From the NCBI GenBank assembly GCA_964528155.1, contig CAZGRL010000001.1:1523-65522 (forward strand): DNA of 64,000 nucleotides. Reading direction: 5' to 3'. Positions 1 through 64,000 of this stretch are shown here, piece after piece (position 1 is the stretch's first letter; each line of letters starts with the position of its first letter). A program made the translations under genes and the position numbers. The notes beneath the pieces are model-generated. The model did not search any database. It saw only the letters and a program-made list of their open reading frames with translations, and was not told where the DNA came from. Origin of the DNA: an uncultured Anaerolineaceae bacterium (lineage in GTDB: Bacteria; Chloroflexota; Anaerolineae; Anaerolineales; E44-bin32).

Positions 1-227
1 TCCCCGCGCAAGAGAGCCTCGTTGTCGAACGCCGGATAGAAGATTCGCTGGATCAGCGCTTGCGTCATCCGCCCCCCGCTCCCATGGCCGATCACCACAT
101 TCTCGTGGTGGCCGATCGGAACGGGACAGACCGGCCCTTCCATCGTTGCGCTTTGTTCAGGGACGCTCGGCACCTGGCGAGTTTGTTCGTCCTTGCTCAA
201 GCCGCGCTCCTCCCCGTCATCGGCCAT
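1..227 (-). CDS. hypE: HypE hydrogenase maturation protein, 5' part only (gene runs off window start)
   Basis: Not in the ORF track because it is cut by the window edge. Minus-strand translation from ATG 227 (alternative ATG 143) reads ...[47 protein letters not shown], a HypE-like N-terminus. The ATG overlaps the hypD stop at 217-219. Confidence 0.8.
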
Positions 228-1302
228 AGCGATAGTACGCCGCACAGGCTCCCTCAGCCGAGACCATCGTCGCCCCAAGGGGATGCTCCGGAGTGCATTC
301 GCCTCCGAAGGCGGAACAGTCGAATGGCTTCTTCATCCCCTGCAAGATTTGACCGGCGATGCACAGTGGAGACTCTTGAGGGGCGATGTCCTCCACCTGG
401 AACCGCTCTTCGGCGTCGAACGCCTGGAACTCATCGGCCAGCGCCCAGCCGCTCATCGGGATCGTTCCGATCCCCCTCCACTTGCGATCAACTTCCCTAA
501 ACACCCGCCGAATCATCGCCTGCGCCGGTCGGTTTCCCCCCTCAGTGACGGCGCGCGCGTAGGCATTTCCGACCTTGTGTTCGCCCCGTTCGAGCTGACG
601 GACCGTCGCCAGGATCCCCTGAACAATGTCGAGCGGTTCGAAGCCGGTCACGACGATCGGGACTCGGTAGGTCTCAGCGATCGTCGGGTATTCCCAATAG
701 CCCATCACCGCACACACATGCCCGGCGGCGAGGAACCCCTGCACCCTGTTGGTCGGTGAGCCAAGGATGGCTCGCATCGCCGGCGGAACGCGCACGTGTG
801 ACACCAGCACGCTGAAGTTCTTGAGCCCCTTGGCATGCGCCTGAAGTACGCTCATGGCATTTGCGGGTGCCGTCGTCTCGAAACCGATGGCGAAGAAGAC
901 GACCTCGCGGTCGGGGTTCTGCTCTGCCAGGCGGACGGCGTCCAGCGGCGAGTACACCACCCGCACGTCGCCTCCAGCAGCGCGCACGTTGAAGAGATCC
1001 TGCCCCGATCCGGGAACCCTGAGCATGTCACCGTAGGAGGTGAAGATGACCCCCGGCCGCGAGGCGATCGCCAAAGCCTTATCTATCTGCTCCAGCGGCG
1101 TGACGCAAACCGGGCAGCCCGGCCCGTGCACCAACTCGATCTCTGGAGGCAGCATTTGATCCAGTCCACTGCGAACGATCGCGTGCGTCTGTCCCCCGCA
1201 AATCTCCATCAACACCCATGGACGCGTAAGCGTTTGCCGGAGGGCCTCGAGCCCCCTCTCAACCAACGCCGGATCACGGAACTCGCTGACGTATTTCATC
1301 AA
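217..1302 (-). CDS. hypD: HypD [NiFe]-hydrogenase maturation Fe-S protein
   Basis: 361 aa ORF with FRDP near the N-terminus, the [10 protein letters not shown] motif and a C-terminal Cys cluster. It overlaps the hypC stop by 4 nt. Confidence 0.95.
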
Positions 1303-1565
1303 GCCTCGACACCCGGGGCATCCGAACGGGTCTCTTCCTCCAGGTCCACGATCTGCCGCAAGATCTCAAGCGAGGCCAAGGCTTCTTCCTCGCTCAAACG
1401 GCTTATGGCAAATCCAACGTGTATGACCGTGTATTCTCCGACGCGCGCCTCCGGCACATACTCCAGGCAGGCTTCGCGCTGCACACCGCCGAAGTCGATC
1501 TTGCCCATCTTCAGCCCGTCCGCCTCATAGATCTCGACGATTTTCCCAGGGACTCCGAGACACAT
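1299..1565 (-). CDS. hypC: HypC/HupF hydrogenase maturation chaperone
   Basis: Starts [12 protein letters not shown], with the essential Cys directly after Met. ATG 1565 is preceded by GGAGG 9 nt upstream; the track's longer ORF begins at a TTG at 1571. Confidence 0.93.
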
Positions 1566-1625
1566 AACCAAACCTCCGTACCGATCTGCTTTGCCGCGCC
1601 GCTCGTCGGCCCTTAGCCCGTCGCC

Positions 1626-3962
1626 TCAGTGCGGGACGGACGATGGACGACCGACGGCGAACGATGACAGGCGTCCTCCGAGACGGCAGATCCCGACAAC
1701 TGCCTGTCCCAGGGCCAGACCCCCATCGTTGGTTGGGACCTGGCGGTGAATGTAGACCGTGAAGCCTGATCCCTCTAGTAAGCGGACCGTGTGCTCCAAC
1801 ATGGCCATGTTTTGCCACACCCCGCCGCTCAACGCGACCTCACTCAGGCGATAGTCTTTTCTGATACGCAGGCATACGTCGAGCACCATCTCGGCCATGG
1901 TGTTGTGGAACCTGGCTGAGATGGCTTCTTTCGAGACCCCATGACGAATGTCGGCGACGATCGCGTCGATCATCGGGGTCGGGTCGATCGTGTGGTCACC
2001 GACATCGACGGGGTACTTGCCGCGCTCATCGGGATCGATACAGGCTTCCAGCTCGATCGCCGCCTGGGCTTCGTAGTTCACGCTCTGCCGCACGCCGGCC
2101 AGGGACGAGACTGCATCGAAGAGACGACCCATGCTCGAGGTCATCGGGCTGTTCAGCCCAAGCGTGATCTGGCGAAGCACGGTCTCGCGCGCCTCTTCCG
2201 TCGCCACTCCAACCGGGGGCAGGTCATCATCCCACGCTTGATCGGATTGCCTGAGCCACGCCAGAGCCACCCGCCAAGGCTGCCGAACGGCTGCCTCACC
2301 GCCGACCAATGGGACATACGCCAAGTGGTAGAGGCGGCGATACCCCTGATAGTCGGCCAGCAAGAATTCCCCACCCCAGATCGCGCCGTCTTCGCCATAA
2401 CCTGTCCCGTCGAAGGCGACCCCGATGACGGATCGTTCGCCCGAAAGACGATGCTCTGCCATGCAGGCGGCGATGTGCCCGTGGTGGTGCTGCACTCCAA
2501 CGGCCGGAAGCCCTTCAGTTTGAGCCCGCTTCAGAGCATATCGCGTCGCCATGTAATCAGGATGCATATCGTACGCGATCGCCTGCGGACGGATCCGGAA
2601 CAGGTCTTCGAAGTGAGTCGTCGCCTCCTCGAATGATTGCAGCGTCTCGTAGTTCTCCATGTCCCCGATGTGCTGGCTGACGAAGGCGTACTCGCCCCGA
2701 GTGCAGCAAAACGTGTTCTTCAATTCCCCTCCGACGGCCAGGATAGGGAACGTCTCACACGGCAGATGTACGGGGAAAGGGGCGAAGCCCCGGGCGCGGC
2801 GCGCGGGGTAGGAAACACCGCGGAACGAGCGGTATACCGAATCGTCGCAGCGGGTGCGGATTTCGCGATCGTGCATCAAGAAAGCATCGGCTAGATTGGC
2901 CAGCGACACGCGCGCCTGGTCATTTCGAGTGGCGATTGGTTCTTCGCTCAGATTGCCGCTCGTCATGACCAGCACCTGAGGCATATCGTCTCCTGGCTCC
3001 AGCAGGAGCGCGTGGAGAGGCGTGTAAGGCAGCATCATCCCCAGCGTTCCCTGCCCCGGCGCCGCGTCGACGGCGATCGTCGACCCCTCGCGGCGGGGAA
3101 GGATCACAATCGGCCTCTCGCGCGATTCCAGCAACTCCCGCGACCCGGCATCGATGAGGCAATGCTGCTCGACGATCGATGTGTCCGCCGCCATCAAGGC
3201 AAAGGGCTTGTCCACCCTCAGCTTCCGACGACGAAGTTCATCAACCGCAGCGGCATTCGAAGCATCGCATGCCAGGTGAAAGCCTCCGATACCTTTGATC
3301 GCCACGATCTTGCCTTGTCGCAACATCGCCCGAGCGTCGTGAAGCGCATCATCTCGCTCGGCCAGCCTCTGCCCGTTGCACTCCAGCCAGATGTGCGGCC
3401 CACACACCGGACATGCCACTGGTTGAGCGTGATAGCGACGGTCCGCTGGATCCTCGTACTCGGCGGCGCAGTCGGGACACATCGCAAAGGGCGCCATCGT
3501 AGTGTTCGGCCGATCGTAGGGCATCGCCTCAATGATGGTGAAGCGGGGACCACAGTTAGTGCAGTTGATGAATGGGTAACGGTAGCGACGGTCATTCGGA
3601 TCGAACAATTCGCCCAGACAATCGGGGCATATGCTCACATCGGGCGAGACGGGCTGGAATCCACCCGGAACTGCCTGGGAGCTAACGATCTCGAAAGCCG
3701 TGAAACCACCAGGCTGCTTGACCTTGAAATCGATCCGATCGATTCGGGCAAGAGGTGGGGCCTCTTCCTCCAACGCCCGCTCGAAAGCTTCGAGTGCTTC
3801 CGGGCTGCCGTCGACCTCGATGTCCACACCGGCAGATGTGTTGCAGACCCAGCCGGCCAGCCCCAGCCTTCCGGCAAGGCCATACACGAACGGACGGAAG
3901 CCGACTCCCTGTACGACGCCCGTCACGTGAACCCGGGCTCCCCGAAGCTCGCTCAACTTCAC
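1626..3962 (-). CDS. hypF: HypF carbamoyltransferase
   Basis: Acylphosphatase-like VQGVGFRPF and two zinc-finger pairs (CPDC..CTNCGPRF, CPDC..CPVCGP), followed by YrdC-like and Kae1-like regions. The start is uncertain: GTG 3962 gives a typical N-terminus, while the open frame extends to GTG 4070 and would overlap hypB. Confidence 0.9.
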   Translation of the reverse strand: MKLSELRGARVHVTGVVQGVGFRPFVYGLAGRLGLAGWVCNTSAGVDIEVDGSPEALEAFERALEEEAPPLARIDRIDFKVKQPGGFTAFEIVSSQAVPGGFQPVSPDVSICPDCLGELFDPNDRRYRYPFINCTNCGPRFTIIEAMPYDRPNTTMAPFAMCPDCAAEYEDPADRRYHAQPVACPVCGPHIWLECNGQRLAERDDALHDARAMLRQGKIVAIKGIGGFHLACDASNAAAVDELRRRKLRVDKPFALMAADTSIVEQHCLIDAGSRELLESRERPIVILPRREGSTIAVDAAPGQGTLGMMLPYTPLHALLLEPGDDMPQVLVMTSGNLSEEPIATRNDQARVSLANLADAFLMHDREIRTRCDDSVYRSFRGVSYPARRARGFAPFPVHLPCETFPILAVGGELKNTFCCTRGEYAFVSQHIGDMENYETLQSFEEATTHFEDLFRIRPQAIAYDMHPDYMATRYALKRAQTEGLPAVGVQHHHGHIAACMAEHRLSGERSVIGVAFDGTGYGEDGAIWGGEFLLADYQGYRRLYHLAYVPLVGGEAAVRQPWRVALAWLRQSDQAWDDDLPPVGVATEEARETVLRQITLGLNSPMTSSMGRLFDAVSSLAGVRQSVNYEAQAAIELEACIDPDERGKYPVDVGDHTIDPTPMIDAIVADIRHGVSKEAISARFHNTMAEMVLDVCLRIRKDYRLSEVALSGGVWQNMAMLEHTVRLLEGSGFTVYIHRQVPTNDGGLALGQAVVGICRLGGRLSSFAVGRPSSVPH

Positions 3963-4009
3963 ATCCAACCGTCCGATCACGTCATCCTTCCGCGACAATC
4001 CCCCACTGG

Positions 4010-4687
4010 TTACTCCCGATCCCGACTTGAGCCTGGTCCAGTTCCGCCTAAGGCCACCCATTCCAGCCACGCATCCAGTCCTTCACCGGTTCGGCAGGAC
4101 AGCGGGAAAGTGACAAGACCAGGGTTGAGGATCTCCACCCCGCGCTGAAAGTACTCCATGTCGAAATCGACATACGGCAGTAGATCGATCTTGTTGATCA
4201 CCAGGGCCTCGACGCCCCGATACATGGCCGGATACTTGTACGGCTTGTCATCGCCTTCGGGAACCGAGGCGATCAGGACGCTGCGGTGTGTGCCCAGCTT
4301 GAAGCTGGCCGGGCAGATCAGGTTCCCCACGTTTTCGACGATGAGCATGTCGACCGAACCCAGATCCAGAGTCTCAAGGGCCGACTTCAGCATCACCGCG
4401 TCGAGGTGGCAATCACCGCCGGTGTTGATCTGGACCGCCATCGCACCTGCCGCCCTGGCCCGGTCCGCATCAATGCTCGTCGCCACATCGCCATCGATCA
4501 CCGCCAGACGCCGGCCGCCGGCGAGACCGGCAATCGTGCGTTCGATCAACGAAGTCTTGCCGGCCCCCGGGGAGGCCATCAAGTTGTAGGAAAAGATCCC
4601 GGCTGCGTCGAGCCGCCGGCGGTTCTCCTCCGCCAGATGATCATTGGCGCTGAGGATCTTCTCGACCACCGGTATTCGCTGGCTCAT
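4010..4687 (-). CDS. hypB: HypB nickel-inserting GTPase
   Basis: P-loop SPGAGKTSL and the CH motif (GGDCHLDA), plus ENVGNLICP and NKIDL. ATG 4687 forms an ATGA overlap with the hypA stop. The track ORF's arginine-rich 52 aa N-terminal extension looks non-coding. Confidence 0.93.
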   Translation of the reverse strand: MSQRIPVVEKILSANDHLAEENRRRLDAAGIFSYNLMASPGAGKTSLIERTIAGLAGGRRLAVIDGDVATSIDADRARAAGAMAVQINTGGDCHLDAVMLKSALETLDLGSVDMLIVENVGNLICPASFKLGTHRSVLIASVPEGDDKPYKYPAMYRGVEALVINKIDLLPYVDFDMEYFQRGVEILNPGLVTFPLSCRTGEGLDAWLEWVALGGTGPGSSRDRE

Positions 4688-5067
4688 CCATCTGCTCCTG
4701 TCGAGGCGCCCACAGGTTCCCCGTCGGCTTCGACGTCGATCGCTTCGAGATTGAGTTCCTCTCCGGCAAGGACTTTCATCTGCGTTCCGCCGCATTCGGG
4801 ACACGCCAGGTCCTCGTCGGAGAGTCCATAGCGTGTTCCACAATCAACACATTCCAGCTCCGCCGGGACTCTGCGAAAGTGCAGTACGGCGCCTTCGGCC
4901 GGAGTCCCGCTGCTTATGATGTCCCAGTAGAACTGGATGGAGTCATCGACGAAGCTCGAGAGCTGGCCGATAACAAGGTGGACATCCGTGATCCGGCTGG
5001 CCCCGGCGGCCGTCGCATGCTCCACGGCGATCTTCAGCACGCTTTCGGTGATGGCGAGCTCATGCAT
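4684..5067 (-). CDS. hypA: HypA nickel metallochaperone
   Basis: Starts MHELAITESV and carries the zinc site CVDCG...CPECGG. The ATG is at 5067. Confidence 0.92.
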   Translation of the reverse strand: MHELAITESVLKIAVEHATAAGASRITDVHLVIGQLSSFVDDSIQFYWDIISSGTPAEGAVLHFRRVPAELECVDCGTRYGLSDEDLACPECGGTQMKVLAGEELNLEAIDVEADGEPVGASTGADG

Positions 5068-5248
5068 AGGCAAGGACTCCCGGTCCCAGGATACCCAGAC
5101 GGGTAGGGGTCATACAGTGGTTTATGTCACCCAAAGTCTATGGATTCACTCAGAATTGAACCTGGCCTAGCGGACCCGCAGGCCCGGCCACCGAAGGGGC
5201 GCACTGTGAGGCCCACACGGCGAGCCATGCCTCGCCCCAGCCGGAGAT

Positions 5249-5305
5249 GGGCCGAAAGAGGACGTCGGGGCGAGTTTCACTCGCCCCGACGTCCTCTTTC
5301 GGCCC
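5249..5305. repeat. Perfect 26-bp-stem hairpin (GGGCCGAAAGAGGACGTCGGGGCGAG / 5-nt loop / complement)
   Basis: Read directly: arms at 5249-5274 and 5280-5305 are exact reverse complements. It lies in the hypA-tag intergenic region and no U-tract follows on either strand. Confidence 0.85.
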
Positions 5306-5469
5306 TCTTCCCCCTCCCCCGGCATCCTGCCTGCCCAGGCCGCAGGCCAGGGAGCGGAGCGAAGCGAAGTCGAAGCAGGGGGAGAGGGATGAAGGGGCTG
5401 GGGGGTAACGGCCACAGGGTTAGGACGCGCAAGGCTCCCGGAGCCTTGACGTTGTCCGGGGCTCCACGG

Positions 5470-6057
5470 CTAGGAACTGCGGGTTCGATACCTATGGCAG
5501 AAGGCCAAGTGATCGTCGATCATGCCCACCGCCTGCATGAAGGCGTAGCAGATCGTACTCCCCACGAACCTGAAGCCGCGTTCTTTGAGCGCCCTGGACA
5601 TGGCCTCCGACTCGGGGCTGACCGTGGGCAACTCGTCCCAACTCGAAGCCGGCGGACCCTGCAGCGTCCGGTGCCCGGTGAAATCCCAGAGGAAGTGATC
5701 AAACGAGCCGCCCGCCTGCTGCAAAGCCAACACGGCCCGCGCATTGCTGACTGCGGCCTCGACCTTGAGACGATTTCGCACGATCCCCGGATCGTCAAGA
5801 AGACGATGGATCCTTCTCCGGTCGTAGCCCGCAATGATTTGCGGGTCAAATCCTTCAAAGGCAAAGCGGAAATTCTCACGCTTGTAGAGGATCGTCCGCC
5901 AGGAGAGCCCGGCCTGAAAGATGTCCAGGCTCAAATGCTCGAACAGCTCGCGATCATCATGAACCGGCCTGCCCCACTCGTCGTCGTGGTAGGCGCTCAT
6001 CAGTGCGTCGCCGTCGCCAAAGCAACGTTTCTTATCTTCCATTATCTCTTCTTTCAT
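5470..6057 (-). CDS. tag: DNA-3-methyladenine glycosylase I
   Basis: The segment RCFGDGDALMSAYHDDEWGRPVHDDRELFEHLSLDIFQAGLSWRTILYKRENFR is Tag-like throughout. An alternative start lies at ATG 6042. Confidence 0.9.
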   Translation of the reverse strand: MKEEIMEDKKRCFGDGDALMSAYHDDEWGRPVHDDRELFEHLSLDIFQAGLSWRTILYKRENFRFAFEGFDPQIIAGYDRRRIHRLLDDPGIVRNRLKVEAAVSNARAVLALQQAGGSFDHFLWDFTGHRTLQGPPASSWDELPTVSPESEAMSRALKERGFRFVGSTICYAFMQAVGMIDDHLAFCHRYRTRSS

Positions 6058-6108
6058 CGAGCGCGACCGGGATCGGTCACACTGACAACTTCAGGCATGG
6101 CGTTCGCC

Positions 6109-8493
6109 TCAGATTCGCGCCAGTTTGACGACGGTGACCCCCTCACCGCCTTCCGATTCATGCCCGCGTTCGAACGAAGCGACATATGGATTGTCTCTGA
6201 CATATTCCCGGATCGCCTGACGCAGCCGCCCGGTGCCCTTTCCGTGGATCACCCGGATGAACGGCAGCCCTGCCACGAACGCTGCATCCAGTCGACGCTC
6301 GAGTTCATCCAGGGCCTCTTCAGTCGTTCGGCCACGCAAATCAAGCTCCAGGGGAGGCGCTTGAGGCGCGACTGCTGAGACGCCTTGCCTGATCGCAGTT
6401 TGCGTGGCGCTCCGATGGATCAGTTGTTCCTCCGGCGGGCGCAGTTCATCCAGGCTGGCCTTAACCCGCAATCGCCCAACCTGGACTTCGGCGTGACTCG
6501 CTCCCAGATCTGTGATCACCCCCTCGGTCCCCAGTGTTCGTAGAAGGACGCGGTCGCCGAGCTGGAATACGAAAGACGGAGCGGCTCTGTCTTTGGTTTC
6601 TCTGGGTGTCGGCACAGCGACCTTGTCAGCCAGTACATCCACATCGTCCTGCACGTCTTCCAGTGCTTCAAGCGGCTGGCCCGCCACGGCGAGCTTGCGA
6701 CGCAACCCGCCGACCTCAGCTTGAAGCGACTCGACCGACGCCTGTGCTTCCTGACGGGCGTCCTCGAGGATGGCTCTTCGTTCTTTCTCTATTCCCGCCA
6801 GTCGTTCATCGAGCGCAGCCTCGAGCTCCTTGGCCCGCTGTCGTGCCTGCTCTGCCTCTTCGCGGGCAGCGCGTGAGGCATCGTGCTGCCGGTGGATCTC
6901 ATCCAGAAGGCTCTCAGCCTGCAGATCCTCTGGCGCCAGTCGCTCACGGGCTCGTTCGACGAGGGCTGCGTCCAGCCCAAGCCGTTCGGCGATTGCCAGT
7001 GCGTTGGAGCGGCCGGGCAGTCCGATGGTCAATCGAAACGTCGGGCGCAGGCTCTCCAGGTCGAACTCGACGCTGGCATTTCGCACTCCTACGGTGTTGT
7101 GCGCGTAGGCTTTGAGCTCCGGATAGTGCGTGGCAACAAGGGTGGTCACCTTTCGCTCGATCAGTACATCCAGGATCGCCCGCGCCAACGCGGCACCTTC
7201 TTGTGGATCCGTCCCAGCCCCCAGTTCATCAAGGACGACAAGGGATCGGGAGTCGGCGTGTCCGAGTATGTTGATGATGTTTGAGATGTGGGATGAGAAC
7301 GTCGAAAGAGATTGCTCGATCGATTGCTCATCCCCGATGTCGGCATATGCCGACTCGAAGACGCTGATCTCCGAACCGGACTCGGCCGGAATGTGCATGC
7401 CACATTGGGCCATCAGGGTCAGCAGCCCGGCCGTCTTGAGGCCTACCGTCTTGCCTCCCGTGTTGGGGCCGGTAATGACCAGAGCGAATGCGTCATCAGG
7501 CAGATCGAGGTCAATGGGGACGACATCTGTCGGATCGAGCAAGGGATGCCTGGCGCCCAGCAGACGCAGGGTTGAGCCCGGGTGCCCGGGCGCTTCATCC
7601 CTGCGGAACTCTCGCAGGATGGGCTCGGTCGCGCGCAGCTCCTCGGCGTAGCGCGCCTTGGCGAAGGCAAGATCGAGGTCAGCCAGTGCACCAACTGTCT
7701 TGTCGATGCTCTCCGACCAGCGGCCGACCAACTCAGAGATCGAAGCCAGAATCCGCCGGACCTCGTCACGCTCGGCGAGCTGCAATTCGCGAATCTCGTT
7801 GTTCAGATCGACCGCTTCAAGAGGCTCGATGAACAGCGTCGCACCCGAGGCCGACTGGTCATGGACAACTGCCTTCAATTGCCCCTTGAATTCCGCCCTC
7901 AACGGGATTACGAACCGGCCATCCCTCTGGGTGATGATCGGCTCTTGAAGCATCGGGGAAACTTTCGGGTCACCCAAAAGGCGCTGCAACTTGCCGGTCA
8001 GCCTGTCGTGCGCAACCCGCAGCTCCGTCCGAATCTCGCCGAGCCTGGCCGATGCGCTGTCGAGCACGTCCCCCCGTTCGTTCAGCGCACGTGCAATGGC
8101 ATCGACGATCTCGGCGCGCGGCTCCAGACTCTGTGCGATGGCAGCCAACGTCGGATAGGCCCTTGCGGCCTTTTCAAACAACTTCCTCAGCCTGATGGCC
8201 GACTGTAGAGTGCCCTTGACATCAAGCAACTGGGTAGGCTCAAGCACGCCGCCGTGGGAGGCCGTCGACGCCTCGGGCCGCACATCATGCGCACCGGCCA
8301 CCGACACTCGTGCATTGACGCTGAACAGACGACGGGCTTCTGTTGTCTCGGTCTGGCGACGGACCGCTTCAACCGGATCAGACGTAGGCGAGAGGTCTCG
8401 CACCGCGTCCTTGGAGGCCGAGAAGGCCGCAAACGAGGCGAGACGATCGAGGATCTTCTCCAGCTCAAGCGTGTGCAGGGATTTCGCTTCCAT
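6109..8493 (-). CDS. mutS2: Endonuclease MutS2 (MutS domain plus C-terminal Smr)
   Basis: Walker A GPNTGGKTVGLKT, a coiled-coil region and a C-terminal Smr domain (LDLRGRTTEEAL...VIHGKGTGRLRQAIREYV). The likely start is ATG 8493 (MEAKSLHTLELEKIL). Confidence 0.92.
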   Translation of the reverse strand: MEAKSLHTLELEKILDRLASFAAFSASKDAVRDLSPTSDPVEAVRRQTETTEARRLFSVNARVSVAGAHDVRPEASTASHGGVLEPTQLLDVKGTLQSAIRLRKLFEKAARAYPTLAAIAQSLEPRAEIVDAIARALNERGDVLDSASARLGEIRTELRVAHDRLTGKLQRLLGDPKVSPMLQEPIITQRDGRFVIPLRAEFKGQLKAVVHDQSASGATLFIEPLEAVDLNNEIRELQLAERDEVRRILASISELVGRWSESIDKTVGALADLDLAFAKARYAEELRATEPILREFRRDEAPGHPGSTLRLLGARHPLLDPTDVVPIDLDLPDDAFALVITGPNTGGKTVGLKTAGLLTLMAQCGMHIPAESGSEISVFESAYADIGDEQSIEQSLSTFSSHISNIINILGHADSRSLVVLDELGAGTDPQEGAALARAILDVLIERKVTTLVATHYPELKAYAHNTVGVRNASVEFDLESLRPTFRLTIGLPGRSNALAIAERLGLDAALVERARERLAPEDLQAESLLDEIHRQHDASRAAREEAEQARQRAKELEAALDERLAGIEKERRAILEDARQEAQASVESLQAEVGGLRRKLAVAGQPLEALEDVQDDVDVLADKVAVPTPRETKDRAAPSFVFQLGDRVLLRTLGTEGVITDLGASHAEVQVGRLRVKASLDELRPPEEQLIHRSATQTAIRQGVSAVAPQAPPLELDLRGRTTEEALDELERRLDAAFVAGLPFIRVIHGKGTGRLRQAIREYVRDNPYVASFERGHESEGGEGVTVVKLARI

Positions 8494-8721
8494 GGCGTGC
8501 GCAGTGTAACATGAATGAGAGGCTGCAGAACGACGGCTCCGTCGATACGCGCACGGACGGTCCACTTTTCCAGGATAGCCGGCAGCAACTTACTGGAGTG
8601 TGGGATCCAGCAAGCGGATCCTGATGCGGTCCCGCGCCGCGGGCAAGGTCCCACCAGGCTTGGTCAAGGTTTGAGTGGGTGGAGGACGCCAGACAGCGCC
8701 TGGACGTTTGACGAGAGAGAC

Positions 8722-10787
8722 TTAGAACTCGAGGAGGTCGGAGATCCCTTGCGAGATCGTTTCTTTGTTGGGGAGGATGCGATCCATCAGCCCAGCGTTG
8801 TAAGGGATGGGGCAGTCGGGCACGGCCATGCGCCTGATCGGCGCGTCGAGGTCCTTGAAACCTCTCTCCGCAAGCGTGGCCACGACCTCCGCCCCAAACC
8901 CGGTCGTGAGTGGTTCCTCGTGCACGACCAGGCCCTTTCCGGTCTTGGCGATCGAGGTCAACACTGTCTGACGATCCCAGGGGACGATCGTCCTCAAGTC
9001 AATCACCTCGACCTTGCCTGGAAAACGGTCCGCCGCTTCCAGGCACACATAGACCATGGCGCCCCAGGTCACAAGGGTGAGTTCCATTCCCTGCGTCAGT
9101 ATGGCTGCCCGGCCGAACGGAATCACATAGTCCGGACCAGGATCCGGCCGTCGGGCAACCGGCGAGTCGAGCAGCGCACGGTGTTCGAGGAACACCGTGG
9201 GGGCTTGGCCGCGCAGGGCCGCCCGAAACAGCCCAGCGGCGTCGGCCGCGTTTGAAGGTATCGCCACCCGCCATCCCAGGCTTTGTACAGAGAAGGATTC
9301 ACCGGTGACCGAATGCCACGGATCACCGATCTTCTTGCCGTGCCCAATCGGGATGCGAAGGACCATCGGCGCGGCGAACTTCCCGGCGGTTCGCCAGCGT
9401 AGGGTGCTGGCGTTGTGGATTTGCTCGGTCGCCGGATCGGCGTATTTGCGAAATTGGATTTCCGGGATCGGCAGCAGACCTGCCAGGGCCATCCCGATCG
9501 ATCGCCCAATGATCCCTTCTTCCGACAACGACGTGTCGAAGACGCGTTCGTCACCGAAGCGGGTTTGCAGCCCCATGGTGGCAGCATGGACCCCACCCTT
9601 GAGCCCGACATCCTCGCCGAAGATCAACGCCCGTGGGTTGGCCTCCAGCTCTTCTTCCATCACAGCCCGAACGCTACCAATCAGGTTCACCCTGGGAGCG
9701 GTGAGGTTGGGGGTGACTTCCGTGCGAAGTCGGCTCAGGCCGATTTCCGGCGCTACGCCTCCCATCGACTGGAGCGATCCGTCGAAGAAGACATGGTCAG
9801 TCGCCGAGTCGGGCATGGGTTCGGTCCTGGCACGCGCCTCGTCCAATGCCAGGCGTAGTTCCCATTCAACTTCGCTCCGAATGTGAGCCATCTCTTCGGC
9901 ACTCAGCCATTCCTCCAGGCGGCGGACCGGATCGCGGTCTGCTTCCTCTTGCTTACGTGTTTCACTCTTATAAGCCTGGTTATCGACGAAGGTGTGCCCG
10001 CTTAGTCGTGGGACGGTCAAACGAACCAGGCACGGGCCTTCACTTGAGCGTGTGTGTGATACCGCGGCCCTGATCAGCGACGCAGCCTGCTCAGGTTCGG
10101 TGCCGGAACCGCTGAGGATAGCCAGGTTCTGGAAAGAGGCCAGGTTGGCGGATATGTCGCCGCCGGGAGTCTGCAGCTGGCTCGGGACCGAGAGTCCATA
10201 TCCGTTGTCCTCGATGAAGAAGAGCATTGGCAGGCGCAGGGTCGTGGCGATCATCAGCGCCGACCAGAAACCACTCGAGGCCACAGATCCGTCCCCGCCC
10301 ATGGCGACGGCGATCGATCCCGCCCAGTCAGCCTCTCCAAGGACGTGCTCACGGTAACGGATCGCCTGCGCCCAGCCCGCCGCCGGCGTGTACTGGGAGC
10401 CGACGTCGCCCGAGGCCGGCAGCACGGCCGCCGCGCCTCGTGACTGCATCGAGAATATCACCCCCGCGTCCCGGCCTTCGGAGGGCCCACCGCTCCGCGC
10501 CATGCCGGCCGCCAGGGCCTCTGTGAGGGTCAGGCCTGCGGCCAGCACGAACGGACGTGAGCGGTAGTAGGTTGCGCGGCATCATGCGGGTGGTCCAGCA
10601 TGAGGGCCAGCAAGACCTGAGCCAACTCGTGCCCCCTGGCCGAAAACTGATAGGCTACCTCACCCGCGGGTGCAAGCTCGGTTTCCTCCAGGTCATCGAG
10701 TGTGCGCGAGCGCATGACCAGGCGCGCCACTTGCATCCAATCGATGTCGACCTGTGTGCCCTGCACAATTGAGCGTGTGTCCGTCAC
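8722..10787 (-). pseudogene. TPP-dependent 2-oxoacid dehydrogenase E1, fused alpha+beta subunits, interrupted by a 1-nt frame error near 10573
   Basis: ORF 10530-10787 ends ...LDHPHDAA. Shifting frame at about 10573 gives TYYRSRPFVLAAGLTLTE..., which continues seamlessly into ORF 8722-10548. That ORF contains the E1-alpha TPP region (GDGSV...FFIEDNGYG) followed by an E1-beta-like region. Confidence 0.85.
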
Positions 10788-11013
10788 CTTCCCGCTCTAA
10801 TCTTGACTATTATAGTCCGCGTTGAAGCGCTGACCGCAGGGCCCATCCTTCCCCCACAGCCGGATACAGCGCAACGGTGATGCCCGACGTTGAAGGTTGC
10901 GCCGTTCATCACTCCCCAGCTGGTGCATCAACCGTCACAATCAACTTCAGGTGGGCCAAACACCAGGCTGAAACCAGGCGGGTGGATGGTCGTTTCGATT
11001 TCTGGAGGCGCAC

Positions 11014-11886
11014 ATGCAAGACCTGACAGCTTCCTTCCTCGAGTTGATCCGCCTGACGGCGACGGATCTGCCTTCTGAAATTGAAGGCTCCTTGCGCGCT
11101 GCCCGTGACCGGGAGACGCCCGGATCGGCGGCCGCCGGTGCTCTTGATACGATCCTGGAGAACGTAGCTCTGGCGCGCCGGAACTCCACACCGATATGCC
11201 AGGACACCGGCACGCCGATCTTCTACGTTCACCACCCGGAGGGCTGGAGCACGCGAAGCTTGCGGACTCAGATCCGAGAAGCCACCGCCCAGGCGACGGC
11301 GCGGGCCTACCTCAGGCCGAACGCCGTCGATTCGGTGACCGGCAAGAACAGCGGCAATAACCTCGGAGACGACTATTTTCCTACGATCCATTTCGAAGAG
11401 ATTGAAGGCGAAGTACTGACAGTCGACCTGATGCTGAAAGGCGGTGGCTGCGAGAACGTCGGGGCTCAGCTTTCCCTTCCCAACGCCCAGCTCGGCGCCG
11501 GGCGGGATCTGGCCGGTGTCCGAAAAGCTGTGCTCGACGCAGTCTACAAGGCTCAGGGCAAGGGTTGCGCTCCGGGGATCCTCGGGGTGGCCGTAGGAGG
11601 GGACCGCGGATCGTCGTACTACGCTTCCAAAGAAGCTCTCTTCCGAAGCCTGGAGGACAAGAACCCCGATCCCAAACTGGCTGCGCTTGAGGATCAGTTG
11701 ACCGATGAAGCCAATCAACTTGACATTGGACCGATGGGCTTCGGCGGCAAGACGACCGTCCTCGGTGTCAAGGTCAAGAATATGCATCGGCTCCCGGCCA
11801 GTTTTTTCGTGTCGGTCTCGTACATGTGCTGGGCCTATCGTCGACGCAGGATGGTCGTCGATGGGTCTGACGTGACGTTTAGCTGA
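11014..11886 (+). CDS. Fe-S hydro-lyase alpha subunit (class I fumarate hydratase / tartrate dehydratase type)
   Basis: The PICQDTGTPIFYV motif and overall alpha-subunit architecture, followed directly by the beta subunit gene. Confidence 0.88.
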   Translation: MQDLTASFLELIRLTATDLPSEIEGSLRAARDRETPGSAAAGALDTILENVALARRNSTPICQDTGTPIFYVHHPEGWSTRSLRTQIREATAQATARAYLRPNAVDSVTGKNSGNNLGDDYFPTIHFEEIEGEVLTVDLMLKGGGCENVGAQLSLPNAQLGAGRDLAGVRKAVLDAVYKAQGKGCAPGILGVAVGGDRGSSYYASKEALFRSLEDKNPDPKLAALEDQLTDEANQLDIGPMGFGGKTTVLGVKVKNMHRLPASFFVSVSYMCWAYRRRRMVVDGSDVTFS

Positions 11887-11894
11887 GGGAGGGC

Positions 11895-12527
11895 TTGATG
11901 CACAACCTTGCTATCCCCATCCCGGATGACACGATCCGCGATCTCAAGGTCGGCGATCCTGTGTCGCTCTCCGGAGTGATGATCACCGGCCGGGACGCCG
12001 CCCACAAGTGGATGGTCGAGACATTCGTCAAGGGTACACGTGAGCCCCAGGGAGATGACCAGCAGATCTACGAGGCATTGAAGGAAATCCTGGCAGGTGG
12101 CGCGATCTACCATTGCGGTCCCGTTGTCGCCGGCCTGGACACACGTGAATACCGTTTTGTCGCCGCTGGGCCGACGACGAGTACCCGCGAGGAGCCGTAT
12201 CAGGGCGACGTCATGCGTCACTTCAACGTCAAGGCTGTCATCGGCAAGGGCGGCATGGGCCCGAAGACGCTGGCCGCCTGCGTGGAGGTGCCCGGCGTCT
12301 ATCTGCACGCGATCGGGGGCGCAGCTTCGCTCATCGCCCAATCCGTCCAGCAGGTGAAGACCGTCCACAAGCTTGAATTCGGCGTTCCCGAAGCGATGTG
12401 GGTGATCGAGGTCAGGGATTTCCCGGCCGTCGTCACGATGGACGCCCACGGCGGCAGCCTGCACGCCGAGGTCGAAGCCCGATCCAAAGCCAATCTGGAG
12501 AGGCTGCTGGCGGAAGGGCTCCGGTGA
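11895..12527 (+). CDS. Fe-S hydro-lyase beta subunit (class I fumarate hydratase / tartrate dehydratase type)
   Basis: GRDAAHKWM, IYHCGPVV and VIGKGGMG motifs; begins 8 nt after the alpha subunit gene. Confidence 0.88.
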   Translation: MMHNLAIPIPDDTIRDLKVGDPVSLSGVMITGRDAAHKWMVETFVKGTREPQGDDQQIYEALKEILAGGAIYHCGPVVAGLDTREYRFVAAGPTTSTREEPYQGDVMRHFNVKAVIGKGGMGPKTLAACVEVPGVYLHAIGGAASLIAQSVQQVKTVHKLEFGVPEAMWVIEVRDFPAVVTMDAHGGSLHAEVEARSKANLERLLAEGLR

Positions 12528-12768
12528 AACGCTAGGACCAATCGTCCGGGAAATACCCCTCACTTCTGCTGCCGCGCCATTCGCGGCACAATCTGCGACA
12601 GTTCGACATGCCCTTTGTGTCGGCGCTGATCGAAGCGAAGGGCCATTCCTCTGATATCATCTTCTCCGGCGCTGGACGGTTGATCCAAATCCGGCACTCC
12701 TCAAGCTGGAATAGAGAAAGTGTGATCGAGAGCCGAATGGTGCGCCTCGCTGCAAGAGGTCATGTCGA

Positions 12769-13299
12769 ATGCCCACGTCCACCCCGTTGGTCACGGTGAT
12801 CGGCAAATCCAGAGCCGGGAAGACGAGCCTGCTCGAGAAGTTGATCGCTGAGCTCAAACGGCGCGGCTATCGCGTGGGCACCATCAAGCATCACTCGCAT
12901 CCCGGCTTCGAGATCGACCAGGAGGGTAAAGACAGTTGGCGGCATGCTCGCGCTGGCAGCCAGCATGTCGTCATTGCCAGCCCCGATCGGATCGCCTCGT
13001 ACCGCTCCCTCGAGCGCGAACTCAGCCTAGACGAGATCGCCCGCACCATAGATGACGTAGATATCATCCTCACCGAAGGCTATATGCAGGCCGGCAAACC
13101 GACAATCCAGGTCGTGCGGGAGGCATACGGCCTTGAGTTGATCGGCTCGCCAGAACAGTGCTTTGCCTTCGCCACAGACGCCCAACTGGACGTGGATACA
13201 CCCTGCTTTGACTTGAACGATTCCATAGGGTTAGCCGATCTGGTTGAGCGGACCTTCCTCACTCAGGACTCACAAAGACACGATCTGACCGAAGCTTGA
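12769..13299 (+). CDS. mobB: Molybdopterin-guanine dinucleotide biosynthesis adapter MobB
   Basis: The segment VIGKSRAGKTSLLEKLIAELKRRGYRVGTIKHHSH...DQEGKDSWRH is MobB-like. Confidence 0.88.
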   Translation: MPTSTPLVTVIGKSRAGKTSLLEKLIAELKRRGYRVGTIKHHSHPGFEIDQEGKDSWRHARAGSQHVVIASPDRIASYRSLERELSLDEIARTIDDVDIILTEGYMQAGKPTIQVVREAYGLELIGSPEQCFAFATDAQLDVDTPCFDLNDSIGLADLVERTFLTQDSQRHDLTEA

Positions 13300-13571
13300 A
13301 CAGCGCCGGGACGCCATGGTGGACCGTGATACGATGGTCGGCGGGCGCACTGTCTCCCGCAGGCGGTGAGTCGTTCGGGCTCGTCTTGACCGCCCATGAG
13401 CTCGCATGAGTATTCGTCGGAGATCCGATATGCGGAGGCCAGCCACCTCGCAATTCTTGCTTTCTCGCTCTCCGTCGTGATCTTGCACTATCTATGATCA
13501 AGCCGTCTCTTGGGTGCGTAATGGGATCGTAGCCCTTGAGCCCCAACGGAGCCTTCCGCTCGAGACTCTCG

Positions 13572-13660
13572 GATGATTGCTCGCCCCTTCGGGCTCCGAA
13601 TGACACACTGGGGAGGGCTCCCGCTTCGAGGAAATGCCCGACCTTGTCATTCCGCCTGCC
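13572..13660. repeat. REP-like intergenic palindromic element (GATTGCTCGCC..CTCCGAATGACA ... TGTCATTCCG)
   Basis: Imperfect inverted arms at 13596-13605 and 13645-13654. The sequence resembles the GATTCCTCGC..CGGAATGACA class of intergenic repeats seen in many bacterial genomes (from memory). It sits in a 610-nt region with no credible ORF. Confidence 0.4.
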
Positions 13661-13910
13661 CACCTTTGCCTGCGCCACCCTGGCCCGACCGCCCGGGCGG
13701 GCAGGTGCAGGCAGACCACAGGCCAGGGAGCAGGGCCCGAAGGGACTTGGGAGGAATCATTGTGACGTTACTCTATTTGGCCGCTACCGGGTCATGAGGC
13801 GCACCTTCGGTGGGGGAATACGCTGATCGGAAACACGCCTCCCGGTAGACGAGGCTGCGCCATGAGCGCCAAGTGGGCCGCTTGAGCCAAGTGGGATAGG
13901 AGGGCAGACC

Positions 13911-14225
13911 ATGAGTGAACAGAAAGTCCGAACCGAAGAGTTCCACGTCGACGGCGATGCGCTTGTTTCCAAGATCAAGGAGCTTGTGCACGAGGGGAAC
14001 ATACGCCGCGTGACGATCAAGAACGAGGAGGGAAAGGCCCTCATCGACTTGCCCCTCACGTTGGGTGTGGTCGGCGCGATTCTGGCACCTCAATTGGCGG
14101 CGATCGGCGCCATCGCGGCCCTGGTCACGAAGTGTACGATTGTCGTCGAACGGGTCGAGGAGCAATCAGAGAAGTCGGCGAAGGATCGCGGTAGGGTTGA
14201 GGCCCCCGAGGCTGCCGGAGCCTGA
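13911..14225 (+). CDS. DUF4342-like small protein
   Basis: 104 aa. The segments FHVDGDALVSKIKELVHEGNIRRVTIKNEEGKALIDLPLTLGVVGAILAPQLAAIGAIAAL fit the DUF4342 pattern as remembered. GGAGG lies upstream of the ATG. Confidence 0.7.
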   Translation: MSEQKVRTEEFHVDGDALVSKIKELVHEGNIRRVTIKNEEGKALIDLPLTLGVVGAILAPQLAAIGAIAALVTKCTIVVERVEEQSEKSAKDRGRVEAPEAAGA

Positions 14226-14246
14226 CAGGCTCCGGCAGCCTTTTGG
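14211..14246 (+). terminator. Intrinsic terminator (12-bp perfect stem plus CTTTTGG)
   Basis: The sequence is GCTGCCGGAGCC-tgaca-GGCTCCGGCAGC followed by CTTTTGG. The stop codon of the upstream gene sits in the loop. Confidence 0.75.
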
Positions 14247-14294
14247 CGAGGGCAGCTCGTCTTCAAGGTCGATGGTCCGAGACACCCTCTACGA

Positions 14295-14780
14295 TCAGAC
14301 GCCGTGTGACTGCCGCCAGGTGATGATCTGGGCCATGTGTTCGGCCTCATGCCCATAGCTATCCTCGGCGATCCAATGCCCAAGAGGTTCACCATCCAGC
14401 CAGGGGAAGAGGCCCGGGTCGGCCAGTTCCTTGTCCGTGAAACCATCCACCCTGCGGGCCGTTTGACGGCGCACGGCGTGGAAGTCCTCCAGAACCTGGT
14501 TGAGGGCCCGATCCTTATGCATGGGATACCAGCGGGCGTTCAGTTCGTCGACCGTATCAGGGCTGAGTTGAGCCGTCGTGGGTTTGCGGCCCTGGCGAGC
14601 TTGCCAGAGAAGCGTCACCAACTCCGCTTCCCAAAGGCTCAGGTGGACCAGAATATCCTTAACGGACCAATCGCCGATCACGCCAGGTTCAACCATCTGG
14701 TCGTCGTCCAGTCCCTCCAGAGTCTTGAGCATGGCTTCACGGCTGGCATTGAGTTCAGAGAGGACTGCGGCTTTGCTCAC
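14295..14780 (-). CDS. ClbS/DfsB (DinB-like four-helix bundle) family protein
   Basis: 161 aa with WSVKDILVHLSLWE and a C-terminal ...HEAEHMAQI pattern typical of ClbS/DUF1706-type proteins. Confidence 0.7.
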   Translation of the reverse strand: MSKAAVLSELNASREAMLKTLEGLDDDQMVEPGVIGDWSVKDILVHLSLWEAELVTLLWQARQGRKPTTAQLSPDTVDELNARWYPMHKDRALNQVLEDFHAVRRQTARRVDGFTDKELADPGLFPWLDGEPLGHWIAEDSYGHEAEHMAQIITWRQSHGV

Positions 14781-15029
14781 TGGGTTGGTCTCCTGTATCA
14801 GCCTACAGACAAGGGTGCGATGAATGCGATTCGGAGCGAAGCGACCTCAGCCGATCCATCCGAAGGGGTTCTCTAGCCGAATGTTATAATAGCGGCCGCC
14901 GCGCCACCAGGGTTGGGCTGTGCAAAACATCAGGTCGACTCCGGCGCGAGGTAGACCATCGAAGCGGCATTCCAGGGAGGCCCTGCTGGCCGACTTGCTC
15001 CTCTTATTCTGAAGCGCGCGCGAGGCCTG

Positions 15030-16217
15030 ATGCCCGGCTCACCTGCAGTTCTCAGCAAAACTCCCGCATTCGAAGCGTTCATCCCCATCGTGCGCCCTAC
15101 CCTGCCCCCGTTCGAGGATGGGCTGCGCGACGAGCTAGCCGGCATCCTCGAGAGCGGCAACCTCACCAAGGGTGAGTACTTGCGCGAGTTCGAGGCGCGC
15201 ATCGCCGACTACCTCGGCGTCAAACATGCCGTCGGCGTGTCTTCAGGCACGCTCGGACTGCTTCTGACATACCACGGCCTTGCGCTCAAGGACGAGGTCA
15301 TCGTCCCATCGTTCACCTTCATGGCAACCGTGCATCCGCTCGTCTGGCTGGGCGCCCGACCGGTGTTTGTCGACATTGATCGCCACACCTGGAATGTCGA
15401 CCCGGCGAGGGTTGAAGCTGCGATCACACCCCGGACCACGGCCATCGTCGCGGTCCACAACTTCGGTAACCCGGCGCCGATCGCCGAACTAGAGCCGATC
15501 GCCTCGAATCACGGTCTCAAATTGGTCTTCGACTCGGCTCATGGATTCGGGTCCTTGCATCAGGGGCGCCCGGTCGGTCGTTTCGGCGACGCAGAAGTAT
15601 TTTCCCTGAGCCCGACCAAGTTGCTGGTTGCCGGCGAAGGCGGGATCGTCGCCACAGATGATGACAAGCTTGCGGAACATATCCGAGTCGGACGCGAGTA
15701 CGGAAATCCGGGCGACTACGGCAGCGATTTTCCGGGGGTCAACGCCAGGATGCCCGAATTCAACGCTGTCCTGGGCATCCACAGTCTGACCATGCTCGAC
15801 GAGAACGCCATTCGGCGGAATCGACTTGTCGCCGCGTATCGCGAAGCCCTGGACACGGTACCCGGGATCACCTTCCAGGAGGTCGCTCCCGGAGATCGAT
15901 GCTCATACAAAGATCTGTCGATCACTATTGACGAGAACACTTTCGGGCTTGGTCGAGACGAATTGGCTCTCGCCCTGCAGGCCGAAAACATCGATACACG
16001 CAAGTACCACGATCCACCGGTCCACATGCATAAGACCTACATCAGACAGCTTGAAGAGCAGATCGACCCACTGACAGTGACAAACGAGATTGCCGGCAAG
16101 AGCCTGAGCCTGCCGATCTGGTCTCACATGCGTTTAGAGATGGTCGAGAAAATCTGCAATGCGATCCACGGCATCCACGTTCACAGCGCCGAAGTGAAGA
16201 AGGTCCTGGCAAGCTGA
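15030..16217 (+). CDS. DegT/DnrJ/EryC1/StrS family PLP-dependent aminotransferase
   Basis: Family-typical layout (FE..ADYLGVKHAVGVSSGT, FSLSPTKLL with the PLP lysine, YGNPGDY). The sugar substrate is unknown. Confidence 0.85.
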   Translation: MPGSPAVLSKTPAFEAFIPIVRPTLPPFEDGLRDELAGILESGNLTKGEYLREFEARIADYLGVKHAVGVSSGTLGLLLTYHGLALKDEVIVPSFTFMATVHPLVWLGARPVFVDIDRHTWNVDPARVEAAITPRTTAIVAVHNFGNPAPIAELEPIASNHGLKLVFDSAHGFGSLHQGRPVGRFGDAEVFSLSPTKLLVAGEGGIVATDDDKLAEHIRVGREYGNPGDYGSDFPGVNARMPEFNAVLGIHSLTMLDENAIRRNRLVAAYREALDTVPGITFQEVAPGDRCSYKDLSITIDENTFGLGRDELALALQAENIDTRKYHDPPVHMHKTYIRQLEEQIDPLTVTNEIAGKSLSLPIWSHMRLEMVEKICNAIHGIHVHSAEVKKVLAS

Positions 16218-16235
16218 TCTGCTCGCCGACCTGCC

Positions 16236-17252
16236 CTAGTCCTCCCCAGCGATCTGAAGCACCGCCGCCCCTCTGAGCTCCCCCCGCCTCATTCGATCCA
16301 GAGCTTCGTTGGCACCCTCAAGAGGGAACCTCTGGACTTCCGTTCGGACCGGCACGCCCGGGGCAACCTCAAGCAAGTCGATGGCATCTTCTCGGGTCAG
16401 GTTGGCCACCGAGCGAACCATGCGCTCACCCCACAGGATGCTATACGGGAATGCCGGGATGTCGCTCATGTGGATCCCGCCGCATATGACTCGACCTCCC
16501 TTCACGACGGCCTTGAGCGCTGCCGGGACCAGGGAGCCTACCGGGGCGAAGATAATCGCTGCGTCGAGTCCCTCCGGCGCAGGCTGATCCGACGGGCCTG
16601 CCCAAAGCGCGCCCAATTGTCGGGCGAACTCTTGCGCCTGGACATCGCCAGGGCGGGTGAAGGCATAGACATCCATCCCGCGATGGGTTGCGATCTGAGC
16701 GATGATATGGGCCGCCGCCCCAAAGCCGTAGATGCCCAGCCTGCCGATCCCTTCCCCGGCCAGGCGCAGGCAGCGATACCCGATGAGACCGGCGCACATC
16801 AAGGGCGCCGCCTCCGCGTCGGGGTAGGCGTCCGGAACCGCGAAGACGTAGTCTTGATCGGCGACAGTGTACTCGGCGAACCCTCCATCGATCGTGTAGC
16901 CGGTGAACCCCGCCCGCTCGCACAGGTTCTCGTTCCCGCTCAGGCAGTAGCGGCACTCACCACATGTGGATCCAAGCCAGGGCACGCCGACTCGTTCCCC
17001 ACCCTTGAAGCGTTCGACCCGATCGCCGATTTTCACGACCGTTCCGATAATCTCATGCCCCGGGATCAGAGGCAATTTGGGGCTGGTCAGTTCCTGATCG
17101 ACGATGTGAAGGTCGGTGTGGCACACGCCACATGCGTGAACACGTATCAGGACCTGCCGGCTCCCCGGCTCAGGCACCTCGACCATCTTGGATTTCAACC
17201 GTTCGCCAGGGGTGGTGAGCACCATCGCCCGCATCTCATCTGGCTGATCCAT
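16236..17252 (-). CDS. Zinc-dependent alcohol dehydrogenase
   Basis: GVCHTDLH catalytic zinc motif, the structural zinc Cys cluster CGECRYCLSGNENLC and the Rossmann motif GIYGFGAAAH. Confidence 0.9.
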   Translation of the reverse strand: MDQPDEMRAMVLTTPGERLKSKMVEVPEPGSRQVLIRVHACGVCHTDLHIVDQELTSPKLPLIPGHEIIGTVVKIGDRVERFKGGERVGVPWLGSTCGECRYCLSGNENLCERAGFTGYTIDGGFAEYTVADQDYVFAVPDAYPDAEAAPLMCAGLIGYRCLRLAGEGIGRLGIYGFGAAAHIIAQIATHRGMDVYAFTRPGDVQAQEFARQLGALWAGPSDQPAPEGLDAAIIFAPVGSLVPAALKAVVKGGRVICGGIHMSDIPAFPYSILWGERMVRSVANLTREDAIDLLEVAPGVPVRTEVQRFPLEGANEALDRMRRGELRGAAVLQIAGED

Positions 17253-17342
17253 CTCTCTTCCCTTTCACTGAAGCAGCCTGTCCTCCGGCTGGGGCCTTGC
17301 CTCCGAGAGAATGCGACCCGGGCCCATCGTCAGCCAACATTC

Positions 17343-17831
17343 TCAAGCGCGGTCGGGAGGCCAGGTCTGCATGACTTGCCGCAGGATGGCGAACTCGCCG
17401 ATGTGATAAGCGTTGTGATCGGAAACCACCAGGATCTCTCGCAGCACGCTGTATCCCGGCGCATGGGGAAGATCCCCTATCAAGTCTGTCGTACGGTCTT
17501 CAACGATGGTCTCCAACGCCTGGTGGTCGGCCCGGAAGCCGGCCAGCGTGGCTTGCCAATCCGCTTGAGTGGCCTTCGCCTCTTTCGGCGGCCAGTTTTC
17601 ATCGGGCCAGGCCGGGGAGACGTGGTTCGGATCCTGTATGAATTCCAGGATATCCCATTGGGCGATCCGGAGATGCTCCAACAGGTGCCACGGCGTGTAG
17701 CTGACGCCCGGTGGAAAATCGTTGATACGGTCTTGAGGGAACTCATCGACCGCATCATCGAAGCTCATATGCGCGTGACCGCCCCGCAGGAGCTCCAGCA
17801 GCTGTGTGCGAAGAGCGCCTTCTGCATCCAT
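17343..17831 (-). CDS. DinB family protein
   Basis: 162 aa with a His-containing helix pattern (LLELLRGGHAHMSF...WHLLEHLRIAQWDIL...HNAYHIGE). Confidence 0.75.
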   Translation of the reverse strand: MDAEGALRTQLLELLRGGHAHMSFDDAVDEFPQDRINDFPPGVSYTPWHLLEHLRIAQWDILEFIQDPNHVSPAWPDENWPPKEAKATQADWQATLAGFRADHQALETIVEDRTTDLIGDLPHAPGYSVLREILVVSDHNAYHIGEFAILRQVMQTWPPDRA

Positions 17832-17976
17832 CGATGTTGTCCTCCTGTGTCAGAGTTGTCCGCGAAGCATTCACCCATGTCGATTGTAATCCTGCCCCTT
17901 GGCGTGATATGGCTATCGGAGCCTTCGATGACTACCTTTTCTAAGGTCACCTTACGATGATTTAAGGGAAGAGTAG

Positions 17977-18006
17977 TTGACTCGTCTACACGACAAGTGC
18001 TAGCAT
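17977..18006 (+). promoter_or_regulatory. Sigma-70-like promoter (TTGACT-N18-TAGCAT) with no downstream ORF
   Basis: The -35 TTGACT is at 17977-17982 and the -10 TAGCAT at 18001-18006. It points into an ORF-free stretch that ends at a strong terminator. Confidence 0.4.
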
Positions 18007-18012
18007 CGCTCT

Positions 18013-18330
18013 ACCGGAGGGGGCCCCTTGAAGCCCAGAAACGGGCGGCGGAGGATGGCCACCGAAGACAAACTGAAGTTGGCAAGCGGGTCGTATAAAA
18101 GCGAAAACCGTGAGCTGGTCGAACGACCGAAAGGTCGAAGAAGCCAGCAAGCGAGAGACCTGCTCTTGCAGCAGGATCACTCGGAAGCCAGCGTAGGGTT
18201 CTCCTGACTCTTCGGAGTCTGGAGTGAGTAGGTGGCCGGAAACTGAGCCCGGGGGTAAGCTACGAGGTGTCTCCTCTGGCGATTTAACCAGCCCAGCCTC
18301 GACGTGCTCTGTGCCGTCGAGGCCTTTTTC
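18013..18330 (+). ncRNA. Candidate structured non-coding RNA of unknown class (~320 nt)
   Basis: The stretch is bounded by the promoter above and an intrinsic terminator, and holds no plus-strand ORF. It contains a GNRA hairpin (CGACC-GAAA-GGTCG) and a UUCG hairpin (GACTC-TTCG-GAGTC). A 7-bp long-range pairing is possible between GGCCACC (18057-18063) and GGTGGCC (18230-18236). Confidence 0.35.
18296..18330 (+). terminator. Intrinsic terminator (GCCTCGACG-N10-CGTCGAGGC plus CTTTTTCC)
   Basis: 9-bp GC-rich stem followed by a T-run on the plus strand only. The neighbouring genes are both on the minus strand. Confidence 0.7.
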
Positions 18331-18354
18331 CCCCGTGTTTGGCTGACTTGAGAA

Positions 18355-18921
18355 CTAAGGAACCGCTCCGTTCACCCGGCATGCCGCGATGTAGGGCAGT
18401 TGACGGTATTGCTGGCGATAGTGCATTCCGTAACCAACGAGGAAGTCATCCGGCGCATCGAAACCGACGTAGTCGAGCGGGACCTTGATCAATCGACGTT
18501 GAGGCCGGCTCAGCAAGGCACAAACACGGAGAGAGGCCGGACCGCGCGCCTGGAGCGTCCCCAGAATATGACTCAGGGTCAAGCCGGTATCGACGAGATC
18601 CTCAACCAGCACGGCGTGGCGTCCGCCAAGGGGGATCTCCAGATCTTTGAGAACACGTACAGCGCCGTGCGTCTGCTGCGGCGGGCCGAAACGCGAGATC
18701 GCCATGAAATCCACTTCCACCGGGATCGTGAGCATCCGAAGAAGATCGGCCATGAACATGACCGTTCCCGTCAAGACGCCGATGACGACGGGGTTCTTGT
18801 CGATGTAGTCGGTGGAGAGATCGGCCGCCAACTCCGCCACCCGATGTCGAATCTGATCTTCACCGAAGACCACTGGGCCGAGCTGGGTCAAGGCGGGCCG
18901 GGCCGAGTCACCCGGCTGCAT
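18355..18921 (-). CDS. hpt: Hypoxanthine phosphoribosyltransferase
   Basis: PRPP-binding motif VLVEDLVDTGLTL and Hpt-like flanks (LKDLEIPLGGRHAV, FVGYGMHY). Confidence 0.92.
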   Translation of the reverse strand: MQPGDSARPALTQLGPVVFGEDQIRHRVAELAADLSTDYIDKNPVVIGVLTGTVMFMADLLRMLTIPVEVDFMAISRFGPPQQTHGAVRVLKDLEIPLGGRHAVLVEDLVDTGLTLSHILGTLQARGPASLRVCALLSRPQRRLIKVPLDYVGFDAPDDFLVGYGMHYRQQYRQLPYIAACRVNGAVP

Positions 18922-19300
18922 CGAAGTCCGCCGGATTGCCGATGATGTTGGGAAGATCCGCCTCCATGCCGTATTTGACCAGCAAGGCGATCATCTGCTT
19001 ACGATCGATGAGCTTGATGCTCACGTCAGGATAAAGCTGGCGCATGCGGCGGATCTTGCGGTGCTTCAGTCTGGCGAGTGTGTGCCGCAACGTGGTCAGC
19101 TCGATAAACAGACCGTGACCCGGGAGGTAGAAATCCGGAGTGATGGCCTCGAGGACGTTCCCCTCTTCGTCCGTCGCCAGGGGGAAAGTCCGCAGCTCGT
19201 ACTCCCAGACAATGCCGTAGAAACTGAGAAGCCGAGTTCGCTCGGCTTCAACCGGGTGTACAAACGCCTTCGGCGGGTTGGGGTTCTCTACAGCATCCAC
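18908..19300 (-). CDS. Hypothetical protein, possible PD-(D/E)XK nuclease-like fold
   Basis: 130 aa. ITPDFYLPGHGLFIELT resembles a PD...(D/E)x(K/T) motif. The gene overlaps the hpt start by 14 nt. The call is weak. Confidence 0.4.
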   Translation of the reverse strand: MDAVENPNPPKAFVHPVEAERTRLLSFYGIVWEYELRTFPLATDEEGNVLEAITPDFYLPGHGLFIELTTLRHTLARLKHRKIRRMRQLYPDVSIKLIDRKQMIALLVKYGMEADLPNIIGNPADFDAAG

Positions 19301-19644
19301 ATCGGGGGGAAATCTTACTTCCTGCGCAGCCGGCTGTCAAACCAAAGCGTCAATCCTGGCGTCAGAGAGAAGCGGCACCCCCATCCGTGGCCCTTCTAGG
19401 CAACTGGTTGGCCTGCCCTCAGGACCACCTGAGCCATGCGAAGGCGGCCTGGGGATCACCCTGAAGATCGCCCGGCTGCTCGCCGTTCGCAGGCCCGACT
19501 CCTGGTGATCAGGTTCGCCCGGTATCGGGGGCCCTGCGAGAGGCAGTTGGCCGGCGAGAGGTGCTCGTTGTGGCCGGCTGCGAGCGCTCCCTGCCCTCCC
19601 CGTGGGCCGAACTTGACTCCATCGCCATATGGGTATATGATTAT

Positions 19645-19674
19645 CGCGGTAACCCCAATATTCGGGTTACCGCG
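19645..19674. promoter_or_regulatory. Perfect 11-bp inverted repeat CGCGGTAACCC-N8-GGGTTACCGCG, candidate operator
   Basis: Read directly. It lies 38 nt upstream of the ArsR-family gene start, next to a TATATGATTAT -10-like stretch. Confidence 0.5.
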
Positions 19675-19711
19675 AGACAAGCATCACACTCTGGCATCGG
19701 AGGCACAAACC

Positions 19712-20827
19712 ATGCCCGCTCCCGTCAGCGACATCGTCACCCCTGCCCGGGTCGACCGGGTCATGATCGGGGTTGAACCAGCGCACAATTGCATCCAGAG
19801 CCTGTTCTTGTTGACCATGTCGGATGAGCTATCCGGTTTGAACGACTGGGTGATCCGCACGGTCGACCGGCTTTCGCCCGAAGAACGCAAGCGCAACACC
19901 GTAGTCACCCTCGGCCTGCACTACGCCGTTGTCCCCGACCGCAGTTGGTCCAGTTTCCCCGCCTACCTTGAGCATTTGGCGGCCGTGAACCCTGTCGAGC
20001 TCCGCGACAAGGTCCTGAAAACATACGCCCGCATGCCTGGGCCCGGAAGCAAGGACCACTTTCTACTTGATGAAGAGTCGGTCACGCTTGACGTCGGTGC
20101 CTGGCTGGAGAGCCCGGAGGTCTTCCTGTCCTCCCTCAGACAGCGGTTTGATGAGCCGCACATCAATCCCGAGATTGAGACCGAAGCCTACTCCTACCTG
20201 ATCGATCCCCCGGCCATGCAGACACTGATCGTCGAGCATCTGCGCTACATGTGGGAGGAGTACCTGGCGACCGAATGGGAGCGAAAGGAGCCCGTCCTGA
20301 TGGATGCCGTCAGGGCGTTCCGAGAGACGGATTTCACTCAGATGGGCAACCTGGAAGCCGCCCGCTTTGTCACCGGCCAACCATTGGACAATGAAAGCTG
20401 GCAGGCATGGCTCGAACGCGCCGAGCGGGTGATCTTCGTACCCAGCCCTCACGCTGGTCCTTATCTGGGGAGGTTCCTCGTCGGGCATGTCATGTGGGTT
20501 CTGTTCGGCGCCAGACTTCCGTCAACCTCCGGCTTGCAGACCCACGAACTGAGCCGGGCGGCGATCATCGTCCGCCTGAGCGCGCTCACCGACGATACAC
20601 GCCTCCAGATCTTGAGGATGATTGCAGACGCAGGAGAGATGCGATCTCAGGAAGTCATCGATGGACTCGGGATCAGTCAGTCAGCCGCCTCGCGTCACCT
20701 GAAACAGTTGAGCGCCACCGGCTATCTCTCCGAAAGAAGGTGCGACGGCGGCAAGTGCTATCAGTTGAGCCGCTCTGGAATCGAAGAGACGCTGGCTGCG
20801 GTTTCGAAGTTCCTTCTGGGGGACTGA
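19712..20827 (+). CDS. ArsR-family transcriptional regulator with a ~270 aa N-terminal domain of unknown function
   Basis: The C-terminal winged HTH reads LSALTDDTRLQILRMIADAGEMRSQEVIDGLGISQSAASRHLKQLSATGYL. ATG 19712 has GGAGG 8 nt upstream; the track's longer ORF N-terminus looks non-coding. Confidence 0.85.
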   Translation: MPAPVSDIVTPARVDRVMIGVEPAHNCIQSLFLLTMSDELSGLNDWVIRTVDRLSPEERKRNTVVTLGLHYAVVPDRSWSSFPAYLEHLAAVNPVELRDKVLKTYARMPGPGSKDHFLLDEESVTLDVGAWLESPEVFLSSLRQRFDEPHINPEIETEAYSYLIDPPAMQTLIVEHLRYMWEEYLATEWERKEPVLMDAVRAFRETDFTQMGNLEAARFVTGQPLDNESWQAWLERAERVIFVPSPHAGPYLGRFLVGHVMWVLFGARLPSTSGLQTHELSRAAIIVRLSALTDDTRLQILRMIADAGEMRSQEVIDGLGISQSAASRHLKQLSATGYLSERRCDGGKCYQLSRSGIEETLAAVSKFLLGD

Positions 20828-20899
20828 CAACCGTCAGCGTGTTGGCCAAACGAGCTCACATGCGGAGGGCCGGAGAGCCGACCCCCGGGAGGAAATGCG

Positions 20900-21178
20900 A
20901 TGGTTAGGTGGTCCGAAGTCATCGAAGCGCAGAGAAGGTGGAAGGATGAGATCGCACGCGCCGACGGCCGGCGCGAGTGGCGGCAACCGCGTCGCCCGGC
21001 TCGTTTGGTCATGGCCTATCGACGCGCTCTGGCTTCCTTGGGCGGGATGCTGGTCTCCCTGGGTTGTCATCTACAGTCCGGCTACCAGGCATGGACCCGC
21101 GCGGAAGAAACTCGCTTCTCATCGGGCCTGACATCCGATAGTCTCGTGGCTGAGAACAACTCTGGCCCGTGCAGGTAG
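20900..21178 (+). CDS. Hypothetical small protein
   Basis: 92 aa ORF with a GGGAGG Shine-Dalgarno 7 nt upstream, directly downstream of the ArsR gene. No recognisable motif. Confidence 0.4.
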   Translation: MVRWSEVIEAQRRWKDEIARADGRREWRQPRRPARLVMAYRRALASLGGMLVSLGCHLQSGYQAWTRAEETRFSSGLTSDSLVAENNSGPCR

Positions 21179-21529
21179 ATCCCCACTCGACCGTGACTGC
21201 CAGCGAGTCACCGTCCCCTCCTCCGTGCTGGGCGGGATCCTCGGGCGGCCGGCTCGCCCCGGACGTGTTTCTCCGCGAAAGGGAAGGCGGCCACCGAGGA
21301 TCCCCCGAGCAGAGCCCCACGGTTGAAAGCCTGCATTGCTGGCGCGACCTTGCCGAGCAGCAGGTAGCCTGAACCGCTAGGGCAGGGGATGCGCCGCGAA
21401 GAATTCCCAACTCAATCCCGTAGCTGAGATCTCCTGAGTGGGCGTATCCGCCGAGCCGCGAGGTTTGTTCCCCCCCGGCCATGCATGCCCGCCTCCCACA
21501 ACCGTGTAGAGTTCAACCGACGTCCCCTG

Positions 21530-21865
21530 ATCACATGGACCATATCGTTCGTGGATGATTCCCCTGATCGGTCCCGGCTGGGGTGACGCGGGCAGCCGTC
21601 GAAGTCAAGCCAGAAATCGATCGTTTGCCGGACAGAGACGAAGTCAACCTGTGAGATCGACTTGTCGCCGATCCCACCGTCAAAGGGCGCGTTCTCGTCG
21701 GCGGTTCCGTCGCTCCCTGCCGCCGACGGAAAGCGACCGAGTGTAGGTGCCAGCGATCAGCCCGCCGGACTGACCCGCCGCAGGGATAGACGGAGCGGTC
21801 GCCTGTCCGATTCCCCCACACGCCAACAGGCTCACCACCAGAACGAGCCCCGCGACAGCCATCAT
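21530..21865 (-). pseudogene. Remnant of a secreted esterase (LpqC/PHB-depolymerase-like) lipoprotein
   Basis: A lipoprotein signal MMAVAGLVLVVSLLACGG is followed by GLIAGTYTRSLSVGGRER, then the frame breaks. Another frame reads GSDGTADENAPFDGGIG..SISQVDFVSVRQTIDFWLDFDGC, which resembles the C-terminal part of such esterases. The catalytic middle is missing. Confidence 0.35.
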
Positions 21866-21974
21866 GCGCCGGCGAGCCTTGGCCGCCCGAGTCGAGAGAA
21901 CATCAAACCGATGGAGCCGCCTCGGCCGGGGAGCTAGTTCCAGCACTCCAGGCGTCGGAGACGGGTTGATGCCG

Positions 21975-22346
21975 TCAGTGCAGCCCATCGACGAAGTCCC
22001 TCGACTCTTTGAACCCCCGGCCGGTGTGTTCCCGGACGAGTTTGATCGCCTCGATCTTTCGCCGCCGTGCAAGCAAGGCTCGGGCTTCAGAGACGACCTC
22101 TGGCGCCACCGTATCGGCGCCCGCTCGCGGCGATTGCTCGCCCCGCTGGACGAGTAGCCACAGCAGATTGCCTCTCACCCCCGGCATGCGGGCGTCAATC
22201 GGCTCCGCCGAGCGGTCAGGTCCTGCTGAGCTATCCGGGCGCACCACATCCTGAACGGCGCTCCGCCTCCAGTCCACCAGCAAGGCCGCTACGACCGCCA
22301 GGAGCAGGGCTCCCCCGAGCAGGATGAGCAGATCCGTTGGGGTCAT
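21975..22346 (-). CDS. Membrane-anchored protein with ribosomal L7/L12 C-terminal-like domain
   Basis: An N-terminal TM helix (LLILLGGALLLAVVAALLV) and a C-terminus KIEAIKLVREHTGRGFKESRDFVDGL, which resembles the L7/L12 CTD pattern KIxxIKxxRExTGLGLKEAKxxV. Confidence 0.6.
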   Translation of the reverse strand: MTPTDLLILLGGALLLAVVAALLVDWRRSAVQDVVRPDSSAGPDRSAEPIDARMPGVRGNLLWLLVQRGEQSPRAGADTVAPEVVSEARALLARRRKIEAIKLVREHTGRGFKESRDFVDGLH

Positions 22347-22590
22347 CGCACCTCATTGCGCCAGGCGGCGCGATCGGCGATATCCGACAGATCGCCTGAG
22401 GCGCTCAGATCAGCGCTTGAGGCCTCATTCTAAGAGTCGCGTTCAGCCAGGGCAACGGAACCCTAGTCCGGCATCCTGCCCGCCGGCGCGGCTCGCAAGA
22501 AACAAGACACGCAGGATCCGCGGCAGGATTGGTCCGCGAACCCCGCGTGTTGGGTTCGGTCTGTTTTCTACAGCTCAGGGCTTCTACCGA

Positions 22591-23067
22591 CTACTCGTCT
22601 TCTCCTGTTTGATCGGACAGGTAACTTTCCAGCCCCATTTGGGCGATCTGGGAGCGCTGTTTCTCCGCCCAGTCGACGTGATCCTCTTCCATCTTGAGGA
22701 TCTTCGTCAACAGGTCAGCCGTAGCCTGATCGTCTCCCTCGTGGGCCAGGCGGATGCCGGCATTGTATGCCTTGACCGCGCCTATCTCTGCTTCCTGGTC
22801 GCCCCCGATAATCTCGGGCACATCCTTCCCGATCTTTATCGGATTGAGCTTGGACACCTGGGGAGCCCCTTCCAGGAAGATGATCCGTTCGATCAACCAT
22901 TCGGCATGATGCATCTCATCGATCGCTTGCTTCTCGATCGCCGAATGCAACTTACCGTAGCCCCAGTGAGAACACATTTCTGCGTGAACCATATATTGGT
23001 TGACGGCCGTCAATTCATCGGCCAGAAGCTGGTTCAGTACCTCGAGCATTTCTGCAGTGCTTTTCAT
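22591..23067 (-). CDS. bfr: Bacterioferritin
   Basis: 158 aa with LNQLLADELTAVNQYMVHAEM, EMHHAEWLIERI and MEEDHVDW ferroxidase-centre helices. Confidence 0.92.
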   Translation of the reverse strand: MKSTAEMLEVLNQLLADELTAVNQYMVHAEMCSHWGYGKLHSAIEKQAIDEMHHAEWLIERIIFLEGAPQVSKLNPIKIGKDVPEIIGGDQEAEIGAVKAYNAGIRLAHEGDDQATADLLTKILKMEEDHVDWAEKQRSQIAQMGLESYLSDQTGEDE

Positions 23068-23371
23068 TCGTGACCTCCGTGGTGTCGACGATGCTCATAC
23101 GAGACGAAGCACAACCAACCGCAGAATACCATCCCCCGGCTTGTGACTGTCGTCCTCGTTGGTTCCGTTCTTTCAGTATATCCGTCTTTGACCGTCCATG
23201 TCGAGCAGCTTCGGCAAATGGCGTGTACCCGGCGGTATGTCGCGCGCCGCGGAGCCGACCTGGCGTAGAGCAACAGAATTCCAGATGCATCCCGCCAAAT
23301 GAGGATATCTTCTGTCTCATTATGCCGGCCTTGATTGAAATCTCTCACAGCGGCAGTATGCCCGGCGACAT

Positions 23372-24016
23372 CTAGCCACCGAGGCGGAACGCCTGCGCGA
23401 GTACTGCGAGCAAGGTGAGGCCCGCTGCCTCTATGCTGCCACCCCATACGACGACACCGTCCTCGTGCCCTTGCATGACCAATAGTCGACGTGGCGGCTC
23501 GGACTGGACGACTTGCTGGACCTCCCTGGCCATCCTTGGAGTCCCATAAGTCGCCCCGACCGCGGTCGTGGGCAGAGCCAACTGGCGCGCCCGCCGCCAA
23601 ATCTCAGGCGAATGCACGTGCATGACACAGTATGTGTCCTCGCTGACCTCATAGACCGCCGCGTGAGTTAACGCTTCTGATGACGGCTTTATGGGGCCTC
23701 TCGCTTCGAGTCTGTTGTGGGCGATGTCCCAGCCGCTGACAACGGCGAAATGCTCCGGGCCTAGATCAACCAGGTGGCCCGTTTGAGAGCCGGTGATGAT
23801 GAACGGGGATCGATCCACGCTGTGGCCTTCATGCCGGAGCCGCAGGCTGATGTTGCCGAAGCCGAGCCCCATGTATCGCGCCGAGTCCTGGCCGAGCAAT
23901 CCCAGAAGCCGAAGCATTCTCCGCCAGGCGATGAGCTCATCCAAGCCCTCAACCTCCTTGGGCTGTCCCAGGGTAAACGCAAGCTGATACTGGATGACCC
24001 CTTCCTGGTCGCTCAT
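23372..24016 (-). CDS. Class II aldolase/adducin-domain protein
   Basis: GNISLRL...FIITGSQTG...KPSSEALTHAAVY...VMHVHS pattern. Confidence 0.75.
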   Translation of the reverse strand: MSDQEGVIQYQLAFTLGQPKEVEGLDELIAWRRMLRLLGLLGQDSARYMGLGFGNISLRLRHEGHSVDRSPFIITGSQTGHLVDLGPEHFAVVSGWDIAHNRLEARGPIKPSSEALTHAAVYEVSEDTYCVMHVHSPEIWRRARQLALPTTAVGATYGTPRMAREVQQVVQSEPPRRLLVMQGHEDGVVVWGGSIEAAGLTLLAVLAQAFRLGG

Positions 24017-24065
24017 CTTCGGTCCTGGCTCCGCGGGATCGCTCGCGGCGGCTCCGCCTTGCCAC

Positions 24066-24836
24066 TCATGGGATGAAGGTGATGAATGTCGCCTGCCACA
24101 AGCCGAGCGGTTCGATCAGCAGCCACGATACTGCGATGGCCGTAAGCGTGATTGTTATGTTGTCGATATCAGCCACTGGAAGCGATTCCACCAGCGTCGC
24201 CGCCAGGCTCACCACGGCCACGGCCACGATCGTCTCACCGAGCGCAAGCGAGGGTGTGAACCTCCCCAGTTGGCTGAAGAGCAAGAGGAAAACAATACCG
24301 AATGCAAGACCGCCAACGAACATTGCTGCCGAGCCGGCCCAGGACTTGCGGTTCGACCACGGCAGCCTGACGGGCCCCCAGCTTCTGCCGATGATATCGG
24401 CAAGTCCATCCCCGCCACACATGATCATCAGGGCCAGGATACCAACGGGGGAATTGCGCCAGAACACGACTGTCGTCGCCGCGAAGATGAGGCCGTAGTA
24501 GAGAGGGCCGCGCAGGATCTCGGCAAGGTCGCCCGTGCGGCTCATGGCGTGGACAACACCCGGATCCTGGACGATGCCTCTGGCCACGAACACCAGGTGC
24601 AAGGTGATCGCCAACGGGACGGCTGCCGCCAGCCAGCGCGAGGCCGGCGCGTGAGGGTAAAGGTTCCAGCACAAGACGAAGAAAGGGCCCGTTCCGATGT
24701 GGACGAGCTTGCGGCTGAGGTTCTTGTGGATCACCCCGCGGACAGCCAGGGCGTCCATCAGCCGTAGCCACACCAAAGCAACGAGAAGTGTGATCCCAAC
24801 TGCAAGGAGTTGGTGCAGCCAGAGCGGGAGGTGCAT
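24066..24836 (-). CDS. Polyprenol/phytol kinase-like (CTP-dependent, CdsA-related) integral membrane protein
   Basis: 256 aa polytopic membrane protein with SRKLVHIGTGP and GGDGLADIIGR motifs typical of dolichol/phytol kinase-like proteins. Confidence 0.65.
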   Translation of the reverse strand: MHLPLWLHQLLAVGITLLVALVWLRLMDALAVRGVIHKNLSRKLVHIGTGPFFVLCWNLYPHAPASRWLAAAVPLAITLHLVFVARGIVQDPGVVHAMSRTGDLAEILRGPLYYGLIFAATTVVFWRNSPVGILALMIMCGGDGLADIIGRSWGPVRLPWSNRKSWAGSAAMFVGGLAFGIVFLLLFSQLGRFTPSLALGETIVAVAVVSLAATLVESLPVADIDNITITLTAIAVSWLLIEPLGLWQATFITFIP

Positions 24837-24896
24837 TGTGCCTCCGACACATCCCGAACGTCCCGGCTCCCCCCAATTAGCCCTTCCTGGGCTGAG

Positions 24897-25064
24897 CTAG
24901 TCCTGTTTGCCGGCCTCGATCTCTTTCAGGATCTCCACATCGCGCCTAAGGTTCCGGAAACGGACGGCCAGGCTCAGAATCAAAACACCCAATCCAAGAA
25001 AGATCACACCGAAACCGAGGAGCATGTAGCTCAGTGTGTCAGGGGGAGATTGTGCGATCAGCAT
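24897..25064 (-). CDS. ccmD: CcmD-like small membrane protein (not in ORF track, 55 aa)
   Basis: My own translation gives MLIAQSPPDTLSYMLLGFGVIFLGLGVLILSLAVRFRNLRRDVEILKEIEAGKQD. It has a single TM helix followed by a basic/amphipathic tail and sits downstream of ccmC, the canonical ccmD position. Confidence 0.6.
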   Translation of the reverse strand: MLIAQSPPDTLSYMLLGFGVIFLGLGVLILSLAVRFRNLRRDVEILKEIEAGKQD

Positions 25065-25098
25065 CTCTCAAGTCTCATTCGAATAGGTATCTGACGGC

Positions 25099-25182
25099 AG
25101 ACGACGGACGTTGGACGGCGATGTGGCTCCATCAAAACGGCAACGCCCCCCATTGTCGTCCGTCGTCTATCGTCCGTCGTCC
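25099..25182. repeat. GACGACGGACG-core hairpin repeat (one forward copy, two inverted copies)
   Basis: AGACGACGGACG lies at 25099-25110. Its complement CGTCCGTCGTCT lies at 25157-25168, and CGTCCGTCGTCC at 25171-25182. The element sits in the ccmC-ccmD spacer. Confidence 0.7.
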
Positions 25183-25185
25183 GAC

Positions 25186-25887
25186 TCATTGCGCCAACAA
25201 TCTCATCTTCATCCGTTCCACGTGATCGGTGAGCGACTGCAGTCGCACCCGGTGCCAGAGCAGGGTAGCGTAGAGCACGGTGAAGGTCAGCAGGCTGAAC
25301 ATGAAAGCCTGCAGCATCCTGGGCGTCATGTCGAACGTGCCTTCGGCCGTGGGATCTCCGCTCCCGATGACGACGGGATGGATGGTGCGAAAAAGGCGAA
25401 TCGACAAGAAGGTCACCGGCACGCTCAAGAAACCGATGATCCCGTAGACCGATCCAAAACGCGCCCGACGGTCGGGGTCTTCGACCCCCTGCCGGAGCAT
25501 CACATAGGCGATGTAGATCAGCTCCATCACCGTGGCCGTCACCAGCCGCGGATCCCAGGTCCACCAGGTATTCCAGACGGGACGGGCCCAGATCGATCCG
25601 GTCACGATATTCACAAGCGTGAACACGATCCCAAGCTCGACCGAAGCCAAGGCGACGTTGTCCCATTTGCGGTCGCCCCTGGCCAGATAGATCCCCCCGC
25701 AGACCGCCGTGGTGAGGAATGCCAGCGCCCCGACCCAGCCGGCGGAAACGTGAAAATAGAACACGCGCTGAACGTCGCCCATGACAGCTTCCCTCGGGGC
25801 ATAGAACAGCACGAGGTAACACGCCACAACGAACATGGCCCCCGTGATCCAATTCAGGATTCTCAACAGTCTCGGCACCGGCTCCAT
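25186..25887 (-). CDS. ccmC: Heme exporter protein CcmC
   Basis: Polytopic membrane protein with the W-rich motif WARPVWNTWWTWDPRLV. Confidence 0.93.
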   Translation of the reverse strand: MEPVPRLLRILNWITGAMFVVACYLVLFYAPREAVMGDVQRVFYFHVSAGWVGALAFLTTAVCGGIYLARGDRKWDNVALASVELGIVFTLVNIVTGSIWARPVWNTWWTWDPRLVTATVMELIYIAYVMLRQGVEDPDRRARFGSVYGIIGFLSVPVTFLSIRLFRTIHPVVIGSGDPTAEGTFDMTPRMLQAFMFSLLTFTVLYATLLWHRVRLQSLTDHVERMKMRLLAQ

Positions 25888-25953
25888 CGAATGTCTCCTC
25901 TCCTCGAATGCAACCCTTTGAACTCTACCCCATCATCAGAATTCCGTCACGCC

Positions 25954-26694
25954 CTATTCCTCAACCACAAAGTCGAAGACCATGAACGCAGCCGCTGTGA
26001 AAATGACGTCGAAGACAATGAGCAGATTGAGCCAGGGCATGATTTCGGCTGCCTCCAGACCCTGGAGATAGCCGTTACTGGCCTTGACCGCGGCGATCAG
26101 TACCGGCAGGATCACCGGGAAGAGCAATATCGGCAACAAGACATCTCGCGTCCGGGCTTGCACGGCCATGGCCGAGAGGATGGTCCCAACCACGACATAG
26201 CCCAGCGAGCCCAGCAGGATCACGAGCAGCAGGCCCGGGTTGAACAGGCTCGTATTGTAGAGCGCACTGTAGACCGGCAAGACGATCGCTTCGACGATCA
26301 TCATGAAGGCCAGATTACCAAGCATCTTTCCGAAATACAGCGCGCTGCGATCCACCGGCACCAGCAGCAGCCCATCAAGACAGCCGCGATCCTTCTCGAT
26401 CGCCATAGATCGATTCAGACCAAGCGTTCCGGCAAAGGCAAAGGTCGCCCATAGAACGCCCGAGGTGACCGTCTCTCGCGTCCGCACGTCGAGTTCGAGG
26501 GCGAAGTTGAAGATCAGGATTACCAACAGGGCGAACACAAGCATCGCCCCGAGCAGTTCCCGGCTGCGGAGCTCCATCGCCAGGTCCTTCCAGACCACGG
26601 CACCTATGGCGCGCAGATACCCCCGCAATCGGCCTCCAAAGGACAGATCGCGCGCCGCCTGCAGCGTCCCCGGGAGCGAGGCTGCCTCAGGCAC
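25954..26694 (-). CDS. ccmB: Heme exporter permease CcmB
   Basis: 246 aa six-TM ABC-2-type permease. It overlaps the ccmA stop by 8 nt, in the canonical order. Confidence 0.88.
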   Translation of the reverse strand: MPEAASLPGTLQAARDLSFGGRLRGYLRAIGAVVWKDLAMELRSRELLGAMLVFALLVILIFNFALELDVRTRETVTSGVLWATFAFAGTLGLNRSMAIEKDRGCLDGLLLVPVDRSALYFGKMLGNLAFMMIVEAIVLPVYSALYNTSLFNPGLLLVILLGSLGYVVVGTILSAMAVQARTRDVLLPILLFPVILPVLIAAVKASNGYLQGLEAAEIMPWLNLLIVFDVIFTAAAFMVFDFVVEE

Positions 26695-27385
26695 GCGTCA
26701 ATTCTCGGTAGATCGCCGGCAGATCAGACGGCCCTATCTCGCCTCGCTGATAGGATCCGGCGACCACACCCTTGCTGAGAATGTCGATCCGCTCCGCCAG
26801 ATCATAGGTCCGGGTGAGATCGTGCGAGGTCATCAGAACCGTGCGGCCGCGTGCGGCGACCTGCTGCAAGACTTCGTCCAGCATCGCCGAGGCCTCCTGG
26901 TCGAGGCCAGTGTGTGGCTCGTCAAACAGGATTACCTGTGGATCATGCAGAATTGCCCGGCCGATCGCCAGACGCTGCTGCATCCCGCGTGAGAACTCAC
27001 GAACGAGATCGTGCCGCCTTGGCCAGAGGCCGACGGTCTTCAATACCTGGGCGATGCGATCGTCCAGATCAGGGATGGCATACATCCGTCCGTAGAACTT
27101 GAGATTCTCTTGAGCGGTCAGGTCGCCGTAAAGCAACGGCTGGTGGGAGACGACCCCGAGGATACGCCGAACATCGCCCGCCCGAGCCGGCAGACGATGG
27201 CCCCCGACACTCACTTCCCCTGCCGTCGGTCGAGAGAGAGACGCGAGAATGCGTAGCAGGGTGGTCTTGCCGGCACCGTTGGGGCCGACCAACGCCACGA
27301 ACTCGCCTTCGTCAACTTGCAGATCTAGCCCACGCAGGATCGGTTTCAGCCCGAACACCTTTACCAATCCTCGGACTTCAATCAT
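26687..27385 (-). CDS. ccmA: Heme exporter ATPase CcmA
   Basis: Walker A GPNGAGKTT, signature FSRGMQQRL and Walker B ILFDEP. Confidence 0.92.
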   Translation of the reverse strand: MIEVRGLVKVFGLKPILRGLDLQVDEGEFVALVGPNGAGKTTLLRILASLSRPTAGEVSVGGHRLPARAGDVRRILGVVSHQPLLYGDLTAQENLKFYGRMYAIPDLDDRIAQVLKTVGLWPRRHDLVREFSRGMQQRLAIGRAILHDPQVILFDEPHTGLDQEASAMLDEVLQQVAARGRTVLMTSHDLTRTYDLAERIDILSKGVVAGSYQRGEIGPSDLPAIYRELTRA

Positions 27386-29204
27386 GCTGGCTCCGCCTCA
27401 GCGCCAGGGCCCTTGCCTTCAATGCCTCACGTCGGCGGCGATACTCTCTTTGATCGAGCTCGCCAGCCTCGTAGGCCTGGTCGAGATCGGCGATCTGCTG
27501 CAGGATCGAGGGGATCTGAGTCGGCCCAACCGACGCCGGACCTTCCTCTGACACACTCTGCGCTGCAGGTCGCTGCCAGGGCCGGTACCACCACAACCCG
27601 ACGGCAACCAGCGTCAGACCAAGCACACCCAGGCCGATCGCCACGTTCGAGGTCGACAGCCCGGAACCGGCTGACGAACCCCCCTGGCCGCTGAGGGAGA
27701 AGGTCAGTGTCTGTCCGGAGGCCAGGGCCCCAAGGGTCATATTCTGATAGGAATCCCCTCCGATATTCTGCACACCAAGATCTTGCCAACCCGAGCCGCT
27801 CAGTTTGGGCCCGCCGTCCGGTAGGAGCGCCACAACCGCGGAGACTGGGAATGCCATGCTCTGCGTGAAATCCAGACTCCGCTTGTAGGGCAGATCGAAG
27901 TTGAACACGATCTGACCCGTCCCGGATCCGGGCATGAGCGGCGCGAGCACGACCACGCCTTGATCCGTGAACTGGACATCCTGACTGAGCGTGTCGCCGG
28001 GGAGACCCAGGTTCGTCGCCCCCGGAGGCAATGGGATCTCGATCGCGCCCTGGTCGCCCTCACCGACGACGGTTGCGTCGCCATTGTTGGACAGCACCCA
28101 CAGCTCCAGAACTCGGACGATGTCACCCCCGGGGAAATCGAAGATCAAGTGCAACCGATCGACCGTCACCTGACTGACATCGGAAGAGGTTTCGTAAACA
28201 ACAAGCGGTAGCGTGACATCCGGCGATGCCTGGCTAAGATGCGCGGCATCGGAGAAGTACACCACGCCTCTGTATTGCAGCGTCACCCCGAAGATCCTGC
28301 CTTCGACGATATCCAGCCCGTCGAAGGCGAAGCTGCCATCCGGCCCAAGCGTCGTGCTGGTGTCGACCGCCTGCGCGTCGGCGTCGAAGCCGACGAGGTT
28401 TACCTCGAAGTCTCCCTCGAGAGGTTGTCCGGTCGTCCCATTCGTGGCCTGACCGTGGATGCTGCCGATGGATGCGGGTGCCACCGGCGCCGTCTCAGCG
28501 CTGCCTTCCGGGAGCGTGGCGCCGAAAGCCAGGGTACGTACATACGAGGCCGCAGCCCATCGCTGATCCTCTGACAGCTTGTCGGCAAAGCCCGGCATCT
28601 CTCCACCCATGCCATCGGTGGCTGCGGCGAAAACATCTTCCAGCGTGTGCTCGGCCATGAACGTCGATGTATTCAGAGCCGGTCCGCGTGCCGTGCCCTC
28701 ACCGGAGGGACCATGACAGCTCGCACACGTGTCGGAATACATCTGTTCACCTTCACTCAAGGACGTGTCACTCATGCTGAGGCTCAGCGCGTAGGCGACG
28801 ACGTCCCAACGTTGCGCGTCGGTCAGGCTGGTGAAGGGAGGCATGAAACGATCCATCCGGCCCTGGGTCACAACCGCGTACCAATCTGCCGGTTTGGCCG
28901 TTCGTGCGAATTCCTGGTCACCGAGAGGGGATGGGGGATTCGATAGACTGGCAGCCTGCTCGCCGTCGCCCATCCCCTGGGGGCCATGACAGGGAGCGCA
29001 ACGAGTCTGGTAGATTGGCTCGCCGGCATTCGGATCGGGCGCGGTTTCGGGAGGGGAGACTTGGGCCGGCTCCGTCGGAGCGACCATGACCGGCGCGGCA
29101 GCCTGCGCCGTGGCCAGGGCCGGCGGCGGTGTCACATCCCCGGCCAACGAGCACCCGGCGAGCAGAACGCCTGTCGCCAGGATGAATACGAGAGAGCGCC
29201 TCAC
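27378..29204 (-). CDS. Diheme c-type cytochrome lipoprotein with large beta-rich domain, C-terminal TM helix and cytoplasmic tail
   Basis: Lipobox LLAGCS and two class I heme sites (CAPCHGPQGMG, CASCHGPSGEG). A ~330 aa Ser/Gly/Val-rich region follows, then a TM helix (IGLGVLGLTLVAVGLWWY) and a tail LDQAYEAGELDQREYRRRREALKARA. GTG 29204 forms a GTGA overlap with the upstream stop, and the gene end overlaps ccmA by 8 nt. Confidence 0.8.
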   Translation of the reverse strand: MRRSLVFILATGVLLAGCSLAGDVTPPPALATAQAAAPVMVAPTEPAQVSPPETAPDPNAGEPIYQTRCAPCHGPQGMGDGEQAASLSNPPSPLGDQEFARTAKPADWYAVVTQGRMDRFMPPFTSLTDAQRWDVVAYALSLSMSDTSLSEGEQMYSDTCASCHGPSGEGTARGPALNTSTFMAEHTLEDVFAAATDGMGGEMPGFADKLSEDQRWAAASYVRTLAFGATLPEGSAETAPVAPASIGSIHGQATNGTTGQPLEGDFEVNLVGFDADAQAVDTSTTLGPDGSFAFDGLDIVEGRIFGVTLQYRGVVYFSDAAHLSQASPDVTLPLVVYETSSDVSQVTVDRLHLIFDFPGGDIVRVLELWVLSNNGDATVVGEGDQGAIEIPLPPGATNLGLPGDTLSQDVQFTDQGVVVLAPLMPGSGTGQIVFNFDLPYKRSLDFTQSMAFPVSAVVALLPDGGPKLSGSGWQDLGVQNIGGDSYQNMTLGALASGQTLTFSLSGQGGSSAGSGLSTSNVAIGLGVLGLTLVAVGLWWYRPWQRPAAQSVSEEGPASVGPTQIPSILQQIADLDQAYEAGELDQREYRRRREALKARALALRRSQHD

Positions 29205-29686
29205 GCCTCTACCTGCTCCGTGACGAGAGACGCACCGCAGTGCGTGCAGAACCGGTCTCCCCCTACGACGGGCTTGCCACATTGTCCGCAGAACTCGTCA
29301 CTGGCGGGTGCGGCCGCCCGCCGCAAGCGTTTGACCTCGGCCTCGAGGTCCCATTCATCCCCCGCCGTCTCGACCGGCACCTCTCCGATGTCCTGGCCAG
29401 CAGCCTCGCCCTCGAGCCCGGCCAGTTCCCTGAGAAGCTCCGCACCTCGACCCACCAATGACGCACGCTGCGCCTGAAATTCCACCAGCGAGAGCTTGCC
29501 CATCACCTGGTCCATCTCTGCCTCGAGAATGGAGTCCAGAACCTGATCGCGCTCGGCTTTGAGGGCCGAGATGCGCCGTTCGTCGGCGCTGATCTCCGAT
29601 CCGTGCCCCTCAATCAGGGGCCGAGCGATGAAGGCGGCGGCGACGGCAAAAACGGCCAGGATGACGAATAGGGATCCGAGATCCAT
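29201..29686 (-). CDS. Membrane-anchored coiled-coil protein with C-terminal zinc ribbon (CcmI-N-terminus-like)
   Basis: The protein starts MDLGSLFVILAVFAVAAAFIARPL (TM helix), continues with a coiled-coil region and ends FCGQCGKPVVGGDRFCTHCGASL. ATG 29686 lies 2 nt after the ccmG stop. Confidence 0.7.
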   Translation of the reverse strand: MDLGSLFVILAVFAVAAAFIARPLIEGHGSEISADERRISALKAERDQVLDSILEAEMDQVMGKLSLVEFQAQRASLVGRGAELLRELAGLEGEAAGQDIGEVPVETAGDEWDLEAEVKRLRRAAAPASDEFCGQCGKPVVGGDRFCTHCGASLVTEQVEA

Positions 29687-29688
29687 GA

Positions 29689-30270
29689 TTACTCTTCCAT
29701 CGATTGGTTCACGGCCGAGACGATTTCGTCGACCGATGTATAAGGCCCGATCTTCACATGCTTCAAGCGGCCATCGCGACCGACAATGTACGTTTCCGGG
29801 ACGCCCTGCATGCGGAAGGCCTGGGAGATGCGCGTCCCCAGGTCCGGCCCGTTGGCGTAAGTGATGCCAAAGCGATCGAGGTAAGCCAGAGCCTCCGGTT
29901 CGGTATCGACGTAGTCTACACCCAGGAAGACGACATCCTGATCCTTGAGTTGCTGGTGCGCCATCTCGAGCTCCACGGCCTCCTGTTCGCACGGGACGCA
30001 CCACGAGGCCCAGAAGTTAATCACGACGACCTTGCCGCGCAGATCGGCCGTTCTTACGGTGGAGCCATCGAATGTCGTCAGTGTGAACTCGGGAGCTCGC
30101 GCCCCAACGCCGATGTGCCCCTGTTGGGTGCGAATCAGACCCAGCCCGATCACGGCCAGTAAACCGAACACCAAAGCCCAGACAAGGATCGGGCCCCAGC
30201 GTCTGGACCTGGGGACCGTTACGTCTTCAAGCGCGCTCTCGTCCGTCATGATTCGTTCCCTGGCCGCCAT
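29689..30270 (-). CDS. ccmG: Thiol:disulfide oxidoreductase CcmG/ResA/TlpA family
   Basis: A TM anchor plus a thioredoxin fold with VVINFWASWCVPCEQE. The start is ATG 30270 or ATG 30249. Confidence 0.88.
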   Translation of the reverse strand: MAARERIMTDESALEDVTVPRSRRWGPILVWALVFGLLAVIGLGLIRTQQGHIGVGARAPEFTLTTFDGSTVRTADLRGKVVVINFWASWCVPCEQEAVELEMAHQQLKDQDVVFLGVDYVDTEPEALAYLDRFGITYANGPDLGTRISQAFRMQGVPETYIVGRDGRLKHVKIGPYTSVDEIVSAVNQSMEE

Positions 30271-30301
30271 GCACGATCTTTCTAGAATCGGCTGGCGGTC
30301 C

Positions 30302-30787
30302 TCAAGACCTTCGACGCAATTCTTCTTCCAGCCGGGCGACGTATGGATCGTCGCTCGACTCACTCCCGGCCGGATGCGGAACTTCGACCGGCTTGCCCCA
30401 ACTGCGAAAGGCGCGAAACAGGATGTACGCCCCGGCCAGGAATGCGGCCGGCGGCAGGACATACACCAGCCAGTTCAGCCCTCGCGCCGGAGGCGTGGCC
30501 AGCACGCGGGCGCCGTACTGTTCAACGAAGTAGTCCTTGATCTGACTCTCGGACCAGCCGGCTGCCAGCTTGTCGCGGATGGTAGCCCGCCACTGGGCGC
30601 AAGCTTCCGTCGGGCACACGTCCAGAGGGACGTTCTCGCACACCGGGCAGTAAAGCTGGTGGGCGATCGCGTTCACCTCGTCATCCGACGGCGGTGCCGG
30701 CGGCTGGGCCGGGGCCGAGGCCATCAACAGCAATCCGAGCACGGCCGCCCCGACGATCACCAACCACTTCGACGATCCGTGCATCAA
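30302..30787 (-). CDS. ccmH: Cytochrome c-type biogenesis protein CcmH/NrfF
   Basis: A signal peptide, the motif LYCPVCENVPLDVCPTEAC, WSESQIKDYFVEQYG and a C-terminal TM helix. Confidence 0.88.
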   Translation of the reverse strand: MMHGSSKWLVIVGAAVLGLLLMASAPAQPPAPPSDDEVNAIAHQLYCPVCENVPLDVCPTEACAQWRATIRDKLAAGWSESQIKDYFVEQYGARVLATPPARGLNWLVYVLPPAAFLAGAYILFRAFRSWGKPVEVPHPAGSESSDDPYVARLEEELRRRS

Positions 30788-30796
30788 CTGATGTCC

Positions 30797-32851
30797 TCAG
30801 ATCCTGGCTACGACCGCGCGTGAGGCGGCCGTCCGTCGGGTTCTTTCGTACTCACGCGTAGGCCAGGCGGCAAGCAACGTCGCCGCGATGAAGATCAGCC
30901 CGCCCATCCACACAAAGTTGACTTCGGGGTTGTGGTAGACCTTGAACGTGGCCCCTTGCTGAGCGATCGGCTCCCATCCTACCAACAAGACATAGAAATC
31001 ATCCTGAAGCGTCGAGCGGACGCCGGGGATGGTCATGGGTTGCTGGGAGGCGTAGTAGTAGTCACGCCGCGGATGCAAATCACCGACATACTTGCCATCG
31101 CGATAGACCTGGACCACTGCCCGGGCCACGTTGCGACCATCGTTCGTGTCGAACTGGGTCAGCGATTGGTAGGTCATCGTATAGCGCCCGAGAGTCAACG
31201 ACTCGCCGCGCGCCAGCGTTCCCTGCGTTTCCGTCTGGAACATCTCGATGCCGATGATGCCGATCGCCATCAATACAACCCCCAGGTGGATGATGTAGCC
31301 CCCGTAGCGGCGGCGGTTTCGAACCGCCATACGCCACAATGCGAGCGGGAAGCTCTCCGCGTGACGCCTGTGCCGGGCCAGTGCTCCGCGCCAGAACTCC
31401 ACCAGCGTCACGATGATCACAAAGCCGATCAGCCAGTAACCGATGAGCGCGCCGACGAAGGTGACACCGTTGAGGTACAGGACGACCGGTACAACCAGGG
31501 ACAGGACGACAAGCTTCCACAGGTTGCGGCCAAGGCTCCTGCCTGAGCTCGCGCCGTAGGCCGACAGGGGAGCCACGCCCATCAACAATAAAAGCCCGAT
31601 CCACAGGGGGCCGGTGGCTCGCTCATAGAAGGGCGGCCCCACGGTGACTTTCTGGCCGGTGAAGAGCTCCGAGATCAGCGGGAAGATCACCCCCCAGAAA
31701 CAAACGATCAAGATGCCCATGAAGAGCAGGTTGTTGAGCAGGAAGAGCGATTCGCGGGCGAAGACCGAGTCCAGATGATTGTCGCCTTTCAACTCCCCCC
31801 AGCGACTGAGCAACAAGGAAACCGACACCACAAACGTCAATCCGATGAAGCCGAAGAACATCGGGCCTATCGCCGACTGGGCGAAGGCATGAACCGAAGA
31901 CAACACGCCGGAACGGGTCAGGAAGGTCCCGAAGATCACCAGTGCGTAGGTGAGAATGATCAGGAGCATGTTCCAATGCTTCAGCATGCCCCGTTTCTCC
32001 TGGATCATGACCGAGTGCAAGAAAGCGGTCCCGGCCAGCCAGGGCATGAAGGCGGCAATCTCAACCGGGTCCCATCCCCAGTAGCCACCCCATCCCAGCA
32101 CGTCGTAGGCCCAGCGACCGCCAAGGATCAAGCCCAGTGAGAGAAACAGCCAGGCGACAAGCGTCCAGCGGCGGGTGATCCGGATCCAGCGATCATCCGT
32201 CCGATGGGTGACGAGTGCGGCGATGGCGAACGCGTACGGGATCACGAACGAAACGAAACCGAGGTAAAGCATCGGGGGATGGATGACCATGCCCGGATGG
32301 CGCAATAGCGGGTTGAGGCCCTGCCCGTCCATGGGGACGAGGGGGATTGTGCCTCTGGGTTGGAATAGCGCGGCAACTTGCTGGCCATCAAGCGTCTGCC
32401 ACAGTCGTTGGAAGGGGTTTTCAAAGAAGAGCACAAGACTGATAAAGAACGCCAGCGTGACCATTGTGACCACGATCACCCAGGGGAGGAACTCTCGGTC
32501 TCGGTCCCACCGACGCAGGCTGGCGGCAGTCGCAAAGGCCGACATGAGCCACGACCAGAACACGAGTGAGCCTGCCTGGCCGCCCCACAGCGCCGTGACC
32601 TTGAGGTAGGTCGGCATCGCGTCGCTCGTCACGGAGGCCACGTACTTGATCTCGTAGTGACCGCCGACCAGCAGAGCGATGATGGAGAGCGCAGCCAATG
32701 TCACCAATGGCCAGGTCAAGAGCATGGCGTGACGGGCACTCTCGACCAGGGCGGGCTTCCACTTGACGGCGCCGTATGCCGCAGCACCCGCGCCATAGAG
32801 CGCGGCAATGAACGTCAGTACCAGTGAGAAATACCCCAGGTTAGCGAGCAT
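30797..32851 (-). CDS. ccmF: Cytochrome c heme lyase CcmF
   Basis: 684 aa polytopic protein with the W-rich motif WGGYWGWDPVE and conserved His-containing loops. Confidence 0.93.
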   Translation of the reverse strand: MLANLGYFSLVLTFIAALYGAGAAAYGAVKWKPALVESARHAMLLTWPLVTLAALSIIALLVGGHYEIKYVASVTSDAMPTYLKVTALWGGQAGSLVFWSWLMSAFATAASLRRWDRDREFLPWVIVVTMVTLAFFISLVLFFENPFQRLWQTLDGQQVAALFQPRGTIPLVPMDGQGLNPLLRHPGMVIHPPMLYLGFVSFVIPYAFAIAALVTHRTDDRWIRITRRWTLVAWLFLSLGLILGGRWAYDVLGWGGYWGWDPVEIAAFMPWLAGTAFLHSVMIQEKRGMLKHWNMLLIILTYALVIFGTFLTRSGVLSSVHAFAQSAIGPMFFGFIGLTFVVSVSLLLSRWGELKGDNHLDSVFARESLFLLNNLLFMGILIVCFWGVIFPLISELFTGQKVTVGPPFYERATGPLWIGLLLLMGVAPLSAYGASSGRSLGRNLWKLVVLSLVVPVVLYLNGVTFVGALIGYWLIGFVIIVTLVEFWRGALARHRRHAESFPLALWRMAVRNRRRYGGYIIHLGVVLMAIGIIGIEMFQTETQGTLARGESLTLGRYTMTYQSLTQFDTNDGRNVARAVVQVYRDGKYVGDLHPRRDYYYASQQPMTIPGVRSTLQDDFYVLLVGWEPIAQQGATFKVYHNPEVNFVWMGGLIFIAATLLAAWPTREYERTRRTAASRAVVARI

Positions 32852-32888
32852 TCAAGCCGTCTCCTCGTAATGTAACTACCTCAAAGAC

Positions 32889-32934
32889 GACGGACGAGGG
32901 ACGATCGACTCCCGTCTGTCGTCCCTCGTCCGTC
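32889..32934. repeat. Perfect 16-bp-stem hairpin with GACGGACG core (GACGGACGAGGGACGA-N14-TCGTCCCTCGTCCGTC)
   Basis: Read directly. It lies in the ccmE-ccmF spacer and shares the GACGACGGACG core with the element at 25099-25182. Confidence 0.8.
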
Positions 32935-32959
32935 GCCGATCCATCTTTCCCCGGTTACC

Positions 32960-33481
32960 TTAGCCTTGTTGAACCTGAGCCGGGACTTCCTCCTCGTATC
33001 GCGTCGGACACTTGAGCAGGAGTTCGTCGGCTTGGAAGACACCATCCGATCCCATTTGTCCGGTGACGATGGCCTGGGCCTCGTCACGCAAGAGATCCGG
33101 TTTGGGGCCGACGTAGACGACCTGAAGCCGCGTGGCCGTCGGATCGTTCACCGCTTTGTGCAGCACTTCCGCCAGGCCGCCCTCCCGATCGATCTCATTC
33201 ATGTCAGCCGGTACGTTGGCGATGGTGAACCTGAGAGTGAGCGTCTGGGCGTCGTATTCGATCGTGCTCCCATCCACCGCGCCCGAAATCTTGACATCTC
33301 GCCCGGCGACTGCATCCCCCTTGGTCATCAACTCGTCGATGGTCAGATAGTACTGAGCAGCGGCCTGAGTGGATGACGCGATGAGATACACGATCGCGGC
33401 CACGATGAGCAGCGCACCGATGATGAACTTGGTACGACTGGCTGATTTCGGCTCGGCCCTCAAGACTGTTCTTTCCGCCAT
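32960..33481 (-). CDS. ccmE: Heme chaperone CcmE, Cys-variant (CxxxY instead of HxxxY)
   Basis: A TM anchor plus an OB-fold region (VKISGAV...LTLRFTI...VVYVGPKPDLLRDEAQAIVTG). The C-terminal motif is LLLKCPTRY where canonical CcmE has HxxxY. ATG 33481 has GGAGG 8 nt upstream. Confidence 0.88.
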   Translation of the reverse strand: MAERTVLRAEPKSASRTKFIIGALLIVAAIVYLIASSTQAAAQYYLTIDELMTKGDAVAGRDVKISGAVDGSTIEYDAQTLTLRFTIANVPADMNEIDREGGLAEVLHKAVNDPTATRLQVVYVGPKPDLLRDEAQAIVTGQMGSDGVFQADELLLKCPTRYEEEVPAQVQQG

Positions 33482-33751
33482 TGCTCTCCCTCCGGGCCTC
33501 GCCTCAAGACGCCCTGGACCCGACAAACTGAACCGATTCTATCATTATTCCGAAGTTCGCCCTGTCGGATGAAAGTCACTTTTGCGGCCGACAACTGACG
33601 GGCTCATCCTGTGACGTGGCACACTCCGACGCCCATTGACGGCAACACCCCTTTGGATCTTTCTCGGCCTGCATTAACACTCGATGAAACCCCGGCTATG
33701 ATATCCTGAGAAGAATGAAGTGCAGCTCGCCTTCTCGGGTCTTGCGCCGGC

Positions 33752-34465
33752 GTGATCCCCAAACGAATTGATCGATATCAGATCATCGATGAGATTGCCC
33801 GAGGCGGGATGGCCACCGTCCTGCACGCCCGCGACCCGCGCTTCAAGCGCCATGTCGCCTTGAAGCTCTTGCCCCGGCCGTTCGTCGGCGATGCACAGTT
33901 CAGAGCTCGTTTCCAACGAGAGGCCCGGATGATCGCCTCCCTCGAACATGAAGCCATCGCGCCGGTTTACGACTCGGGCGAGCAAGATGGCCAACCCTAT
34001 CTGGTGATGCGGTTCATGGCTGGCGGCTCGCTTGCCGAGCGGATAGCCCGTGGGCCTATGGAAGGAAGTAGGCGGAGTCTTTGCTGAACCTGCAGGCTGG
34101 GGCCCGGGGTCAACTGCGACGTGGCCGGATACCTGACTGCCGGTCAGGCCATCCTGGCCCGCGGACGCAACGCCAGCGGCACGTGGTGGTGGATCGGATT
34201 TCCCACCGGCGACCGATCCTGCTGGGTCTCCGGCCTCTTGGTCGGCTTCAGCGGGGGCGGCGGGGGGCTCCCGGTGCTCACTCCGGGCCCAAGTTCCACC
34301 CCGGGGCCTACGGCAACCCCGGTACCACCACCTGGCGAACCCCGGCCGCCGGCCAAAACGCCCACCACCTGGGGTGACAAAGATCATCAAGACCTTCCCG
34401 CCCGAACCGGACAGCACCCCTCGCTGACCCTTACCCTGGCTCTGTGCGGGCATGGTCTGTTATGA
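33752..34465 (+). pseudogene. Ser/Thr protein kinase remnant: N-lobe, in-frame TGA, then SH3b-like C-terminal piece
   Basis: The sequence YQIIDEIARGGMATVLHARD...VALKLL...FQREARMIASLEHEAIAPVYD...YLVMRFMAGGSL is a Hanks kinase N-lobe. No HRD, DFG or APE motif follows. A stop lies at 34085-34087. The same frame then reads VNCDVAGYLTAGQAILARGRNASGTWWWIGF..GDRSCWVSGLLV (SH3b-like) and a Pro/Thr-rich tail. Confidence 0.7.
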
Positions 34466-34867
34466 TCCTATATGTGCCGTTGAGAACAAAGTGGCATAAT
34501 GACTACCTGGGTAGGGTGATTTCAGTCGACGGTCCTTGGTGACAAGCATCACTTGGCAGTATGGGTTGATCACCCTACACTTCGCCTGTAATCATGGGGA
34601 GTCTACCCCACCCAACCGGGTAGCGGTGCGGGGGCTTGCCCCCTTCGGCGTTTGCCGGACAAATTGCATAGATGTCCCCGCTCGGAGGATGATTGCCTGC
34701 GGCTGTCGGGCAATTGCCATTCCGGCCGGCTTCTGGCAGGCCTCACGACCGGCGATTCGCAGGTCTCCCGTGCCCTCCGACAAGGGGACCGATGGGGTGA
34801 TCGATCAATGGAATGGATGGTGGCCGATGCACGTATCGACAAGCGGTTCGATCGCTGAGGTGGTGCG

Positions 34868-36037
34868 ATGACGGCGCGAACCCGCCTCGGTCGGATTTCC
34901 CTGGGCATTGGCGCGGCGCTCACGCTCGCCGCCGTCGTGATAGGGCTTCGCGCCGGGGGGGCTTTGGCGGCTGGTGGGCGTGGGGCCAGGCCATCCGGGG
35001 CCCAGCCGATCCCTCCAGCCTCGGGCTCGGCTCAGGGCATCAGCAACGAATCCTGCTTCGCCTGCCACAGCACCCCTGGGCTCACCATGGATCTGCCTTC
35101 CGGGGAGCAGTTGTATCTGACTGTCGACCGCGATACGTACAACAACTCCGTCCATGGCCAGCTCGGCTACGCCTGCGTCCAGTGCCACACCGACATCACC
35201 GGATATCCCCATCCAAAGGTGGCGGCACAGACCCTACGCGAGTTCACCCTGGAGAAATACACCGCCTGCGCCGTATGCCATCAGGACAAATATCAGCAGA
35301 CGCTGGATAGCGTTCATCAGAAGGCATTGGCGGCCGGGAACATCAACGCCGCAGTGTGCACCGACTGCCATGGAGCTCACGACGTCCAGCCACCCGACCA
35401 ACCCCGCACCCGCATCCCCCAGACCTGTCAGAAATGTCACTCCCAGATCTATGACCTTTACAAGGACAGCGTTCACGGTGCGGCGCTTATCGGCGAAGGA
35501 AATCCGGACGTCCCGACTTGCATCGATTGCCATGGAGTTCACAACATCGAAGGTCCGTCGAACAGCCCCTTCCGGCTGTTCTCCCCCCAGATCTGCGCCC
35601 GCTGCCACGCCAACAAACAGTTGATGGACAAGTACGGTATAAGCACAGACGTCTTCAACACGTATGTCTCTGACTTCCACGGTACGACTGTCGTGATCTT
35701 CGAAGCCATCACTCCCGATCAACAGACCAACAAGCCCGTGTGCATCGACTGTCATGGCGTGCACGATATCCTCGCACCGAATAACCCCAACAGCACGGTG
35801 ATGAAGGCCAACCTTCTCAAAACGTGCCAGAAGTGTCATCCGGACGCGACCACGAATTTCCCCACAGCCTGGCTGAGCCACTATCGGCCCAGCCCGCAGC
35901 ATTATGCCCTGGTCTACTACGTCCAATTGTTCTATCGGATTCTGATCCCGACCGTCATTGGAGGCATGCTGGTCTTCGTCGTCGCTGATGGGGTCCGTCG
36001 GATAATGATCAAGCGGAAGGGGCGCAGCGATGAGTGA
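34868..36037 (+). CDS. Nine-heme c-type cytochrome with C-terminal membrane anchor (CbcL periplasmic-domain-like)
   Basis: Signal/TM at the N-terminus and nine CxxCH motifs counted (CFACH, CVQCH, CAVCH, CTDCH, CQKCH, CIDCH, CARCH, CIDCH, CQKCH). C-terminal TM helix ILIPTVIGGMLVFVVADGV. The GAGGTGG Shine-Dalgarno lies upstream. Confidence 0.88.
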   Translation: MTARTRLGRISLGIGAALTLAAVVIGLRAGGALAAGGRGARPSGAQPIPPASGSAQGISNESCFACHSTPGLTMDLPSGEQLYLTVDRDTYNNSVHGQLGYACVQCHTDITGYPHPKVAAQTLREFTLEKYTACAVCHQDKYQQTLDSVHQKALAAGNINAAVCTDCHGAHDVQPPDQPRTRIPQTCQKCHSQIYDLYKDSVHGAALIGEGNPDVPTCIDCHGVHNIEGPSNSPFRLFSPQICARCHANKQLMDKYGISTDVFNTYVSDFHGTTVVIFEAITPDQQTNKPVCIDCHGVHDILAPNNPNSTVMKANLLKTCQKCHPDATTNFPTAWLSHYRPSPQHYALVYYVQLFYRILIPTVIGGMLVFVVADGVRRIMIKRKGRSDE

Positions 36038-37190
36038 ATCCCGCAAGTACCTCCGCTTCCCGGTCTCCTATCGAATCGAGCACTGGATCCTGGTTACCGC
36101 TTTCACCACCCTGGCGATCACCGGGCTGGTGCAGAAGTTCCCAATGGCGGGTATCTCGGATGCGATCCTGCGCCTGCTCGGTGGGATCGATACGACGCGG
36201 GTGATCCACCATAGAGCGGCGGTCGTCCTGATGCTGGAAGCCGTGTATCACATCGGTGCCGTCGGATTCCGCCTTTTCGTCCGCCGGACACGTCTTTCGA
36301 TGCTCCCGACGATGACCGATGTTCGTGTGGCCGTGCAGGCGTTGCTCTTCAATCTGGGTCTCAGCAAAGTCCGTCCACAGCAGGGTCGTTTCAGCTTCGA
36401 AGAGAAGGTCGAGTATTGGGCGGTGGTCTGGGGCACCGTGATCATGGCGCTCACTGGCTTCATGATGTGGAACCCGATCGCCACGACCCGCTTACTCCCA
36501 GGGGAGTTTGTGCCGGCGGCGAAGTCGGCCCACGGGGCGGAAGCGGTGCTGGCCGTCCTGGCCATCATCATCTGGCACATCTACCACGTTCACGTCCGCG
36601 AACTCAACAAGAGCATGTTCACCGGTCGACTGACAGAAGACGAGATGATCGAGGAGCACCCGCTCGAGTTGGCCGATCTCAAGGCCGGTGTGGCAGAGCG
36701 TCCGGTCGAACAGCGCTTGCTTACCCGCCGCAAGCGGATTTTCTATCCGGTCTACGGCCTGCTGGCGGCGGTGATGCTCCTCGGGATCTACGCCTTTGTC
36801 GCGTTGGAGCATACAGCTGTTACCACCCTGCCGCCCGCCGAGAATGTCGTCGTCTACGCTCCGCTCACGCCGACACCTTTCCCGACGGCGCTGCCTTCGG
36901 CCACGGCACAGCCGATCACAGCGGTCACCTGGGATGGCGGGATCGGGGCCATTTTCCAGACCAAGTGCGGGACGTGCCACGGCGGGCCGTCGGGTCTGGG
37001 CGGGCTGGATCTGTCCAGCTACGCCGGCATCAGCGCCGGTGGAGTCGACGGCCCGGCGATCGTGCCTGGCGATGCCGACGCCAGCCTGCTGGTATCGAAG
37101 CAATCCGCCGGCGGTCATCCGGGGCAGCTGACCGGTGAGGAACTGGCCCTGGTCCGGCAGTGGATCGAGGCCGGCGCGCCGGAAAACTAA
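36030..37190 (+). CDS. FdnI/HydC-type diheme cytochrome b fused to a C-terminal PSCyt1-like monoheme c domain
   Basis: The N-terminus YLRFPVSYRIEHWILVTAFTTLAITGLVQKF plus four to five TM helices with conserved His fit the Ni_hydr_CYTB type. The C-terminal ~91 aa read WDGGIGAIFQTKCGTCHGG...IVPGDADASLLV...WIEAGAPEN. The gene overlaps the previous one by 8 nt. Confidence 0.85.
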   Translation: MSESRKYLRFPVSYRIEHWILVTAFTTLAITGLVQKFPMAGISDAILRLLGGIDTTRVIHHRAAVVLMLEAVYHIGAVGFRLFVRRTRLSMLPTMTDVRVAVQALLFNLGLSKVRPQQGRFSFEEKVEYWAVVWGTVIMALTGFMMWNPIATTRLLPGEFVPAAKSAHGAEAVLAVLAIIIWHIYHVHVRELNKSMFTGRLTEDEMIEEHPLELADLKAGVAERPVEQRLLTRRKRIFYPVYGLLAAVMLLGIYAFVALEHTAVTTLPPAENVVVYAPLTPTPFPTALPSATAQPITAVTWDGGIGAIFQTKCGTCHGGPSGLGGLDLSSYAGISAGGVDGPAIVPGDADASLLVSKQSAGGHPGQLTGEELALVRQWIEAGAPEN

Positions 37191-37210
37191 AACTCAGGCT
37201 CAATCGGAGA

Positions 37211-38357
37211 ATGCGCATAGAAACGTTGAGAGGGGCGATCCGGCGCTTCTACTTCCCGCCCGAAGGCTCACCCTTGTGGATCGGGCTGCTCCCGTACGCC
37301 ACGCTCGACGTGCTCAGCCTGGCGGCGCTCGTCTCAGGCGCGTACGCCTGGGATTACACCAATTCGCCTCCTTTCTGTGGCGCCGTTTGCCATACCATGC
37401 CGCCCGAATACACGGCTTGCCTGACCTCGCATCACGCCCGGGTGGATTGCGTCGAGTGCCACATCGGCCGCGGGTTCATCGCCACCCGTGTGACCCGCAA
37501 GGCGGGAGATACCAAGTACATCGTCGCTCTGGCTTTCCACGAGTATGAATTTCCGATTCGGGCGACGGACTTGAGGCCGGCCCGCGAGACGTGTGAGCGT
37601 TGCCACTTCCCGGAGAAATTCTCCGACGATAGCCTGCGTCACATTCAACACTATGCCAATGGTGTGGATAACACGCCGACGACGACTTATCTCGTCCTCA
37701 AGACCGGAGGCGGGTCGAAGCGGCAGGGCCTCGGGCGCGGCATCCACTGGCACATCGAGAACCAGGTTCACTATCTGCCGTTGGATCCCGAAGAGCAGTC
37801 GATCCCCTACGTGCGTGTCATCCAGGACGATGGTTCAGTCTCGGAATACGTCGAGTTGGGTTCAGGCATCGATCCGGCCTCGATCAACCCATCCGACTTG
37901 AAGGAGATGGACTGCATCACGTGTCACAACAGGGTCACCCACCTGATCCTCTCGCCCGAGGACACCGTCGATCAGCTCATCACCGGCAGCGCCATTTCGC
38001 AGGAAATCCCCGAATTACACGAGAAGGCCTGTCGAGGTGTACGGCGCGTCATACAGCTTGACCCAGGAGGCCATGTCAGGCATCGCCGGCCTGACATACG
38101 ATGGTGCCATTGGCTTGCTGTTCCAGAACCGCTGTGCCGCGTGCCATGGCGCGTCAGCAACCATGGGCCTCGACCTGACGTCCTACGCCACGGCCATGGC
38201 CGGAAGCAAGAACGGGCCGGTGATCGTGCCCGGTGATCCTCAGGGAAGCCTTCTTGTCCGGAAACAATCGGGGGACCAGCCCCACTTCGGACAGTTCTCA
38301 GCCAAAGAACTTCAACGAGTCGTCGATTGGATCAAGGCCGGTGCGCCTGAGAAGTAA
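37211..38357 (+). pseudogene. NapC/NirT-like tetraheme quinol dehydrogenase plus C-terminal PSCyt1-like monoheme domain, split by a +1 frame error near 38030
   Basis: An N-terminal TM helix and four CxxCH motifs (CGAVCH, CVECH, CERCH, CITCH). After ...EIPELHEKA the frame turns to nonsense, while skipping T38030 gives VEVYGASYSLTQEAMSGIAGLTYDGAIGLLFQNRCAACHG...WIKAGAPEK (ORF 38037-38357). That second part has no signal peptide of its own. Confidence 0.8.
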
Positions 38358-38446
38358 GGACCGAGCCTGCGGATTGGCGGCGAGAACGCAACAACCCGAA
38401 CTCGAAATGTCACCGGGCGTGACACGCGAAGGGAGGTGCTTCAACA

Positions 38447-38926
38447 ATGGGTGAACCGAACCGAATGGGCCGTCGCCAATTCCTGAGCACGCTGACCTGG
38501 GCGATCGGCGGGGTCATCAGCGCCGGGCTCGGCATCCCTGCCATTGCCTACATCATTGGTCCGGCGCTCCAGGGCACGGGGACCCAGAATTGGATCCGGC
38601 TGGGCTCGACAGCCAAGGTCGAACTCGGAGCCCCCACGCTTTTCAAAGCCCGAATCACCCGCAAGACAGGCTGGATCGAGAACGAGGAAGAACTCTCAGC
38701 CTACGTCAGGACCGACAACGGGCGCGAATTCGTGGCGATGTCCAACATCTGCACCCACCTCGGGTGCCGGGTGCGCTGGGTCAGCGGGCAAGGGGAGTTC
38801 TTCTGCCCCTGCCACAACGGCGTATTCGATAAGGACGGCAACGTCGTGTCCGGCCCTCCGCCGCGACCCCTCGACCGCTATGAAGTTAAGGTCGAGGACG
38901 ACGAACTGTTCATTCTGGGAGGCTGA
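38447..38926 (+). CDS. Rieske [2Fe-2S] subunit of a cytochrome bc-type complex
   Basis: Tat-like RRQFL, and the motifs CTHLGCRVRW and CPCHNGVF. Confidence 0.92.
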   Translation: MGEPNRMGRRQFLSTLTWAIGGVISAGLGIPAIAYIIGPALQGTGTQNWIRLGSTAKVELGAPTLFKARITRKTGWIENEEELSAYVRTDNGREFVAMSNICTHLGCRVRWVSGQGEFFCPCHNGVFDKDGNVVSGPPPRPLDRYEVKVEDDELFILGG

Positions 38927-38928
38927 AC

Positions 38929-39588
38929 ATGGCGGCCAGAGTCGGCGATTGGTTGGACGAACGACTGGGATGGCGGCAGGTCTGGGAAGCGATCTTCCTG
39001 CGCAAGATCCCCAAAGTCAATTGGTTCTACACCCTTGGGAGCGCGGCACTCTTCTTGGCGGTGAATCAGATTGTGACGGGGATTTTGCTCACCATCTACT
39101 ACGTCCCGACCCCCGATCACGCGTATGACAGCGTGCAGTTCATCACCGGGCAGGTCCCGGCCGGCTGGCTAATTCGAGGATTGCACCACTGGGGTGCCAG
39201 CGCCATGGTCGTCATCGTGGGCCTGCACATGTTGCGTGTGATCCTGCAAGGCTCCTACAAGTACCCGCGGGAGGTCACCTGGTTTACCGGTGTTCTTCTC
39301 TTGTTGGCGGTGGTCGGGTTCGGCTTCACCGGATACCTCCTCCCATGGGACCAGAAGGCATTCTGGGCTACGACCGTCGGCACGCGCATCGCCGGGGTGA
39401 CGCCCGTTGTCGGAGAGTGGATCCTGCGCATCATGCGCGGCGGCGAGGAACTCTCAGCGGTCACCCTGGCACGATTCTTCGGCGTACACGTGTGGGTCCT
39501 GCCGGCGGCCTTGCTGAGCCTGGTACTCGTGCACCTCTACCTTGTCATCCGGATCGGGATCAGCGCCCCGCCGAAGAGGGGGGAGTGA
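38929..39588 (+). CDS. Cytochrome b6-like subunit (N-terminal four-helix cytochrome b)
   Basis: 219 aa with NWFYTLGSAALFLAVNQIVTGILL, GLHHWGASAMVV and YLLPWDQKAFWAT, the b6/b N-terminal-domain signatures. It begins 2 nt after the Rieske gene. Confidence 0.9.
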   Translation: MAARVGDWLDERLGWRQVWEAIFLRKIPKVNWFYTLGSAALFLAVNQIVTGILLTIYYVPTPDHAYDSVQFITGQVPAGWLIRGLHHWGASAMVVIVGLHMLRVILQGSYKYPREVTWFTGVLLLLAVVGFGFTGYLLPWDQKAFWATTVGTRIAGVTPVVGEWILRIMRGGEELSAVTLARFFGVHVWVLPAALLSLVLVHLYLVIRIGISAPPKRGE

Positions 39589-39591
39589 CCG

Positions 39592-41694
39592 ATGAACGAA
39601 CAAGAAAAGAAAGAGTACCTGGAGGCCTACCACAAAGCCAAGGAAGCCGGGCCGTCGTTCTTTCCTGACGTCGTCGTCAAAGATGCCGTCGTCGCACTCT
39701 TGGTGTTCCTGGCGCTTGCGGCTCTGGCCTACTTCATCGGCGCCCCGCTCGAAGCCCGGGCCAACCCGGCCGATACATCGTACACCCCTCGACCGGAATG
39801 GTATTTCCTGTTCTTGTTCCAGTTGTTGAAGTACTTCCCGGGGAAGTTGGAGGTTATCGGGGTCATCGTCATCCCGACCGTGGTCCTCGGATTGTTGTTC
39901 TTCTTGCCATTTATCGATCGGACAGCCAAGCGACATCCCATCGGTCGGCCGATTGTCACCGCCGGCGTGACACTGGTCGTGCTCGCCGTCGGGCTGCTGA
40001 CGCTGCAGGCGGTGCGCGAGACGCCTCCGCCGGCCGACACTTCACTCGGTGATCCAACCGCCGCGCTCTACGTCACAAACTGCGCCGGCTGCCACGGCCC
40101 GTCCATCAGCGTGCCGCCCAGCACCAACCTGCACGCCGTCATCGCCCAGGGCAAACACGAAGGCATGCCGGCCTGGAACGCCGATCTCACCAGCGACGAG
40201 ATCGATGCGCTGGCAGGTTTCATCCTCTCCCCCGACGGCAGCCGCCTGTTCACCGAGAACTGTGCCGAATGCCACCAGACCTCTGAACTCGTGGCCAGCG
40301 ATCCACTTGAGCTTAGGTCAGCATTGCAGCAGGGGCCCGACTACCCACCGCACGCCGGTCTGGAAGTGCCGGCCTGGACACAAACACTCAGCCCCGAGGA
40401 GCGCACGGCGCTGCTCAATTTCCTGGTCGCCCCTGACGGGCAGCGCCTGTTCGCCATCAACTGCGCTGCGTGCCACGGACGATCCGTGTCCTTCTCGGGG
40501 GACGAAGCCACCCTGCGCCAGATCATCCAACAGGGCGGGTTGCATCTCGAGATGCCGCCGTGGCGAGAGAGATTGAGCTCGTCGGAGCTCGACATGCTGG
40601 CCAGCTATGTTGTCGACCCGTCCAACACGCCTCAAGGCCAGCAACTGTTCTCCAACTACTGCACCGAATGCCATGGGCAGCGCGTCCCGGCGGAGACTGA
40701 CGTCGAGACGGCCCGCCAGGCAATCGCCAGCGGCGGCGGGCACGAGACGATGCCCGTATGGGGAAACATCCTCACGCCCGAACAAATCGACGCGTTGGTG
40801 AGTTACACACTCGAAGCCGCTCACGGCGCGCCCCTCGAGCTGGGCCAGGATCTCTTTGCCAAGAACTGCTCCGTCTGCCACGGCGATTTCGGCGAAGGCG
40901 GGCCCAACCCAACCCGACCGGACGACATCATCGCCCCAATCAGCTCAGCCGAGTTCCTCGAGACGCGCGATGACGCCACACTGCGAGCGATCATCTCCCA
41001 GGGCCAGCCCAACTTCGGGATGTCACCCTTTGGGAACGCTTACGGAGGCCCGTTGAGCGACGAGGAGGTTGACGCTCTCGTAGCCTTCATCCGATCGTGG
41101 CAAGCAAAGCCTCCGGTGGAACTGCCTCCGGAAATCGTGAGCCGACCGCTATCGATCGAGGGTCCTGACATCTACGCCGAGGTCTGCGCGCAATGCCACG
41201 GCGTTCAAGGCGAAGGCCTGATCGGCCCATCGCTGAGCGATCCTTCGTTCCAATCCGCCAACACGGATGAGCAGATCTACAACACGATCAATGTCGGCCA
41301 CGAGGCCACAGCCATGATCGGCTGGGGAGAGATCCTCAGCGCCGACCAGATCCACCAGCTTGTGGATTACATCCGGAAGCTGGGCGGAGCAGGAGCCGCG
41401 CAAGACGCTGGCGAAGTCTCTTTTAAGAATGACGTGCTCCCCATCCTGGATGAGAAGTGCGGGATCTGTCATGGCAGCCTGGGAGGCTGGGACGCCTCGA
41501 GCCATCAATCGGTGATGGAGAGCGGGGACAATGGGCCAGTCGTGAACCCCGGAGACCCCGAAGCCAGCCTGCTCGCCCAGAAGCTCCTCGGCACTCAGAC
41601 GATTGGAGCAGAGATGCCTCCAGCAGGCCCGCTGCCGCAGGACGAAATCCAGACGATCCTGGATTGGATCAGCGCGGGCGCCTTGGACAACTGA
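39592..41694 (+). CDS. Subunit IV-like (cytochrome b C-terminal) membrane domain fused to seven c-type heme domains
   Basis: The N-terminal ~130 aa contain PEWYFLFLFQLLKYFPG (the PEWY motif of subunit IV). Seven CxxCH motifs follow (CAGCH, CAECH, CAACH, CTECH, CSVCH, CAQCH, CGICH). Six sit in tandem class I-like repeats, and the last sits in a PSCyt1-like module ending WISAGALDN. Confidence 0.88.
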   Translation: MNEQEKKEYLEAYHKAKEAGPSFFPDVVVKDAVVALLVFLALAALAYFIGAPLEARANPADTSYTPRPEWYFLFLFQLLKYFPGKLEVIGVIVIPTVVLGLLFFLPFIDRTAKRHPIGRPIVTAGVTLVVLAVGLLTLQAVRETPPPADTSLGDPTAALYVTNCAGCHGPSISVPPSTNLHAVIAQGKHEGMPAWNADLTSDEIDALAGFILSPDGSRLFTENCAECHQTSELVASDPLELRSALQQGPDYPPHAGLEVPAWTQTLSPEERTALLNFLVAPDGQRLFAINCAACHGRSVSFSGDEATLRQIIQQGGLHLEMPPWRERLSSSELDMLASYVVDPSNTPQGQQLFSNYCTECHGQRVPAETDVETARQAIASGGGHETMPVWGNILTPEQIDALVSYTLEAAHGAPLELGQDLFAKNCSVCHGDFGEGGPNPTRPDDIIAPISSAEFLETRDDATLRAIISQGQPNFGMSPFGNAYGGPLSDEEVDALVAFIRSWQAKPPVELPPEIVSRPLSIEGPDIYAEVCAQCHGVQGEGLIGPSLSDPSFQSANTDEQIYNTINVGHEATAMIGWGEILSADQIHQLVDYIRKLGGAGAAQDAGEVSFKNDVLPILDEKCGICHGSLGGWDASSHQSVMESGDNGPVVNPGDPEASLLAQKLLGTQTIGAEMPPAGPLPQDEIQTILDWISAGALDN

Positions 41695-41857
41695 CGCTCA
41701 TTGGGGAGAGGGCATCAAGCCCTGGAACATCAACCCCACGAGCGCGGAGCGGGATATAGAGCGAGGGAACGAGCCGGACGGATGACCCGGCGGCCTCCGT
41801 CTTCGACTGAGTCGGTAGACGCAGTACAGGCGGCGCATCGCCGCGAGAGAGCCTCAC

Positions 41858-43330
41858 ATGTCGACAGATCGAAGTCGATCCACAATCCCCTGGCTCCGAC
41901 ATAGCCTGCGGGCGCGGGTCGCCATCAGCGTTGCGCTTCCACTGATGCTCGCATTAGCCTCCCTGTCGATTGCCCACTACTTGCGCGGCCGCGACCTGGT
42001 CGAAAGCCAGGTTCGGATGACGGCAGCCCAGCTTGGCCAGATTCTGACAGGAAGCCTGCGTCGGGCGATGCTGGCAAATGACAATCAAATGATCACCGCC
42101 GTCTTAGAGGACGTCGGTAGTATGGAAAACATTGATCGGATCCGTATCGTCGACAGCCAGGGTGTCGTTCGCCTCGACAGCCATTCGACGGACCTCGGTC
42201 GGCAGGAGCTCACCGGCCAGCCGGGGTGCGTCGAGTGCCATGTCTACGATCCTTCTGTCCGACCGCGAGCGGTGCTCCTGACGGGCGCCGCCGGGATCTT
42301 GAGGATCGCCACACCGATCGACAATGAACTGGCCTGCCTGGGCTGTCACTCTGAGTCCCAGAGACACCTGGGTGTCGTCCTGGCCGATGTCCCGGTCCAG
42401 GCGCTCGAACAGAACTTGTTCCACGATCTCGAAATCGATCTGGCGATCTCAGTCGGCATCACGCTGCTGGTGACCATCGGGGTGTATTTGCTCATACACC
42501 GGTCGGTTGTGCGCAGAGTGGAGAGTTTCCTGCCGGCATTGGCGTCATTCGCCCGCGGCGACTTGAGCGCCCGCCTGCCGGAGCGTGGCCGCGAGCACGA
42601 CGAATTGGGGCAACTCGCCGTCGCTTTCAATCAGATGGCCGACGACCTGGAAAGGCATACCCGCGATCAGGCCGCACGAACCAGGCTGCGTCAACGCGCA
42701 ATTGTTGAGGAACGTGAGCGGATTGCCCGCGAACTTCACGACGGCATCGCCCAGCTCCTGGGATTCGTCAACAACAAAGCCATGGCCGTCCGCCTGCTTC
42801 TGAAGAAGAACCAGACCCATGAAGCCGATGATCAGCTCCAACAACTCGAGGAGGCCTCGCACGGTCTTTTCGTCGATGTCAGAGAAGCGATCATCGGCTT
42901 GAGGACCACAGACAAGGCCGGCGTCGGGCTTTCCAGCGCAGTCGAAGACTACACCCACCAATTCAGCCGACTGAGTGGGATCACGGTGGACCTCTCGATC
43001 GGCCCTGGGGTAAGGGATATTGAGCTCAACGCCGAAGTCGAGTTGCAGTTGCTGCGCATCATTCAGGAGGCCCTGACGAACATTCGCAAGCACGCCGCCG
43101 CCAGCCGCGCTTCGGTGAGCCTGCGGAGGAATGACACCAGACTCGAGTTGGCCATCACTGACAACGGCGTGGGCTTCGTGCCGGCCTCTGCGGACTCCGA
43201 CCATCAGCCCCGGTTCGGATTGAGCACCATGCAAGAGCGGGCCGAGTCGATCGGGGCGGCGTTCGAACTGGCTTCCGCGCCGGGGGCAGGCACTCGCGTC
43301 TCCGTCAACGCTCCGCTGGGGAGGAGATAG
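41858..43330 (+). CDS. Sensor histidine kinase (HAMP, HisKA_3, HATPase) with two CxxCH motifs in the extracytoplasmic loop
   Basis: Two TM helices flank a ~170 aa loop containing GCVECH and ACLGCH. HAMP (LAVAFNQMADDL), the H-box ARELHDGIAQLL and the ATPase domain (NGVGF, GLSTMQERA) follow. Confidence 0.9.
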   Translation: MSTDRSRSTIPWLRHSLRARVAISVALPLMLALASLSIAHYLRGRDLVESQVRMTAAQLGQILTGSLRRAMLANDNQMITAVLEDVGSMENIDRIRIVDSQGVVRLDSHSTDLGRQELTGQPGCVECHVYDPSVRPRAVLLTGAAGILRIATPIDNELACLGCHSESQRHLGVVLADVPVQALEQNLFHDLEIDLAISVGITLLVTIGVYLLIHRSVVRRVESFLPALASFARGDLSARLPERGREHDELGQLAVAFNQMADDLERHTRDQAARTRLRQRAIVEERERIARELHDGIAQLLGFVNNKAMAVRLLLKKNQTHEADDQLQQLEEASHGLFVDVREAIIGLRTTDKAGVGLSSAVEDYTHQFSRLSGITVDLSIGPGVRDIELNAEVELQLLRIIQEALTNIRKHAAASRASVSLRRNDTRLELAITDNGVGFVPASADSDHQPRFGLSTMQERAESIGAAFELASAPGAGTRVSVNAPLGRR

Positions 43331-43334
43331 GCGC

Positions 43335-43976
43335 ATGCGGGTCCTCGTAGCCGACGATCACTCCCTCTTCCGGGACGGCGTGGTAAGCCTGTTGGAGGCA
43401 GCCGGTTTCGAGGTCGTCGGCCAGGTGGGAGACGGTCTGGCCGCCGTCGAGTCCGCCATTGACCTGAGGCCTGACCTCGTCTTGATGGATATCACTATGC
43501 CCAAACTCAGCGGGCTGGACGCGCTTCGTCGCATGAGGGCGGAAGCTCCCGAGATCCAGGTGGTCATGCTCACCGTCTCGGACGAGGACAGCGATCTGCT
43601 TGCCGCGATCCAGTCCGGTGCCAAGGGCTACATCCACAAGAGCTTGAGTGCCCAGGAGTTCCTCGACCTGATCGGCGGGCTGGAGCGCGGCGAGGCAGCC
43701 TTGAGCCGGAAGACGGCCGCGCGCCTGATCGCCAGGCTTGGAAACAGGCCCGGGCCTGAGGACGACAGACTGCCGCGCCTCACGCGACGCGAGATCGAGC
43801 TACTCAAGCTGGTGGCCGACGGTTTATCTAACAAGGCCATCGCCCAATCGTTGTCCGTGAGCGAGAACACAGTCAAATATCACGTTCGCAACATCCTGCA
43901 AAAGCTCGGAGTTCAAAACCGGACCGAGGCTGTCGCTCATGCGATCCGCGCCGGGCTCCTCGGCCGTCGTGATTGA
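43335..43976 (+). CDS. NarL/FixJ-family response regulator (REC plus LuxR HTH)
   Basis: MRVLVADDHSLFRDG, LVLMDITMP, and LTRREIELLKLVADGLSNKAIAQSLSVSENTVKYHVRNIL. Confidence 0.93.
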   Translation: MRVLVADDHSLFRDGVVSLLEAAGFEVVGQVGDGLAAVESAIDLRPDLVLMDITMPKLSGLDALRRMRAEAPEIQVVMLTVSDEDSDLLAAIQSGAKGYIHKSLSAQEFLDLIGGLERGEAALSRKTAARLIARLGNRPGPEDDRLPRLTRREIELLKLVADGLSNKAIAQSLSVSENTVKYHVRNILQKLGVQNRTEAVAHAIRAGLLGRRD

Positions 43977-44142
43977 CTCCGGCCTCTGGCAGCCGCGAGG
44001 CTCAGCTCCCCACCCGATCGGATTCCGGGCCTACCCATCCAGGTAGTCACCCCGCAGGCGTCCGCCCACCCGAAGGGGTGCATTGAATGCTTCAGCGGAG
44101 TGTTGCCAACCAGTGTCATCTTGCGCTAATCTTCCCTCAATC

Positions 44143-44544
44143 ATGTACAGCCTCTCAATCTCGGGGGTGAGCGTGTCGCGGACGCGTGTCGTCGTCCTTA
44201 CAGCCCATTCCATGTTCACAGAGGGGATCGCCACCCGGCTGGGGCAGTACCTGGACCAGATCGAAGTGCAGGTGGTCGACAGCCGGGACTCGGACTGCTT
44301 GGTGAGTATCCGCGAGGCTCAGCCGGCAGTCATCGTACTTGAGGCCAACGACGAGAATGTCGAAAGGTTCTGCCCTCTCGACGAGATCCTTGCGGCCGCG
44401 CCTGAAGTAAGAGTTATACGGCTCGATCCGGACCTCGATCGGATCCATGTGGTCACCAGTGAGCTCCGAACCGTAGCCGGGCCGACCGATCTCATCAGCA
44501 TGCTTCTACCGCCGACATCGAACAGAGCGGGCGGATCGAAGTGA
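44143..44544 (+). CDS. Stand-alone receiver-like domain lacking the phospho-acceptor Asp (pseudo-receiver)
   Basis: RVVVLTAHSMFTEGI has TAH where REC domains have DD. PAVIVLEANDEN has E at the expected D position. VRVIRLDPD follows. The start is uncertain: ATG 44143 or a GTG near 44167. Confidence 0.55.
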   Translation: MYSLSISGVSVSRTRVVVLTAHSMFTEGIATRLGQYLDQIEVQVVDSRDSDCLVSIREAQPAVIVLEANDENVERFCPLDEILAAAPEVRVIRLDPDLDRIHVVTSELRTVAGPTDLISMLLPPTSNRAGGSK

Positions 44545-44650
44545 GACGACGGGCCCTTTGCTCGGCATGGATGGAAGGAGGTTGCCTCCGCGCGGATTCT
44601 TGCTATCCTGTGACGAAGTCCAAACGAGACCATCAGAGGAGAATGGCTCT

Positions 44651-45670
44651 ATGGGAAGAAGACTGATCATACTTGGCTTGGCTCTCGTCGGTGCGGCGCT
44701 TGTCCTATCGGCCTGTGCGGGTGCCGCGGGCCCAGCGGGCCCCGCGGGACCGCAGGGGGCTGTGGGACCTCAGGGTCCGACCGGTCCGGCCGGCGCGCCA
44801 CCGGCCGCCGCCGACCTGACGTGCACCCAGTGCCATAATGACACTACGTTGATCGACGGCAAGGCGACTGCCTGGAGCGAGTCCCTACACGGGACAGGTG
44901 AGGCCTACGTGCGGGGAACAAGCGCGGACTGCGCAGGCTGTCACTCCGGCGGCGCCTTCAGCGCCAGAATCGCCGCGGGTCTCAGCCCGGACAAGGTTGA
45001 AGCCGGCGATCCCAACCCGACGCGTCAGGATTGCCGCACCTGCCACGAGATCCACACGACATACACCTCCGCCGACTGGGCTTTGGAGACCACCGACCCG
45101 GTGGCTCTCTACGCCATCGAGGGCTCGACTTTCGACGGTGGAAAAGGCAATCTGTGCGCCAACTGCCATCAGCCACGCCGCGATTTCCCTGTCGCAGAGA
45201 ACGGCGTGATCAGTGGAATCTCCACACACTGGGGTCCACACCACGGCCCGCAGAGCGCCATGCTGCTCGGGGTAGCCGGCTCCGTTGCGGGCACCCCCAG
45301 CGCGCACTACTCGGTGGTGAAGGATACGTGCGTCGGATGCCACATGGGTGGAGACGCCGCCAATCACACGTTTGAGCCGGACGTTGCGACCTGCCAGACA
45401 TGTCACACCGATGCCACGGACTTCGACATCAACGGCGTGCAGACCGAAGTCCAGGCGATGATCACTGAACTTGGCGACAAGCTGGTTGCCGCGGGCGTGC
45501 TCAGTGAAAACAGCGCGGATGGTCACCCGACCGTAACAGAAGGCCCCGAGGCTGTCGCGACTGCTCTCTATGACTGGCTCTACGTCGCCCATGAAGACAA
45601 GAGCCTGGGCGTCCACAACCCTGCCTATACCAAGGCTTTGCTCCAGGCGGGTTTGGATGCAATGAAGTAA
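44651..45670 (+). CDS. Hexaheme c-type cytochrome lipoprotein with N-terminal collagen-like Gly-X-Y stalk
   Basis: Lipobox LVLSAC is followed by nine Gly-X-Y triplets (GAAGPAGPAGPQGAVGPQGPTGPAGAP). Six CxxCH motifs follow (CTQCH, CAGCH, CRTCH, CANCH, CVGCH, CQTCH). The C-terminal helices contain EDKSLGVHNPAY, reminiscent of NrfA-type multiheme proteins. GAGGAG lies upstream of the ATG. Confidence 0.85.
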   Translation: MGRRLIILGLALVGAALVLSACAGAAGPAGPAGPQGAVGPQGPTGPAGAPPAAADLTCTQCHNDTTLIDGKATAWSESLHGTGEAYVRGTSADCAGCHSGGAFSARIAAGLSPDKVEAGDPNPTRQDCRTCHEIHTTYTSADWALETTDPVALYAIEGSTFDGGKGNLCANCHQPRRDFPVAENGVISGISTHWGPHHGPQSAMLLGVAGSVAGTPSAHYSVVKDTCVGCHMGGDAANHTFEPDVATCQTCHTDATDFDINGVQTEVQAMITELGDKLVAAGVLSENSADGHPTVTEGPEAVATALYDWLYVAHEDKSLGVHNPAYTKALLQAGLDAMK

Positions 45671-45799
45671 TATGGCGTAGACCCGGGTCGGCACGGCGAG
45701 GCTTCGAAAGGGCTCAACGGCGAATAAGATACATCGAACGCGCTTCTGAATTCGCCACGACACGTCGGCCTTGCTTGACCCGGTTCAGAAGATAAGAAG

Positions 45800-45830
45800 A
45801 AGCCGGGCGCCATCTGGCGCCCGGCTTTTC
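45800..45830. terminator. Bidirectional intrinsic terminator (AGCCGGGCGCC-atct-GGCGCCCGGCT)
   Basis: An 11-bp GC stem is followed by TTTTC on the plus strand and by TTCTTCTTATCTTCT on the minus strand. It lies between convergent genes. Confidence 0.8.
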
Positions 45831-45960
45831 ACATGTCACGGCTCGACGCGGGCCGGGAAGGGGCAGACGCCGGAACAAGAAGTCGGGCGGCTTCACCGCC
45901 CGACCACTCGTTCAGACGAAACCTCGATGCGCGAGGACCAGGAGTTGGTCCTGCGCTGTC

Positions 45961-47208
45961 TCAATCGGCTGCCGAAGTCGCCAATTCCGGGACCGGACGA
46001 ATCTCCGGGACTTCCTCGTGATCGACGACATTCAGGTATCGCACCCCCAGCGTGAATGCCATCAAACCATAGGCGATCACACCCGCGCCGGCGAGCGCCT
46101 CGACCAGCGAGGGGAAGTAGTGTGTGTAGCGGGCTACGATCTCCTGCGGCAGATAGGTAAGGACGATCAGTTGTCCGGCCAGGTTCGTGTCCCATCGATA
46201 GGCCACTACTCCGCCGACAATCAGCCCGAGCGCGATCATCCGCACCATGGGCAACCTGCGCAGGCTCGGGCGCAACAGGATGATCATCGGGACGATGATA
46301 CCCAGGATGATCTCACCGACCCAGAAGTTGAAGGAGAGCGGCCCTTGCGTGAGCAGCTGTAATCCCTCAGTACGGCCCGGCAGATAGGTGTAGGTCATCG
46401 AAAGCGCGTCCCAGAACCTGAGGTACAGGTACGCCACAAGGACCCAACCGATGAAGCCCGAGACCTTCTCGAGCAATTCATCCCTGACTTTCACCTGCGC
46501 CGATAGCCGACCAGCAACCATTGAGGCCAGGACGGTCAGTGCCGGTCCACCAGCCATCGCCGACAGGATGAACAGGACGGACAGGTCAGGTCGATACCAT
46601 ATCGGCCTGGCCTTCAGCACGCCGTACGCCGCCCCGAGCGACGACTGGTGAAGGAGGGACAGGCCCAACCCGGCCACCGCCAGATAAGGGGCGTAGTGAT
46701 GAATGCCACTCAATACCTTCGAGACCCGCGGCCATCGGCGCTTGAACCAGGCTGCACCCCCGACGATCGGCGCTGTTTCCAGCGCCAGCACGGTCAGGTA
46801 CAGCGTGACACACATTGTGACTTCCCACAGAACGGAGTGTGGGTTCCAGAAGACCATCGGATGCCAGAATCGATCCGGCCGGCCGATATCGAGAAGCAAG
46901 GTCAGAACCGCCATCGAATACCCGATCAGACCGATGAACGTCGCCGTGCGAGCGACCGGTTGATAGCGCTTGAGATCCAGCAGATATACCGCGGCGCAAA
47001 GCAGGAAAGCGCCGGCGCTCATGGCGATCGATGAAAGATCGATGGTGATCCACAAACCCCAGGGAACCAAATCCGTCAGGTTGGTCACTACCAATCCGCG
47101 AGTGAAGACGACGCCTGCTGCGATTGCACCAAGGAGCATGAACCCGGCCAGCAGCCCGATCCAGATGTGGAAGGCGTTCCGCTTGACCCTAAGGCCGAGA
47201 GCCCTCAT
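45961..47208 (-). CDS. NrfD/PsrC-family polytopic membrane quinol-interacting subunit
   Basis: 415 aa with about ten TM helices. The LVPWGLWITIDLSSIAMSAGAF and DIGRPDRFWH motifs are typical of NrfD-like proteins. The gene overlaps the FeS subunit stop by 4 nt. Confidence 0.88.
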   Translation of the reverse strand: MRALGLRVKRNAFHIWIGLLAGFMLLGAIAAGVVFTRGLVVTNLTDLVPWGLWITIDLSSIAMSAGAFLLCAAVYLLDLKRYQPVARTATFIGLIGYSMAVLTLLLDIGRPDRFWHPMVFWNPHSVLWEVTMCVTLYLTVLALETAPIVGGAAWFKRRWPRVSKVLSGIHHYAPYLAVAGLGLSLLHQSSLGAAYGVLKARPIWYRPDLSVLFILSAMAGGPALTVLASMVAGRLSAQVKVRDELLEKVSGFIGWVLVAYLYLRFWDALSMTYTYLPGRTEGLQLLTQGPLSFNFWVGEIILGIIVPMIILLRPSLRRLPMVRMIALGLIVGGVVAYRWDTNLAGQLIVLTYLPQEIVARYTHYFPSLVEALAGAGVIAYGLMAFTLGVRYLNVVDHEEVPEIRPVPELATSAAD

Positions 47209-47981
47209 GCCGCCACCTCCCCCTTTCGGGCCTGCAAGTAGAAGACCCTGGGGCTCGTCCCCAAGTCTTCGCGCAGCCGGTAGGCCGGATACGTATCAAG
47301 CAGTCGGCTGACCTCCGACTCGGGGTCGTTGAGATCCCCAAAGACGCGGGCCTGTGTCGGGCAAGCCACGACGCAGGCCGGGGTCGCCTGGGGATCGGTC
47401 CCCGGCTTCAGCCCGAGCGCAAGCCCTCGATCGATGCGCTGGTAGCAGAAGGCACATTTCTCGACGACACCGCGCGGCCGCCGTTCGACTTCGGGCTCGC
47501 CCCATTTCGGGACTTCGGGATTTGGGCCTGTGAATTCTTCCCAGTTGAAGGCGCGGGCCCCGTATGGGCAAGCGACTTCACAGTAACGGCATCCGATGCA
47601 GCGATCGTAGTTCATCATGACGATACCGTCAGGCCGATGATAGGTCGCCTCAACCGGGCAGACTTCCACACAGGGAGCGTGCTCGCAGTGCATGCACGGA
47701 CGGGGCAGGTAGACCGGATCCCCGGCGTACGTCCCGGCCTCGATCACCCTGTTCCAGGATATGTCCGGCGGAACATCGTTGGTCGCCCGGCAGGCCATTG
47801 TGCAGTAGCCACATCCGATGCACTTGGCCTGGTCGATGACCATCCCCCAGCGATGAGAGCTGGATTCCTGTGTCTCAGAGGCTGAGGCCCGCTTCACCAC
47901 GTGCAGGCCGACCGTAGCCGAGACGCCGGCCGCCAGTGCCTTGAGGAAGCCCCGTCTGCCTACGGACTGGTCACTCATCAT
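47205..47981 (-). CDS. NrfC/DmsB-type four-cluster [4Fe-4S] subunit with Tat signal
   Basis: Tat motif RRGFLKALAAG. Cys clusters are CIGCGYCTMAC, CMHCEHAPCVEVCP, CIGCRYCEVACP and CAFC...CVVACP. The start is ATG 47981 or 47978. Confidence 0.9.
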   Translation of the reverse strand: MMSDQSVGRRGFLKALAAGVSATVGLHVVKRASASETQESSSHRWGMVIDQAKCIGCGYCTMACRATNDVPPDISWNRVIEAGTYAGDPVYLPRPCMHCEHAPCVEVCPVEATYHRPDGIVMMNYDRCIGCRYCEVACPYGARAFNWEEFTGPNPEVPKWGEPEVERRPRGVVEKCAFCYQRIDRGLALGLKPGTDPQATPACVVACPTQARVFGDLNDPESEVSRLLDTYPAYRLREDLGTSPRVFYLQARKGEVAA

Positions 47982-48903
47982 CGGCCTCTCTTTCGTCCTC
48001 GTCGCCGTCCTGGCGGAGTTGCCTGTACCAGCGCTCGAGCCACGGCGCAAGGATCATCCCGCTGGCCATGCCGATCAGCCCCGACAAGGCTGCAAAACCG
48101 ACCGGGCTGACCGGACCCGGCCCAGCCTGCACGGAGAGAGTGTCGACTGAAGCCATGGCGTCCTGGGGCTCAGGAGTCGGCTGACCCGGGTGGACCGCCA
48201 CGGGGTCATGCATCTGATAGGCATGGCAGTTGTTGCAGGTTGTCAGCCTGACAGTGAAGCTGTGATCCCGAACGGCATGCCCCTCTCCCTGTTGCCCGTC
48301 GAGGGTCGCCATGTGACAGTCGGCGCAACTCAGGCCGACCTGGCTGTGCTGGGAGTGGGTGAAGTTCGAGGCAAGGTCCTTGTGGCAGGCCGCACAGAGG
48401 GTCGAATCGTCGGCCTGTTTCAGGCCCGCCGCATGCGGGTCATGACAGCCGATGCAGTCGACCCCGATCTGTCTATGTTGGCTCGCCTGCCATTCGAACA
48501 TCGTTTCCGTGTGACAGGTGCCGCACAACGCCGCTGAACGCACGGTCGGCATCGGGTCTTTCGGATGATTGGCAGGGATCGGGCTGTGGCAGGCCTCACA
48601 GGTAATGCCTTCGGCCTTGTAGGCATCGGTCACGGGGTCGTAGCCCGTAGTATGGCAGGTCAGGCACTCGCGTGGTTGCCCCTGCTGCTCCCACGCGGCG
48701 CGGAAGGTCGGATCAACGGTGGCGTGTCCGTGGGCGCCGTTAGTCCAGGCTTCCTGGATCTCCCAGTGACAGGTCTGACACGGGATATTCTGCGAGGTCG
48801 GGGTTTGCGCCGAATCGTCGGCGCCGGCCATGGCCGCAGTGAAGAGCACCATCAGTGCGGCGATCGCAAGTCCCACACCGATCCGAAGCATCCATTTATT
48901 CAT
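47971..48903 (-). CDS. Octaheme c-type cytochrome with C-terminal membrane anchor
   Basis: Eight CxxCH motifs counted (CQTCH, CLTCH, CEACH, CGTCH, CIGCH, CAACH, CADCH, CNNCH). The signal peptide begins at MNKWMLRIGVGLAIAAL. ATG 48903 has GAGGAG 9 nt upstream. A C-terminal TM helix and an acidic tail follow. Confidence 0.88.
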   Translation of the reverse strand: MNKWMLRIGVGLAIAALMVLFTAAMAGADDSAQTPTSQNIPCQTCHWEIQEAWTNGAHGHATVDPTFRAAWEQQGQPRECLTCHTTGYDPVTDAYKAEGITCEACHSPIPANHPKDPMPTVRSAALCGTCHTETMFEWQASQHRQIGVDCIGCHDPHAAGLKQADDSTLCAACHKDLASNFTHSQHSQVGLSCADCHMATLDGQQGEGHAVRDHSFTVRLTTCNNCHAYQMHDPVAVHPGQPTPEPQDAMASVDTLSVQAGPGPVSPVGFAALSGLIGMASGMILAPWLERWYRQLRQDGDEDEREADDE

Positions 48904-48929
48904 GCTCTGCATCTCCTCACAACTCGGTC

Positions 48930-49280
48930 TCAGGCCGCCATCGGCGCTGGCATATCCCGAAACACATGACAGGTGAAGCATGTCTCGGGCAATCGACCAT
49001 CCACTTCACGGAAGACTTGCCAGCAAGGTATGTCTGCCCTTCCATAGGCCGGGCAGCTTTCTCGGTCTTCACGTGGACAGTCGTGCATTTCCCAACAGCG
49101 GATCTGGTGCGCCGCCGCACCGAGGGAATGCGCCTGCTGTCGCAGGGCTTCGCTTTCAGCCTGCCAGCGGGCATCCAGGCACCGTAGCCCCCAGGCCACC
49201 AATGCCGTCAGCCCAAGAGGGATCCCAAAACGCAGGATCAGGCCGACCACAAACGTAGCAAGTGCTGTGAGCCCTTCCAT
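48930..49280 (-). CDS. Membrane-anchored Cys-rich protein (two CW motifs, seven Cys)
   Basis: An N-terminal TM helix is followed by RCWEMHDCPREDRESCPAYGRADIPCWQVFREVDGRLPETCFTCHVF. This resembles the 'two-CW' Cys-rich sensory module as I remember it. It is the first large gene of the octaheme/FeS/NrfD operon. Confidence 0.65.
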   Translation of the reverse strand: MEGLTALATFVVGLILRFGIPLGLTALVAWGLRCLDARWQAESEALRQQAHSLGAAAHQIRCWEMHDCPREDRESCPAYGRADIPCWQVFREVDGRLPETCFTCHVFRDMPAPMAA

Positions 49281-49289
49281 CTCATCACC

Positions 49290-49412
49290 TCACCGAGATC
49301 GAACCGATCGGCTTTGCCTGTGCTCCAAGAGCGTTCCAAGGAGGAGCAGCACTCCGAACGGCAGCAAGATCCGAAGGATTGTCAGCGTGGAGACCACCAG
49401 TAGCCCTTCCAT
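49290..49412 (-). CDS. Unannotated 40-aa single-TM peptide (below ORF-track cutoff)
   Basis: My own translation gives MEGLLVVSTLTILRILLPFGVLLLLGTLLEHRQSRSVRSR. A strong AAGGAGG lies 5 nt upstream. The N-terminus is paralogous to the next gene (MEGL...ILRxxxPxG). The stop lies 9 nt before the next ATG. Confidence 0.55.
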   Translation of the reverse strand: MEGLLVVSTLTILRILLPFGVLLLLGTLLEHRQSRSVRSR

Positions 49413-49511
49413 CGGAGCCTCCTTTCCCCAGCCTTCTTATCCAGCTACATCCTAGCCCGGGCGCCATTCGCCGTAAATCCGAGGGCCACCCGATTTTCCG
49501 CTTACGGTAGC

Positions 49512-49542
49512 CGCCCCATCTTTTGACACCTAAGATGGGGCG
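49512..49542. promoter_or_regulatory. Perfect 11-bp inverted repeat CGCCCCATCTT-N9-AAGATGGGGCG, candidate response-regulator operator
   Basis: Read directly. It lies ~100 nt upstream of the 40-aa ORF, in the 430-nt spacer between the NarL-type regulator gene and the octaheme operon. A further CCCCAT half-site lies at 49547-49552. Confidence 0.45.
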
Positions 49543-49845
49543 TTGACCCCATGAAGCCTGCGGGGCGTGGAGCGGAAGTGGGTGGTTTCACCCACGCCGC
49601 AGCGATTGGTGATTGAGCCCAAGGAGCGGTCGTGCTTGAGGCAAACGAAGCCGAAGTCGAAGGGACGGGGCGTCAGAGTCTTCCCACAGCATCCCTCGAC
49701 TTCAATCTACCCGTCCGGCCTATCGGCAATGACGGGATGGGACCTGGAGAGCTTCCAGAACAAGTCTGTCAGGAGAAACGGCTTCGAAACGTGGGTTGCG
49801 TTCAGGGTGCGGGCGCGTGGTGCTGATGGGGCGGGATCGAACGGC

Positions 49846-50496
49846 TTACGCCTGGATGATCCCCTTCCGAATGGCGTACTTCACAAGCTCTGTGCGAGAG
49901 TGCAGATTGAGCTTGCGCATGATGTTCTCACGATGCCGGGCGACGGTCTTCGGGCTGATCCCAAGAGTCTCAGCGATCTCAACGTTGCTGGCGCCATCGG
50001 CCAGATGACCGAGCACCTCTCCCTCGCGTTGCGTCAGCCCGTCGAGCGCGTTCTCTTCGTGAGAGGTCGACTCCTGACTGAGGTAATCCTTGACCAGGAG
50101 CTTGGCCAGGGAGGGGTAGAGGTAGACCTCCCCGCCTGCGGCAGCTCGGATCGCCGTGAGCAGTTCCTCGGGCGCGGCCCGCTTCGGCACATAGCCACTC
50201 GCGCCGGCGTCGAGCATCTTGAAGAAGTACTCTTCGTCTTCGTGGATGGTCAATGCAACGATGGCGATCTCGGGCCGCAAAGCCTTGACCTGACGAGCGG
50301 CGTCGATGCCGGAAAGGTCCGGCAATCCGATATCCATCAGGATGACGTCCGGCCGGAGTCGATCGAGGGAATCGAGAGCCTCGCGCGCCGTCCCTGCTTC
50401 ACCCACGATATCGACATCAGGCTCGTTTTCGAGGAGCATTCTCAAGCCTGATCGCACGACAGCGTGGTCATCCACCAGCAGAAGACGAATCGCCAT
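49846..50496 (-). CDS. NarL/FixJ-family response regulator
   Basis: [26 protein letters not shown], and [43 protein letters not shown] 50496 has AGAGG upstream, and the gene overlaps the kinase gene end. Confidence 0.92.
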
Positions 50497-51967
50497 TTTC
50501 AGCCTCTGATGCTTGATTATAGGGGATCCTGACTTCGACGCGTGTCCCGGCGCCGGGAGTGGAATCGACTCGCAGCTGTCCACCAAGCAGACTCGCCCTC
50601 TCTTCCATCCCGATCAGCCCCCAGGCCCGCCGGTCAGGCGTGTCGATCCGATTCTTGTCAAAGCCGCAACCGTCATCCTCCACTTGTAGACCGACAACCT
50701 CGTCCGCGTAATCCAGGCGGACCGTCACCTTGTTCGCCTTGGCATGTTTGATGACATTGGTCAATGCTTCCTGGGCGACGCGAAACACCGTCGTCTTCAC
50801 GACGGATGGGATCGGCCTCTCCTCGCCGCGCACCTGCACACTGACCTCGAGAGGAACCCGCGACTGGATCTCGCCAGCATACCAGCGCAGGGCCGCCGGA
50901 AGCCCGAGGTCATCCAGGTGGGATGGCCGCAGATCGGAGATTAACCGCTGAAGTTCGTCCAGGGAGCGCGCCGTCAGACTCTCCAGCTGCCGCAGGTTCT
51001 TGACCCCTTTCTCGTTGTCGGTCGGAAGCATCACAGATATCCCCCGCAGCCCGAGGCCGATCGCCGTCAGTGCCTGGCCGGTCTCATCGTGGAGCTCACG
51101 CGCAATCCGTTGCCGTTCGGCCTCTTGAGCCGCGACCACGCGGCGCAACAGTTCACCTCTCAGCGCTTCCCTCCGCTGTGCCTCCTCCAGCCTTGCGGAT
51201 TGCAGCACGGCGATTTGCCTTTGGGTCTCTACCTCGAACGAACGCAAGAATCGAATGACAAACAGGGCTGCCACAACCGCGGCGACGGCGCGAACGACCT
51301 GGACCGGAACGCCGAATGTGGATTGGAACAGTTCTTGGTTGATTACGTTGGAGGGAAACAACGGGCTGGCCCGACTGAACACCTGTCCGATAAGACCGTA
51401 CCAGGCAAATGCCACCGCGGCCCATAGACTATCTCGTCCGAATTGAGCTAGGCCCGCCTGCCGGAAAGCCCGCTGCTGGGCGATCAGCCCAGCCGAGGCG
51501 AGTAACGCCGCGGGAAGCCCGAGAACATAGCGCGACCACACATCGGCCACATTCCACAGGACGCTCTCGCCTGGATAGCGACCTCGCAGCGCCATCAGGC
51601 CGAAGCCCCAGATCGCCGCCATGATCAGAGGAACCAGGAGGCTGACACGCCGCCACTGCTGCGTGGGAGCCAGGAGAGAGGCGCCGAATGCCCCCAGCGA
51701 CAGGAATGAAAACGCCAGGATCGCCAGCCTCAAGCCTTCCCAGGCCAGGCCGCCCGTGAACTGCAACGGCAAGACCTGAAGACTGAGGAACATCTCGAGC
51801 CACTCGTGAATCCCATGCAGCAGGCCGAAGCCCGCCAAAGGTCGTAGGGCGTGCCGCAGCCTCGCATCCGTCCCTCGACCCACTTCGAGGGTGATGGCCA
51901 GTCCCATGCTGAAGAACGCGAGACCGTAGAGGAAGAAGATCAGGGGGATGCCGGAGTCGTAGGACAT
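50468..51967 (-). CDS. Sensor histidine kinase with polytopic membrane-embedded N-terminal domain (HisKA_3 plus HATPase)
   Basis: About six or seven TM helices with no large periplasmic loop. The H-box is [15 protein letters not shown] and the ATPase domain carries DDGCGF and GLIGMEERA. Confidence 0.9.
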
Positions 51968-51982
51968 CTGAGGGCTGCGCGC

Positions 51983-52909
51983 CTACTGACGCAGCGGAAC
52001 GCCACAACTTCGGCAGAAGCGATCGCTCGCAGCTGCGCGCCTTCCGCAGTTGTGACAGAACACCGGCGAGGCGTCCATCTCACCCCTCTCCAGATCCGAT
52101 CGAGAAGCGGGTCGGGACGGGCGCCGCCGTCTTCGACCGGCCGCCGGCGACGCCCGTGTCAGCCGGAGGTACCAGGCGCCCCCGGCCGCTACCAGGATGA
52201 CGCCAAATGCCAACAGGACCCAGGGGATGAACTGACGAAGATCCGGCGTGCCTCCCTGCGTCGAATCGGGACTTCCCGGCGGGAGGCTGAGCAAATCTGC
52301 CGTCAGATCTGTGCTTGTCTTGACGTACGTGATGTCGATCTCGGTTCCGGATGTTCCGGAATCTATCCCCAGGTCGGCCGAGTAGTACGTCAGGCCGTCC
52401 TGTCCGACGGTTTGAGACTCGGGCGCAGGCGTGATCGTCATCTCCTCCGCTCCAATCGGCGCCTGGACCTCATAACTCATGCTCACCACGTTGGACGCGC
52501 CCGGATATGAGTATGTGAAACGCCGAAGCTGACCATCGAATACCAGCGGGCTGTAGTATTCGACTTGGAGCTGCAGGCTCTCGGTCGTGACGCTGATCAA
52601 CCCCCACTCACCGCTGACCCCACGAGTGTACTGCGCATTCACGAGATTCCCCGAGGAGTCGGTCATCGCTACCGCCAACGGATCGCCCACGGAGGCGGGG
52701 ATCGGAAGCTCCGCCACCGCCGGTAGTTCGGTGGCCGGATCAAGGCGAACACGATAGATCACCAACATCGAAGGATTGTCGTACTCCGGCCAGAGGGCTA
52801 CCTGGAACTCAGCGATGGTCGGCGGCGTTTGCGCCCTCGCCGGAAACGCCGCGACGTGCAGGGTCAACCATGTCAGCAGGATCAGAGCACGCCTTGCGCG
52901 ACGCATCAC
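51983..52909 (-). CDS. Signal peptide, beta-rich periplasmic domain, TM helix and cytoplasmic zinc ribbon protein
   Basis: The N-terminus MMRRARRALILLTWLTLHVAAFPARA is followed by a ~200 aa domain. A TM helix (IPWVLLAFGVILVAAGGAWYL), an Arg-rich linker and FCHNCGRRAAASDRFCRSCGVPL complete the protein. Confidence 0.7.
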   Translation of the reverse strand: MMRRARRALILLTWLTLHVAAFPARAQTPPTIAEFQVALWPEYDNPSMLVIYRVRLDPATELPAVAELPIPASVGDPLAVAMTDSSGNLVNAQYTRGVSGEWGLISVTTESLQLQVEYYSPLVFDGQLRRFTYSYPGASNVVSMSYEVQAPIGAEEMTITPAPESQTVGQDGLTYYSADLGIDSGTSGTEIDITYVKTSTDLTADLLSLPPGSPDSTQGGTPDLRQFIPWVLLAFGVILVAAGGAWYLRLTRASPAAGRRRRRPSRPASRSDLERGEMDASPVFCHNCGRRAAASDRFCRSCGVPLRQ

Positions 52910-52916
52910 GCCTCGA

Positions 52917-53702
52917 TCAAGCGCGGCGGTAGTAGACGATCATGCCGATTGCGATCAAAACGAGGATCGCCCCCAATACGATCAATCCGGTTACCAGGCT
53001 GATCGGCCCGGGCGCGGGCGGGATCGGTGTGGGTGCAGTCCTGACTGGGCTGAGGGTCAGGATATAGGAGGTCACATCTTCGATCTGCTTCTCGGTCAGC
53101 GGCCCGCCATTGCTATTCCCCCACGCGGGCATGGGCGAACCGCTCACACCATCGCGGATCAAACCGGCGATGTAGACTGCCGGCTGGTTCGCCGGCCATT
53201 CCTTCGCCAACGTCCGGCCGATCCGGCCCTGGCCTTTCTCCCCATGGCACATGACGCAGTTGGCCCGGTAGATGACCGCGCCCGCAGAAGGATCTCCGGC
53301 GATGTCCGGCAGGGGGTGAACAACGGGCGGTTGATACGTCGGCAGAGGTGCCAGCGGCTCGGTCCCGCCGAACGCGCCGATGATGTAGGCGGTGATGTCC
53401 GCGATGTCTTGGTCGGAGAGCGGTCCACCGTTGGCCTGACCCCAGGCGGGCATGACGCTTCCGGGGACCCCCTGGCGGATGGTTTGGCTTATCGTCGCCG
53501 AGACCTCGATCCCGGGGAAGTTATTCAGGCTCGCACCGATCCGCCCCTGCCCGTTCTCACCATGGCAGACGACGCAGTTCTCGACAAACAGTCTTCCGCC
53601 CCTTTCTGGATCAGCCGTCGCACCCTGCGCATAAGCCACTCCGGCGACAAGGACAAGACCGAACGCCACCAATACAGGCAGGGCATAACGCGCGCGCATC
53701 AC
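52917..53702 (-). CDS. Diheme class I c-type cytochrome with C-terminal TM anchor
   Basis: A signal peptide, the heme sites CVVCHGENGQG and CVMCHGEKGQG, two MPAWG axial-Met motifs and a C-terminal TM helix. GGAGGAG lies upstream. Confidence 0.88.
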   Translation of the reverse strand: MMRARYALPVLVAFGLVLVAGVAYAQGATADPERGGRLFVENCVVCHGENGQGRIGASLNNFPGIEVSATISQTIRQGVPGSVMPAWGQANGGPLSDQDIADITAYIIGAFGGTEPLAPLPTYQPPVVHPLPDIAGDPSAGAVIYRANCVMCHGEKGQGRIGRTLAKEWPANQPAVYIAGLIRDGVSGSPMPAWGNSNGGPLTEKQIEDVTSYILTLSPVRTAPTPIPPAPGPISLVTGLIVLGAILVLIAIGMIVYYRRA

Positions 53703-53818
53703 TCTCCTCCAGTTGCCCTCTCGCTGCTATAGCCAGGCGAGGCCGGGCAGTCCGATTCTACTTTCAAGCTCCAGGCAGGGACAGTGACGTTTCTCCCCGG
53801 CCGACAGCTCCAGCAATC

Positions 53819-53850
53819 GGCGCCGCCGCCTCGTGCGAAGCGGCGGCGCC
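53819..53850. repeat. Intercistronic GC hairpin (GGCGCCGCCGC-N10-GCGGCGGCGCC)
   Basis: A perfect 11-bp stem between the two diheme cytochrome genes. No U-tract follows on the transcribed (minus) strand. Confidence 0.7.
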
Positions 53851-53880
53851 GCTTTCATTCCTACACACTGCCTACGGCTT

Positions 53881-54717
53881 TCAGCGGAGTGTTTGCAGGT
53901 ACGCGATCAAGTCCGCCGCATCTTGGATTGTGAGTCGCTCTCCGTAGTTGCCCGGCATGATGTTTGGCTCGTATCCCGGCACCACGAATGCGTTCGGCAT
54001 CACGATTGACTCAAGCAGGTACTGTTCCGCCGAAGTCGCTTTCCCGGTGTACTCGGGCTGTTCGATTCGCATGGCCGCCCGATCTCCAATGCCGGGCGTA
54101 TCGCCGCTCGGAAGCCATGCCGGTCCGGTTGCCGCCAGAATATGACAGCCGACACACCCCAGATTGCCTTCGGTGAGCGCTTTACCTCGATCGGCATCCC
54201 CGGGCGGTAGCGGGACCGTGACATCCGTACCCATAGCGTTCGCCATCGGCGTCGGGGTGGGTCCGGCCGCATCCTGCAGCGCCCTGTCCTGCCAGTTCAT
54301 GATGTAGGCTACGAGCGAGTTGATCTGGTCATCTCGGAGTGGTCCTCCGAAATCCTGTGACCACGTCGGCATTCTCTGAGGATAGTTCGTGCCCTCACTC
54401 GGCACCGGCCGACCCGAGCTTATCGTCGCCCGAACATAGTCTTGCACAGTCCCGGCGAAATCGATCGCCTTCAACCGATCGCCATTGAACAGATCAGCGG
54501 CGTTGATCGCCGGGGCTACGCCCTCAATCCCCTTGCCCTGGGGCCCATGGCACGGGCGGCAGTTGTTCTCGAAAATCAGTGCGCCGGTTTCAATCTGACG
54601 AGCGTCATAGGACGTCGTGAAGTTGGCCATGCGCCGGGGCTCCCCGACGCCGACAACCGCCAGGACAATGATCGTCGCCGCAACGGCCAGCGCTCCAAGG
54701 GCAATCTGCCACTTCAT
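53881..54717 (-). CDS. Diheme c-type cytochrome with N-terminal TM anchor
   Basis: An N-terminal TM helix, the heme sites CRPCHGPQGKG and CVGCH, and MPTW/MPGN Met motifs. It begins 3 nt after the cytochrome b gene. Confidence 0.88.
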   Translation of the reverse strand: MKWQIALGALAVAATIIVLAVVGVGEPRRMANFTTSYDARQIETGALIFENNCRPCHGPQGKGIEGVAPAINAADLFNGDRLKAIDFAGTVQDYVRATISSGRPVPSEGTNYPQRMPTWSQDFGGPLRDDQINSLVAYIMNWQDRALQDAAGPTPTPMANAMGTDVTVPLPPGDADRGKALTEGNLGCVGCHILAATGPAWLPSGDTPGIGDRAAMRIEQPEYTGKATSAEQYLLESIVMPNAFVVPGYEPNIMPGNYGERLTIQDAADLIAYLQTLR

Positions 54718-54720
54718 GGA

Positions 54721-56310
54721 TTACTCTCCCTGCCCGTAGTTGCTGTCGCGATGAAGGAATGCCGTTTGGCTGAACTCATGAGGCTGCGCCGTCGCCGTAT
54801 CGGTCCAGACAACTCTGAGTGTGACCTTCTTCAAGTTCGTCTGCCAGTCCTCCACAACCATAATGCCTTGGACATCCTGGCGGTCGGAGCCTTGAACCAG
54901 ATTGATCTCGTCGTCGAAGGTGTGCAGTAGATCACGCATCGCCGGGGTGGGGGCTTGCTGCCAATCGGAGGCCTGATAGCTGCCGAAGATAAGCTGCCCC
55001 CATGGCGCCAACCGCAAAGGCCCCGGATGGGTCTGTGGCAGGAGGGCGGCCACGGCCTCCTGATCCGGCGAAGTCGGCACAGCATAGTGAGGCGTGCCCA
55101 TGTAGGAGAGCACTGCCAGCGCGATCACGGAAAGCGCCCCGGCCGAGAGTCCGATCCTGCGATCGCCATAGCGTCGGCTTGGGCCGACCTCCAGGTAGGG
55201 CAAGGCGATCAGCAGGCCGACGATGACCGTCGGGATGATGACGCCGAACATGACCTTGTCACCCAGCTTAAGCAGCCCTTGCAGCCATAAGAAATACCAG
55301 GGGGCCGTCGTATGTAGCGGCGTGACAAGAGGGTTCGCGTGCGGCTCGAGCGGTGCATGGAACACGAAGGCCGAGTAGGCGACAAGCAGAAATGTCAAAC
55401 CGCAAACGTACCAAAGCTCGCGCGTCAGTATCGTCGGCATGAAGTAGGTCCGTGTATCCATGGGAACCTTGCGCGCCGTATCTTCGCCGACGTTCTCCAC
55501 CCCGGGCGGCAGGCTGTGTCCGTGGATGATGACTTTGTAGTAGTGCACACCCAGCGCCAGGATCCCGCCCAGAGGGAGCGCGATGACGTGCAACAGGTAG
55601 AACCTCAGCAATCCGCCCGCCCCAAATTCCGGCGCCCCGCGCACGATCAGGTTCAGGTTGCGTCCGACGATCTCCGGCGGCGCGGCTTCAGCCATCGAAG
55701 CCCCGATGGTCACGGCCCACAGGCTGAGCTGATCCCAAGGCAGCAGATATCCCGAGAAAGAAAGAAATAAGGTCACACCAAGCAAGACGACCCCGGTCGC
55801 CCAGGTGAACTGACGTGGGAACTTGTATGACCCGGTGATGAACGTCCGCAGCATGTGCAGCGCCACGACGACCACCATCACCTCGGCGCCGAGCTTGTGC
55901 ATATCGCGCATCAAGCGACCGAAGGGGACATTGCTCAATATGTTGAGCATGTTGTCGTAGGCGACGAGCGGTGATGGGGTGTAGTAGATCATCAAGAACA
56001 CGCCGGTGATGATCTCGAATGCAAAGGCGTAGACGGAGAGCCAGCCCAGTCGGAAGGTCGGGTACAGACCGTCGACCAGGTTGTGATAATAGGTCGGCTT
56101 CATGTGCAGCCAGAAGCCCTCGGAATGGGGCTTGAGGCGCGGGTTCGGCCGTCCCGGAGGATCGTCGCGCAGCACACCCCTGACGTCGCTGATGTTCAGG
56201 CCGGCCGTCACGCGCGTGACGAGGTCATCGGCCTTCTCGCGCAGGGCGGGCCTCAGGCCTTTGGATTTCACCTCATCGAGAATGGGGATGTGGACACGGA
56301 ACAAGGCCAT
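54721..56310 (-). CDS. Full-length cytochrome b (b6 plus subunit IV fused) with ~130 aa soluble C-terminal extension
   Basis: The motifs GVFLMIYYTPSP, MRDMHKLGAEVMVV, YLLPWDQLSLWAVT and APWYFLWLQGLL are present. Additional TM helices and a non-membrane tail (…DWQTNLKKVTLRVVWTD…) follow. Confidence 0.9.
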   Translation of the reverse strand: MALFRVHIPILDEVKSKGLRPALREKADDLVTRVTAGLNISDVRGVLRDDPPGRPNPRLKPHSEGFWLHMKPTYYHNLVDGLYPTFRLGWLSVYAFAFEIITGVFLMIYYTPSPLVAYDNMLNILSNVPFGRLMRDMHKLGAEVMVVVVALHMLRTFITGSYKFPRQFTWATGVVLLGVTLFLSFSGYLLPWDQLSLWAVTIGASMAEAAPPEIVGRNLNLIVRGAPEFGAGGLLRFYLLHVIALPLGGILALGVHYYKVIIHGHSLPPGVENVGEDTARKVPMDTRTYFMPTILTRELWYVCGLTFLLVAYSAFVFHAPLEPHANPLVTPLHTTAPWYFLWLQGLLKLGDKVMFGVIIPTVIVGLLIALPYLEVGPSRRYGDRRIGLSAGALSVIALAVLSYMGTPHYAVPTSPDQEAVAALLPQTHPGPLRLAPWGQLIFGSYQASDWQQAPTPAMRDLLHTFDDEINLVQGSDRQDVQGIMVVEDWQTNLKKVTLRVVWTDTATAQPHEFSQTAFLHRDSNYGQGE

Positions 56311-56325
56311 CTTATCCTCCTCGGG

Positions 56326-56961
56326 TCACATCCCGCCGCCGGGCTTGGAGTTCGGCGCGCCCCGGATCAGGCGCCCGGTGTCGATCTTCAGACTCACCGT
56401 CCCGGATGGTGGCCCGACTGCCGTCCCTTCATTGCTGTTCATCTGCGGCTCCGTTCTGCCCAGGACGTTGCCGGAGCCATCTATCGCCTCGATGATAAAC
56501 AGGTCCAGATTTCGGCGGGCTGGCCCGTCAACCCGGGTGCCGGACTTGAGGTACTTCGAGCCATGACACGGGCATTCGAAGCGATCGTTCGTGTCGACCC
56601 ACTTGTACAGGCAACCCAGGTGAACACAGACTTTGTACAGGGCTTTCACGCCCGCCTCTTCGGGATAGTCGGACGGCTGACGAGGGTCAGCGAGCGTCTG
56701 CGAGCCGATATTGACCAGCCAGAAGCGACCGGCGGGGAATTCTTGCGGAGGTGTGTCGGGGGGCGGGATCTGATCCACCGGTATGGTGAACACCCCGCCG
56801 AATTCCCCTTCGCGGAAGCGAGGTAGCGCGAACCATACCGTCGCCCCTCCCGACCCGGCCAGAAAAACCGCTATGGAGATCCCCCACAGATAGTAAAGGA
56901 ACTCCCGCCGAGTCAGCGGCAAGCTCGCCCCCTGCTCGGCCGGCGCGACCGCTTCGCTCAT
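56326..56961 (-). CDS. Rieske [2Fe-2S] subunit (second bc-type complex)
   Basis: RREFL plus a TM helix, and the motifs CVHLGCLYKW and CPCHGSKY. Confidence 0.92.
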   Translation of the reverse strand: MSEAVAPAEQGASLPLTRREFLYYLWGISIAVFLAGSGGATVWFALPRFREGEFGGVFTIPVDQIPPPDTPPQEFPAGRFWLVNIGSQTLADPRQPSDYPEEAGVKALYKVCVHLGCLYKWVDTNDRFECPCHGSKYLKSGTRVDGPARRNLDLFIIEAIDGSGNVLGRTEPQMNSNEGTAVGPPSGTVSLKIDTGRLIRGAPNSKPGGGM

Positions 56962-57201
56962 CTACAATCTCCTATGCTGCAGTCAAGGTTCGGGCATTGC
57001 CTGCTCCGACATGCCGAGACAGGCAGGTAGATCCTTTGGCGAACGTCCTCGATTGAGGCATCGGAGTGGTCAGCCTTCTCCCGTGCATCCGTCGCGCAAG
57101 GGGGTCGAGATCGGCGCACGGACAGAGACAGTCCCGCTGATGTCCAGGGCCCTTCGAGGCATAGCTCCCGACGGCAGGTCAGCTTCGCCGGGAAACGATT
57201 A

Positions 57202-57230
57202 TTACTAACATATCTCATCAATGATGTCAA
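57202..57230 (-). promoter_or_regulatory. Near-consensus sigma-70 promoter (TTGACA-N17-TAGTAA) facing the Rieske/cytochrome b operon
   Basis: On the minus strand the -35 TTGACA is at 57230-57225 and the -10 TAGTAA at 57207-57202. It lies in the only AT-rich patch of the spacer, ~240 nt upstream of the Rieske start. Confidence 0.5.
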
Positions 57231-57518
57231 TTTACCGGGGTTGTCGGCCAGCAAAGTCTATCCGGCGACACGCTGCACGCCACGCCGAAGGTCTGGTCGT
57301 CTTGGGGTTGTCGGCCAGCGGGACGGGGTGATGATTGCGGCTCGCCTGGAAGGTCTCCGCCCACCGATCAGCTTGTTCCTCGCAGGCGGGTAGGTGACTT
57401 GCCATGGTCGGGGTCGGGCGGATTCGACGTTCGCGTGCGGCGGCCAGCGTGAAGCTGGGCCACACCGTCAATGCATCCGAGGTGAAGCTCCGCACTCCCC
57501 ACAGGTATAATTGCCCGC

Positions 57519-58649
57519 ATGAGCCTGCCATCTTTGCCCCCACCGGTCCTGATCCAGGAGCTACCCGAGCTTGAGTGCCTAGCCGCCAGCATCGGCGGTC
57601 AGCGACGCATCGCCGTCGACACGGAGTCGAACAGCCTATATGCCTACCGCGAGCGCGTCTGCCTGATTCAGTTTTCCACAAAGAGCTCCGACTACCTCAT
57701 CGATCCTCTGGCTATTCCCGACCTGAGTTGTCTGGCCCCGATCTTCGCTGATCCGAAGATCGAAAAGGTATTCCACGCCGCCGAATACGATGTGCTGTGC
57801 CTCAAACGTGATTTCGGCTTCAAGATGAGCAACCTCTTCGACACTCGTATCGCCAGCCGCACACTGGGACGGAAGCGATCGGGCCTGGGAGACATCCTTG
57901 CCGAGGAATTCCAGGTGGAGATCAACAAACGTTACCAGCGGGCGAATTGGGGGAAAAGGCCGTTGAGCCCCGACCTCCTGGGCTACGCCCGTTTGGACAC
58001 ACACTTCCTGCTCCCGCTGCGCGACCGTCTGGCCAAGGCCTTGCGCTCTGCCGGGCGATGGGAGGAAGCGCGCGAGGCAAGTGAGGCGGTGAAACTCGTC
58101 GAACCCGAGTCGGCGAACTTCGACCCGCAGGGATTCTGGCGCATCGCCCACGCACGCCAGATGAAGCCGGAGCAGGCGGCGATCCTGCGTCAACTCTACT
58201 TGTTGCGGGAGAAGTACGCCCGCCGCCTGGATCGCCCACCCTTCAAGGTCCTAGGGGACAAGACACTCTTCGCCATCGCCCAGGAGATGCCCCGATCGTT
58301 GGAGGCCCTGGGCAAGCTCCCCGGCATGACCTCGGGACAGCTTCGCCGCTACGGTAAGGACGTACTCGAAGCCATCAAACGCGGCCGCAATGGACCGCGC
58401 CCAAAGCCACCCTCGAATGCGCGCGTCGAGGAAGTCGTCATGTCTCGGTATCAGACACTGCGCGAATGGCGCATGCGCGTGGCCAGGACACGCCAGGTCG
58501 AGTCCGACATCGTGCTACCGCGTGATCTTGTATGGGATATCGCCCATCGAGCCCCGCGCGACCGCAAGGCGCTCAAGGAGTTGATGGAGCCCTATGAATG
58601 GCGGTTCCGGATGTACGCCGACGACATCCTTCATCTACTCTGGACCTGA
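57519..58649 (+). CDS. rnd: Ribonuclease D (DEDD 3'-5' exonuclease plus HRDC)
   Basis: The motifs IAVDTESNSLYAYRERVCLIQ, HAAEYDV and YARLDTHFLLPL are present, followed by an HRDC-like C-terminus. Confidence 0.88.
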   Translation: MSLPSLPPPVLIQELPELECLAASIGGQRRIAVDTESNSLYAYRERVCLIQFSTKSSDYLIDPLAIPDLSCLAPIFADPKIEKVFHAAEYDVLCLKRDFGFKMSNLFDTRIASRTLGRKRSGLGDILAEEFQVEINKRYQRANWGKRPLSPDLLGYARLDTHFLLPLRDRLAKALRSAGRWEEAREASEAVKLVEPESANFDPQGFWRIAHARQMKPEQAAILRQLYLLREKYARRLDRPPFKVLGDKTLFAIAQEMPRSLEALGKLPGMTSGQLRRYGKDVLEAIKRGRNGPRPKPPSNARVEEVVMSRYQTLREWRMRVARTRQVESDIVLPRDLVWDIAHRAPRDRKALKELMEPYEWRFRMYADDILHLLWT

Positions 58650-58673
58650 AAGCCGGTTATTCGGGATGAATCC

Positions 58674-60071
58674 ATGAAAATCTGGTTTCACGGTGCCGCC
58701 CAAACGGTGACCGGGTCGCGCCATCTGCTCGGGATCAACAGGCATCGGCTGCTCCTCGATTGCGGGCTGTACCAAGGCCATCGTCACGACACATACGAGC
58801 GCAATCTCAACTTCCCTTTTGAGCCTGCCTCGGTCGACGCGGTGATCCTCTCGCACGCCCACATCGATCATTGCGGCAATCTGCCCAACCTCGTGCGCCA
58901 GGGATACAAGGGGCCCATCCACGCCACTCACGCCACCTCCGACCTGGCCGGGATCATGATGCGCGACGCCGGGCACATCCAAGAGGCGGACACTGCCTAC
59001 CTCAACAAGAAACTCAAGCGGCGGGGCGAGCCGCTGGTCGACCCGATCTACACCGGAGCCGACGCCGCAGCCGCAGCCCGCTATCTCACCAGCCATGACT
59101 ACGATCAGCCTTTCGAGCCGGTCCCCGGCGTCTCGGCGGTGCTGGTCGACGCCGGTCACATTCTCGGCTCGGCGGGTGTAGTGCTGGACGTCCAGGAGCG
59201 CGGCCGATCGCTTCGTTTGATGTTCTCGGGCGACATCGGCAGGCCGGGGATGCCCCTGGTGCGCGATCCGATCCTGCCGAATGAGGTCGACTACTTGATC
59301 ATGGAGTGCACCTACGGCGACCGCACGCATGATGCGCCTGCCCAGGCCTATATCGCCCTACACGATCTCGTCGGGCGCACGATCGACCGTGGCGGCAAGG
59401 TGATCATCCCCGCCTTCGCCGTCGGCCGCACCCAGGCTCTGGTCTACTACCTGCATCAGATGTTCGAGCGCGGCGAGCTCCCGCGCGTCCCGGTGTACGT
59501 CGACAGCCCGCTGGCCATCAACGTCACGGCCATCTTTCGCGAGCACCCCGAGTGCTTCGACTCTGAGACACACGCATTCATGCAAGCCGATCCGCATGGC
59601 GCTGCTCTGGGGTTCGATATGCTGACCTACACGCTCTCGGTCAACGACTCGAAGGCGATCAACGAACGGCCCGGACCAATGGTCATCATCTCAGCCTCGG
59701 GGATGGCGGAGACCGGACGCATTCTGCATCATCTGCGCAACAACATTGAAGACGAACGCAACTGTATCCTGATCACCTCATGGATGGCACCTCACACCCT
59801 GGGACGGCGCCTGGCCGAGGGCGAGAAACAAGTGCGCATCTTCGGAGAAGGTTTCAACGTCCGCGCCGAAGTCGGCACGATCGACGGATTGTCCTCGCAC
59901 GCCGACAGCGATTATCTGTTGACCTACGCGCAGCGGGCCGGGGGAAGACTGAAGGGAATCTTCCTCGTCCATGGTGAAGCCGGACCGGCTGAAGCGCTGA
60001 TGACGCATATGAAAGAAGCCGACCTGCCTCCGGTTTCATTCCCGGCGCTGGGTGACGAAGTCGAAATCTGA
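58674..60071 (+). CDS. MBL-fold beta-CASP family RNA-metabolising hydrolase
   Basis: The motif ILSHAHIDHCGNLP (HxHxDH) is present, with beta-CASP motifs later (ECTYGD, GLSSHAD, VHGE). 465 aa. Confidence 0.85.
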   Translation: MKIWFHGAAQTVTGSRHLLGINRHRLLLDCGLYQGHRHDTYERNLNFPFEPASVDAVILSHAHIDHCGNLPNLVRQGYKGPIHATHATSDLAGIMMRDAGHIQEADTAYLNKKLKRRGEPLVDPIYTGADAAAAARYLTSHDYDQPFEPVPGVSAVLVDAGHILGSAGVVLDVQERGRSLRLMFSGDIGRPGMPLVRDPILPNEVDYLIMECTYGDRTHDAPAQAYIALHDLVGRTIDRGGKVIIPAFAVGRTQALVYYLHQMFERGELPRVPVYVDSPLAINVTAIFREHPECFDSETHAFMQADPHGAALGFDMLTYTLSVNDSKAINERPGPMVIISASGMAETGRILHHLRNNIEDERNCILITSWMAPHTLGRRLAEGEKQVRIFGEGFNVRAEVGTIDGLSSHADSDYLLTYAQRAGGRLKGIFLVHGEAGPAEALMTHMKEADLPPVSFPALGDEVEI

Positions 60072-60168
60072 TATAGTAGGAATCCATCCGGCATACAGGG
60101 CGCATGAGTTCGGTTTGTCCGTGTGAACGGCGCCCTTCAAGCTCAAGCCACAAATGCTCGGAAATCAT

Positions 60169-60256
60169 GGAGAGGTGCCGGAGTGGTTGAACGGGGCGGT
60201 CTCGAAAACCGTTGTGGTCCTTTGGGCCACCGTGGGTTCGAATCCCACCCTCTCCG
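60169..60256 (+). tRNA. tRNA-Ser (anticodon CGA)
   Basis: Folded by hand. The acceptor stem is GGAGAGG/CCTCTCC with discriminator G. The anticodon arm is GCGGT-CTCGAAA-ACCGT, placing CGA at positions 34-36. It has a long variable arm and a GGGTTCGAATCCC T-arm, and no encoded CCA. Confidence 0.9.
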
Positions 60257-60554
60257 CTGAATTGCGATAGATCGGCCTTGATCTTCGTGACCGGCCGCCG
60301 AGGTGGACAAGGCTACAGGTCGGCCAAGGCCACTCCATATTGACTCGACACGATCCCCCCCGTCCGCCGGTGCTCTGAAGAGCGCCGACTCTTCTTTCGC
60401 TCGTCGAACGGTCACAGCCCTGAGTTGCTCTCACAAGTTGGCATGAGTCCGCCAAATCCGCTTGACCCGGCTTTGGGAGTAAGATACCGACCAGGACCAA
60501 GAACGGACGATCAGGAATTCCTGACCTGAGATTCATGGAGAAAGAGAAACAGAA

Positions 60555-62009
60555 ATGACATCGACCGCAGACATCGGCCTCATCGGTCTGGCCGTAATGG
60601 GCCAGAATCTGGCGCTCAACATGGACGATCACGGCTTCACCGTGGCCGTCTTCAATCGCACCGTAGCCAAAGTCGATCGGTTCCTGGCCAACGAGGCCAA
60701 GGGGACGAAGATCCTCCCCACGCATTCCATGGAGGAACTTGTTGGCACACTGAAAAAGCCACGCCGGGTGATGCTGATGGTCAAGGCCGGTCCGCCGGTG
60801 GACGGGATGATCGAGAAATTGACTCCGCTGATGGAGCCCGGCGACATCATCATCGACGGCGGGAATTCACACTACCCCGACAGTACCCGCCGCACGAAGG
60901 AGCTCGCCGAGAAAGGATTGCTCTTCATCGGAACCGGAGTGTCCGGCGGCGAAATCGGCGCCCGCTTCGGCCCGTCGATCATGCCCGGTGGCTCGCCTGA
61001 GGCCTGGCCTCACGTCAAGTCCATCTTCCAGGCGATCGCCGCCAAGGTGGCCGACGGCTCACCCTGCTGTGATTGGGTCGGCGAAGAGGGAGCCGGACAC
61101 TTCGTCAAGATGGTCCACAACGGCATCGAATACGGTGACATGCAGCTTGTGTGCGAGGCCTACGACATGATGCGGCATGGACTGGGCATGCCCCTGGAGG
61201 ACATCGCCGACGTCTTCTCCAGATGGAACGCCGGCCGACTCAATTCGTACCTGGTCGAAATCACGGCCGACATCTTGAGGCACAAGGATGAAGACGGAGC
61301 GCCGCTCCTGGACAAGATCCTGGACACCGCCGGCCAAAAGGGAACAGGGAAGTGGGCCGCCTCCGCCGCGCTGGAAAACAGCATCCCCCTGACGCTCATC
61401 GGTGAGGCCGTTTTCGCCCGCGATCTCTCTGCCCTGAAAGCTGAGCGAGTGGCGGCCTCGGCCGAGCTCGGCTCGCCCACCACCGCCTTCGAAGGAGACG
61501 CGCCGGCCTTCATTGATGATTTGGAAAGCGCGCTCTATTCGTCGAAGATCGTCTCGTACACTCAGGGTTACATGCTCATGCGAGCCGTCTCACAGGAGCT
61601 GGGCTGGAACCTGGCGTACGGCAACATCGCGCTGATGTGGCGCGGCGGCTGTATCATCCGGGCGGCGTTCCTGGACGATATCAAGGCCGCCTTCGATCGG
61701 CAGCCCGACCTGGTCAATCTGCTTCTCGATCCATCCTTCAGATCGAAAGTGGCAGAAGGCGAGGACGGGTGGCGGCGAGTCGTCGCGGCCGCCGTCACGC
61801 GGGGGCTTCCGGTACCGGCGATGTCGACCGCGTTGGCTTTTTATGACGGCTATCGCCGTGAGCGCCTGCCGGCGAACCTGCTTCAGGCACTAAGAGACTA
61901 CTTCGGCGCGCACACCTACGAGCGCGTCGACAGACCACGCGGCGAGTTCTTCCACACCAACTGGACCGGAGAGGGAGGCGATGTCACGGCGGGTTCGTAC
62001 AATGCGTGA
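60555..62009 (+). CDS. gnd: 6-phosphogluconate dehydrogenase, decarboxylating
   Basis: The motifs IGLIGLAVMGQNLALN, MVHNGIEYGDMQL and GTGKW are present. 484 aa. Confidence 0.93.
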   Translation: MTSTADIGLIGLAVMGQNLALNMDDHGFTVAVFNRTVAKVDRFLANEAKGTKILPTHSMEELVGTLKKPRRVMLMVKAGPPVDGMIEKLTPLMEPGDIIIDGGNSHYPDSTRRTKELAEKGLLFIGTGVSGGEIGARFGPSIMPGGSPEAWPHVKSIFQAIAAKVADGSPCCDWVGEEGAGHFVKMVHNGIEYGDMQLVCEAYDMMRHGLGMPLEDIADVFSRWNAGRLNSYLVEITADILRHKDEDGAPLLDKILDTAGQKGTGKWAASAALENSIPLTLIGEAVFARDLSALKAERVAASAELGSPTTAFEGDAPAFIDDLESALYSSKIVSYTQGYMLMRAVSQELGWNLAYGNIALMWRGGCIIRAAFLDDIKAAFDRQPDLVNLLLDPSFRSKVAEGEDGWRRVVAAAVTRGLPVPAMSTALAFYDGYRRERLPANLLQALRDYFGAHTYERVDRPRGEFFHTNWTGEGGDVTAGSYNA

Positions 62010-62057
62010 GACTGCCCTTCCAAATCTCCGGCGGACGTTTGGCAGTCAGTGAAATCA

Positions 62058-62087
62058 AATGGCGGTGGGCCTTTGCCCACCGCCATT
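62058..62087. terminator. Bidirectional terminator hairpin (AATGGCGGTGGGC-cttt-GCCCACCGCCATT)
   Basis: A 13-bp perfect stem between convergent genes. T-rich sequence follows on the minus strand (TTGATTTCAC), and weaker T-content follows on the plus strand. Confidence 0.7.
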
Positions 62088-62123
62088 CGCTTGCCTTGTC
62101 CTCTTCGCGCACTAAGGATCTCG

Positions 62124-64000
62124 TCAGCGAACCTCGATCAATACTGCGCGGACTACCGTCCTGCGCAGGTAGGATTCGCTGGCTTCATCATACAGGCTGC
62201 AAGTCATCAGTGTCAGCCAATCAAGCGTCTCGTGTCGAAGCACCGAGCGGTCGGTCGGTTCGACGCTGCTGACCTCGCGCACCTCATAGATGTAGTCCCG
62301 ACCGTACGCATGCACCGCCAACCGCTCACCCCAGCCGAGCCCGCCCAGGCCGGCGAACGGACCGGGCAGACCATCCGACGTGTAGGCGTGCGCAGTCAAC
62401 ACGGTATTGCCACGCCAGGTTGGGTAAGCCGTTCCTTCCAGCCAGCCGGCCTGACGATGAAGCCACGAGAGGTCCCATCCCGACTCGTCCAGCGGGACAC
62501 CCACGATCGGAACGACAACTCCGAGGCGCGGGATCTCCAGCCACAGCCCTCCCAGGTTGGTGTAGATGCCTGGATCATCCGGCACGTCTGTCACGCGGTC
62601 AGGCGCATATCCCGTCGCCGGGAGAGCGGCGACGGCCGCCACGGTGATCTCAGCCGTAGCGCTGACCCCGTAGACGTTGACCGGATCTCCTGGATCGTAC
62701 GTTCGCTCAACCGAAAGCGTGTTATGGCCGGACTGAGGAGAGGACACACTGCCGGGCAGGCTTGACCACTCCAACAGAGCCTGGTTCGTCAGGATGCTCC
62801 CGGGGCTGACACTGCCCAACACCGCCTGGAAGCGAACCTGACTGCTCGACCCGAGTGGGAAATCGTCCCAGCCCACGCTCAAGGCGGGTGCTGATCCGTC
62901 GTCGATGTCGTCCGGTTCAAGGCCGACGCCGGTCCATGCAAGCGAGCCGGCGACGTACGTCAATCCGGCAGGAATACTGTCGTCCAGGACAAGATCGAAG
63001 GCGTCGGCATCGCTGGCCCCGGTTTGGGCCAGATCGAGGGTGAAGGTGATCGTTTCGCCGGCCATTGCCACCGTCGGGGAGGCGCTCTTACTCAGACTCA
63101 GGTGTGGCTCAACCACGGTCACATTGGAAGCGGCCGCGCTGAGCGATCCATCCTCCCATTCCCAGGTGATCCCGTTGTTCAGATCGACACCCCGGATGTT
63201 GCCGGCGTTGTTCAAGACGACGGCGGTGTAGCGCACGGTCAGCGATTGCGAAGTTCCCGTTGGATTTCCCACGTCGCCGAAATCAAAGCTCACCCGTCGA
63301 CCCTGATCAGCAGCGGCCCCACTCCCTCCCGGCTCCTCACTGACTGTCGGCGAATCGCAGACATCGTCGAATGTTCCCACAGAAGTCGTGAGCGAGACTG
63401 ACGAAGGTGTGATGCTCTCACAGGCTACAAAGGCCAGGCCTCGATCCATTACGTCGGTCAGTGACATCTCGACCATAGTCCCCGGGGCGCTCCCAAGCAC
63501 CACGCTGTATGTGAGGATCTCACCGATCGCTGCGTCAGGAAGGTCCGTGAACGTCTGACTTGAGCCGGCGATCGATTTGCTCACTCCAACGATCGTGACC
63601 GTAGCACTATCGCTGTCGCTGACGGCATTCCCATCGTCATCGGTGCCGGAGGCTGTCACAGTGTCGGTCTCGCTGTCCCCTGCAGTTCCGGTCACACTGG
63701 CGCTGAAGACGCATTGATAGAAGCCGCCCGCAGCGATCGTCTGAGGCACGCCGCACGTCCCCAGGCCGTCGAGATCACCGTGGATCGAATCCGTCAGACT
63801 GGCGATCGTGACACTGTCGACCGCGCTGGAGTTATCAACTCGTACTGTGAAATCCACACTTCCACCAGGTGTGGGCAGACTGGTATGGGACGGGGTCTTG
63901 GTGACCGCGATCGAGGAGGGGACATCATTGATGTCGACATCGGCGCTGTCGTCGTCCGTGGCTGTGTTCGTCTCGTTGTCGGAGACCTCGGCCGTGACGG
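62124..64000 (-). CDS. Large repeat-rich surface protein (DUF11-like repeats) ending in LPATG plus a sortase catalytic domain; 5' end outside window
   Basis: The frame stays open to the window edge. Repeated Thr/Val/Asp-rich Ig-like segments lead to ALPATGYAP (62610-62624). A sortase-like domain follows: WLEIPRLGV..., GNTVLTAH, LTLMTCS (Cys at 62199-62201) and RRTVVRA. Confidence 0.8.
   Translation of the reverse strand, partial: VTAEVSDNETNTATDDDSADVDINDVPSSIAVTKTPSHTSLPTPGGSVDFTVRVDNSSAVDSVTIASLTDSIHGDLDGLGTCGVPQTIAAGGFYQCVFSASVTGTAGDSETDTVTASGTDDDGNAVSDSDSATVTIVGVSKSIAGSSQTFTDLPDAAIGEILTYSVVLGSAPGTMVEMSLTDVMDRGLAFVACESITPSSVSLTTSVGTFDDVCDSPTVSEEPGGSGAAADQGRRVSFDFGDVGNPTGTSQSLTVRYTAVVLNNAGNIRGVDLNNGITWEWEDGSLSAAASNVTVVEPHLSLSKSASPTVAMAGETITFTLDLAQTGASDADAFDLVLDDSIPAGLTYVAGSLAWTGVGLEPDDIDDGSAPALSVGWDDFPLGSSSQVRFQAVLGSVSPGSILTNQALLEWSSLPGSVSSPQSGHNTLSVERTYDPGDPVNVYGVSATAEITVAAVAALPATGYAPDRVTDVPDDPGIYTNLGGLWLEIPRLGVVVPIVGVPLDESGWDLSWLHRQAGWLEGTAYPTWRGNTVLTAHAYTSDGLPGPFAGLGGLGWGERLAVHAYGRDYIYEVREVSSVEPTDRSVLRHETLDWLTLMTCSLYDEASESYLRRTVVRAVLIEVR

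Follow-up and report, generated by a model that had tools for sequence, protein, structure and literature searches.

A collagen-like Gly-X-Y stalk between the predicted lipid anchor and the heme domain of a hexaheme cytochrome from an Anaerolineae-type bacterium

The hexaheme cytochrome described here carries nine perfect Gly-X-Y triplets between a predicted lipoprotein signal peptide and its heme domain. Judging by the sequences of its homologues, this stalk is a real, selected, collagen-like module, a chance low-complexity linker being excluded, and the same anchor design recurs in several phyla on multiheme cytochromes by the hundred, both relatives of this protein and unrelated ones. The reading towards which we lean, with modest confidence, is that a lipid-anchored, triple-helical Gly-X-Y stalk tethers a hexaheme electron-transfer domain that acts as a relay on the outer face of the membrane.

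Architecture of the stalked cytochrome

The gene lies in the 64-kb stretch of DNA that was analysed as a whole (hereafter the window), and its product is laid out as MGRRLIILGLALVGAALVLSAC-A-(GAA GPA GPA GPQ GAV GPQ GPT GPA GAP)-PAAADLT-CTQCH... (Table 1). The signal peptide consists of an n-region with GRR (the protein starts with MGRR), a hydrophobic core and the lipobox L19-S20-A21-C22 (LSAC), which agrees with the pattern [LVI][ASTVI][GAS]C. C22 is nearly invariant in the alignment, and the motif suggests that this Cys is lipidated. The nine unbroken triplets of the original prediction match the translation of the open reading frame exactly, with Pro at X in six of them. The prediction had placed the stalk directly after the lipobox Cys and the heme domain right behind the stalk. 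The stalk is indeed adjacent to the lipobox, but one Ala stands between Cys22 and the first Gly; likewise, the order of the parts is correct, although the last triplet is followed by seven further residues before the Cys of heme 1. Within this linker, D-L-[ST] right before the first CxxCH is a conserved feature.

Table 1. Features of the hexaheme cytochrome gene and its surroundings (positions in the window)
Feature	Position	Strand	Basis or remark
Nonaheme cytochrome	34868-36037	+	Pfam, synteny
Cytochrome b561/Ni_hydr_CYTB membrane protein	36030-37190	+	Pfam, synteny
NapC/NirT-type cytochrome	37160-38236	+	Pfam, synteny
Rieske / cytochrome b / (cytochrome b C-terminal part fused to multi-heme c) complex	38447-41694	+	Pfam, synteny
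Two-component system, histidine kinase	41858-43330	+	Two CxxCH in N-terminal part
Two-component system, LuxR-type response regulator	43335-43976	+	5' of hexaheme gene
Conserved small ORF, 153 aa	44083-44544	+	Directly 5' of hexaheme gene; no Pfam match
Shine-Dalgarno-like GAGGAG	44636-44641	+	9 nt 5' of hexaheme ATG; sequence reading
Hexaheme cytochrome ORF	44651-45670	+	ATG at 44651, stop 45668-45670
Predicted lipoprotein signal peptide, residues 1-22	44651-44716	+	Sequence; shared with about 257 homologues
Collagen-like stalk, residues 24-50, nine perfect Gly-X-Y triplets	44720-44800	+	Sequence; sub-threshold PF01391
Linker PAAADLT, stalk to heme 1	44801-44821	+	Alignment of homologues
Hexaheme c-type cytochrome domain, OcwA/OmhA/NrfA superfamily	44822-45667	+	Pfam, AF2, Foldseek, PDB profile search, conservation
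Six CxxCH motifs, residues 58, 94, 128, 169, 227, 248	44822, 44930, 45032, 45155, 45329, 45392	+	First nucleotide of each motif
Terminator-like GC-rich hairpins	45800-45827, 45881-45905		Consensus matches only
NrfD-like membrane subunit	45961-47208	-	Pfam, synteny; convergent operon 45961-48981
NrfC-like 4Fe-4S protein	47205-48050	-	Pfam, synteny; convergent operon
Octaheme cytochrome	47971-48981	-	Pfam, synteny; convergent operon

At first sight, the run could be taken for a low-complexity linker that has no function and is prone to slippage, in a GC-rich genome. The stalk-coding DNA contains two short 9-bp tandem arrays, repeat number is variable in the family, and one relative (locus L053) has a frameshift within the run. 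Nevertheless, this is the sole run of at least five Gly-X-Y triplets in the six frames of the window, the second match being an overlapping frame of the same DNA. When the 35-residue linker was shuffled 200,000 times, nine triplets were never obtained, and the maximum of eight was seen once. Moreover, perfect periodicity is also found in low-GC Bacteroidota, with other codons and other X and Y residues, and the run is bound to a fixed position behind the lipobox and to a particular class of cargo. Conservation among homologues, the shuffling and the metagenome scan described below effectively refute the idea of a chance linker. The Pfam Collagen model (PF01391) aligned with residues 24-49 at 18.4 bits, below its cut-off of 27.2 because the run is short; it is present in the precomputed annotation of orthologues with longer stalks, and a stalked octaheme cytochrome (locus L002) passes the cut-off too. 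A single-sequence search of the PDB with the whole protein matched collagen peptides only, via the Gly-X-Y part.

Conservation and reuse of the module

Among family members with a complete N terminus, 257 of 343 possess a lipobox Cys followed by perfect triplets (median 9). Orthologues lacking the run, and hence a chance linker, would have refuted the original prediction; instead, the stalk is present in about 75% of these members, from three phyla (Chloroflexota, Actinomycetota and Bacteroidota). Two cultured isolates of Bacteroidota, Mariniphaga anaerophila and Maribellus sediminis, have the same architecture, and a second homology search named Mariniphaga and Maribellus in the low-GC branch of the family. 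The closest relatives of the window protein, with 81-83% identity, come from Chloroflexota MAGs. All except a few of the 120 closest homologues combine a lipobox with 7-16 triplets, and most of the 150 representatives at 35-63% identity, retrieved by the heme domain only, carry lipobox and stalk as well.

Gly accounts for less than 1% of the residues at X and at Y in the stalks of the family, and Pro for 56% at X; position Y is occupied chiefly by Ala, Asp, Gln and Glu, with Thr at only about 4%. The X and Y residues depend on the lineage, being either Pro/Ala-rich or Lys/Asp-rich. Repeat number does vary among relatives and MAGs, a point that the original prediction had proposed to check: homologues have 4-16 triplets and differ in whole triplets only. 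Even at 80-90% heme-domain identity, the same count is shared by only 36% of pairs, which indicates rapid change of length. That Gly is kept at every third position despite these changes makes a disordered Gly/Pro/Ala linker unlikely. It is the combination of conservation, an unbroken run, the position behind the lipobox and length variation by whole triplets that argues for a genuine, selected module.

The N-terminal anchor is swapped by lineage. Among the loci labelled as Chloroflexota, 44 of 47 have the stalk, as do 8 of 11 labelled as Actinomycetota, but just 2 of the 13 labelled as Planctomycetota, Eisenbacteria or Krumholzibacteria, where a Sec signal without further additions or a short linker of lipoprotein type serves instead. 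In some Thermoleophilia and unclassified loci, an SLH-type wall anchor takes the place of the stalk.

The module of lipobox and Gly-X-Y run also occurs on octaheme, MtrC/MtrF-like decaheme and pentaheme lipoproteins, and at least four cytochrome architectures bear it in the sequence databases. A homology search with the N-terminal module alone (residues 1-50) returned 37 candidates, none of them usable. By contrast with this homology-based search, a metagenome scan for lipobox plus Gly-X-Y modules relied on a DNA pattern blind to the cargo. It detected CxxCH in 56 of 77 such modules (about 73%), 45 of these with at least four CxxCH, and in none of the 48 collagen-like matches without lipobox context. 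The combination of Gly-X-Y repeats with four or more CxxCH, for which a database search had been suggested, thus turned out to be common. The accompanying remark that collagen-like repeats were not known on multiheme cytochromes holds for the literature searched, in which no paper describing such a stalk was found, but not for the sequence databases. Multiheme cytochrome cargo is likewise never mentioned in a 2022 review of prokaryotic collagen-like proteins.

Heme domain and gene neighbourhood

The heme domain is homologous to those of OcwA and, probably, OmhA, surface cytochromes of Gram-positive bacteria. In a PDB profile search, it matched 6qvm (E 4e-16), OcwA (6i5b, E 6e-15) and structures of NrfA (E 6e-11 to 2e-7); the 6qvm entry, a 681-aa 'multiheme cytochrome cf', we take to be OmhA of Carboxydothermus ferrireducens. 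In the AF2 monomer model, residues 43-145 are poorly predicted (pLDDT <50) and the stalk has low to moderate pLDDT; its use was restricted to the C-terminal helices and a cautious Foldseek comparison, in which OcwA (6i5b, E 4e-4; TM 0.39) and NrfA were the top matches. The model contains a C-terminal three-helix bundle (residues 260-338, with helices 260-280, 300-315 and 324-338), and OcwA similarly consists of a globular heme part and three C-terminal helices. Both OcwA (Thermincola potens) and the 6qvm protein are NrfA-superfamily cytochromes of Gram-positive metal reducers, in which, as presumably here, electrons must cross the wall without an outer membrane. They differ from the present protein in having nine or eleven hemes instead of six. 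Furthermore, hemes 2 and 5 of OcwA have open coordination, whereas the conserved His residues of the window protein suffice for every heme, and OcwA and OmhA have been described as secreted or loosely surface-bound, with neither lipobox nor collagen stalk.

Six conserved His outside the motifs (H80, H135, H197, H219, H239 and H322) are candidate distal ligands and would be enough in number for all-bis-His ligation of the six hemes. An enzyme of the NrfA, HAO or OTR type was considered and rejected, because the window protein has no CxxCK motif and enough conserved His for six distal ligands. The Pfam model of NrfA (Cytochrom_C552, PF02335) reached 18.2 bits against a cut-off of 24.1, in the C-terminal part only. 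The Pfam model of MtrC/MtrF domain II/IV scored above its cut-off, and the OmcA/MtrC model TIGR03507 gave 23.3 bits against a cut-off of 209.3, six hemes being present instead of ten. As in the MtrC/OmcA-type outer-surface decaheme lipoproteins and porin-cytochrome conduits of Shewanella and Geobacter, the protein would be a lipid-anchored multiheme cytochrome standing last in the chain that leads from quinol to the outside; the likeness extends to the Bacteroidota isolates, where the homologue adjoins a predicted DUF5777 beta-barrel, a cytochrome b and one more multiheme cytochrome. Unlike MtrC and OmcA, the window protein has an NrfA-type fold and six hemes, no beta-barrel partner was found within the window, and MtrC has no collagen-like stalk.

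The order kinase, regulator, 153-aa ORF and hexaheme gene is kept in five other loci (L020, L031, L034, L051 and L063). On the other side, the terminator-like hairpins sit between the convergent hexaheme and NrfD genes. In other genomes, no close neighbour accompanies the hexaheme gene more often than the nonaheme/b561 pair, a candidate split CbcL-like quinol oxidoreductase, which also adjoins Bacteroidota homologues; further synteny partners are the bc complex, the NapC/NirT cytochrome, NrfCD with the octaheme cytochrome, and Ccm genes. Homology and gene neighbourhood together suggest an electron-transfer role for the hexaheme protein. Further downstream, the reading frame 'orf294' (49567-50451, + strand) was rejected as a gene, since it is no more than an antisense reading of a LuxR-type response regulator (49846-50586, - strand).

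Possible assembly and function of the stalk

In the mechanism that we favour, the N-terminal anchor would have three parts, namely the signal peptide with its lipobox Cys, the Gly-X-Y stalk and the short linker, and would fasten the all-bis-His hexaheme domain to the cytoplasmic membrane, on its outer side, in an Anaerolineae-type host that is presumably monoderm. After Sec export and lipidation, the lipids at their N termini could bring three chains together and into register within the membrane plane, whereupon their Gly-X-Y segments would zip into a triple helix that keeps the heme domains at a set distance from the membrane. An assembly of three chains with 18 hemes and a rod of about 7.7 nm is plausible. 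The original prediction's rigid, trimerising spacer that bridges a periplasm or cell wall is likewise a conjecture. The hemes may then relay electrons between quinol-oxidising membrane complexes (the CbcL-like nonaheme/b561 pair, the bc-type complex and NrfCD with its octaheme cytochrome) and acceptors or partner cytochromes in outer parts of the envelope, within a chain for extracellular electron transfer. What this scheme says of stoichiometry and envelope location, of the way the electrons flow and of their partners is inferred, as are lipidation and triple-helix formation.

Judging by collagen-model peptides, such a short run would be marginal without a nucleating domain. Few and free of hydroxyproline, the nine triplets would need help, either from lipid anchoring or from the heme domain. 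Neither Pfam nor NCBIfam recognised a dedicated trimerisation domain in the window protein; the C-terminal three-helix bundle or the lipid anchor could serve as a substitute. A shared design principle is seen in Braun's lipoprotein Lpp, an N-terminally lipidated, trimeric rod of about 8 nm that sets the envelope distance. Lpp, however, is an alpha-helical coiled coil linked to peptidoglycan and has no cargo domain, whereas the rod here would be a collagen triple helix bearing redox domains.

That triple helices can form in bacterial Gly-X-Y proteins which lack hydroxyproline is established, Scl1 and Scl2 being examples; according to the review of prokaryotic collagen-like proteins, the melting point of Scl2, a protein of about 79 triplets, is close to 36 °C. 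The cytochrome stalks share with Scl1/Scl2 (Streptococcus pyogenes), BclA (Bacillus anthracis) and Lcl (Legionella) an unbroken hydroxyproline-free Gly-X-Y run with Pro favoured at X, a variable repeat number and the presentation of a globular domain at the cell envelope; the Bacteroidota-type stalks also have Lys/Asp-rich triplets (GKDGKDG) that resemble those of Scl. The cytochrome stalks are much shorter, with 4-18 triplets, whereas BclA has between 17 and over 90 and Scl some 50-80; they are anchored by a predicted N-terminal lipidated Cys and not by LPXTG (Scl) or the exosporium basal layer (BclA), and no V-type or C1q-like (as in BclA) trimerisation domain was recognised beside them. Their Y positions, rich in Ala, Gln, Glu and Asp, also set them apart from other bacterial collagens, in which, according to the same review, Thr typically abounds at Y. 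The NCBIfam models of Scl and Lcl scored 14-16 bits in the Gly-X-Y part only, against cut-offs of 325-500, and LPXTG is missing.

Alternatively, the stalk may act as a monomeric spacer, an extended, polyproline-II-rich and protease-resistant tether from which a single lipid-anchored hexaheme domain would gain reach and freedom to move, much like the Ala/Pro-rich linkers of other membrane-anchored cytochromes c. The shortness of the run, the lack of a recognised trimerisation domain and the moderate-to-low stalk pLDDT would all be consistent with this, as would the fact that OcwA, the closest solved relative, is a monomer/dimer and not a trimer. Moreover, other multiheme lipoproteins of the same loci have non-collagen, Pro/Thr/Cys-rich linkers that apparently serve an equal purpose. 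A flexible tether, however, has no need of strict Gly at every third position, of scarce Gly at X and Y or of whole-triplet indels, features that hold in more than 250 diverged sequences of three phyla, and we regard a purely monomeric spacer as somewhat unlikely. It also leaves unexplained a peculiarity of co-resident paralogues. In a comparison restricted to four pairs, tandem paralogues of one genome have N-terminal modules that are 93-96% identical despite heme domains at 53-66%, with matching triplet counts (13/13, 13/13 and 11/11), whereas unrelated genome pairs of similar divergence agree in count in merely 17-19% of cases. This would be expected if hexaheme paralogues, octaheme and decaheme cytochromes with matched stalks formed mixed triple helices, that is, lipid-anchored 'bouquets'. 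Several stalked cytochrome types do occur within one locus, and the decaheme of locus L016 shares its signal peptide and first triplets with the hexaheme paralogues there. In the latter, synonymous differences are scattered through the N-terminal module, which speaks for selection and not for fresh gene conversion; the paralogues of locus L019, on the other hand, are identical in DNA at their 5' ends, which is compatible with partial gene conversion. Stalk lengths of different cytochrome types within a locus are often unequal (9 versus 13 and 10 in L002, 13 versus 11 in L016), and the window itself holds one stalked gene only. Mixed assembly of this kind seems unlikely to us.

The stalk could also be a platform for binding or modification, its spacing role being secondary: it might be glycosylated or hydroxylated, or be a ligand for wall polymers, the S-layer or minerals. 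Known bacterial collagen-like proteins such as Scl and BclA are surface adhesins, BclA is glycosylated, and a wall-binding SLH domain stands in the stalk's place in some lineages. However, X and Y residues vary strongly between lineages, which is hard to reconcile with a specific ligand site; few Y positions hold Thr; and the genes scanned around the locus included no recognisable hydroxylase or glycosyltransferase. We therefore consider such a platform quite improbable.

How respiratory electrons pass the wall in the absence of an outer-membrane conduit is still poorly understood, and Chloroflexota, which abound in sediments, soils and bioreactors, are hardly tractable. A modular collagen-like anchor found mainly on multiheme cytochromes would provide a structural hypothesis for this passage and would add a new functional class to the bacterial collagens. 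The stalk is also present in diderm Bacteroidota, so that a simple account as a spacer for the monoderm wall is incomplete. The cultured Mariniphaga anaerophila and Maribellus sediminis, by virtue of their shared architecture, make the hypothesis directly testable. Lipobox, Gly-X-Y run and CxxCH could together become a signature for envelope cytochromes in metagenomes, and short self-assembling stalks that array hemes at a fixed distance could be of interest for bioelectronic protein design. It is tempting to go further and to propose, tentatively, that extracytoplasmic multiheme cytochromes have in the collagen triple helix a dedicated means of assembly and spacing, with membrane-rooted homo- or hetero-'bouquets' of at least 18 hemes on rods of about 6-15 nm that are length-matched in each cell, and that these carry electrons across the envelopes of Chloroflexota, Actinomycetota and Bacteroidota. 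If true, this would be a hitherto unrecognised principle in the architecture of extracellular electron transfer, and a collagen fold would for the first time be seen to have a redox function.

The stalk of the hexaheme lipoprotein

The product of the hexaheme gene consists of a signal peptide of lipoprotein type (MGRR followed by a hydrophobic core and the lipobox L-S-A-C22), Ala23, nine Gly-X-Y triplets, the linker PAAADLT and a domain whose six CxxCH motifs start at residues 58, 94, 128, 169, 227 and 248. The original prediction proved exact in the coordinates and reading of the Gly-X-Y run. The run does lie after the lipobox and ahead of the hemes, but one Ala separates it from the Cys which it was said to follow directly; likewise, the six-heme domain lies beyond the stalk, but only after a seven-residue linker. 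No other stretch of at least five triplets occurs in any of the six frames of the 64 kb, and shuffling the 35 residues from Cys to heme 200,000 times never produced nine triplets. The short length of the run keeps its match to the Pfam Collagen model (residues 24–49, 18.4 bits) under the cut-off of 27.2 bits.

A whole-protein homology search returned 2,341 relatives; among the best 120 of these (61–94% identity; Anaerolineales, Promineifilaceae and other Chloroflexota MAGs), essentially all N-complete sequences carry the lipobox Cys followed by 7–16 perfect triplets. To exclude stalk-driven bias, the heme domain alone (residues 51–339) was searched against 1.84 billion cluster representatives, giving 1,109 representatives with E <= 1e-3, and most full-length sequences among the best 150 (35–63% identity) have the lipobox Cys and Gly-X-Y right before heme 1. 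The stalks come in a high-GC style, AAC-AG-(GPA/GPQ/GPE)n, and a low-GC style, SC-(x)EGPxGPAG-(xDG)n, with triplets rich in Lys/Asp. A further homology search assigned the low-GC style to Bacteroidota, among them Mariniphaga anaerophila and Maribellus sediminis, both cultured isolates. When members were pooled, 257 of 343 N-complete sequences had the lipobox Cys and at least four triplets: the orthologues clearly do not lack the run, which is a real stalk rather than a chance linker.

Repeat number, whose variation the original prediction had proposed to examine, ranges from 4 to 16 triplets in the pooled members (median 9, modes 8–9 and 12–15). The first stalk Gly is usually one residue past the Cys, and the gap between stalk and heme 1 has a median of six residues. 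At X, Pro accounts for 56% of residues; at Y, Ala accounts for 40%, Asp for 14%, Gln for 11%, and Glu and Pro for 10% each, and Gly is found at X or Y in less than 1%. Stalk length shifts by whole triplets, and fast, the triplet count being equal in only 36% of pairs at 80–90% heme-domain identity and in only 17–19% of pairs at 60–80%. A periodicity kept this strictly while length and composition change is what a triple-helix-forming segment, and not a disordered linker, would be expected to show. Two relatives depart from the pattern, one with a frameshift within the run (locus L053, 9925–10909) and one with Gly replacing the lipobox Cys (L003, about 2618); assembly errors, pseudogenes or repeat slippage could account for them.

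Tandem paralogues were compared at four loci over the N-module, with signal peptide and stalk, and over the heme domain (table). The stalk varies more between genomes than any other part of the protein; within a genome, in this small sample, it is the part best conserved. At L016, synonymous codon differences affect 20 of 66 identical N-module residues, as compared with 41% in the heme domain, which points to protein-level selection on the N-module and not merely fresh gene conversion. At L019, partial conversion contributes, since the signal-peptide DNA of the paralogues is identical. The decaheme and hexaheme paralogues of L016 have the signal peptide and first triplets in common.

Coordinates of features in the window and in loci fetched from other genomes or metagenomes (L numbers); paralogue identities are at the amino-acid level and come from a small sample of four loci
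Feature	Location	Strand	Remark
CcmF, CcmE	window		first in the respiratory gene order
Nonaheme cytochrome and b561-type membrane protein	34868-37190		b561/Ni_hydr_CYTB with C-terminal c-type heme domain
NapC/NirT-type cytochrome	window		after nonaheme/b561 pair
Rieske, cytochrome b, cytochrome b C-terminal part fused to multi-heme c	window		complex; after NapC/NirT-type cytochrome
Histidine kinase	41858-43330		CVECH and CLGCH in N-terminal part, ahead of kinase core; LuxR-type regulator follows
orf153	window		small conserved ORF between LuxR-type regulator and hexaheme gene
GAGGAG	9 nt upstream of hexaheme ATG	+	from sequence
Hexaheme ORF	ATG 44651, stop 45668-45670	+	from sequence; 339 residues
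Stalk	44720-44800	+	residues 24-50; GAA GPA GPA GPQ GAV GPQ GPT GPA GAP, uninterrupted
NrfD, NrfC-like, octaheme operon	window		convergent; beyond hexaheme gene
LuxR-type response regulator	49846-50586	-	second two-component system
Histidine kinase	50468-51967		second two-component system
Second bc-type complex	53881-56961	-	Rieske, 529-aa cytochrome b, dihaem cytochrome c
Tandem hexahemes	L016, about 9.87 kb and 11.36 kb		Anaerolineales chromosome CP070639; N-module 93% (66/71), heme domain 53%; 13 and 13 triplets
Tandem hexahemes	L019, about 9.87 kb and 11.42 kb		N-module 96%, heme domain 66%; 13 and 13 triplets
Tandem hexahemes	L025		N-module 70%, heme domain 70%; 11 and 11 triplets
Tandem hexahemes	L033		N-module 64%, heme domain 54%; 8 and 7 triplets
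Stalked octaheme	L002 5545-6807	+	~420 aa
Stalked octaheme	L002 13062-14324	-	~420 aa
Stalked octaheme	L047 3105-4355		~420 aa
Stalked octaheme	L010		~420 aa
Stalked decaheme	L016 7076-9436		787 aa; MtrC/MtrF domain II/IV model, 82 bits
Stalked pentaheme	L019 939-2282		~450 aa
Stalked pentaheme	L059		~450 aa
Stalked hexaheme, Mariniphaga anaerophila or Maribellus sediminis	L081 11518-12432		Bacteroidota isolate
Stalked hexaheme, Mariniphaga anaerophila or Maribellus sediminis	L082 9511-10404		Bacteroidota isolate

Cargos and anchors

In 1.25 Mb of fetched loci, Gly-X-Y runs of at least six triplets in real ORFs were confined to multiheme lipoproteins, once a few low-complexity or alternate-frame artefacts (e.g. 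L043, L062, L059/L071) had been excluded. The combination of Gly-X-Y repeats with at least four CxxCH motifs, for which the original prediction had advised a database search, was found on hexa-, octa-, deca- and pentahemes, the ~450-aa pentaheme having a class-I cytochrome c domain. In these loci, no stalk was seen on any of the 17 predicted lipoproteins that have fewer than four CxxCH, a small and biased sample. A cargo-blind scan of a metagenome collection for DNA encoding C-A-G-x-x-G-P-x-G-P-x-G-P-x-G, a pattern that favours Chloroflexota-style stalks, gave 77 matches in a signal-peptide/lipobox context. At least four CxxCH lay downstream in 45 of them and one to three in 11, mostly ORFs cut by contig ends; the 21 without CxxCH include a few real non-heme cargos and several tiny or frameshifted ORFs. 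A heme motif was found in none of the 48 matches outside a lipobox context, which belong to long collagen-like or fibre-like proteins of the ordinary kind. The lipobox and Gly-X-Y module is thus chiefly, but not exclusively, an anchor of c-type, mostly multiheme, cytochromes.

Behind such a start, a non-heme cargo of about 130 aa ('VNRxEATGVFDxSGTF') recurs in L086, L114 and L199 as a small domain of unknown function; other non-heme proteins with this start, the large ones of 520–1160 aa, occur in L093, L135 and L164. Decaheme lipoproteins of 710–745 aa (L059 11679–13874; also L017, L066 and L071) have another, odd post-lipobox linker, made of repeated Cys-Pro-rich units (CPEAPPCPDCPEAPACPDCPECPEP), and some of them have a signal peptide in common with the stalked hexaheme found at their own locus.

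Scanning one genome per species (GTDB) turned up relatives in 236 genomes, and 80 loci were fetched. The stalk was present in 44 of 47 loci labelled Chloroflexota, 8 of 11 labelled Actinomycetota and 2 of 13 labelled Planctomycetota, Eisenbacteria or Krumholzibacteria, counts that rest on MAG labels and may include binning errors. In the last group, the N-terminus is either a simple Sec signal peptide or a lipobox followed by a short linker that is not collagen-like (CDRTITRVE...), and an N-terminal SLH-type wall-binding domain replaces lipobox and stalk in L024 (Thermoleophilia) and L026 (unclassified). Heme domains 55–77% identical thus sit on envelope anchors that differ by lineage. The pattern is lineage-specific and not strictly one of monoderms versus diderms, since the diderm Bacteroidota have the stalk too and MAG labels may err. 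An SLH-like N-terminal domain likewise stands in place of lipobox and stalk in the close homologues P0127, P0129, P0142, P0143 and P0145; in other members, its place is taken by linkers rich in Ser/Thr/Pro or by a signal peptide alone.

The heme domain and its gene neighbourhood

Pfam recognised the cargo through generic multiheme models (MtrC/MtrF domain II/IV, cytochrome c7, c3, paired CxxCH) and gave a sub-threshold NrfA (Cytochrom_C552) match on the C-terminal part; no NCBIfam family was reached. An AF2 model built from 71 sequences was confident over residues 150–339, where it ends in three long helices at the C-terminus, and was poor over residues 43–145. Foldseek against the PDB placed OcwA of Thermincola potens first (6i5b, E 4e-4, TM 0.39), followed by NrfA and octaheme nitrite reductases. 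When PDB sequences were searched with a family profile, 6qvm, 'Multiheme cytochrome cf', ranked highest (E 4e-16), ahead of OcwA (6e-15) and NrfA structures (6e-11 to 2e-7); its 681 aa equal the length of the OmhA gene product of Carboxydothermus ferrireducens, with which it is presumably identical. OmhA is the dominant surface cytochrome of that organism during ferrihydrite reduction, and OcwA, the nonaheme surface-located terminal reductase of a Gram-positive metal reducer, contains a heme domain that is globular plus a C-terminal three-helix bundle and occurs in solution as a monomer/dimer. Six non-motif His residues (H80, H135, H197, H219, H239 and H322) are conserved in 93–100% of 112 diverse family members, and CxxCK is absent. 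Bis-His ligation would thus be possible for all six hemes, which points to electron transfer and not catalysis.

The window is a respiratory island (table). The nonaheme/b561 pair resembles a split Geobacter CbcL and is a candidate quinol oxidoreductase. The two heme motifs of the kinase at 41858–43330 suggest a heme-based redox sensor, and the order kinase, regulator, orf153, hexaheme is kept in several Anaerolineales loci. The window's neighbours of the hexaheme gene recur beside it in Chloroflexota and Actinomycetota loci, the nonaheme/b561 pair, often directly adjacent, being its commonest immediate neighbour elsewhere. In the Bacteroidota isolates, a Crp/Fnr regulator lies upstream of the homologue, and downstream are genes for a small protein, for a 'membrane bound beta barrel' protein of the DUF5777 type, for another multiheme cytochrome and for a Ni_hydr_CYTB cytochrome b. 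Other loci of this type have a ~400-aa protein without clear Pfam match in the beta-barrel's place, and one has a b-type/multiheme fusion like CbcL. The cluster looks like a porin-cytochrome arrangement and may be an apparently undescribed conduit; no mention of DUF5777 was found in the literature searched. These neighbourhoods support a role for the hexaheme protein in what would be an envelope-crossing electron-transfer chain.

Adjoining the window's Rieske and cytochrome b genes, a 700-aa fusion (39592–41694) joins a PetD-like cytochrome b C-terminal part to an extended multi-heme region, which has seven CxxCH and contains five class-I cytochrome c (cbb3-type) stretches. The ORF at 49567–50451 (+) has no Pfam match and was rejected as an antisense shadow of the regulator at 49846–50586 (-).

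Triple helix or tether

The reading with the strongest support is that of a lipid-anchored collagen-like stalk that would most likely trimerise and hold the heme domains about 7.7 nm off the membrane (27 residues at 0.286 nm each); computed as triple helices, the stalks of the family would span about 3.4–14 nm. The full model, in which an electron-transfer cytochrome carries a functional trimeric stalk, seems to us somewhat probable. A triple helix is favoured by the strict periodicity, the preference for Pro at X, the exclusion of Gly from X and Y, the whole-triplet indels, the resemblance of the Lys/Asp-rich triplets of low-GC stalks to those of Scl2, the within-genome matching of stalks and the established folding of Hyp-free bacterial Gly-X-Y domains (2022 review of prokaryotic collagen-like proteins). 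Caution is due because the run is short, OcwA is not trimeric and the Y composition is unlike that of typical bacterial collagens; Pfam and NCBIfam recognise no trimerisation domain in the hexaheme protein. The stalk may instead be a monomeric semi-rigid tether, which we consider rather unlikely. Free Hyp-free peptides of 27 residues are marginal triple-helix formers, and short collagen peptides are strongly stabilised by N-terminal lipidation or by fusion to an oligomerising domain, which makes membrane-nucleated folding of a trimeric stalk plausible. The within-genome matching fits chains that co-assemble in one helix, or a cell-specific 'ruler' length; that hetero-assembly is the main purpose of the stalk, a reading that overlaps with the trimeric model, appears improbable.

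By analogy, the protein would work like a bacterial collagen-like stalk protein combined with a Gram-positive surface multiheme cytochrome. It is a full member of none of the known families, having no LPXTG, V or C1q domain, unlike Scl/BclA, and none of the CxxCK of NrfA, and falling far under the OmcA/MtrC family cut-off. Databases annotate the combination piecemeal, as PF01391 with cytochrome models or, for one member at NCBI, as 'collagen-like protein'. Full-text literature searches found no description of a collagen-like stalk on a multiheme cytochrome; the MBE paper on OcwA/NrfA module evolution does not mention collagen, nor does the 2022 review mention cytochromes. The observation is solid and its distribution broad, and the structural hypothesis is attractive and testable, if unproven. 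What is new is the combination of known kinds, a collagen-like stalk and a surface multiheme cytochrome.
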